DNA of 24,000 bases from Pyrococcus horikoshii OT3. Lineage in GTDB: Archaea > Methanobacteriota_B > Thermococci > Thermococcales > Thermococcaceae. Location of the stretch: NCBI RefSeq assembly GCF_000011105.1, contig NC_000961.1, positions 487,940 to 511,939 of the forward strand. Reading direction: 5' to 3'. How positions within the stretch are numbered: position 1 is the first letter of the stretch; each line of letters opens with the position of its first letter. The translations under genes were made by a program, and so were the position numbers. This document shows, in pieces, positions 1 through 24,000 of this stretch. The notes under the pieces were generated by a model. That model had not been told where the DNA came from and did no database searches. It was given only the letters and a program-made list of their open reading frames with translations.

Positions 1-20
1 TAGACACGAACATAAACCAC

Positions 21-935
21 ATGATAAGCCTCAGCGTCCTTAACTTAGCCCAGCTCGGAATAAAGTACGGCATATTTAAAGCTGTGGCTTCCAGGCCAAG
101 CTACGAGGAGCTCTTGTCCCAGATACCTGTTCCGAACAAGCCATTGCTAAAGAAGCTGATCGAGCACCTGAAAGCCTTAGGAATAATAGAGGAGACCCCG
201 AGCAATCTGATACTTAACGGGTTCTCCTACGTCTTGAAGTTCCCAAAGGAGGATTACATGTTACTCCTCTCGGATTGGATTCCAATATGGGAGGAAATTT
301 ACAAGATGGTTGACTTCGCTTTGATCTCGTACAGTCACCCCTACGTTCTCATGGACTTCGACAAGGATGCTGACTTCTGGGATATAAGGTTATCTTCCTC
401 CTTTAATAAGACCTACAGGGATGCAATAATAAACCTAGGCGAGATAAGGGAGGATAGCTACATCCTGGATCTCGGTTGCGGTTCCGTTTCCCCGGCTTAC
501 TTCGGGAAGTTCATAAGCGAGGATGGGAAATACGTTGGAGTTGACTACTCTCCAGGATTGCTCGAGATAGCGAGGGAGAGGGTTGAGAGGAATGGGTTAC
601 CCGCTGAGCTCAAGGAGATGGATGTTTCGCTTATAAGGACTAGGAGTAAGTACGACGTTGCAATAATGAGCTTCCTGCTGGAGTACGTTAGGGATAGAGA
701 GGAAGTCCTTGGGAAGGTCCTGGAAGCTTTGGACTCTGGAGGAAAGTTAATAATAGTCGAGGCTTTTAGAGATGAGTTCGAGAACATCCAAGCCATGGAG
801 TTCTTTGAAAGCTTGAACAGGTCCTTCGTCGGTTACCCTGCTAAAGCTGAGATAAAGAAGGCTATACTACGGGAAGGCTTCGACGTCAGCTTCGAGGATT
901 ACGGTAAGTCCATCCTCGTGGTTAGGAAGCTCTGA
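21..935 (+). CDS. Class I SAM-dependent methyltransferase with N-terminal winged-helix (O-methyltransferase dimerisation-type) domain
   Basis: 304-aa ORF. SAM motif I is ILDLGCGSVSP, followed by GVDYS and AIMSFLLEY. The N-terminal part (YEELLSQIPVPNKPLLKKLIEHLKALGIIEE) looks like a wHTH. The reading frame is open to the left window edge, so the true start could lie upstream. Confidence 0.75.
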   Translation: MISLSVLNLAQLGIKYGIFKAVASRPSYEELLSQIPVPNKPLLKKLIEHLKALGIIEETPSNLILNGFSYVLKFPKEDYMLLLSDWIPIWEEIYKMVDFALISYSHPYVLMDFDKDADFWDIRLSSSFNKTYRDAIINLGEIREDSYILDLGCGSVSPAYFGKFISEDGKYVGVDYSPGLLEIARERVERNGLPAELKEMDVSLIRTRSKYDVAIMSFLLEYVRDREEVLGKVLEALDSGGKLIIVEAFRDEFENIQAMEFFESLNRSFVGYPAKAEIKKAILREGFDVSFEDYGKSILVVRKL

Positions 936-937
936 CC

Positions 938-953
938 TTTACTTCTTTTTGTT
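938..953 (+). terminator. Oligo-T tract after the methyltransferase stop (archaeal terminator candidate)
   Basis: TTTACTTCTTTTTGTT lies directly after TGA 933-935. Archaeal termination typically uses T-runs. Confidence 0.35.
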
Positions 954-959
954 GTGTGC

Positions 960-985
960 ACCTACATATGTAGGTACATAGGTAC
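960..985. promoter_or_regulatory. 16-bp perfect palindrome plus TACATA boxes upstream of the fla promoter (candidate EarA-type activator site)
   Basis: ACCTACATATGTAGGT (960-975) is a perfect palindrome. TACATA occurs at 963-968 and 975-980 on + and at 967-972 on -. TAGGTAC is directly repeated at 971-977 and 979-985. The cluster lies about 40-60 bp upstream of the TATA candidate. Confidence 0.45.
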
Positions 986-1012
986 TTCAATTCTTACGAG
1001 CACTTCCACACG

Positions 1013-1030
1013 CAAAAAATGGCTTTATAT
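1013..1030 (+). promoter_or_regulatory. Candidate BRE/TATA of the archaellum operon
   Basis: Purine-rich CAAAAAAT (1013-1020) is followed by TTTATAT (1024-1030). The predicted TSS is near 1050-1056, leaving a short leader that carries GAGGTGA (1069-1075). Confidence 0.5.
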
Positions 1031-1080
1031 CCAGCTATTTTTAGAAAATATTGAAAAACTTCCAAGGGGAGGTGACAGTA

Positions 1081-1785
1081 GTGCCAAGGAAGGGTGCTGT
1101 GGGTATTGGTACCCTTATAGTGTTTATTGCTATGGTGTTAGTGGCTGCAGTAGCTGCTGCAGTGCTCATCAACACTAGTGGATACTTGCAACAGAAGGCA
1201 TCGGGGACTGGTAGAGAGACAACTCAAGAAGTAGCAAGCGGAATCAAGGTTGACAGAGTAGTCGGTTATGCTCCGGACATAACTGGGGACATAACAAGAC
1301 TTGCTGTTTACATCTCACCGAATGCCGGAAGCTCAGGGATTGACCTAAACAAGGTTAGGGTAATTCTAAGCAATGGACAAAAGGAGGTTTCCCTTAAGTA
1401 CAACTACGTCTATAATGCTACATCCAGCACCCAGACATACGTTGCACTTCCACAGGGCAACATATTCAATGATATTGTTCTTGGAGTAAATGGAACCAGT
1501 GAAAATGCAGCTTCCACCCAGGTAAACTTCAACTGGTCTCTCCTGACAGGATCAACGTTCGGTTTAATAGTGCTCCAAGATGCTGACGGAAGCGTGAAAG
1601 CAAGTACTCCAACTCTCAACCAGGGAGACCTTGTTATCATAGCTATCGATGTAGACGCAGCCCTTGGAGGAATACCACCAAGGACTTCAATTACTGGTGA
1701 GGTTATTCCTGAGCAGGGTGCTCCTGGCGTTATAGAATTCACAACACCAAGCACATACACGGCACATGTTATGGAGCTTCAGTAA
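1081..1785 (+). CDS. flaB1: Archaellin (flagellin B family), first of five tandem paralogues; numbering is positional
   Basis: The ORF track starts at ATG 1051, but I place the start at GTG 1081. GAGGTGA (1069-1075) lies 5 nt upstream. The product then begins VPRKG|[21 protein letters not shown], colinear with the class III signal peptides of the paralogues. The C-terminus is [22 protein letters not shown], and several N-x-S/T sequons are present. Confidence 0.95.
1093..1175 (+). repeat. 83-nt block identical in flaB1, flaB2 (1827-1909) and flaB3 (2465-2547)
   Basis: Read directly: ggtgctgtgggtattggtaccc...gtgctcatcaacac is identical, including all synonymous positions. Confidence 0.9.
1695..1760 (+). 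repeat. 66-nt 3' block of flaB1 identical to flaB2 2351-2416
   Basis: tggtgaggttattcctgagcagggtgctcctggcgttatagaattcacaacaccaagcacatacac is identical in both genes. The flaB3 3' end differs at the DNA level. Confidence 0.9.
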
Positions 1786-1818
1786 TTTCCTTTCAAATTT
1801 TTAGGAGGTGAAAGGAAA
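1786..1818 (+). other. Inverted repeat (9-bp arms, 15-nt loop) spanning the flaB1-flaB2 junction
   Basis: TTTCCTTTC (1786-1794) pairs with GAAAGGAAA (1810-1818). The loop AAATTTTTAGGAGGT contains a T5 run and the flaB2 Shine-Dalgarno. The 3' arm ends on the A of ATG 1818. The stem is AU-rich (3 GC pairs). Confidence 0.35.
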
Positions 1819-2441
1819 TGAGGAGGGGTGCTGTGGGTATTGGTACCCTTATAGTGTTTATTGCTATGGTGTTAGTGGCTGCAGTAGCTGCTGCAGTGCT
1901 CATCAACACGAGCGGTTACCTCCAGCAAAAGAGCCAGGCCACTGGTAGGCAGACCACCCAGGAAGTAGCAAGCGGAATCAAAGTAACAAGTGTTATTGGT
2001 CACGTAGATACAACGAATAATGCCATAGACAAGCTAGCAATTTATGTCTCACCCAATGCTGGAAGTGAAGGTATTGACCTGAGATATACTAAAATAGTTC
2101 TAAGGAGCAAGAGTCAAGAGGTTTCACTTTACTACAACCGCAGTAATTACTACAATGGGGCAGTAGATAACATATTTGACATTTCAGGAGTTTGGCCTTC
2201 AAATGGCTACACCTTCGGAATAGTTGTCATTCAAGATAGTGACAACTCAGTCCAGCAGAATTATCCAACGCTTAACCAGGGAGATCTGGTAGCACTGACT
2301 GTAAATGCTAATGCAGCTCTCGGTGGTATAAAGCCAGGAACTTCAATTAGTGGTGAGGTTATTCCTGAGCAGGGTGCTCCTGGCGTTATAGAATTCACAA
2401 CACCAAGCACATACACCGAAACTGTTGTCGAGTTACAATGA
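1818..2441 (+). CDS. flaB2: Archaellin (flagellin B family), paralogue 2
   Basis: The N-terminus is MRRG|[42 protein letters not shown] lies 6 nt upstream. It has the archaellin C-terminus. Confidence 0.95.
1827..1990 (+). repeat. 164-nt block identical between flaB2 and flaB3 (2465-2628)
   Basis: A base-by-base reading shows identity from the Gly codon after the signal-peptide basic residues through ...gcggaatcaaagtaacaag. Confidence 0.9.
2351..2416 (+). repeat. 66-nt 3' block of flaB2 identical to flaB1 1695-1760
   Basis: See the partner repeat at 1695-1760. Confidence 0.9.
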
Positions 2442-2455
2442 AGGGGGTGGTTTAA

Positions 2456-3460
2456 GTGAAGAAAGGTGCTGTGGGTATTGGTACCCTTATAGTGTTTATT
2501 GCTATGGTGTTAGTGGCTGCAGTAGCTGCTGCAGTGCTCATCAACACGAGCGGTTACCTCCAGCAAAAGAGCCAGGCCACTGGTAGGCAGACCACCCAGG
2601 AAGTAGCAAGCGGAATCAAAGTAACAAGAGTTGTTGGTAAAGCCGACAGTGCCACCAATCCAACTTATATTCAAGAGTTAGCTGTTTACATAACACCAAA
2701 TGCTGGAAGCTCCGGAATTGACTTAACTAAGGTAAGGATAACTCTAAGTGATGGACAGAAGCAGGCAATATTCAAATACAGAGTTGGGAATTCAGCTAAT
2801 GAACTCTACTTCCTAGCCGAGCTAATGCAGAACCTTGGAGCTACGATAAAGTTCGATAATGGAAGTGTTCAGGTGTACTTTGATCCAACTGACTGGACAT
2901 CAGCAGCACCAACAGTAATAATTGATACAACTAACAAGGTCATAGAGATAGTAAATGCTACTGTAGATAGTAATGATAATCATATTAAACCTGCGACAGA
3001 CAGTAATGTCACTATAAGCTTTGACACTCCAGTGAGCTTATATGCCTTTGCTAATCCAGTCAGTGACGTGTTCGATAATGATGCCTTTAACAACTTAACG
3101 ACTAAGACTGACTTTGGAATAGCAGTGCTTCAAGACAGCGATGGGAGCTTAGACAACAAGGAGTATCCAACCTTAACCAAAGGCGATCTAGTAGTACTCG
3201 CTCTGAGGGTAGGAGGGACTCAGTCATTAGGATACAGCTCTGGAGTTAGCAAGATATCAGTGATATCCACAACAACTACTGACGTTTTAACAAAGCAATC
3301 TAGCGTTAATGTCACAATTACATGGACAGCAGTGTTTGGAAATGGATTCGACACCGGAACTAAGGTTACTGGAAAAGTCATTCCAGAATTTGGTGCTCCT
3401 GGAATCATAGAGTTCACGACTCCATCAACTTACACCCAGCAGGTCATTGAGCTTCAGTGA
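2456..3460 (+). CDS. flaB3: Archaellin, paralogue 3, enlarged (334 aa) by insertions in the variable middle domain
   Basis: GTG start with GGGGGTGG upstream. The N-terminus is MKKG|AVGIG... The conserved core motifs ([34 protein letters not shown]) are separated by extra segments that flaB1 and flaB2 lack. Confidence 0.93.
2465..2628 (+). repeat. 164-nt block identical to flaB2 1827-1990
   Basis: See the partner repeat at 1827-1990. Confidence 0.9.
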
Positions 3461-3496
3461 TTTCTTTCTAGCTCTCTTCACCTTTTAGTTTTTCTT
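3461..3496 (+). terminator. T-rich intergenic tract between flaB3 and flaB4 (internal terminator/attenuator candidate)
   Basis: TTTCTTTCT...CCTTTTAGTTTTTCTT. This 56-nt spacer is the longest intergenic gap inside the archaellin array; the others are 10-32 nt. Confidence 0.3.
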
Positions 3497-3516
3497 AAAC
3501 TTAAGGGGGTGATAGC

Positions 3517-4161
3517 ATGAGGAAGGGAGCAATAGGCATTGGTACACTGATCGTCTTTATCGCAATGGTTCTAGTAGCCGCAGTAGCCGCGGGGGTAATC
3601 ATAGGAACAGCAGGTTACCTCCAGCAGAAAGCCCAAGCAGCAGGGAGGCAAACAACCCAGGAAGTTGCAAGTGGAATAAAGATCGTCAATGTATTCGGCT
3701 ACATAAACGCAACTCCCCCAAGCAATGGAACGATAGTCAAGATGGCCATCCTGGTAACTCCCAACGCTGGGAGCAGTGGAATTGACTTAAGCAACGTTAA
3801 GATAGTGCTCAGCGATGGGAAGAGGTTAGCGGTTTACAACTACAGCGGAGTACTATACACGGGGAAGATACTCGACCTCTTCAACTTGACGATCTGGAAG
3901 AATACCAGCAACGGAACCTTCAGCATTGCAGTGGTTAATGACGTTGGTTCAAAGATGGAGAACCACCACCCAACCCTCGAGTGGGGTGACACCGTTGCAC
4001 TGCTCCTCAGAACTGACGATGTCTTCGAGTACGAAGGTAAGGGTGGAATAGGGCCATCCACAAAGATAATAGGGAAGGTGATTCCGGATGCTGGAGCTGC
4101 TGGAGTTATAGACTTCACGACTCCCCCAACGTTTGGCTACAACGTGTTAGAGTTGCAGTGA
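3517..4161 (+). CDS. flaB4: Archaellin, paralogue 4 (second sequence subfamily)
   Basis: The N-terminus is MRKG|[35 protein letters not shown]. The C-terminus is [28 protein letters not shown] lies upstream. Confidence 0.95.
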
Positions 4162-4171
4162 GGTGGTGTGA

Positions 4172-4939
4172 ATGAGGAGGGGTGCTATTGGTATTGGAAC
4201 GCTCATCGTGTTCATCGCAATGGTATTGGTAGCTGCGGTAGCTGCTGGAGTGTTAATTACAACCAGTGGCTACCTTCAGCAGAAGGCCATGGCCACTGGT
4301 AGGCAGACCACCCAGGAAGTAGCAAGCGGAATCAGAGTGAGTGGCATTTATGGCTATACTCCTTCAAACCCTCCAGGAAGTGGAAAGATAACGAGGCTAG
4401 TAGTCTACGTTACTCCAAACGCTGGTAGCGGAGGTATTGATCTCGCCCATGTTAGAGTTGTATTAAGTGACGGTAAAAGAATGGCAGTGTATAGGTACTA
4501 TGATTCAGACAAAGACCAAGGACTCCAAGCAGGCTATTTCCTATATGCAGGGGATATTGAGAACATAGTACCCTACTTTAACGATACAGATGTACTCTCA
4601 GTAAGCAATTATACAACGGTAACCAGTGTCGCTGATGTCTGGAAGAATCTATATTATGCAATGACACAAGACAATAAGATGCTCTTTGGAATTGTGGTCG
4701 TTGCAGATGACGATGATAGCCTAAGCAATACAGCTCATCCCACGCTTGGGTTTGGAGACAAAGCCGCCCTAATCTTGTGGACGATACCATTCGATGACGA
4801 CAATGATTACAGCAATGGCTATGGAATACCACCTAGCACAAAAGTCGTTGGGAAGGTAATCCCAGAGAATGGTGCGGGTGGAGTTATAGACTTCACGACT
4901 CCATCGACTTACACGGATAACCTAATGGAGCTCCAGTGA
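4172..4939 (+). CDS. flaB5: Archaellin, paralogue 5 (second sequence subfamily)
   Basis: The N-terminus is MRRG|[35 protein letters not shown]. The C-terminus is [29 protein letters not shown] lies upstream. Confidence 0.95.
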
Positions 4940-4949
4940 GGTGATAGCG

Positions 4950-5432
4950 ATGGCCCTTGACTTCCTAACTTCATTATTCAAGAAGAAGGAGAAGGAGGAG
5001 GAAAGGAAGGAAGAAACCTTCGAGGAGGTAACGGTTGAAGAACTTGAGAGCAGGGTTGAAGAGAAGCAGCAGAACGAGCAGATAGAGCAGATAATGGAGA
5101 GGCTCAACGACATCGAGAACGATCTCCCGAGGGTTAAGATAAGCATCGACAACATAAAGAAGCAGATTCAAGAGATCAGGGAGGAGATAGAGAGGCTCGA
5201 CAAGACGATAAAGGACATAATGATGCTCTACGAAGTAGTCTCTCAGGAGATAAACCCATTCAAGGAGCAACTAAGCCAGGAGTCATCGCTAAGTAGTGAA
5301 ATCCAAGAGCTCAAGAAGCAGATAGAAGAGCTGAAGATGGAGCTCGCCCAAGTTAAGAACGACATCAAGGTGCTCGCTGGCTACGGTGTCGACTTAGATT
5401 CGATCCTCTACGAGGTGCTGGCGGAGGTGTGA
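4950..5432 (+). CDS. flaC: Archaellum accessory protein FlaC (coiled-coil)
   Basis: The ORF track starts at GTG 4941, which lies inside the SD GAGGTGA (4938-4944). ATG 4950 follows 5 nt later. The product is a heptad-rich E/K/I coiled coil of about 160 aa. It lies between the archaellins and flaD, as in Thermococcales and Methanococcales fla operons. Confidence 0.7.
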   Translation: MALDFLTSLFKKKEKEEERKEETFEEVTVEELESRVEEKQQNEQIEQIMERLNDIENDLPRVKISIDNIKKQIQEIREEIERLDKTIKDIMMLYEVVSQEINPFKEQLSQESSLSSEIQELKKQIEELKMELAQVKNDIKVLAGYGVDLDSILYEVLAEV

Positions 5433-5435
5433 CCC

Positions 5436-6635
5436 ATGGAGATGGGCTATGTAACTGATGCAGAGATAAATGCAAAGCTTGCAGAGCTTAAGGGAAAGGT
5501 TCCCAGCGTCGTCATAAACGAGCTAAGGGAAAAGCTAATGGCCAAGAAGGATACGCTAACGCCAAAGCAACTTGACGAGATAATAAAGAGGGTTCTTGAT
5601 GCTTATGGAAGTCAAGCGGCTAAGTACGAGCAGATAAGTAAGAGGGTTGATGAGCTAGGTAAGAAGTTGGGTGAGTTAAGCTCACAGTTATCGAGGCTCG
5701 TCGAGGCCCTCGAGGAGAAGAAGTTCGCAGTTCATGAGAAGAAGGCCGAGAGCATAGCGGAAAAAGCAGCTGAAGTCACCGAGAAGGTTGAGAGGATTGA
5801 GGAGTTACTTGAGGAGAAGCCCAAGGAAGAGAAGTCAGAGCTGGCTAAGAAGGTTGAGGAGATACACAAGAAGGTTGAGGAGTTAGAGGAAAAGCTAACC
5901 GGTGAAAAGTTGGAGGAGACTAAGAAGAAGGTTGAGGAGTTGGAGGAGAAGATTGAGAAGGGAGAAGAGGTTACCGCTGAGGAAGTTGGTGAATTAGCTG
6001 AAAAGGTTGAGGAGTTGGAAGCTGAAGCTGCTAAGCCCGAAGAAGAGGTTGTTGTTGAAGTTCCCGAAGAGGAGGAAAAGGTTGAGGTTGTTGAGGAGGA
6101 AGTTCCTCCTGAAGAGGAAGAAGTTGTAACCCCTGAAGTTGAGGTTGTTGAGGAGGAAAAGAAGGAGGAAGTGGAAGAGGAAAAGGAGAAGGAGGAGGTG
6201 GGTAAAATGTCCGAAAAGATGAAGATCCCAGAGGACATCGCGAGCATCCTATTCGAGGAAGAGCCAAAGAAGGCTAGGCTCGAGGAAATACCTGAGGACG
6301 TGGTGTCCATAATGATAGCCCTCAAGTGGCTTGGCTTCCTAATCGACAGGGTGGGAATACAGAACCTAGAGAAAGTCCTTGAGTTCTACTACGAGATCGG
6401 CTGGATAAGCGAAAAGGTTCTCAACCAGCTCCTCAGATTTGCCAGGGGAACTAGGCCTCACCACAGGGATCCCGAATGGAAGCCTGCTGAGAAGTTAACC
6501 GTCCAAGATCACCTGATAAGCCTCCTCTTCATAGAGAGGCTTAGGGGCCTAAGGATCACGAGGGATGTACTAGATAAGCTTGAAAGGGAGGTGAAGATGC
6601 TAGAGAAGACCCTCGATGAGTTCTATGGAGTCTAG
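5436..6635 (+). CDS. flaD: Archaellum protein FlaD (FlaD/E family) with a long acidic low-complexity insert
   Basis: The C-terminal region (IMIALKWLGFLIDRVGIQNLEKVLEFYYEIGWISEKVLNQLLRFARG) is typical of the FlaD/E domain. The middle third is an E/K/V-rich repeat. Confidence 0.85.
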   Translation: MEMGYVTDAEINAKLAELKGKVPSVVINELREKLMAKKDTLTPKQLDEIIKRVLDAYGSQAAKYEQISKRVDELGKKLGELSSQLSRLVEALEEKKFAVHEKKAESIAEKAAEVTEKVERIEELLEEKPKEEKSELAKKVEEIHKKVEELEEKLTGEKLEETKKKVEELEEKIEKGEEVTAEEVGELAEKVEELEAEAAKPEEEVVVEVPEEEEKVEVVEEEVPPEEEEVVTPEVEVVEEEKKEEVEEEKEKEEVGKMSEKMKIPEDIASILFEEEPKKARLEEIPEDVVSIMIALKWLGFLIDRVGIQNLEKVLEFYYEIGWISEKVLNQLLRFARGTRPHHRDPEWKPAEKLTVQDHLISLLFIERLRGLRITRDVLDKLEREVKMLEKTLDEFYGV

Positions 6636-6651
6636 CCTGGAGGGGTAACCA

Positions 6652-7119
6652 TTGGGGTTCAGCGTTTCAGCGAGTGCAGCGATAGTCTTTATTTCTTTTT
6701 TAATAGGATTGGGGACTCTCTACATAGCATGGGAGAATAGTTACCTTGAGGTTCAAGCCGCGAGGGAGTTTTGGTATTCGCTCCGCACTTCCCAGTTACA
6801 CTTCGATATTGGTAACGTTTCGATATCTTACGTTAATTCGACTCACGTTGATGTCGCGTTCACCTATCTAGGTCAAACCCTTGAGGGTAAAATTGATGTG
6901 CTTCACAACGGTACCTATGTGTCTTCCGTCGATGTCACCTATCTAATCCCCGGCGAGAGCTATAGTATAACTATCCCCGGGGGAGATACGAGCGGGAGCT
7001 TAAATCACCTAACCCTCGCTTTCAATAACGGTTGCGTGGCGATCATAGCTTACCATTACAATGGAACCGCATACGTTGTTGACTCAACCTCGATTCAATG
7101 CCCGATGGAGGTGAGCTGA
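6652..7119 (+). CDS. flaF: Archaellum protein FlaF
   Basis: TTG start at 6652 with GGAGGGG upstream. The N-terminus is an archaellin-like hydrophobic segment (MGFSVSASAAIVFISFLIGLGTLYIAW), followed by a beta-rich domain. Operon position also fits. Confidence 0.8.
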   Translation: MGFSVSASAAIVFISFLIGLGTLYIAWENSYLEVQAAREFWYSLRTSQLHFDIGNVSISYVNSTHVDVAFTYLGQTLEGKIDVLHNGTYVSSVDVTYLIPGESYSITIPGGDTSGSLNHLTLAFNNGCVAIIAYHYNGTAYVVDSTSIQCPMEVS

Positions 7120-7592
7120 TGACCGCTGGAGGTCCAGCAAGCGAGCTAATAATGTTCATCGTTGCAGTGATCATAGCGGGTAGCGTAGCTGGGGCCTTAG
7201 CTTACGTCACCAACGATCTAGCGAACAGCATGAAGGATAGGGGAACAATGCTAGCTGATAGCTTGAGGGTTGACTTCGCGATAATTAACGATCCCAGCAA
7301 GATTCCGGTTAGTGGGACTGGCCCTTACACATACACCTTCTACGTCAAGAACATAGGGAAGGATTCAATAGCTTTCAGCTCTAACTCAATCCAAGTGTTC
7401 ATAGATGGTAACATAATCCCTCCCGCGAATTTAACGTTCACCGATGTTAACGGGAACTCGATAAGCTCCTTAGATCCTGGGGAGGTAGGGGCGATCCAAG
7501 TGACTCTTGGGAATGCTTTGGATCCAGGGTACCACAGGATACAAGTGGTTCTAGAGAACGGGAAGGAGAGGGTTTTGATCTTTAAGATCTGA
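7119..7592 (+). CDS. flaG: Archaellum protein FlaG
   Basis: The ORF track starts at 7098. I prefer ATG 7119, which overlaps the flaF stop (TGATG), with GGAGGTGA 4 nt upstream. The N-terminus has a hydrophobic helix (ELIMFIVAVIIAGSVAGALAY). Confidence 0.8.
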   Translation: MTAGGPASELIMFIVAVIIAGSVAGALAYVTNDLANSMKDRGTMLADSLRVDFAIINDPSKIPVSGTGPYTYTFYVKNIGKDSIAFSSNSIQVFIDGNIIPPANLTFTDVNGNSISSLDPGEVGAIQVTLGNALDPGYHRIQVVLENGKERVLIFKI

Positions 7593-7606
7593 AGGAGGGA
7601 TCCAGC

Positions 7607-8305
7607 ATGGTTGAAGAGCTACTAAAGATAGAGCTGAAGGGAGATGAGCTCCACAGGCGTCTAGGCGGTGGCATTCCAGCGGGTACGATAATGCTCATTG
7701 AGGGGGATAGGGGGACAGGGAAGTCAATAATCTCTCAAAGATTACTCTACGGCTTCCTTATGAATGGATATACCTCCTCTTACATTTCGAGCCAATACAC
7801 AACCGTTGAGTACATCAAGCAGATGATGTCGATAAGCTACGATGTTATCCCTTTCCTGATAAGAAAAAAGCTCGTCTTCGTCTCCCTCTACCCTTTACTT
7901 AGCGGTGTTAGCGAGGAGAGGAAGTTCCTAAGTAGATTACTCGGTGAGCCGAGGCTTTGGGATCAAGATGTTATCATCATCGATTCGTTTTCATCCGTGC
8001 TCTCGCGAGAGCAGGATGTCGGTGCGGTGAGAAATTTCCTGATGTACATTAAGAGGCTCTCGAGCCTTGGGAAGGTTATAATATTAACCGCTAACCCCGA
8101 GGAGCTCTCGAGGGATGTGATGTTCCTCCTTGAGGAAGCGTCAACCTTGCTCATGAGGCTCAACGTTAGGGTCTTCGGTGGGGACTTAAAGAACTCAGCG
8201 ACTATAGTGAAGTACAACAATGCTAAGGGGGTGTTTCAGAAGATAATACCGTTTAGGGTTGAACCTAGGGTTGGATTGGTAGTAGAAATAGCGGCGGTGG
8301 TGTGA
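7607..8305 (+). CDS. flaH: Archaellum KaiC/RecA-like ATP-binding protein FlaH
   Basis: Walker A is GDRGTGKS. The protein is 232 aa and lies directly upstream of flaI. Confidence 0.9.
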   Translation: MVEELLKIELKGDELHRRLGGGIPAGTIMLIEGDRGTGKSIISQRLLYGFLMNGYTSSYISSQYTTVEYIKQMMSISYDVIPFLIRKKLVFVSLYPLLSGVSEERKFLSRLLGEPRLWDQDVIIIDSFSSVLSREQDVGAVRNFLMYIKRLSSLGKVIILTANPEELSRDVMFLLEEASTLLMRLNVRVFGGDLKNSATIVKYNNAKGVFQKIIPFRVEPRVGLVVEIAAVV

Positions 8306-8306
8306 T

Positions 8307-9920
8307 ATGGCAGAGGCCGTTTCAGGAACGCTTGAGGAGGCAATGCGCAGGAATCCTCACCTTAGGAAGTACGTTGAGGAGTTTAGGCGTAAGTATGGTA
8401 AAGTCCCCGAGTTTCACGTTCAGCTAACCACCGAGATGAGGGATATCCCATATCCCAACATAATCTATCCCGTTGGTGATCCGATATTCATACACATCTA
8501 TGGTGACCCCCAAACGGAAACCCAGTACATAGTGATAGAGCCGAGGATAGAGAACAGGGAGGAAGAGGAGAAGTACAAGTTGATAAAGGATAGGATCCTT
8601 GAGCTAGCACCTACTAGGGATATTCCAGAGGAGCAGGAGGAATTCGAGAGGTTCCTTGATTCCCTGTTTGAGGAAGCAGTTCTCTCCCTGGTGAAGGGGA
8701 GGAAGGGATTAAAGATAACCAAGGAGGAGATGGAGAAGTTCAGGTATCTTGTGAAGAGGGATATAATTGGAATAGGTCCCCTGGAACCAATAGCGAGAGA
8801 TCCCTACCTTGAGGATATCCACATAATAGGTGCGAACTACGTTTCTGTTGTCCACAAGATATTCCAGCATCTACCGACGAACATAAAGTGGAAAGATAAC
8901 ATAGAGCTTGCAGATTATTTGAAGAACCTATCCGAGAGGATAGGAAGGCCCGTCAGCGATAGGAACCCAATAGTTGATGGAACCCTTCCTGATGGTTCTC
9001 GTATAAACATAATCTACTCCCCAGATATCTCGCTCAAGGGTCCTAGTGCAACGATAAGAAAGTTTGCAGCAACCCCGCTGAGCATAACCCAGCTTATAGC
9101 CTGGGGTACGATGAGTGCAGAGATAGCCGCTTACCTCTGGTTGGCCATAGAGTATGGTATGAGCATATTCGTCTGCGGTGAGACTGCCTCGGGTAAAACA
9201 ACTACTTTGAACGCTATAATTCCCTTCATAAAGCCGGGATCAAAGGTCTATACAGCTGAAGATACTCCTGAGGTTCAGGTCCCCCATCCAACTTGGCAGA
9301 GGCTCGTTACCAGAGAGAGGGGTCCCGAGGAGAGTAGGGTTACGCTGTTCGACCTCCTGAAAGCTGCTCTAAGATCTAGGCCAAACTACATCATAGTCGG
9401 TGAGATTAGAGGTGCTGAGGGTAACATAGCCTTCCAGGCCATGCAGACGGGACACCCTGTTATGAGTACCTTCCACGCTGGTGACGTTAAGAAGATGATC
9501 CAGCGTTTCACGGGCTCACCTATAAACGTTCCTATAACCTTCATAGATAACCTTAACATCGCACTGTTCCAGCAAGCGGTTTACGTTAAGGGTAAGTTCC
9601 TGAGAAGGGTTATCACAGTAGTCGAGATAGAAGGTTACTACGAGGAACTCGGAGGAGTTGCAACCAGGAACGTCTTCGAGTGGGATCCTGTAAACGACAG
9701 GCACATATTCAGGGGTATGAACAACTCCTACATACTCGAGAATAAGATAGCCGAGATAGCTGGGTACGAGGATCCCAAGGCGATATACGATGAGCTCTTC
9801 CTCAGGGCTAGGATCCTTCAGAGGATGGTTGAGCTCAAGATATTCAATTACTGGGATGTGTACAGGGAGATTAAGGCCTTCTACCAGAGGGGTATCGAGG
9901 GATTGAGCTTCAGGATCTGA
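8307..9920 (+). CDS. flaI: Archaellum motor ATPase FlaI (type II/IV secretion ATPase superfamily)
   Basis: Walker A is GETASGKTT. Other motifs are YIIVGEIRGAEG and the His-box region STFHAG. The protein is 537 aa. Confidence 0.95.
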   Translation: MAEAVSGTLEEAMRRNPHLRKYVEEFRRKYGKVPEFHVQLTTEMRDIPYPNIIYPVGDPIFIHIYGDPQTETQYIVIEPRIENREEEEKYKLIKDRILELAPTRDIPEEQEEFERFLDSLFEEAVLSLVKGRKGLKITKEEMEKFRYLVKRDIIGIGPLEPIARDPYLEDIHIIGANYVSVVHKIFQHLPTNIKWKDNIELADYLKNLSERIGRPVSDRNPIVDGTLPDGSRINIIYSPDISLKGPSATIRKFAATPLSITQLIAWGTMSAEIAAYLWLAIEYGMSIFVCGETASGKTTTLNAIIPFIKPGSKVYTAEDTPEVQVPHPTWQRLVTRERGPEESRVTLFDLLKAALRSRPNYIIVGEIRGAEGNIAFQAMQTGHPVMSTFHAGDVKKMIQRFTGSPINVPITFIDNLNIALFQQAVYVKGKFLRRVITVVEIEGYYEELGGVATRNVFEWDPVNDRHIFRGMNNSYILENKIAEIAGYEDPKAIYDELFLRARILQRMVELKIFNYWDVYREIKAFYQRGIEGLSFRI

Positions 9921-9930
9921 GGTGATTCCA

Positions 9931-11643
9931 ATGCCTAAAGAAGAGAAGATCAGCATCTTCGTAAAGGCAGACCTAAATCCAAAGGAGTACATGAAGAAGA
10001 TCCTCATCCCAGGGTTAGCTGGCTCGGGAATTCTTTTCCTTGTAATGGGTTTTTTCACTAGGTTGATAACCCTTCCCAGGGGCCTAGTCTTCTTCATGTA
10101 CCTCGTCCCAGCTATAATAGCTGTGTACGTTGCTGCCTACCCTTACCTAGCTGCTGATTCGAAGAGGCTTTCCATAAACTCCAAGCTACCTTACTTCATA
10201 ACTTACTTCGCTGTCCTCTCGACGAGTGAGATAGGGAGAACGGATATACTCAGGGTTCTTGCAAAGGATCCCAAGCTTGGGGCCATAGCCAATGAGATGA
10301 AGAAGGTTTACATAATCGTTGACAAGCTCCATAGATCCCTACCAGAAGCGTTCAGGTTCCTAGCGAAGAGAACCCCCAGTAAAGTTTTTGCTGACTTCCT
10401 GGATAGACTAGCTTATTCCTTGGATAGCGGTGTCGAGCTAAAGGATTACCTGTTCCAGGAGCAGCAAACCGTTATGGATGATTATCAGACCTTCTACGAG
10501 GGGGCCCTCTATGATTTGGATATATTCAAGGAGATTTACGAGTCGGTTATAATCTCGATAGTCTTCGCAGGAGCCTTCATGATCATAGGGCCCATATTGA
10601 CGGGCCAGAACATAGGTAGGTTAGCCCTTTATTTAGCTTTCCTAATACTCGCGGCCGAGATCGGTTCACTACTCGTGATAAAGTATAGGATGCCCGAGGA
10701 TCCTATATGGGCCGAGAAGAGGGTTGAGACTCCTAGGTATAGGAGGATAAAGAGGGCTGCAATAATCTCGGGCATGCTAGTTCCAATAGTCTTCCTCCTC
10801 TACTTCGCTCTAATAAGGCCGAGGTTTCACCTTCCCACTCCATTCGTGATAGCCCTATCCCTAACTCCTTTAGCTTACTTAGGTAACGTCGTTAGGAAGG
10901 AGGAGGGAATAATATTCAGGAAGGATGAGAACTTCCCTGCTTTCATAAGGAGCTTAGCTTCATCGCTAGCTGCAAGTGGTGCCTCGCTTTTGCTGGTACT
11001 TAAATACCTCAGTGCCCACGACTTCGGAATGCTCACGGAGGATATAAGGGCCCTTTACAGGAGGCTCGCCGTTAGGGTTGATTCAGCCAGGGCCTGGGAT
11101 TTCTTCATAGCTGAGACTGGTAGCTGGTTGATAGGTATATTCTCAGAGATATTCAGGGAGAGCCTTAGGCTAGGGGCCGAGCCGGATTACGTTGGTAAGG
11201 TTATAAGCAGGAACTTCGAGAGGCTCGTAAGGCTTAGGAGGAAGAGGCTCCAGAGCGTCTCAAACTTCATAGGAATAATCCTGGGATTGACGGGGGCCTT
11301 TGCATTCTCCCTAGCAGCATCCTTCCAGGTAGCCGTCACGATAAATTCGATATTCAGCAAGTTCCAAGTTCCAACGGAGTACATAGGTAACGTTATCCAC
11401 GTTATACCCCCGAGCGGGCTTAAGCTCCTCGATCTATCCCTGATAATAATCATGATAGTCCACTCACTCCTCTCGGCCTTGGCAATTAAAGTAGCGGATG
11501 GAGGTAACCTTCTCGCTTCGCTCTACTACTTCGTGATACTACTCTGGGTCTTCGCCATAGGAATGTACATTGGTCAGGTGCTGATGTCCAAGTTCATGAG
11601 CGTTGGAGGGGGAAGCTTGATACTCTTCCTACTGGGGGTGTGA
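9931..11643 (+). CDS. flaJ: Archaellum polytopic membrane platform protein FlaJ
   Basis: The ORF-track GTG 9922 lies inside the SD GAGGTGA (9919-9925). ATG 9931 follows 5 nt later. The protein has many hydrophobic segments separated by two soluble GspF/TadC-like regions. Confidence 0.9.
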   Translation: MPKEEKISIFVKADLNPKEYMKKILIPGLAGSGILFLVMGFFTRLITLPRGLVFFMYLVPAIIAVYVAAYPYLAADSKRLSINSKLPYFITYFAVLSTSEIGRTDILRVLAKDPKLGAIANEMKKVYIIVDKLHRSLPEAFRFLAKRTPSKVFADFLDRLAYSLDSGVELKDYLFQEQQTVMDDYQTFYEGALYDLDIFKEIYESVIISIVFAGAFMIIGPILTGQNIGRLALYLAFLILAAEIGSLLVIKYRMPEDPIWAEKRVETPRYRRIKRAAIISGMLVPIVFLLYFALIRPRFHLPTPFVIALSLTPLAYLGNVVRKEEGIIFRKDENFPAFIRSLASSLAASGASLLLVLKYLSAHDFGMLTEDIRALYRRLAVRVDSARAWDFFIAETGSWLIGIFSEIFRESLRLGAEPDYVGKVISRNFERLVRLRRKRLQSVSNFIGIILGLTGAFAFSLAASFQVAVTINSIFSKFQVPTEYIGNVIHVIPPSGLKLLDLSLIIIMIVHSLLSALAIKVADGGNLLASLYYFVILLWVFAIGMYIGQVLMSKFMSVGGGSLILFLLGV

Positions 11644-11646
11644 AGG

Positions 11647-13572
11647 GTGAGGAAGCTAATCCTAGTGCTAATACTCCTCATGCTCCCAGGGGTGTCGGCA
11701 TCTACCTTCGTTGGCTGGGCTAACCTAGGGGAGAGCGTTAGCTATGGGGATAACGCTATAGTGGTGAGGGATGTAGGAGTTGATGGAGAGGTCTTAATAG
11801 CACTCTCAACCCCTAGCGGTGTTAGCTATCTCTCCCTAAAGCCCGGGGAAGAGGAGAAGGTTGGCGATGTTAAGGTTAAGGTTGAGAAGGTTTTCCTGGG
11901 AGAGAACCCAATGGTTTACCTCAACGTCACCTTCCCGCCGGCGTTGATTAACCAGAGCATTAAGGTTGGAAGGTACGTCATAAGGGTTAAGGATGTTACC
12001 GTTGATTCCTTCGAGGTAACCGTTAGCAACGGAACCGGTGAGAAAGTTTACAAGGATTCCTTTGAGGTTGGGGGTTATAAAGTAGTTATAACTCCAAGAC
12101 CCGAAATATTCTCTGGAGAGCTTAAGCTTCTAGATAATGTAACCTATGGGGATTATAAGATAACCCTCTCCGGCTTAAACATGACTGTCGTTAACAATAA
12201 ATCCTCGAGCATCCTTGACGTTAAGTTCGAGGGTAAAGATTACTGGGTGGAGGAGGGTAAGTACGCTTACGTTGGCCCCTTCATAGTCAAGTACAACGGC
12301 TTCAGGTGTGAGATGAAGGGTAACCTCTGCGATCCGGTTATCTCCCTAGCCGTTTTATTGAGGGGTGTAAATGTTTCAATAGCCTACGATCCCTCAAAGG
12401 TCTTCTGGCTGTACGAGGGTAAGGGGTTCACGGTGGGTCCGCTCATAGTTAAGCTCGAGGGGCTTGCGGATGGAGTTTCCTACATAGTTATATCTAACAA
12501 CTGTGGCGATGAGCTGTACTCGGGAACCTTGAGGGCTAACCCAACTGTAGTAGATTCCATAGAGTACGATGGGATAAAGCTCGGCTTGCTTGAAACGGAT
12601 GAGGATAAAAACGGTAAGAAGGGGCTCTTCATAGCATTCTACAACGAGAGCGAGAAGCCGAGGTATCTAGCCTATCTTAACGTAACTGTAAAGGCCCCTG
12701 AGAGGGTTACCCTTCTATCCCCGTTCAAGGTTAGGGTTAGCGTGATGAACGAGGGGAATAGCAGAGTCATGGGGATGCTCGCTAAGTTCAATCCCGGTGA
12801 TGGGGTGAAGGTAATCGGTAGGGATTCGGTTTACATAAGCTCCCTGGATCCGGGAAAAAGTGTGGAGTTGAGCTTCACCCTTTTACCCACCAAGGAGGGT
12901 AAGGTGAACGTCGGTAAAGTTACAGTTGAGGGTCCAGTCCCATACCCCCTAGCTTGCGGTGGATTGTCGATGCTTAAGTTCTCCTCGAATTCTCCAGTGG
13001 TTGAGGTTGAACCTCTAAACATTGGCGTAAACATTTCTTATCCAGTTTCTGTATCTCTGGGGGTACCCTTTGAGGTCAACGTAACTTTAAGCCATAACAT
13101 CGAGGGGAACCTAACGCTAAATCTACCCCCAGGGATCGGTTTACTATCCGAGGGTAGGGTTTCAGCGGGTAGCGTTGTGCTCCCCGCTAGGAATGCTTCA
13201 ATAAAGCTAGTCGCAGTCACCCCAGGAAACTACACGGTTCCGGTAACGTTAGCATCCCACGGGGTAAAGCTCTACAACTCGACTATAAGCTTCGAGGTTC
13301 AGGGTGAGAATGAAGCTCCAGCAGTAGCAGTTACTACCATTACAAAGGTAATAACGAAGACAGAGGAAAAGGTGAGTGAAAAGACTATAACAGTTTCAAA
13401 GAACGAGACGATAACTAAAACGATAACAATGACGAAAACGATGGTAAAAACATCGGAGATAACAAAAACTGTAGTTGGGAAGGGAAGGGAGCTCTTAATG
13501 TTCATCCTAGGTGTCATCCTCGGGATTGGGATAATAATACTAGTTGCCTGGATTAAGGCCCGCTCTTCCTGA
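11647..13572 (+). CDS. Secreted, C-terminally membrane-anchored surface (S-layer-domain/CARDB-like) glycoprotein candidate, coupled to flaJ
   Basis: GTG start 3 nt after the flaJ stop, with GGGGGTG upstream. The signal peptide is MRKLILVLILLMLPGVSA|ST. The body is beta-rich with many N-x-S/T sequons. A Thr/Lys-rich stalk (ITKVITKTEEKV...TKTMVKTSEITKT) follows. The protein ends in a TM helix plus a basic tail (WIKARSS). Confidence 0.7.
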   Translation: MRKLILVLILLMLPGVSASTFVGWANLGESVSYGDNAIVVRDVGVDGEVLIALSTPSGVSYLSLKPGEEEKVGDVKVKVEKVFLGENPMVYLNVTFPPALINQSIKVGRYVIRVKDVTVDSFEVTVSNGTGEKVYKDSFEVGGYKVVITPRPEIFSGELKLLDNVTYGDYKITLSGLNMTVVNNKSSSILDVKFEGKDYWVEEGKYAYVGPFIVKYNGFRCEMKGNLCDPVISLAVLLRGVNVSIAYDPSKVFWLYEGKGFTVGPLIVKLEGLADGVSYIVISNNCGDELYSGTLRANPTVVDSIEYDGIKLGLLETDEDKNGKKGLFIAFYNESEKPRYLAYLNVTVKAPERVTLLSPFKVRVSVMNEGNSRVMGMLAKFNPGDGVKVIGRDSVYISSLDPGKSVELSFTLLPTKEGKVNVGKVTVEGPVPYPLACGGLSMLKFSSNSPVVEVEPLNIGVNISYPVSVSLGVPFEVNVTLSHNIEGNLTLNLPPGIGLLSEGRVSAGSVVLPARNASIKLVAVTPGNYTVPVTLASHGVKLYNSTISFEVQGENEAPAVAVTTITKVITKTEEKVSEKTITVSKNETITKTITMTKTMVKTSEITKTVVGKGRELLMFILGVILGIGIIILVAWIKARSS

Positions 13573-14482
13573 GCTCCCAATATTCGTAGAGGACATTACC
13601 GTCTATTACTCCATATATATCTATCCCATCGGTCTCGTAGTGTATTATTGGACTTCCAACGATGCTTGACACCTTCTTTAAGCTCTTCATATCCTCAACT
13701 ATAACCCTCTGCCCTATTCCAGTTGGCCTACCCTCTATCGCCTTCCACTTCTTCTTCCTGGGTTCCCATGTCACTGGGGTGAGGATCCCGAATATCAGCG
13801 TTAGCACCGGGAACAAGATTCTAGCCCTAGAAACTGGCATTCCCAGGAATTCAAGGTTTTCATTTATGGTCTTAACTTTGTTATTTACCTTCTTTTCTTC
13901 GGTGTTTTCTATATAAGTTAAACCGCTTGCTGCATCGTTAACCACTGGCATCTCCTGGGTGAACGTTCCGTTTCCTCTCTTGACCCTTGCTATCACGGTT
14001 AGCTCATAGCTTAGCCTCGGCAAGTTGAGGGCCTTGCTTATTTCAGCTTCCCTCCCATTTATCTTGGTTAGGTTAACCTTGAAGTCTTGCATGAACCTTC
14101 CGTTGGTTAAGTTACCCGTGTACCTGAAGGTCGTCTCGTTAAGCAGGTAGATCTTCTCCTTCCCCTTGGTTACGTAATATGAGGTTATCCCTTCTAGTGT
14201 GTAGTTACCCTCTTCCTTGGGAATTATCCTATACTTATATTCCCCTAGTATGTAGTCGGTGACCTTTGTCGGGTAATATTCCAGCGATGCGTAGCTACCG
14301 TAGATCGTCGAGTTCGTGAAGTGAGCCGTGTGCGTTAGTACACCTTCTTCAACCACGCTTTCAACTAGCACCCTGCGCTCGAACGATGCGGGCTTCATGT
14401 ATGAAGCTATAGACAAAGTCAGGAAAATCAAAAATAGGCCGATGAAAGCGTATTGCATTCTTTTATCCTTAATCCTCAACAT
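13553..14482 (-). CDS. Bitopic/two-TM membrane protein, last gene of the SipW/TasA-like operon
   Basis: ATG 14482 has AGGAGG 5 nt upstream and overlaps the upstream gene's stop by 7 nt (ATGTTGA). The N-terminal TM is YAFIGLFLIFLTLSIASY. It is followed by a beta-rich domain of about 200 aa with sequons, then a second TM (ILFPVLTLIFGILTPVTW). A basic stretch (RKKKWK) and a C-terminal domain of about 70 aa follow. Confidence 0.7.
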   Translation of the reverse strand: MLRIKDKRMQYAFIGLFLIFLTLSIASYMKPASFERRVLVESVVEEGVLTHTAHFTNSTIYGSYASLEYYPTKVTDYILGEYKYRIIPKEEGNYTLEGITSYYVTKGKEKIYLLNETTFRYTGNLTNGRFMQDFKVNLTKINGREAEISKALNLPRLSYELTVIARVKRGNGTFTQEMPVVNDAASGLTYIENTEEKKVNNKVKTINENLEFLGMPVSRARILFPVLTLIFGILTPVTWEPRKKKWKAIEGRPTGIGQRVIVEDMKSLKKVSSIVGSPIIHYETDGIDIYGVIDGNVLYEYWELRKSGP

Positions 14483-14862
14483 CTTCTCCTCCTACATTTA
14501 ACATTTAATTTAGCCCCTCCCCCATCCCAGGAAGCTTTGATCGTATAGTTCCCTGGGAAGACGTAGATCTTCTTCGAGTATCCTGGATCTATCCTTCCAA
14601 TGTTAACCTCGCAGGTGTGACCGCAGAAGCTTCTTCTTACTAAAGTGGCATATATTGGGTAGTCAAGGTTATTCTTTATCGTTATCACGTTTCCTGGGCA
14701 GCATCTTATGAACTTGCACTGAACGTCTATGAAGGGGTCATCACCGTACCCAACTATTATCTGCCTCTCCATGCTAGTTTCCCTGAACGTTGATGAGCTT
14801 CCAACCTTCACCATAAGGAGGGCCAATGAAATTAGCAATATTCCAATAACCTTTCTTCTCAT
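14476..14862 (-). CDS. Small Cys-rich secreted protein sharing the N-terminal motif of the putative fibre subunits
   Basis: I prefer ATG 14862, which forms an ATGA overlap with the peptidase stop; the ORF track uses TTG 14868. The signal peptide is MRRKVIGILLISLALLMVKVGSSS|TF. The mature part has 7 Cys in about 100 residues and ends CRRRRC. Confidence 0.65.
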   Translation of the reverse strand: MRRKVIGILLISLALLMVKVGSSSTFRETSMERQIIVGYGDDPFIDVQCKFIRCCPGNVITIKNNLDYPIYATLVRRSFCGHTCEVNIGRIDPGYSKKIYVFPGNYTIKASWDGGGAKLNVKCRRRRC

Positions 14863-15851
14863 TTCCAAAATCTCCCTAAAGATATGTACTCAGGTTCCCC
14901 GAGGAATGGCTTTATCATTGCGAGGGCCAGGAAGACCAGCAACCCTTCGATGATTAGGGGTAAGTAGGGGTTTATCGAGTATGCTCTCTCAATGGTTCCC
15001 GTTGGAAGGAGTGGGTAGTAAGAGTAAACGTTAACCCTTTCAGTGTACACCCTGGTTTCCTCAGGCACGTGAATAATTCCCTTGATGACCCTTTCCTCAC
15101 CACCACCTAGCTTGAAGATCGTGTCGTTCACTATTTTCCCCTTAACTATGAAGACCATGGGTATCCTCGCGTAGTTCTTGATCGTTACGTTTTCTTCAAC
15201 GACGCTCCCAGGAAGGTACCACCCTTCCCTCTGTCCACCACCTAGTGTTGAAACGTAAGTTACGCTTATCTCTCCCCATAGGGTTGAACCGGCGAATACT
15301 ATCCCAAAGGCTAGTAGTGCTGAGAGCATTAAATAGAGCGTTCCAGTATCGATAACCTTTCCCCTTCTCCTCTTCTTCCTCTTAACCTTATTCCCGGTAC
15401 CTAGCATTATTCCTCCAATTACAACTAGGGTAATAGCAAGGTATTGGGAGTTGCTTGATCTTAAGTACATCCCTAGCTTCGGTATCTTAACTGGCTTTCC
15501 TCCCAGGGTTATCACCTTTCCAATTACCTGATCCCTCGGTACAGGTGGGTTTTTGCCGTCTTGCTGATCCGTTGCAACGTTGTTATCGCCCTTGGTTATG
15601 TAACCCTCTTCGGTTATCGCGTAAACCCTGTGAACAGTCCATCTTCCGGAAAGGTTGAACACTATTATATCCCCAACCTCTCCCTTGGAAAGGGGGTTGA
15701 TGAAGAAGACATCCCATCTGTTTATGGTAGGTACCATGCTGTCGGAGTATGCGTAGGAAACGAACACGGGTCTCCCCATCAGAAAGCCTACCACCGAAGG
15801 TACCACGATACCAACCAATAGTAGGCTAATTAAGATGTCGGAGACCCGCAT
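14859..15851 (-). CDS. Signal peptidase I, archaeal/SipW/Sec11 type (S26B), with a C-terminal extension of about 170 aa (3 extra TM segments plus a second extracytoplasmic domain)
   Basis: The N-terminal TM is followed by box B YSDSMVPT (Ser nucleophile). Box D is WTVHRVYAI (His) and box E is ITKGDNNVATDQ. TM2 follows, then a cytoplasmic KVKRKKRRRGK loop, TM3, a beta-rich domain of about 110 aa, and TM4. GGTGA lies 6 nt upstream of the ATG. Confidence 0.85.
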   Translation of the reverse strand: MRVSDILISLLLVGIVVPSVVGFLMGRPVFVSYAYSDSMVPTINRWDVFFINPLSKGEVGDIIVFNLSGRWTVHRVYAITEEGYITKGDNNVATDQQDGKNPPVPRDQVIGKVITLGGKPVKIPKLGMYLRSSNSQYLAITLVVIGGIMLGTGNKVKRKKRRRGKVIDTGTLYLMLSALLAFGIVFAGSTLWGEISVTYVSTLGGGQREGWYLPGSVVEENVTIKNYARIPMVFIVKGKIVNDTIFKLGGGEERVIKGIIHVPEETRVYTERVNVYSYYPLLPTGTIERAYSINPYLPLIIEGLLVFLALAMIKPFLGEPEYISLGRFWK

Positions 15852-15876
15852 TTTTCGTCACCCAAAAGGGGAACTA

Positions 15877-15893
15877 AAGGGGCGGAGCCCCTT
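15877..15893 (-). terminator. GC-rich 7-bp stem / 3-nt loop hairpin after the second subunit gene, followed by T-tracts (attenuator or mRNA-stabiliser candidate)
   Basis: On the - strand, AAGGGGC-TCC-GCCCCTT starts on the last base of the stop codon. TTTAGTTCCCCTTTTGGG follows, ahead of the peptidase SD. Confidence 0.45.
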
Positions 15894-16420
15894 CAGTGGC
15901 ATTCACCAGCGACTGCGCTTACGTCTATCTGGAATTGGTGTTCACCGCTGCTTAACCCGGTGTTGTTGAATATCATTCCAACTGAAACGGGCTGACCATG
16001 GTATACCGTGAATGAGATCTGGTAGTCGGGTCCCGCTATTGGGCTGTTGTAAGTTCCGGCAAAGACCTTCACGGGTGATTCAGCTTTTACAGTTACACAT
16101 ATTGGGTAATCCTGCTGGGCGTTTTCCCAAAGTTCGTTGCTGACGTTGAACATTTCCTCAAATACGTAAATGCTGTCTGTGCTAAGACCTTCTCCATATC
16201 CGGGATAGCTTGGATTGTTTGACGAGATCTCTACAGTCAATTTTCCGTTGTTCAGGTACACGTAAGGTTGTACTGGGGTTAGATCTATTAACTCTGAGTC
16301 GTCGCTCACTATGGCTACGCTCATATCTCTATTTGCTTCGAAATACCTAAAGTTGGCCCCCGCGCCAACTGCTAACATAAGCCCTGCAAGGAACAGGGCT
16401 ATTCCAAACAATTTATTCAT
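15893..16420 (-). CDS. Secreted TasA-like / DUF1102-like putative fibre subunit, paralogue B
   Basis: I prefer ATG 16420 (GGAGGT 7 nt upstream) over the ORF-track TTG 16426. The signal peptide is MNKLFGIALFLAGLMLAVGAGA|NF. The protein shares DDSELIDLTPVQPY, NNPSYPGYG and VSNELWEN with the upstream paralogue. Confidence 0.7.
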   Translation of the reverse strand: MNKLFGIALFLAGLMLAVGAGANFRYFEANRDMSVAIVSDDSELIDLTPVQPYVYLNNGKLTVEISSNNPSYPGYGEGLSTDSIYVFEEMFNVSNELWENAQQDYPICVTVKAESPVKVFAGTYNSPIAGPDYQISFTVYHGQPVSVGMIFNNTGLSSGEHQFQIDVSAVAGECH

Positions 16421-16440
16421 TTTCAATACCTCCTACTAAT

Positions 16441-17046
16441 TCAAGGCCCCTGCCCGCACTTGCCAACTAAGTCAGCTGGCTCAGTGCCGAGCCTGTAGGC
16501 CTTAATCTCTAATGTTCCAGTCCACATTTCTCCGGGGTAATCCCCGTTAGCTGATAAGTCCATTCCTATCTTTACCATGTCTTCAGGCTGCACGACAAAG
16601 CATACCCAATCCCTAGCTGAGTCGCTTGCGCTTGCCATTGTTCCGTCATATGCTGAGTATACATTTCTGTCTGCTCCGTAGAATTCTATATGTGAGTTAG
16701 TTGACTTGAGTTCAACGACTATTGGTACGTTTTCCCAAAGGTGGTTGCTTACCCCGAAAACTTCGTCAAAGTTGTATTCACTTGCTGGACTAACTCCGTT
16801 TCCGTAACCTGGATAGTTCGGGTTGTTAGCTGAGAAGTCTATAACTAGCTTTCCGGTAGTTTCATTTATGTACGAATAAGGTTGTATTGGGGTTAAGTCG
16901 ATTAGCTCACTGTCGTCCGTTACTATGTTCCAGTGGACGCTCCTACTGGCGTTGTAGTCACTAAAATTGGCCCCTACGCCGAGCACGAGGCCAAATGCGG
17001 CCAAAAGGCCAAAGACGGCAATCAAGTATCTATTCACTTTTTCCAT
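16441..17046 (-). CDS. Secreted TasA-like / DUF1102-like putative fibre subunit, paralogue A
   Basis: The signal peptide ends ...LLAAFGLVLGVGA|NFSDY. Conserved motifs are DDSELIDLTPIQPY, NNPNYPGYG and VSNHLWEN. An alternative start at GTG 17037 would give M-N-R..., parallel to M-N-K... of paralogue B. Confidence 0.7.
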   Translation of the reverse strand: MEKVNRYLIAVFGLLAAFGLVLGVGANFSDYNASRSVHWNIVTDDSELIDLTPIQPYSYINETTGKLVIDFSANNPNYPGYGNGVSPASEYNFDEVFGVSNHLWENVPIVVELKSTNSHIEFYGADRNVYSAYDGTMASASDSARDWVCFVVQPEDMVKIGMDLSANGDYPGEMWTGTLEIKAYRLGTEPADLVGKCGQGP

Positions 17047-17144
17047 CTCCTGAGTTGCTGGATCCCACCTGGTGTGAGACCCAAACTAAAATGGAGGGGA
17101 AGTTGTATATAGGTAGTTGGAAGTTTAACTCTGGTAACCCCTCA

Positions 17145-17594
17145 TTACCTAGTACATATCCAATGGAAAATCGACAGTGCCAAGAGGATGAGAGAAAATA
17201 TTACACCTTCTGAGCTTGCTAATGCAAGGGAGACAAGTAGGGAAATTGATGAGAAAATTAGGTAAGCCAGGGGCCATAAATTTTTTCCCTCGTTCTTAAG
17301 TTCTATGAAGGTGTGAACTTCGGATGGTACACCCAATAGGTAGACTCTTCCTCTCTCAACATTCACGATCCCTTCCCTCTGTAACCTTGGGAGATGAGTT
17401 TGAACTAGGCTCACGTAGACGCTCTTCCTGTGCCTCCTGTCTTCATTCCCCTCGGCCTTGCATATGTATTCGACGAGCTCGCTAACCTCAGCTTCATTAT
17501 TGTGCTCTCTGAGGAATTCTATTACCTTTAATCTCCTATCATTACCAAGGATAGTAGAAGAGGGGCTCGATAGTAGCCTAATCAAATTTGCCAT
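17145..17594 (-). CDS. Membrane-tethered winged-helix transcription regulator (wHTH plus two C-terminal TM helices)
   Basis: The ORF track starts at 17627. ATG 17594 has GGTGGTGA 5 nt upstream. The wHTH region is RRLKVIEFLREH...VSELVEYI...VYVSLVQTHLPRLQREGIVNVERGRVYL. The C-terminal hydrophobic segments are LWPLAYLIFSSISLLVSLALA and VIFSLILLALSIFHWI. Confidence 0.6.
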   Translation of the reverse strand: MANLIRLLSSPSSTILGNDRRLKVIEFLREHNNEAEVSELVEYICKAEGNEDRRHRKSVYVSLVQTHLPRLQREGIVNVERGRVYLLGVPSEVHTFIELKNEGKNLWPLAYLIFSSISLLVSLALASSEGVIFSLILLALSIFHWICTR

Positions 17595-17748
17595 TTTATT
17601 CACCACCGGATTTAACGAAGTTACCATTTCCCTGTATATTAAGTTTTTGGCTTCCTCGCCTAGAAATTTTAAAGGAGGAATCTGCCTAAACGGCTTGAAT
17701 AAAACCGCAAAGCTTAAAAGGCATTAACGTTGAGTGAAAATTGGACGT

Positions 17749-17824
17749 AGCCCCGTGGTGTAGCGGCCAAGCATGCGGGACTCTGGATCCCGCGACCGGG
17801 GTTCGAATCCCCGCGGGGCTACCA
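17749..17824 (+). tRNA. tRNA-Gln (anticodon CUG), CCA encoded
   Basis: Manual fold. The acceptor stem is AGCCCCG/CGGGGCT. The anticodon stem is CGGGA/TCCCG with loop CTCTGGA. The T arm is GGGGTTCGAATCCCC. A TATA-like CTTAAAAG lies at 17713-17720, and a T-run follows the 3' end. Confidence 0.9.
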
Positions 17825-17883
17825 TTGCTCTTTTCTGAAACCATAAGATTTTAAAGTCCATGCTTTCATTTACCACTTGAAGT

Positions 17884-17971
17884 GCGGGGGTTGCCGAGCC
17901 TGGTCAAAGGCGGGGGACTCAAGATCCCCTCCCGTAGGGGTTCCGGGGTTCGAATCCCCGCCCCCGCACCA
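17884..17971 (+). tRNA. tRNA-Leu (anticodon CAA), long variable arm, CCA encoded
   Basis: The acceptor stem is GCGGGGG/CCCCCGC. The anticodon stem is GGGGA/TCCCC with loop CTCAAGA. The variable arm is CCCGTAGGGGTTC. The T arm is GGGGTTCGAATCCCC. A TATA-like ATTTTAAAG lies at 17848-17856. Confidence 0.9.
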
Positions 17972-18082
17972 TTTTGGTTGTTCTCTTTGAGCTCGAAAAG
18001 ATTAAAAAATTGTGAACTGTGAAAAGATCCCTTAACTTGAAAGCTTTCCCTTTTTAAATTGATGCAAGCTCCTAACTTACTA

Positions 18083-19444
18083 TCAAAGCATTAGGAGGAA
18101 CCATTCCTTTGGGAGCCATATCACTCCATTCTTCTCCCTGAAATCTCCACCGTGAATGATGATTCCTCTCTCGGCTCCTATCTTTTTCATCGTCCTCTTC
18201 ACCTGTTCTTTGCCTTTCTTGCCCCACCCAACCTCAAGAACGATCCTCCCGATGGGAGTCGTCAGAATAAAGTCGGCACCACCCTTTTCAGCATCATAAG
18301 TTACCGAACCTGAGAGTTCTCTCGCTATAATGTATAAGTAAAGGGCAACCACATCCTCAAGGAGGTTCCCGAGGATCTTCTCATTAACCTCAAGGAGGCC
18401 AAAGTGGTTGAGTATCGAAGTCCTGATGACAGGTGCGAGGAACTTGTACTTTGGGGTCTTCCTGATTGCTTTTCCAAGAGATCCATAAGCTCTGACCGGG
18501 AATATAACTTCAAGGTTTTCAAAAGCTGACAGAAGCTTAGCTAGGACTGGTCTGGAAATTCCAAGACGAGACGTTAATCTGTCATAGTTAAGGGCTTCAC
18601 CAGAGGCTAGCATAAGCATTAGTAAAAAGGCCTTTTCAAGAACCTCCTGGGAGAAGCCCATCTTAGCGAGATCCCATCGGATTATCCTTTCCACTATCGA
18701 GTATGTTTCCTCAAGCGGTTCCCTGGAAGATAATGCTAAGGGGAGCGAGCCATAAAGGAGATACCTTTCAACCTCAATCGGGTCAAAGGTTAGGAATGTC
18801 TTCCTTATTTCCTCCTCAATTCCTTCGACTTCTCCCGCCAGTAGGAGTCGCTTTAGAACCTTTTTCACTTCTTCATTCACGCGAATGCCTTTCAGGAGGA
18901 GGTACTCGGTGAAAGTTAGGGGAGTAATGTGGAACCTCTTCGCCCTTCTTGCTAAATCGGTACTCAGCTTCAGTTCGATTGCAGAGGAACCCGTGGCTAC
19001 TATCATCAGGTTCCTTGCCCTGTCGTAGGCTACTTTAAGGGCTAAATCCCACTCCTCATCGTAGTGAACCTCATCCAAGAGGAAAATTGTTGGCTCTCTT
19101 AGCTCCTCAAGTCTCTCTCCTATGATATGCTCGTAGGATTCAAAAACATCCTTTAATCGGTAGCCGAGCATCTTAATCTCGTCTACCGAAGCATAAAGAA
19201 TCCTTTCACCGCTTACCTCCCCGATCAGCTTAAGGTAGAGCTGGGCCAGCATCGTGGTCTTTCCTACACCCCTAAGCCCGTACAATAGGATCACTCTATT
19301 CTCACCAGATCCAAGGAACCCTCGAATCTCTTCCATCAGCTTTACTATTAAGGGCCTTTCGGGTAGAGGTTTTCCCCCTTTGAGCGCGAACTTCTCTAGC
19401 CTCTTTCTCCCTAGGGTTAGTATTCTTCTGATATACTCCTCCAT
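18083..19444 (-). CDS. AAA-family ATPase of the archaeal COG1373 type (AAA_14 plus DUF4143-like), with a possible C-terminal PD-(D/E)xK-like module
   Basis: Walker A is GLRGVGKTT and Walker B is IFLLDEVH. The C-terminus reads GGADFILTTPIGRIVLEVGWGKKGK. The ORF-track TTG 19456 is probably not the start. ATG 19444 lies about 26 nt from the centre of an AAATTATAAT TATA box, which suggests a leaderless mRNA. Confidence 0.75.
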   Translation of the reverse strand: MEEYIRRILTLGRKRLEKFALKGGKPLPERPLIVKLMEEIRGFLGSGENRVILLYGLRGVGKTTMLAQLYLKLIGEVSGERILYASVDEIKMLGYRLKDVFESYEHIIGERLEELREPTIFLLDEVHYDEEWDLALKVAYDRARNLMIVATGSSAIELKLSTDLARRAKRFHITPLTFTEYLLLKGIRVNEEVKKVLKRLLLAGEVEGIEEEIRKTFLTFDPIEVERYLLYGSLPLALSSREPLEETYSIVERIIRWDLAKMGFSQEVLEKAFLLMLMLASGEALNYDRLTSRLGISRPVLAKLLSAFENLEVIFPVRAYGSLGKAIRKTPKYKFLAPVIRTSILNHFGLLEVNEKILGNLLEDVVALYLYIIARELSGSVTYDAEKGGADFILTTPIGRIVLEVGWGKKGKEQVKRTMKKIGAERGIIIHGGDFREKNGVIWLPKEWFLLML

Positions 19445-19456
19445 CTTATCGCCCAA

Positions 19457-19515
19457 TTTTAGTTAATTATAATTTACTTAAATGTTACCATTTTAGTTAA
19501 TCAAAATTAACTAAA
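19457..19515. promoter_or_regulatory. Three copies of TTTAGTTAAT (one at the TATA/TSS, two as a perfect inverted repeat) upstream of the ATPase gene
   Basis: TTTTAGTTAAT occurs at 19457-19467 and at 19491-19501. ATTAACTAAA at 19506-19515 is the reverse complement, separated by the 4-nt spacer CAAA. Confidence 0.4.
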
Positions 19516-19938
19516 CATGTCATAGCATTAAGCCTTGAAGGGGACTGTTCTTTTGGCGGCTTCTTTTTTGAGATGACGGGGAGTGGGAGGCCAACTTTCT
19601 TTTAATGCTGTCTCTACATTATGTTTCGAAGAGCAACAAGTCTTTGCCTGGGTATTTTAGAGCTTTTTTGAATTACAGCTTTTCAAATAGCGTTTAAGAG
19701 TTCAATAAGGGTGTGATCCAGTATTGGTTGTTAATGGAATGTTCTTCCAATCTTCTCCTTGGAGACTACCTTAGCGAGAGATTTAGCTGAAAAACCTCTC
19801 TCAACGCCTTCCCTACCTTTGAGAATTTTAAGGGCTTTCTGTATACTCCCCTTCTATGCGCTGAGTTATTAAATGTGGAGATGAGGGGGTTACGAAGAAT
19901 CTCAAAACAGTTAATGAAATGGGATAAATGTTGAAAGA

Positions 19939-20454
19939 TCATGGGCCTATATGCATCATTTGGCTATACATCTCCCAATCAAGTAATAACTCGTATTCGG
20001 CCCTTAGGGTATAGTAATGGCCTTTTTCCATATCACTTAGGTATCTCATGAGCTTCTTTTTCTTGTCATCTTCAACCATCTCCTCTAATTTAGAATAGAA
20101 CTCTGAGGCGATCTCCTCGGCCCTCATTGCCAATCTAATCAGATCGATTATATTCTGGATACCCTTGAGTTCTTCAGCAACCGGTTGAAGCTCCGGGCCT
20201 ATATGTTCCTTCGGGAATACAATCTCTTTTCCAGGAAACATTTCTGAATAAAGCTTTCTTAATAGTATTTCATGCCTCTTTTCTTCCCCGGCCAGCCATT
20301 CTATTTTCTCCTTCAAAGGTTTGGAATCTACATGCTTCGCTAAGCTCTCATAGAATTTTTGAGCTCCGATCTCGGATTTTATTGCCATTCCTAGCAATTC
20401 TTCAAGAGAAAACTCGGCCATTTTATATAGGGGAAGCCCTCCCTCAACTTCCAT
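19939..20454 (-). CDS. Ferritin-like diiron (rubrerythrin-family, no rubredoxin domain) protein
   Basis: There are two E...ExxH pairs. The first is SEIGAQKFYE ... EEKRHE; the second is AEEIASEFY ... MEKGHY. GGAGGT lies 6 nt upstream of ATG 20454. Confidence 0.6.
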   Translation of the reverse strand: MEVEGGLPLYKMAEFSLEELLGMAIKSEIGAQKFYESLAKHVDSKPLKEKIEWLAGEEKRHEILLRKLYSEMFPGKEIVFPKEHIGPELQPVAEELKGIQNIIDLIRLAMRAEEIASEFYSKLEEMVEDDKKKKLMRYLSDMEKGHYYTLRAEYELLLDWEMYSQMMHIGP

Positions 20455-20499
20455 ATCGTTACCTCCAAGATCCTTATCTTGGATGAATTTCTTAAAAAC

Positions 20500-20844
20500 C
20501 TATTTTCTTCCGTTTCCTTTATTCTCAAAAATTCCAATTGGGTTGTTCCCTAAGTCGTAAACGTAAACTTTATCGAACATTACTAGTGCGAATTTCTCCA
20601 TGATATCACCGACGATTTTCGAGTATGCCATGGCCGCACTACCCAGGATATTGTATTCAGCGTTGCTTTCGAATTTGAGCCAAACTTTCAATGTATCACC
20701 TTTTACCTCCAATCCAGCTAAAACCCCTGAATCTAATATGCTCTCCCCTGTTACGGGGTCTATTATTTCCTTCATTTTTTCGAGAACCTTCCTATACTCC
20801 GGTGGCCATTCTCTATCCTTATAGTAGATCTTCACCTTAACCAC
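20500..20844 (-). CDS. Small DUF59/MIP18-like protein (tentative)
   Basis: IIDPVTGESILDSGVLAGLEVKGDTLKVWLKF resembles the DUF59 core pattern. The start lies 1 nt after the pyruvate kinase stop. Confidence 0.35.
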   Translation of the reverse strand: MVKVKIYYKDREWPPEYRKVLEKMKEIIDPVTGESILDSGVLAGLEVKGDTLKVWLKFESNAEYNILGSAAMAYSKIVGDIMEKFALVMFDKVYVYDLGNNPIGIFENKGNGRK

Positions 20845-20845
20845 C

Positions 20846-22273
20846 TCACGCTATTTGGAATATCTTTATTGAATTAGTCCCAACGGTTTTCTCTATCGGC
20901 TTACCTTCCGTCATCAAAACTATGTCATCGCTTCCAACCAATCCTAGTCCCTTTATTAACCTAACAATGTCATTCTCATTGAACCCTTCCTCCATACAGA
21001 ATGGATACACTCCATAGCTGAACATTAGGTTATTGCAAACTTTCTCCCTCGTAGAGAATGCAAGTATCCACTGCTTTGGCTTAAATCTGGAGATCAATCT
21101 TGCCGTTCTACCCGTTTTAGTTGGCGTCAATATGAACTTTATACCTATAGTGCAGATGGCATCAATGATACTCCTGGTTATCGCCTCCTTTATCGTTCCC
21201 CTCTTCGTTCCTTCCAGGAACTCTCGCATTCTGGTTATCCCAAAGCTTTCCCTATATTCCTCAGTTACTTTCGCTATCCTTGCCATCATCTCGACGGCCT
21301 CAATCGGGAATTTTCCAACTGCTGTTTCTTCAGACAACATAACGGCATCGGTTCCATCTAGTATTGCATTGGCAACGTCTGTAACTTCAGCTCTTGTTGG
21401 GACTTTTTCCATTGTCATGGAAACGAGCATCTGGGTTGCCGTAATTACAGGCTTTCCTTCCATGTTGGCTTTCCTAATTAACCTCTTCTGGAGAATTGGA
21501 AGTTGTTCTATTGGCATCTCAACCCCTAGATCACCCCTGGCTATCATAATCCCGTCAGCGGCATTTAGAATTTCATTGAAGTTTCTAACAGCATCGGGTC
21601 TTTCGATCTTAGCTATAACGAAGGTGTCACCTGCGCCATTTCTCTCCAAAAAGCTCTTCGCTTTTAGTACATCGTAAACGTTTCCAACAAAGCTGAGTCC
21701 TATTGCATCGACGCCATGTTCGATTGCGAACTTCATTATCTCTATATCTCTTGGAGTTATAGCTTCAACGGGAAGATAGGCCTTTGGAATGTTTATCCCT
21801 TTCCTCGAGAAGAGTTTTCCACCAGAAATAACTACTGCTTCAACTTCATTCTCCTTTACATCTTCGACTCTTAACACTATATAGCCATCGCTTAGGTATA
21901 TCACATCTCCCTTAGATACAAGCTTTGGGAAATCCTTATATTCTACGGGGATCGTTGTTTCATCTCCCTCAATATCTTTTGTTGTCAAAGTAACTTTCTC
22001 CCCTCTTTCAAGTTCCACATATCCCCCCTTTATCTCCCCAACCCTAATCTTCAGTCCGGGAAGGTCGGCTAATATTGCAACTCTCCTATCTAACTTCTGT
22101 GACTGTTCCCTCACCATCTCTATGATCTTTGCATGCTCTTCGAATGTGCCATGAGAAAAGTTTATTCTTGCAACGTTCATGCCAGCTTCAATTAATTTTT
22201 TGATCATTTTTTTCGAGTTAGTTGCCGGCCCTATCGTTGCGACAATCTTTGTTTTATGGGAGGGAAGCTTCAT
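20846..22273 (-). CDS. pyk: Pyruvate kinase
   Basis: Motifs seen are KTKIVATIGPA, MNVARINFSHG, KIERPDAV, MIARGDLGVE, VITATQMLVSM and MLSEETAVGKFP. The ORF-track GTG 22282 lies inside the SD GGTGA. ATG 22273 follows 5 nt later. Confidence 0.93.
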   Translation of the reverse strand: MKLPSHKTKIVATIGPATNSKKMIKKLIEAGMNVARINFSHGTFEEHAKIIEMVREQSQKLDRRVAILADLPGLKIRVGEIKGGYVELERGEKVTLTTKDIEGDETTIPVEYKDFPKLVSKGDVIYLSDGYIVLRVEDVKENEVEAVVISGGKLFSRKGINIPKAYLPVEAITPRDIEIMKFAIEHGVDAIGLSFVGNVYDVLKAKSFLERNGAGDTFVIAKIERPDAVRNFNEILNAADGIMIARGDLGVEMPIEQLPILQKRLIRKANMEGKPVITATQMLVSMTMEKVPTRAEVTDVANAILDGTDAVMLSEETAVGKFPIEAVEMMARIAKVTEEYRESFGITRMREFLEGTKRGTIKEAITRSIIDAICTIGIKFILTPTKTGRTARLISRFKPKQWILAFSTREKVCNNLMFSYGVYPFCMEEGFNENDIVRLIKGLGLVGSDDIVLMTEGKPIEKTVGTNSIKIFQIA

Positions 22274-22543
22274 CCTTCTCACCTTTTTTAGAGTTTAGCA
22301 AAAAGCAATAAAAAGCATTCGTCGATTATGAAGATAGCAAGAGGTTGCTCTGCAGTTAGTTTTGAAGACAGGTAGAAGGGTTCATGATCATGGGGGGACC
22401 TTCTTGAGTTTAATTAAAGGGTGCAAGGAGCTTCTCGTACTAGGGGAGAATTGGAGAGGAACCCAAGCGCTTAGTTGATATTGAAATCGAGAGGGAGGGA
22501 ATATTTTAGAGCAGGCAAAGCTTTCCCTGGCATTTAAATCTTC

Positions 22544-22574
22544 TTAAAAATTTTTAACTGAAGGTTTTTAAACC
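22544..22574. promoter_or_regulatory. Palindromic A/T promoter element and SurR-like half-matches upstream of the CoADR-family gene
   Basis: TTAAAAATTTTTAA (22544-22557) is a perfect 14-bp palindrome and a TATA candidate. ATTtttAACtgaagGTT (22550-22566) lies within it and just after it. GGTTTttAAACC is at 22563-22574. Confidence 0.35.
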
Positions 22575-22590
22575 AGGGATGGGTGAGAAC

Positions 22591-23916
22591 ATGAAGAAAA
22601 AGGTCGTCATAATTGGCGGTGGAGCGGCCGGAATGAGTGCTGCTTCACGTGTAAAAAGGTTAAAGCCCGAATGGGATGTCAAGGTTTTTGAAGCCACTGA
22701 ATGGGTGAGCCATGCCCCATGTGGAATTCCTTACGTTGTTGAGGGCTTATCTACTCCCGATAAGTTGATGTACTATCCACCGGAGGTGTTCATAAAGAAA
22801 AGGGGGATAGATCTTCACTTAAACGCTGAGGTCATAGAAGTTGACACGGGATACGTTAGGGTTAGGGAGAACGGAGGAGAAAAAAGCTACGAGTGGGATT
22901 ACCTGGTCTTTGCCAATGGGGCTTCTCCGCAGGTTCCCGCTATTGAAGGAGTTAACCTCAAGGGAGTATTTACGGCAGATCTTCCCCCTGACGCCTTGGC
23001 GATAAGGGAGTACATGGAAAAGTACAAGGTTGAAAACGTTGTAATTATTGGAGGAGGATACATAGGAATTGAGATGGCCGAAGCATTTGCGGCCCAGGGA
23101 AAGAATGTTACGATGATAGTGAGGGGGGAAAGAGTTCTCAGGAGATCCTTTGACAAGGAAGTAACTGATATTTTAGAGGAGAAGCTGAAGAAGCATGTAA
23201 ATCTAAGACTGCAGGAGATTACTATGAAGATTGAAGGAGAGGAAAGGGTTGAGAAGGTCGTTACGGATGCTGGAGAGTACAAAGCTGAGCTCGTGATCTT
23301 AGCTACTGGAATAAAGCCGAACATAGAGCTAGCTAAGCAACTTGGAGTTAGAATTGGGGAAACCGGTGCAATATGGACAAATGAGAAAATGCAAACGAGC
23401 GTGGAAAACGTTTATGCTGCGGGAGACGTTGCGGAGACTAGGCATGTAATAACAGGGAGAAGAGTGTGGGTACCGCTAGCTCCCGCAGGAAACAAGATGG
23501 GTTACGTTGCAGGTTCCAACATAGCAGGTAAGGAACTGCACTTCCCAGGAGTGCTAGGAACAGCTGTAACTAAGTTCATGGATGTAGAGATAGGAAAGAC
23601 TGGATTGACAGAGATGGAAGCATTGAAGGAGGGTTACGACGTTAGAACGGCATTTATAAAAGCCTCAACAAGGCCACACTATTATCCTGGAGGAAGAGAG
23701 ATCTGGTTGAAGGGTGTGGTGGATAACGAGACTAATAGACTCCTCGGAGTTCAGGTTGTAGGATCTGACATACTACCTAGGATAGACACAGCTGCAGCTA
23801 TGCTCATGGCTGGGTTCACGACAAAGGATGCATTCTTCACGGATCTAGCCTATGCTCCACCGTTTGCACCAGTTTGGGATCCCCTCATAGTACTAGCTAG
23901 GGTTCTCAAGTTCTAG
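22591..23916 (+). CDS. CoA-disulfide reductase / NAD(P)H oxidase family flavoprotein (pyridine nucleotide-disulfide oxidoreductase, single active-site Cys)
   Basis: The FAD Rossmann motif is [15 protein letters not shown]. The single redox Cys is in SHAPCGIPY. The NAD(P)H Rossmann motif is [17 protein letters not shown], and AAGDVAE is also present. ATG 22591 has GGTGA 4 nt upstream. The ORF-track ATG 22579 is possible if the mRNA is leaderless. Confidence 0.85.
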
Positions 23917-24000
23917 AAGTTCAAAGTGGATCTCTAGTAATCCTTTACTTTTCCTAAATCTAACCTTTCTAATCTTTATTGGGCCAATCTCGCCCGTTGT

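Follow-up and report, generated by a model that had tools for sequence, protein, structure and literature searches.

The haloarchaeal Taf system makes donor-strand pili and requires a dedicated peptidase, TafD (PMC11821415, PMC12337348). Deletion of tafA or tafD abolishes the tafi, and unprocessed TafA builds up when TafD is missing (PMC11821415). A cryo-EM structure of the Natrinema Tafi revealed strand donation, with donor-strand complementation in TafE, and a biofilm phenotype was described in that organism (PMC12337348). Donor-strand complementation has also been seen by cryo-EM in Pyrobaculum AbpA. AbpA is argued to be a homolog of TasA, and tapA-sipW-tasA is a three-gene operon (PMC9245690). 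Besides, Fig. 7D of the 2025 paper on haloarchaeal tafi fimbriae already shows PH0561 to PH0565 of Pyrococcus horikoshii under the name "taf-like cluster"; it belongs to a computer analysis that also reported AF2 multimer models of PH0562, PH0564, and PH0565 with strand exchange (PMC11821415). Thus, our reading of the locus is correct rather than new, and the earlier note was mistaken in regarding the system as uncharacterized in Thermococcales, since this exact locus had been described computationally.

The locus is best explained, with a probability of about 0.8, as a Sec-dependent Taf (tafi) pilus system that is controlled by a membrane-tethered regulator and makes a thin fiber. The earlier note had proposed a chaperone-free, non-type-IV fiber module that has its own regulator and in which secreted β-rich subunits are served by a dedicated peptidase resembling SipW (S26 family, ER/archaeal type). 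This proposal is supported by DUF1102, TIGR02228, the fold, and synteny.

Layout and conservation of the locus

The window, i.e., the whole 24-kb stretch of DNA analyzed, is from P. horikoshii OT3. All six products match proteins BAA29650 to BAA29655 exactly, and the consecutive entries BAA29649 to BAA29655 of this strain are exact matches to locus products. From the accession order, we take the regulator gene (BAA29655) to be PH0566, the other five being PH0561 to PH0565. The features are as follows.

1051-11643, plus strand: archaellum cluster with five archaellins, FlaC, FlaD/E, two short archaellin-related ORFs (F/G positions), H, I, and J
11647-13572, plus strand: 641-aa gene after FlaJ, last gene of the archaellum cluster
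13553-14482, minus strand: PH0561 (BAA29650), TafG-type DUF5305 protein, 309 aa; N-terminal TM, extracellular β domain, second TM, cytoplasmic tail
14476-14862, minus strand: PH0562 (BAA29651), small secreted protein, 128 aa, 7 Cys
14859-15851, minus strand: PH0563 (BAA29652), TafD-type signal peptidase I, 330 aa; N-terminal S26B catalytic domain
15864-15897, minus strand: RNA hairpin, core GGGGC-UCC-GCCCC, spanning the pilin-2 stop codon and followed by T-runs
15893-16420, minus strand: PH0564 (BAA29653), pilin paralogue 2, DUF1102, 175 aa from ATG or 177 aa from TTG at 16426
16441-17046, minus strand: PH0565 (BAA29654), pilin paralogue 1, DUF1102, TafA/TafE-like, 201 aa, Sec-type signal peptide
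17099-17118, minus strand: conserved block AACTACCTATATACAACTTC with TATA box CTATATAC at 17112-17105, putative promoter of the pilin genes
17134-17148: palindrome GTAA-N7-TTAC, read on the minus strand as GTAATGAGGGGTTAC, overlapping the regulator stop codon; candidate operator
17145-17594, minus strand: TafB-type regulator, 149 aa (RefSeq WP_048053161); DUF7344 winged helix and two C-terminal TM helices

The ORF list and the sequence place PH0561 to PH0566 in the same orientation on the minus strand. Gaps of 98 nt between the regulator gene and pilin paralogue 1, 14 nt (TTG start) or 20 nt (ATG start) between the paralogues, and 41 nt between paralogue 2 and the peptidase gene are followed by an ATGA overlap of the peptidase stop with the PH0562 start and a 7-nt overlap (ATGTTGA) of the PH0562 and PH0561 genes. 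Every ORF, spacing, and overlap in the earlier description of six co-oriented genes was found, including the GC hairpin in the 41-nt gap, the Cys-rich secreted protein, and the 309-aa two-TM protein.

All six genes are intact and strongly conserved between Pyrococcus species (49 to 87% identity). Gene order was conserved in approximately 50 Thermococcales and Archaeoglobales loci. In all 47 loci scored for it, the peptidase gene follows the pilin genes; the DUF5305 gene is present in 31 of 37 loci, and of 47 other loci, 35 have the regulator gene immediately ahead of pilin-1. A second DUF1102 paralogue occurs in all loci examined; the neighborhood whose conservation was to be checked is thus strongly kept. 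The six-gene cluster is not a chance product, since conserved homologs exist for every protein and dozens of genomes repeat the gene order.

Pilin paralogues and processing proteins

Both paralogues gave the predicted Pfam DUF1102 matches (PH0565, E = 1e-53; PH0564, E = 5e-54). Searching 1.84 billion representatives with a profile yielded 469 pilin relatives; when 50 distant relatives were tested, 45 matched DUF1102, 46 matched NCBIfam TafE (best E = 2.4e-26), and 37 matched TafA. Besides, hhalign of Thermococcales DUF1102 with Tat-type TafE-like proteins gave 99.9% (E = 2.8e-34; 184 columns). The window pilins themselves stayed under the NCBIfam TafA and TafE equivalog cutoffs (190 and 155), with approximately 18 bits and below, over the N-terminal 40 residues only. 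The P. horikoshii system is probably a Sec-dependent version of archaeal Taf.

The AF2 model of PH0565 (pLDDT 78) bore out the expected β-rich fold, with an all-β core at residues 50 to 185 and a disordered N-terminal strand region at residues 23 to 46. In a Foldseek search against the PDB, the top match was the TasA-like AbpA pilin 7UEG (E = 1.8e-5), the sole match at E ≤ 1e-3; lower matches comprised FimA pilins, the cannula-like tube 9BAB, and the Natrinema Tafi pilus 9P0A, the last with weak structural likeness (E = 0.068; TM 0.38). An N-terminal module is common to both pilins and PH0562, consisting of a signal peptide, G-x-[GS]-[AS], an invariant [NT]-F, R, an alternating hydrophobic strand, and DDxE[LF]IDL, which is degenerate in PH0562 (GDDPFIDV). 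The motif reads LGVGA/NFSDYNASRSVHWNIVTDDSELIDLTPIQPY in PH0565 and VGAGA/NFRYFEANRDMSVAIVSDDSELIDLTPVQPY in PH0564. Mature haloarchaeal TafA begins at Phe-30, homologous to the invariant Phe of the Pyrococcus pilins.

PH0563 scored above the curated cutoff for the anticipated archaeal-type signal peptidase I (TIGR02228 sigpep_I_arch, 64.1 versus 51.85 bits) and above that for Pfam Peptidase_S24 (27.6 versus 23.3 bits). Its Ser/His/Asp boxes (SDSMVPT, HR, and TKGDNN) are intact, as had been claimed; among 16 orthologues there is no variation at S36/S38/M39/P41, H74/R75, T86-K87-G88-D89-N91, and D95/Q96, which include S38, H74, D89, and D95. The protein has four TM segments (hydrophobic stretches 1-32, 138-156, 166-193, and 292-318), the third and fourth of which are separated by a second extracellular domain. 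PH0561, its presumed partner, has a conserved cytoplasmic tail of approximately 65 aa and an AF2 model with pLDDT 71.5. DUF5305 was below threshold in PH0561 itself (20 versus 29 bits) and above it in the orthologues of P. abyssi (34.6 bits), L007 (43 bits), and L054 (58 bits), through which the family was assigned.

PH0562, which matches its P. horikoshii entry at 100% identity, had no match in Pfam and NCBIfam scans. An hhalign match to DUF1102 (97%; E = 7e-11) covers the first 48 residues only, i.e., the signal peptide, the cleavage motif GSSS/TFRE, and the strand region. PH0562 also aligns to the N-terminal domain of same-slot proteins of 250 to 310 aa in Thermococcus and Archaeoglobaceae. 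It thus corresponds, with a single domain, to the TafC-like protein that has two domains in other loci, and is probably a filament tip or initiator, a role already proposed (PMC11821415). Compared with other loci, the Pyrococcus version is reduced, having the TafC-like protein cut to one domain and lacking the third DUF1102 paralogue (TafF-like terminator or anchor).

Regulator, candidate operator, and hairpin

The Pfam DUF7344 match (E = 8e-17) and two overlapping hydrophobic stretches at residues 106 to 149 agree with the description of a membrane-tethered wHTH regulator with two TM helices. The same layout is found in a DUF7344 protein adjoining a TafE-like pilin gene in L068 (28% identity; E = 2e-11). 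P. horikoshii does have the regulator gene, contrary to a published statement of its absence (PMC11821415), and this point goes beyond the papers. An alternative ATG at 17627, the start in the original annotation of BAA29655, gives 160 aa; we favor 17594 because of GGTGGTGA upstream and a TATA-like cttaatatac at approximately 17645 to 17636.

GTAA-N7-TTAC has a single exact site in the window, where one-mismatch sites are at chance level. Of 54 loci, 26 have an exact copy in the 300 nt preceding pilin-1, versus 6 other sites in approximately 760 kb. The palindrome goes with a neighboring regulator gene, being present in 20 of 34 loci that have the gene and in 2 of 12 that lack it. It is kept in P. 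abyssi, where the regulator gene ends approximately 85 nt further upstream. This conserved palindrome upstream of the pilin promoter is likewise a point beyond the published papers. The 20-nt promoter block is identical in P. horikoshii and P. abyssi (69% identity in the rest of the intergenic region), and an (A/T)TTAC-CTATATAC block is also present in Thermococcus loci. Conservation and co-occurrence suggest that the TafB-type DUF7344 regulator controls the pilin promoter, probably via the palindrome, which precedes the TATA box by approximately 20 nt.

The hairpin has an 11-bp stem at 15897-15873 (ΔG, -22.8 kcal/mol; z, -2.4; 4 of 200 shuffles fold equally well), and P. abyssi keeps the stem with one G·U pair. 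Internal poly(T) terminators are known from the arl operon of P. furiosus (PMC10665913), and the hairpin may, by analogy, act as a partial terminator or 3'-end stabilizer between structural and processing genes. The hairpin and T-run 3' of pilin-2 would probably raise the ratio of pilin to processing-gene transcripts.

Proposed fiber assembly and alternative readings

The experimental basis for the fiber reading is published work on the homologous haloarchaeal Taf (PMC11821415, PMC12337348). The N-terminal motif suggests that both DUF1102 pilins and PH0562 are exported by Sec. The S26B peptidase, probably with the TafG-type DUF5305 protein, would cut at or beside the invariant Phe, as shown for the haloarchaeal TafD/TafA pair, freeing the N-terminal strand. 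This strand would enter the incomplete β-sandwich of the next subunit by donor-strand complementation, giving a thin fiber independently of chaperones and ATPases, with PH0562 as the putative strand-donating tip or initiator.

It is unlikely that the products, once matured by the peptidase, stay unpolymerized in Pyrococcus as surface or matrix proteins (monomeric adhesins or S-layer-associated proteins), or that the locus is a largely silent, reduced Taf remnant. The missing TafF-like paralogue, the truncated TafC-like protein, and the weak fold likeness to the solved Tafi filament subunit fit such a reading; besides, our full-text search (locus tags; tafi with Thermococcales) found two bioinformatic treatments only, with no Thermococcales experiment and no detection of such filaments. 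To our knowledge, archaella are the only obvious appendage reported from electron microscopy of P. furiosus. However, all six genes are intact and conserved, as are the promoter and candidate operator, the disordered strand region with its invariant F...R...DDxELIDL is what a donor-strand pilin requires, and multimer models show strand exchange (PMC11821415). It is highly improbable that the locus is directly orthologous to Bacillus tapA-sipW-tasA, i.e., a TasA/camelysin fiber acquired by horizontal transfer. The logic is similar (dedicated peptidase, fiber subunit, and accessory strand donor), the peptidase belongs to SipW's ER/archaeal-type S26 family, and AbpA is the best structural match. 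However, the expected TasA/camelysin-like and SipW-cognate matches were absent (no Pfam Peptidase_M73/TasA match in the locus products, no signal-peptide match even at E ≤ 10), PH0563 reached 32 bits against the SipW equivalog cutoff of 190, and TasA structures were missing from the top 50 Foldseek matches. Moreover, the three-gene operon as described (PMC9245690) has nothing like the two additional TM helices and the second domain of the P. horikoshii peptidase, nor its DUF5305 partner. Direct orthology is thus disfavored; the link to TasA/SipW is remote, and Tafi is the proper reference system.

The proposed tail-to-tail arrangement with the motility operon was confirmed, the 3' ends of PH0561 and the 641-aa gene overlapping by 20 nt, and P. 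abyssi is arranged equally with a 17-nt overlap. Functional coupling to the archaellum through convergent overlapping transcription or shared regulation, as a motile/sessile switch, is nevertheless improbable, although Natrinema Tafi contribute to biofilm formation (PMC12337348). None of 29 other loci (Thermococcus, Archaeoglobaceae, or Geoglobus) for which 8 kb or more of sequence was available downstream lay near archaellum genes; thus, adjacency is seen only in Pyrococcus among the loci examined, a further point beyond the papers, which weakens the switch idea, and simple synteny predicts adjacency inside one genus. Near the arl genes there is neither an exact candidate-operator copy nor an excess of one-mismatch copies, the sole window site being at the pilin promoter, and the P. 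furiosus arl operon is under its own regulator, EarA (PMC10665913).

For P. horikoshii, we favor the Sec-dependent Taf pilus. The reduced Pyrococcus version might be less functional or differently anchored, and its likely role, by analogy with Natrinema Tafi, is adhesion or biofilm formation.

Composition and conservation of the gene cluster

Six co-oriented genes on the minus strand span positions 17594 (or 17627) to 13553, and the gene count, the orientation and every spacing that an earlier note had derived from the sequence alone agree with the ORF listing and with our direct reading of the strand. The features, in the order of transcription, are as follows.

Gene cluster of P. horikoshii OT3 (positions in the window)
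17145-17594 (-): regulator gene, followed by a gap of 98 nt
16441-17046 (-): PH0565, pilin-1, followed by a gap of 14 nt (TTG start) or 20 nt (ATG start)
15893-16420 (-): PH0564, pilin-2, followed by a gap of 41 nt that contains a GC hairpin
14859-15851 (-): PH0563, signal peptidase, joined to the next gene by an ATGA overlap
14476-14862 (-): PH0562, 128-aa Cys-rich protein, joined to the next gene by a 7-nt overlap, ATGTTGA
13553-14482 (-): PH0561, 309-aa protein

Each product matched a P. horikoshii OT3 protein exactly (100% identity for the 128-aa protein), and the accessions run consecutively from BAA29649 to BAA29655. Thus, the locus corresponds to PH0561 (DUF5305), PH0562 (small Cys-rich), PH0563 (peptidase) and PH0564/PH0565 (DUF1102), together with the regulator gene, for which the accession order suggests the name PH0566. 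A hydropathy scan identified signal peptides on both paralogues and on the 128-aa protein, two transmembrane (TM) helices at the C terminus of the regulator, and four TM segments in the peptidase against two in the 309-aa protein. An Rfam scan of the window returned two tRNAs and nothing else, namely tRNA-Gln(CTG) at 17749-17824 (+) and tRNA-Leu(CAA) at 17884-17971 (+), both divergent from the regulator gene and just upstream of it. On this flank P. abyssi has a formate-hydrogenlyase-type cluster instead of the tRNA genes, so that synteny of the module breaks off precisely on its regulator side.

Homologous loci from other genomes show the order regulator, pilin, pilin, (third short DUF1102 paralogue), peptidase, (variable TafC-like protein), DUF5305. 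The conservation of gene order predicted in the earlier note holds: the peptidase gene was present in 47/47 loci, a DUF5305 gene in 31/37, and the regulator gene lay directly upstream in 35 of 47. Archaeoglobaceae metagenome-assembled genomes (MAGs; L038-L044, L052 and L058) carry more divergent pilins (about 47-49% identity), and phmmer found no DUF5305 homologue in at least 5 kb downstream of their peptidase gene; the partner is either too divergent for detection or dispensable there. In two Thermococcus MAGs (L029, 4954-9650; L018, 11-442), an insert separates the regulator gene from the first pilin gene; it comprises a 305-aa ORF and, in tandem, five paralogues of a protein of about 210-280 aa. 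These proteins have neither a signal peptide nor a Pfam match, most copies share an N-terminal motif containing G-K-H-L, and the insert looks like a paralogue array unrelated to the pilus genes. A 1,094-bp contig in an Actinomycetota bacterium MAG (L049) bears two Thermococcales-type DUF1102 genes, which most likely reflects contamination during binning and not an occurrence in bacteria.

Predicted pilins and their proposed processing machinery

Both paralogues matched Pfam DUF1102 (E about 1e-53), as had been anticipated. An AlphaFold2 (AF2) model of PH0565, built from an alignment of 44 DUF1102 homologues that also served for the profile searches, reached a pLDDT of 78, with residues 50-185 forming an all-beta core and residues 23-46, near the N terminus, being of low confidence or disordered. 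In a Foldseek search of the PDB, a single match was obtained at E <= 1e-3, the bundling pilin AbpA of Pyrobaculum calidifontis (7UEG; E 1.8e-5, probability 1.0), followed by FimA-type chaperone-usher pilins (E 2.6e-3 to 1.7e-2), the cannula-like tube 9BAB and, weakly (E 0.068, TM 0.38), the Natrinema Tafi pilus 9P0A. At the sequence level, the DUF1102 profile gave chance matches only against PDB chains, the best being adiponectin (E 0.015).

The closest described system is that of the tat-fimbriae (Tafi) of Haloarcula hispanica. Its major subunit is TafA, and TafC and TafE are minor ones; it further includes a dedicated signal peptidase with two domains and four TM helices (TafD), a DUF5305 protein (TafG) and a membrane-bound regulator, TafB (PMC11821415). 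Deletion of tafA or tafD abolished the filaments, unprocessed TafA accumulated without TafD, and the mature N terminus of TafA is Phe-30 (PMC11821415). The Tafi bundling pilus of Natrinema sp. J7-2 has been solved (PDB 9P0A) and is associated with a biofilm phenotype (PMC12337348). A HMMER search with our profile against 1.84 billion representatives yielded 469 relatives. Among 50 distant ones scanned singly, 45 matched Pfam DUF1102 and 46 matched NCBIfam TafE (best E 2.4e-26), with 37 matching TafA, 8 TafC and 3 TafF, and the NCBIfam Taf matches are independent of our profile. The distant relatives are Tat-type proteins with 20-28% identity and the consensus MxRRxxL...GTGAF. An hhalign comparison of our alignment with 42 of them gave 99.9% probability (E 2.8e-34, 184 columns), a figure that is not independent because the second set had been picked by the same profile. 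The window pilins themselves fall far below the NCBIfam TafA and TafE equivalog cutoffs. Judged by their sequences, they are members of the TafA/TafE family at the family level, in a divergent Sec-type branch, and not equivalogs.

The N termini of the window pilins (MEKVNRYLIAVF... and MNKLFGIALF...) contain no RR motif and do not qualify as twin-arginine (Tat) signal peptides, whereas the haloarchaeal relatives follow the consensus MxRRxxL; such signal peptides fit the published Sec-type branch (PMC12337348). An N-terminal motif, h-h-G-[AST]-[GS]-A-[NTD]-F-[RS]-[DY]-Y-x-A-x-R-x-h-x-h-x-[IV]-[VT]-x-D-D-x-E-[LF]-I-D-L-x-P-x-Q-P-Y, was present in 117/155 pilin-like ORFs of the fetched loci, and the others were mostly one or two positions off, with the exception of a short third paralogue, in which it is wholly absent. 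PH0562 carries its own version, VGSSS-TFRETSMERQIIVGYGDDPFIDV. Thus, the segment expected to serve as the recognition site of the peptidase and as the donor strand is common to all three secreted products. The cleavage motif around the invariant Phe is homologous between the systems (GTGA/F in haloarchaea and G-x-G-A-N-F in the window), and this Phe aligns with the mature N-terminal Phe of TafA; cleavage before the Asn and cleavage before the Phe are both kept as candidates.

The expectation of an archaeal-type signal peptidase I was borne out by a match of PH0563 to NCBIfam TIGR02228 above its cutoff, along with a Pfam S24/S26 match; phmmer against the PDB gave no match. The Ser/His/Asp boxes do not vary: residues S36/S38/M39/P41, H74/R75, T86-K87-G88-D89-N91 and D95/Q96 are invariant in 16 orthologues, which also keep a conserved extracellular motif after TM3. 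Its place in the operon, its S26 family, its four TM helices and the additional domain on the extracellular side make the peptidase one of the TafD type. PH0561 scored 20 bits against Pfam DUF5305 (cutoff 29), and its orthologues from P. abyssi, Thermococcus and Archaeoglobus pass the threshold with 34.6 to 58 bits, so that a DUF5305 protein stands next to the peptidase, as TafG does. Its AF2 model (pLDDT 71.5, pTM 0.42) and the underlying alignment of 8 sequences are weak, and a PDB search with the model gave no match at E <= 1e-3, only generic Ig/Fn3-like sandwiches. The idea that DUF5305 equals Spc3/SPC22-23, the eukaryotic beta-sandwich partner of Sec11, was not supported, as no signal peptidase complex subunit appeared in the Foldseek top 50. 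In the DUF5305 alignment, the cytoplasmic domain at the C terminus of PH0561 (13553-13750, residues about 245-309; about 65 aa) is strongly conserved, with the consensus ...SLKK..G.PIIHY..DG..YGVIDG.V.YE.W, and was modelled as a small alpha/beta unit. Through this tail, the processing machinery outside the cell membrane could be connected with a partner in the cytoplasm.

The PH0562 family aligns with the N-terminal domain only of 250-310-aa two-domain proteins that occupy the same slot elsewhere, and PH0562 matched the DUF1102 profile with 97% probability over its first 48 residues only. In Pyrococcus and T. chitonophagus, a protein of about 130 aa (PH0562) has been described as replacing a TafC-like protein of about 300 aa (PMC11821415). 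Among Thermococcus and Archaeoglobus, many loci have one more DUF1102 paralogue, a shorter third one of 150-170 aa, just upstream of the peptidase gene (L007, 11251-11748; L010, 11166-11615; L011, 1842-2315; L012, 11162-11620; L026, 8654-9133; L060, 1239-1745; and others). This paralogue, which does not carry the N-terminal strand motif [NT]F...R...DDxELIDL and is absent from Pyrococcus loci, is probably the TafF-like terminator subunit. The window locus has neither this paralogue nor a TM-anchored TafF-like protein. Thus, the Pyrococcus locus is reduced, with no TafF-like paralogue and a shortened TafC-like protein, and this is a reason for caution, as is the weakness of the Foldseek match to the Tafi cryo-EM subunit.

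Relation to known fibre systems and to the archaellum

The best-supported reading is that the locus encodes a Sec-dependent, Tafi-like donor-strand pilus. The window shares with Tafi the DUF1102 TafA/TafE-like pilins, the TafD-type peptidase, the TafG-type DUF5305 protein, the TafB-type winged helix-turn-helix (wHTH) regulator and, less certainly, a TafC-like accessory secreted protein. It differs in that its pilins are Sec-type whereas the haloarchaeal ones are Tat-type, in a pilin identity of only about 20-28%, in having no TafF-like anchor and a single 128-aa Cys-rich domain as the TafC counterpart, and in forming one co-directional string of genes. By homology to the studied systems, regulated transcription of the pilin genes would be followed by export of the three secreted proteins through Sec and by their cleavage by the TafD-type peptidase, probably with its TafG-type partner; the freed N-terminal strand would then drive polymerization, with PH0562 as a tip or initiator. 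The sequence and structure features that export, cleavage and polymerization would need are present. The conserved motif and the disorder of the N-terminal strand region in the model of the monomer point indirectly to donor-strand assembly.

The earlier note had proposed a fibre module of the SipW/TasA type, and this interpretation was right in substance, several of its predicted checks having come out as expected. The design is indeed analogous to that of tapA-sipW-tasA in Bacillus subtilis, where a fibre subunit and an accessory protein that gives the first donor strand are matured by an S26 peptidase of the ER/archaeal type encoded in the same operon, and where the fibres serve the biofilm matrix; window peptidase and SipW have the S26 family TIGR02228 in common. 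None of our sequence tests, however, placed the two systems in one protein family. The pilins match DUF1102 alone, with no Pfam match to Peptidase_M73 (TasA/camelysin), TasA structures were absent from the Foldseek PDB top 50, where the remote TasA-like AbpA alone was matched, and the peptidase scored 32.3 bits against the SipW equivalog NF046067 (cutoff 190). The SipW-cognate signal-peptide model, expected to match, gave nothing on the N-terminal 60 residues at E <= 10, at which NCBIfam models returned weak TafA/TafE matches and one weak match to AmaP, an unrelated membrane-anchor model. Unlike SipW, the window peptidase has two extra TM helices, an extra domain, a DUF5305 partner and a membrane-tethered regulator. 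The relation to TasA/SipW is therefore one of remote homology at most. AbpA/AbpB, which form the archaeal bundling pili of P. calidifontis, are Sec-secreted beta-sandwich/jelly-roll pilins with an N-terminal donor strand and chaperone-free assembly, and a connection between TasA and AbpA has been described (PMC9245690), but there is no detectable sequence similarity to the window pilins (11% identity in the structural alignment), and the ABP operon, from the phylum Thermoproteota, has neither a dedicated signal peptidase (PMC9245690) nor a DUF5305 partner. Chaperone-usher pilins such as FimA likewise have an incomplete Ig-like fold completed by the N-terminal donor strand of a neighbour, although they are bacterial and diderm-specific and depend on a chaperone in the periplasm and an usher in the outer membrane; the window locus encodes neither.

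The archaellum cluster, on the plus strand at 1051-11643, is followed by the gene for a 641-aa surface protein, BAA29649 (11647-13572, +), which starts 4 nt after flaJ and whose 3' end overlaps that of PH0561 by 20 nt. Besides its signal peptide, BAA29649 has CARDB/BatD/DUF11-like domains, 16 N-glycosylation sequons and a TM anchor at the C terminus. The signal peptide terminates with SAS-TF, resembling SSS-TF in PH0562, and the downstream R/strand motif is absent. The protein is kept in P. abyssi, no homologue was seen in other taf-like loci, and its gene is the counterpart of the hypothetical one with which the P. furiosus arl cluster ends after arlJ; that cluster has its own regulator, EarA (PMC10665913). 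The earlier note had further suggested a motile/sessile switch with the archaellum. P. abyssi is arranged like the window, down to flaJ/I/H and a convergent gene of 642 aa, but none of the 29 other loci with at least 8 kb of downstream sequence had archaellum genes within reach, and this leaves the switch without support. The adjacency was verified in P. horikoshii and P. abyssi and is confined to Pyrococcus among the examined loci; exact-protein look-ups for the pilins of P. furiosus, P. yayanosii and T. chitonophagus gave no record. Across these loci, archaellum adjacency is not a property of the pilus system. A role as a type IV pilus or archaellum accessory was also rejected, given that the six products have no type IV pilus features and that the linkage is not conserved. 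No Pfam match to the archaellin, T2SSE or T2SSF families was found among them, such matches belonging to the neighbouring arl genes, and the signal peptides, with their cleavage motif C-terminal to the hydrophobic core, are not of class III.

The view that the locus was uncharacterized in Thermococcales is out of date. A search with TafD had shown taf-like clusters to be conserved in Thermococcus, Pyrococcus, Archaeoglobus and others, with PH0561-PH0565 among four drawn examples and with AlphaFold heterotrimers showing donor-strand exchange (PMC11821415), and Thermococcales loci are listed as Tafi-like in both that work and PMC12337348. Because the same locus has been described and modelled, we rate the finding as already known. 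No experimental work on Thermococcales loci was found in the literature, including searches with the locus tags TK170x, PH056x and PFDSM3638.

Regulator and candidate operator

The regulator has a Pfam DUF7344 wHTH domain (E 8e-17) and two C-terminal TM helices, as in the TafB type. In a metagenomic locus (L068), a divergent DUF7344 gene lies beside a Tat-type TafE-like pilin gene, and its product has 28% identity to the window regulator (E 2e-11) with the same layout. The regulator gene was said to be absent from P. horikoshii (PMC11821415). This requires correction: P. horikoshii does possess the gene, which is intact and annotated 98 nt upstream of PH0565 (BAA29655, 160 aa, start 17627; WP_048053161, 149 aa; DUF7344), and P. 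abyssi has it as well (L065, 9361-9819). Our literature search found no experimental data on DUF7344.

Comparison of the regulator-pilin intergenic region between P. horikoshii and P. abyssi revealed two conserved blocks.

Conserved blocks upstream of pilin-1 (positions in the window)
17099-17118: 20 nt identical, AACTACCTATATACAACTTC, holding the TATA box
17134-17148: palindrome GTAA-N7-TTAC, in the form GGTAAT-x-AGGGGTTACC, about 20 nt upstream of the TATA-bearing block

In the upstream regions of other loci, GTAA-N7-TTAC, often as GTAAT-N5-ATTAC, precedes an (A/T)TTAC-CTATATAC block. The exact GTAA-N7-TTAC occurred within 300 nt upstream of pilin-1 in 26/54 loci, with 6 further sites in about 760 kb, an enrichment of more than 100-fold over the remaining locus DNA; loci with the palindrome include L007, L008, L014, L021, L022, L028, L031-L033, L035, L045, L046, L048, L050, L051, L053-L057, L061 and L065. 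Where the regulator gene is adjacent, the exact form was found in 20 of 34 loci, versus 2 of 12 loci without it, and a relaxed pattern in 27/34 versus 3/12. The window holds a single exact site, and sites with one mismatch are at chance level there. Several Thermococcus loci bear a second, degenerate copy abutting the TATA box, and Geoglobus and Archaeoglobaceae loci show a TAA-N7-TTAA-like variant. This distribution makes GTAA-N7-TTAC a probable candidate operator of the TafB-type regulator, with control of either positive or negative sign.

We tentatively suggest, as a possibility that we consider rather unlikely, that the DUF7344 regulator and the palindrome form a previously undescribed cis/trans pair that would switch a donor-strand pilus on or off upon a membrane or envelope signal, to which the convergent arl overlap could add antagonistic motility coupling in Pyrococcus. 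The signal might be the export or processing state of the pilins, because regulator, peptidase and DUF5305 protein alike sit in the membrane and the last has a conserved cytoplasmic domain. Besides, the hairpin after pilin-2 (dG -22.8 kcal/mol, z -2.4) is followed by T-runs and kept with a G.U pair in P. abyssi. By analogy with the poly(T) terminators inside the arl operon (PMC10665913), it may favour the pilin transcript over that of the processing genes.

The residual interest of the locus is modest and lies in the regulator-operator pair and in a first experimental test in a hyperthermophile. The leads that go beyond the published descriptions are the presence of the regulator gene, the candidate operator, which makes regulation directly testable, and the restriction of archaellum adjacency to Pyrococcus among the examined loci. 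Donor-strand pili that need no chaperone, usher or ATPase are a recently recognized class of archaeal surface fibres tied to biofilm formation, and a fibre of this kind that is stable near 100 °C, if the reading is true, would be of interest to cell biologists and materials scientists.

Follow-up and report, generated by a model that had tools for sequence, protein, structure and literature searches.

Probable Sec-exported pilin subunits of a Tafi-like fimbria encoded by a conserved gene cluster in Pyrococcus horikoshii

The pilins of the Tafi (Tat-fimbriae), TafA and TafE, are known from Haloarcula hispanica and Natrinema sp. J7-2 (PMC11821415; PMC12337348; PDB 9p0a). In Haloarcula, processing of TafA requires TafD, and mature TafA begins at Phe30, which is preceded by Ala, as determined by mass spectrometry (PMC11821415). 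The cryo-EM model of TafE comprises residues 28-215 (PMC12337348), so that its first residue is the Phe of GTGA↓F (arrow, cut). In both bacteria (TasA) and haloarchaea (Tafi), biofilm formation is driven by fibres of the strand-donation type. A cluster of P. horikoshii with PH0564 and PH0565 was named taf-like and PH0561 was named a TafG homologue, and AlphaFold multimers of the PH0562, PH0564 and PH0565 proteins presented donor-strand exchange (PMC11821415); both the taf-like cluster and its donor-strand interpretation were thus already published in 2025. A literature search on PH0564 matched unrelated catalogue numbers only. The value of the present analysis lies in an independent confirmation of the homology, in a sharper mapping of the donor-strand residues and the cut position, and in a pattern of paired cysteines, which is the only new detail and is unmentioned in PMC11821415 and PMC12337348.

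The window analyzed here is a stretch of 24,000 nucleotides from P. horikoshii OT3. A sequence-only reading had proposed two neighboring ORFs, denoted here as A and B, as secreted paralogues that build a donor-strand type filament, and an ORF check found both of them on the minus strand where that reading had placed them (Table 1). B is 100% identical to the P. horikoshii DUF1102 protein of 175 aa, and the ORF pair therefore corresponds to the PH0565 and PH0564 genes. While the mechanical ORF of B (15893-16426) begins at TTG 16426 and encodes 177 aa, ATG 16420 is more likely the start codon, based on the GGAGGT upstream and the public annotation of 175 aa. A and B are paralogues with 41% identity in pairwise alignment (E 2e-36), and both carry G-x-G-A-N-F, IV(S/T)DDSELIDLTP(V/I)QPY and exactly two Cys. 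The strings quoted previously, LAVGAGANFRYFEANR, LVLGVGANFSDYNASR, YPICVTV, DWVCFVV, GECH, GKCGQGP and the DDSELIDLTP block, were all present in the translations, and the count of two Cys was correct for each paralogue. Some details of the block had to be revised: its supposed prefix, (V/I)xxIV, misfits one or both paralogues, which read VHWNIVT and MSVAIVS instead, and the block does not directly follow the predicted cut but begins 15 residues downstream. It is also not the best-conserved segment, as NNPxYPGYGxGxS and YxFxExFxVSNxLWEN are conserved equally. In an alignment of 97 sequences, four positions of the mature chain (D18, E21, L25 and Y31) do not vary, and conservation reaches 90% or more at D19, I23, D24, Q29 and P30.

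Table 1. Positions of the cluster genes and of their features in the 24,000-nucleotide window
Feature	Position	Strand	Remarks
TafG-like membrane protein	13553..14482	-	309 aa
Third secreted subunit, PH0562 position	14476..14862	-	128 aa, 7 Cys
N-terminal module of the 128-aa subunit, GSSSTFRETSMERQIIVGYGDDPFIDV	14722-14802	-	module regex
TafD-like signal peptidase I	14859..15851	-	330 aa, four hydrophobic segments
B-type DUF1102 pilin-like subunit	15893..16420	-	ORF, 175 aa from ATG 16420, PH0564 position
C-terminal Cys of B (GECH)	15899..15901	-	last pLDDT block 90
Internal Cys of B (YPICVTV)	16097..16099	-	second residue of modelled strand 85-90
Mature B N-terminal extension, NFRYFEANRDMSVAIVS	16304..16354	-	predicted donor strand
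A-type DUF1102 pilin-like subunit	16441..17046	-	ORF, 201 aa, PH0565 position
C-terminal Cys of A (GKCGQGP)	16456..16458	-	conserved column; model A
Internal Cys of A (DWVCFVV)	16600..16602	-	modelled strand 121-126
Mature A N-terminal extension, NFSDYNASRSVHWNIVTDDS	16909..16968	-	predicted donor strand and hinge
Membrane-anchored winged-helix regulator	17145..17627	-	DUF7344 E 8.4e-17; C-terminal hydrophobic segments 117-160

Both proteins match Pfam DUF1102 (PF06510) over the full model (1-141), the two scores being 182.9 and 181.4 bits against a gathering cut-off of 22.2; the E-values are 1.3e-53 for A and 4.6e-54 for B. The link to the solved Tafi pilin was made via an intermediate haloarchaeal profile and not directly. 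When the family profile was compared with 56 haloarchaeal TafE-like relatives, hhalign aligned 173 columns (probability 99.9%, E 1.3e-34); all 56 members of this set match the NCBIfam TafE model, and the set matches the cryo-EM pilin TafE (9p0a_C) at E 3.9e-28. Compared with 9p0a itself, the DUF1102 profile gave a weak match confined to the N-terminus (E 0.78), and a direct PDB sequence search with a single protein returned noise only. The chain of homology from DUF1102 through the TafE-like proteins to 9p0a supports the proposal that A and B are secreted paralogues building a donor-strand type filament. The NCBIfam equivalog models were matched in the N-terminal region only, TafA at 11.5 and 17.8 bits (cut-off 190) and TafE at 13 bits (cut-off 155). 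As judged by these comparisons, A and B are a distant Sec-type branch of the TafA/TafE superfamily and not TafA or TafE equivalogs. The twin-arginine (RR) is absent from the n-regions MEKVNRY and MNK of A and B, which indicates that there is no Tat signal peptide, and the published analysis likewise gives Sec signals in Thermococcales (PMC12337348).

The neighboring genes resemble those of the Tafi operons. In the peptidase, the catalytic Ser lies in SDSMVPT and a His-Arg in WTVHRV, and TM3 and TM4 are separated by a second extracellular domain. It matches the archaeal signal peptidase I model TIGR02228 (E 1.3e-17) with 64.1 bits, above the cut-off of 51.85, whereas its match to the SipW model (E 6.7e-8, 32.3 bits) is far under the cut-off of 190. 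By its profile matches, the peptidase belongs to the enzyme class of SipW and is not a SipW equivalog. As had been expected, the gene of a dedicated signal peptidase, SipW-like or archaeal, adjoins those of the secreted paralogues. The N-terminal module, consisting of the cut site followed by Phe, Arg and Asp at fixed spacing, is found in A, B and the 128-aa ORF, and a regular expression for the module matched these ORFs only in the six frames of the window. The N-terminus of the 128-aa protein aligned to the DUF1102 profile over 47 columns (hhalign probability 63%, E 6.9e-5). Based on the AlphaFold models of PMC11821415, this protein is likely a TafC/TapA-like tip or nucleator, which would give the first donor strand. 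The TafG-like protein has a weak DUF5305 match (E 4.9e-4) under the gathering score, and the DUF7344 regulator is likely a TafB analogue. In 60 related loci from Thermococci and Archaeoglobi, the genes lie on one strand in the order regulator, A-type, B-type, (third DUF1102), peptidase, (TafC-like) and TafG-like, where the regulator gene precedes the pilin pair in about 40 of the 60, the peptidase gene comes after the DUF1102 genes in nearly all, and the TafG-like gene is last, with the order unchanged, in most.

Residues 1-26 of A form a Sec-type signal peptide, for which cleavage is predicted at VGA↓NF; the signal peptide of B, encoded at 16355-16420 of the minus strand, has its predicted cut at GAGA↓NF. 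Of 182 close homologues, 180 have small-x-small-Ala, one spacer residue (N in 132, T in 40, D in 6 and S in 2) and then Phe, and the N-terminal module recurs in most of 146 distant representatives, 99 without the spacer residue and 17 with one. A cut after the conserved Ala, as the sequence-only reading had it, agrees with experiment in relatives, namely the mass spectrometry of TafA and the start of the TafE cryo-EM model. By analogy with these, cleavage in Pyrococcus would most likely occur at GA↓NF, and the -3/-1 rule seems to favour A↓N over N↓F in A and B. Since an extra N stands between Ala and Phe in Pyrococcus, a cut at GAN↓F is the alternative.

The mature extension of A aligns with the N-terminus of solved TafE, FSSVEADRTVSVAVAGDAS, and in the extension of B, as read from the sequence, M11, V13 and I15 alternate with S12 and A14. 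Based on the models, the donor strand is most likely formed by mature residues of about 2-17, with the pattern ..R-x-[MV]-x-[VW]-x-I-V-x, upstream of DDSELIDLTP. The DDSELIDLTP segment itself had been judged suitably placed for a donor strand. However, AlphaFold modelled this segment confidently within the subunit's own core in both A and B, and we assign it with confidence to the predicted core.

The AlphaFold models had a pLDDT of 83.6 for A and 82.3 for B, and the N-terminal 17-20 mature residues are the sole low-confidence part of either model. In the case of A, mature residues 1-20 lack secondary structure and stay below a pLDDT of 50, and block 161-170 of the tail reaches 95 (C-terminal tail, RLGTEPADLVGKCGQGP). 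In the case of B, residues 1-8 are below 50, strand 11-17 is at about 60, and the other core blocks of ten residues are mostly at 74-95. A Foldseek search with model A returned AbpA (7ueg, E 8e-6), TafE (9p0a_C, E 3.1e-4) and Hyper2 (9bab, E 4.7e-4), so that the top three matches are archaeal strand-donation filaments, and these were followed by chaperone-usher pilins. Model B matched self-complemented FimA (6r74, E 8e-4) and AbpA (7ueg, E 3.9e-3). The TM-scores of both models were modest (0.41-0.47), and a beta-sandwich fold like that of solved TafE was found.

In model B, the N-terminal strand 11-17 folds back on its own core with low confidence, which fits the published 'closed form' and would also fit a protein that does not polymerise. 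A and B could accordingly be secreted or surface beta-sandwich proteins, such as monomeric adhesins or S-layer accessory proteins, in which the N-terminal strand completes its own fold permanently. The self-complemented FimA monomers at the top of the model B matches point the same way, as does the prediction that some TafE homologues do not form filaments (PMC12337348). Moreover, the literature found covers haloarchaeal Tafi work only and reports no filament of the Tafi kind on Thermococcales cells. We nevertheless consider such non-polymerising proteins unlikely: the self-complementing strand has a pLDDT of only about 60 in B and is unplaced (below 50) in A, A and B are homologous to a solved strand-donation pilus, and a conserved operon of several subunits with a dedicated peptidase, a module-bearing tip-like protein and often a module-less DUF1102 protein suits an ordered polymer.

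Instead, A and B quite probably are the A-type and the B-type pilin, both exported through Sec, of a Tafi-like fimbria (TafA/TafE family, DUF1102) in P. horikoshii. We infer the existence of the filament in Pyrococcus and the separate roles of A and B, and the cleavage position and strand donation are carried over from relatives. Each precursor would be carried unfolded through the membrane by Sec, and the TafD-like four-TM peptidase, probably with the help of the DUF5305-like protein, would cleave behind small-x-small-Ala. Cleavage would expose about 17 residues, including the amphipathic beta-strand R-x-[M/V]-x-[V/W]-x-I-V, and the freed strand, lying outside its own stable beta-sandwich, would enter the open groove of a neighbor by donor-strand complementation. 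This acceptor groove may be lined by the DDSELIDLTP hinge and the B' strand. The Cys-rich 128-aa protein, having the same module, probably gives the first strand as a tip or nucleator like TafC or TapA, and after nucleation one of A and B would serve as the adapter and the other as the shaft. Thermococcales would then have a second surface fibre that is not of type IV, with A and B as its subunits. Considering the role of TasA and Tafi in biofilms, the cluster is an obvious candidate for adhesion or biofilm fibres of Pyrococcus and Thermococcus, in which no such fibres have been observed.

Compared with Tafi, A and B are homologous across the whole mature chain, belong to the same beta-sandwich class as TafE, and share the module small-x-small-Ala, Phe, about 6 residues, Arg, about 8 residues and Asp; the operon partners (TafD peptidase, TafG, membrane-bound HTH regulator and module-bearing tip protein) are also common to both. 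In contrast, the Pyrococcus signal peptide is of the Sec type without RR instead of Tat, the Pyrococcus-type proteins have one extra residue (N/T/D/S) between Ala and Phe, and A and B stay under the NCBIfam equivalog cut-offs. Furthermore, Pyrococcus has no TafF-like anchor, a single-domain protein of 128 aa replaces the two-domain TafC, and the Pyrococcus fibre is a predicted one.

AbpA of Pyrobaculum calidifontis (7ueg), the best Foldseek match of model A, and the Sulfolobus threads (7pnb) are likewise Sec-exported beta-sandwich pilins of hyperthermophiles with N-terminal strand donation. However, they have no detectable sequence homology to A and B, their loci lack TafD and TafG genes (PMC11821415), and the jelly-roll of AbpA (BIDG/CHEF) differs in topology from that of TafE (BID/CHGEF; PMC12337348). 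Chaperone-usher pilins (FimA, SafA, CfaB and Csu), which both models match, resemble A and B in an incomplete Ig-like fold that is completed by an N-terminal extension. While that system has an outer membrane, the archaeon has none, and polarity and assembly site would lie at the cytoplasmic membrane; among the genes of the cluster, none encodes a periplasmic chaperone or an outer-membrane usher.

The two Cys of each paralogue had been described as one common pair. One internal and one C-terminal Cys are indeed present in each, but the internal Cys lie on different strands in the two paralogues. They fall in different alignment columns, where YPICVTV stands opposite VPIVVEL and DWVCFVV opposite YQISFTV, and Cys in the YPICVTV column is confined to the B-type group; as aligned, the internal Cys of A is not homologous to that of B. 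The C-terminal Cys is much more constant, as 177 of 182 close homologues have a Cys within the last 12 residues and its column is filled by Cys in 175 of 179 homologues. The Cys pair is not family-wide and marks the Sec-type thermophile clade: the C-terminal Cys is near-universal in this clade, whereas it is almost absent from haloarchaeal relatives, as is the pair. Among the related loci, all Cys are missing at L061 and are placed elsewhere at L047, L052, L053 and L060, so a disulfide is not essential to the family. The module-less third DUF1102 proteins retain the same Cys pair.

In the thermophile clade, a predicted disulfide between the C-terminal Cys and one internal Cys probably staples the C-terminal tail of each subunit. 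In place of this staple, the pair could form intersubunit disulfides in a covalent fibre, bind metal or undergo modification. The C-terminal Cys is fixed, whereas its internal partner is not the same in A-type and B-type proteins, which would also suit specific cross-links between A and B. Such functions seem rather improbable, since both monomer models pack the C-terminal residues with confidence (pLDDT 82-95) and the module-less proteins keep the same pair. In chaperone-usher pilins, a conserved intramolecular disulfide is a precedent for the staple. We also put forward, as a speculative and unlikely idea, that the partner of the near-invariant C-terminal Cys moved across strands in A-type, B-type and four-Cys subgroups, and that the disulfide is a heat-stability lock, which either clamps the tail beside the inserted donor strand and so keeps this strand from leaving, or links neighboring subunits covalently. 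If this were true, disulfides would secure a strand-donation fibre of a strict anaerobe at ~98 C, and the disulfide would have been lost as haloarchaea turned to Tat export of prefolded subunits. The Cys-pair pattern offers a hypothesis for the difference between the Sec and Tat branches, which is open to a simple biochemical test.

The sequence-only reading had also likened A and B to TasA and camelysin. The Bacillus subtilis TasA/TapA/SipW system shares with the Pyrococcus cluster a dedicated eukaryote/archaea-type signal peptidase in the operon, cleavage one residue ahead of Phe, an N-terminal donor strand that drives assembly and a minor protein (TapA) that gives the first strand. The cut site of TasA, TWA↓AFND, with A-x-F after small-x-small, is similar to those of A and B. 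True membership in the bacterial TasA/camelysin family (Peptidase_M73) with a SipW-cognate signal peptide is nonetheless very improbable and was rejected, as neither family nor fold matches. Pfam and NCBIfam gave no Peptidase_M73 or SipW-cognate signal-peptide match at E<=1, TasA is absent from the best 50 Foldseek PDB matches of either model, and sequence homology leads to DUF1102 and TafE instead. The neighboring peptidase matches the SipW model weakly, but it passes the cut-off of the archaeal model. TafE most resembles AbpA, whose structure is in turn related to that of TasA (PMC12337348), and the likeness seems to be one of TasA-like working and not of membership. Wide cannula-like tubes of the CanA/Hyper2 type, in place of thin fimbriae, are the least credible product of A and B: the Foldseek match of model A to the Hyper2 tube speaks for them, whereas the sequence homology is with TafE and not with CanA or Hyper2, and the operon with TafD and TafG is specific to Tafi (PMC11821415).

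A GGGGC-TCC-GCCCC hairpin that has a short run of T and separates B from the peptidase gene (~15865-15890) was considered as a terminator and set aside; the terminator scan did not call it. The taf-like cluster directly adjoins the archaellum operon.

The two pilin-like genes, PH0565 (A-type, here A) and PH0564 (B-type, here B), are arranged head to tail, and their products share 41% identity over the full length (E 2e-36). All strings quoted in the sequence-only reading were found in A and B. The genes are PH0565 and PH0564 because a public protein identical to B is annotated as Pyrococcus horikoshii; since that protein has 175 aa and GGAGGT lies upstream, B probably starts at ATG 16420, two codons further in. 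Both A and B matched Pfam DUF1102 end to end (E ~1e-53). The likeness to TasA/camelysin suggested earlier did not hold up, as neither Peptidase_M73 (TasA/camelysin) nor the SipW-cognate signal-peptide models of Pfam and NCBIfam matched A or B at E<=1, and TasA was in neither Foldseek PDB list of the two models. As hints, NCBIfam gave only weak matches at the N-terminus, to 'fimbrial protein TafA' and 'TafE', the pilins of Tat-fimbriae (tafi).

A search of 1.84 billion representative proteins with a profile of 97 DUF1102 sequences (A1) yielded 511 relatives at E<=1e-3. Those outside Thermococci/Archaeoglobi were mostly haloarchaeal proteins that carry an RR motif and whose N-terminus reads GTGA-F-SSVxAxRxVxVxVxxD. 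An alignment of 56 of these haloarchaeal proteins (A3) matched A1 over 173 columns (hhalign probability 99.9%, E 1.3e-34) and the solved Tafi pilin 9p0a_C (E 3.9e-28), and all 56 members matched NCBIfam TafE. AlphaFold models of the mature proteins had confident cores (mean pLDDT 83.6 for A and 82.3 for B). The top three Foldseek matches of model A in the PDB were archaeal strand-donation filaments, AbpA (7ueg, E 8e-6), TafE (9p0a_C, E 3.1e-4, TM 0.47) and Hyper2 (9bab, E 4.7e-4), followed by chaperone-usher pilins, while model B matched self-complemented FimA and AbpA. The homology and fold class of the P. horikoshii cluster, as well as its motif and operon, are demonstrated in this analysis.

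Both the locus and its interpretation by donor strands have been published before. The description of the tafi of Haloarcula hispanica (iScience 2025, PMC11821415) explicitly names a taf-like cluster in P. horikoshii, comprising PH0561 (DUF5305, TafG-like), PH0562 (small, about 130 aa), PH0563 (signal peptidase, TafD-like) and the DUF1102 genes PH0564/PH0565, and presents AlphaFold heterotrimers with donor-strand joints. Cryo-EM of the Natrinema TafE pilus revealed strand donation, and in the same work PSI-BLAST led to homologues with Sec signals in Thermococcales and Archaeoglobales (PNAS 2025, PMC12337348). The observation behind the sequence-only reading is confirmed and its interpretation was correct in kind, with several details wrong or unproven. 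What remains new is of modest extent: the pattern of the Cys pair and its tie to the Sec branch, an explicit third module-bearing subunit, the donor-strand position, and a regulator gene reported as absent in the published description.

Since the n-regions of A and B carry no RR, their export is of the Sec type. Small-x-small-Ala, one spacer residue and Phe occurred in 180 of 182 close homologues (spacer N in 132, T in 40, D in 6 and S in 2); distant relatives have the same cut-site motif and no spacer. In Haloarcula TafA, the mature start determined by mass spectrometry is Phe30 after Ala, which depends on TafD and contradicts SignalP (PMC11821415). The cryo-EM model of Natrinema TafE covers residues 28-215 (PMC12337348), and residue 28 is the Phe of GTGA/F (slash, cut), as numbered from the A3 match to 9p0a_C. 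In profile alignments, the Pyrococcus Asn is an insertion after the conserved Ala, and A-G-A/ and V-G-A/ fit the -3/-1 rule, whereas a cut after Asn does not. Based on the relatives' cut after Ala, the insertion and the -3/-1 rule, GA/NF, the cut proposed earlier, is the best prediction and by our own estimate a rather probable one, with GAN/F as the alternative.

The segment DDSELIDLTP had been read as suitably placed for a donor strand. In the models, DLTP (residues 24-27) is instead the first confident strand, and 10-residue pLDDT blocks are 74-97 from residue ~21 onward. Model A assigns no secondary structure to mature residues 1-20 (NFSDYNASRSVHWNIVTDDS), whose pLDDT is <50. Residues 1-8 of model B also have pLDDT <50, and its residues 11-17 (MSVAIVS) form a strand packed on the protein's own core with pLDDT of only ~60, which agrees with the published 'closed form' of TafA monomers. 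The N-terminal stretch of A and B aligns with that of TafE (FSSVEADRTVSVAVAGD), whose donated strand B in the cryo-EM structure completes a sheet of the neighbor beside that neighbor's own B' strand (PMC12337348). Hydrophobic residues (M/V, V/W, I) alternate with polar ones (S/H, A/N) in this stretch, as described for TafE strand B. Considering these monomer models and the homology, the donor strand most likely lies upstream, at mature residues ~2-17, and we infer that DDSELIDLTP would serve as the hinge and the B' edge of the acceptor groove.

Downstream of A and B on the same strand are genes for a signal peptidase, a 128-aa protein and a protein of 309 aa that weakly matched DUF5305. The 330-aa peptidase passes the archaeal signal peptidase I model, has four hydrophobic segments and carries Ser in SDSMVPT and His-Arg in WTVHRV, in agreement with TafD as described (PMC11821415). 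The 128-aa protein has 7 Cys, and its N-terminus (GSSSTFRETSMERQIIVGYGDDPFIDV) repeats the module of cut site, Phe, Arg and Asp at fixed spacing; this N-terminus matched the DUF1102 profile (hhalign E 6.9e-5), and a module regex in six frames of the window found only A, B and this ORF. The regulator gene, which encodes a DUF7344 winged-helix protein, lies directly upstream of the pilin pair, as in about 40 of 60 related loci from Thermococci and Archaeoglobi. The one-strand order in the 60 loci is regulator, A-type, B-type, (third DUF1102), peptidase, (large module-bearing Cys-rich protein) and TafG-like; since this order is conserved, the A/B duplication is old and fixed, with which distinct adapter and shaft roles would fit. 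The third DUF1102 gene (about 150-170 aa), absent from P. horikoshii, occurs in many loci (L004-L011, L014, L026, L031, L034-L039, L041, L043, L045, L050; proteins P0202, P0204, P0209, P0213, P0214, P0216, P0218, P0225, P0254). In its product the cut-site and donor-strand module is missing, whereas the internal and C-terminal Cys are both retained, together with a hydrophobic segment at the N-terminus. This product could act as a terminator that has a groove only and stays in the membrane through a signal anchor that is not cleaved. The slot of the 128-aa protein holds a 290-460-aa protein in L012, L016, L022, L024, L029, L034-L036, L040 and L041, mostly with many Cys (4-16) and in several cases starting with the DUF1102-type module, presumably a two-domain protein like the tip-like TafC. 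A 1.1-kb contig labelled Actinomycetota MAG (L056) also has an A-type/B-type DUF1102 pair, which probably reflects contamination in binning and not a true bacterial source.

The C-terminal Cys noted earlier was retained in 175 of 179 aligned sequences, whereas the internal Cys occupies two mutually exclusive columns, PICV in B-type (about 90 sequences) and VCF in A-type proteins (about 80). In a small subgroup both columns lack Cys, and three other internal Cys bring the total to four; P0086 jointly lost the B-type internal and the C-terminal Cys, and the number of Cys is even in most homologues. Both models place the C-terminal residues with confidence (last block pLDDT 90 in B; last blocks 95 then 82 in A), and the A-type tail before Cys is ~10 residues longer, which agrees with a partner Cys on a different strand. 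The simplest reading of the pair is a putative intramolecular staple of the tail. The pattern is not family-wide: among the 99 distant representatives that carry the cut-site motif with no spacer, Cys is absent from 71, and only 5 have one at the C-terminus. Within the thermophiles, L061 (Archaeoglobi JdFR-42) has three DUF1102 genes without any Cys, and L047, L052, L053 and L060 have two Cys each, neither near the C-terminus, so the disulfide is dispensable or re-invented there. The pair is thus a trait of one clade, the Sec-type thermophile branch. Neither PMC11821415 nor PMC12337348 mentions cysteines or disulfides in these pilins.

In the mechanism we propose, Sec would export the precursors and the TafD-like peptidase would cleave after the conserved Ala. 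The first strand to be donated may come from the 128-aa protein, in the manner of TafC or TapA, and A and B would then polymerize as mature residues ~2-17 of one subunit enter the groove of the next, with the tail pinned by a disulfide. Cleavage position and strand donation are transferred from relatives, and we infer the Pyrococcus fibre itself, the roles of A versus B and the disulfide.

Coordinates of the pilin genes and surrounding features (window positions)
Feature	Position	Strand	Remark
A ORF	16441-17046	minus	201 aa
B ORF	15893-16426	minus	177 aa
DUF7344 protein gene	17145-17627	minus	C-terminal hydrophobic segments
tRNA-Gln(CTG)	17749-17824	plus	between regulator and ATPase genes
tRNA-Leu(CAA)	17884-17971	plus	between regulator and ATPase genes
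ATPase ORF	18083-19456		457 aa
Hairpin GGGGC-TCC-GCCCC	15865-15890	minus	short T runs; after B stop codon
Terminator-like site	13439-13455	minus	about 100 nt past TafG-like gene
Archaellum operon	3517-13572	plus	complete
641-aa ORF/TafG-like ORF overlap	13553-13572		tail to tail
Purine-rich stretch	5001-6000	plus	GC skew 0.35, AT skew 0.34

The terminator scan made no call at the hairpin behind B; the terminator-like site that it called would be the operon end. A gene in L001 identical to the ATPase ORF encodes AAA_14 and DUF4143 domains. The archaellum operon, which converges on the taf-like cluster, encodes flagellins, FlaC, FlaD/E, FlaF/G-like, FlaH (KaiC-like), FlaI (T2SSE), FlaJ (T2SSF) and the 641-aa CARDB/BatD-like protein. 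The unusually purine-rich top strand coincides with its FlaC and FlaD/E coding region.
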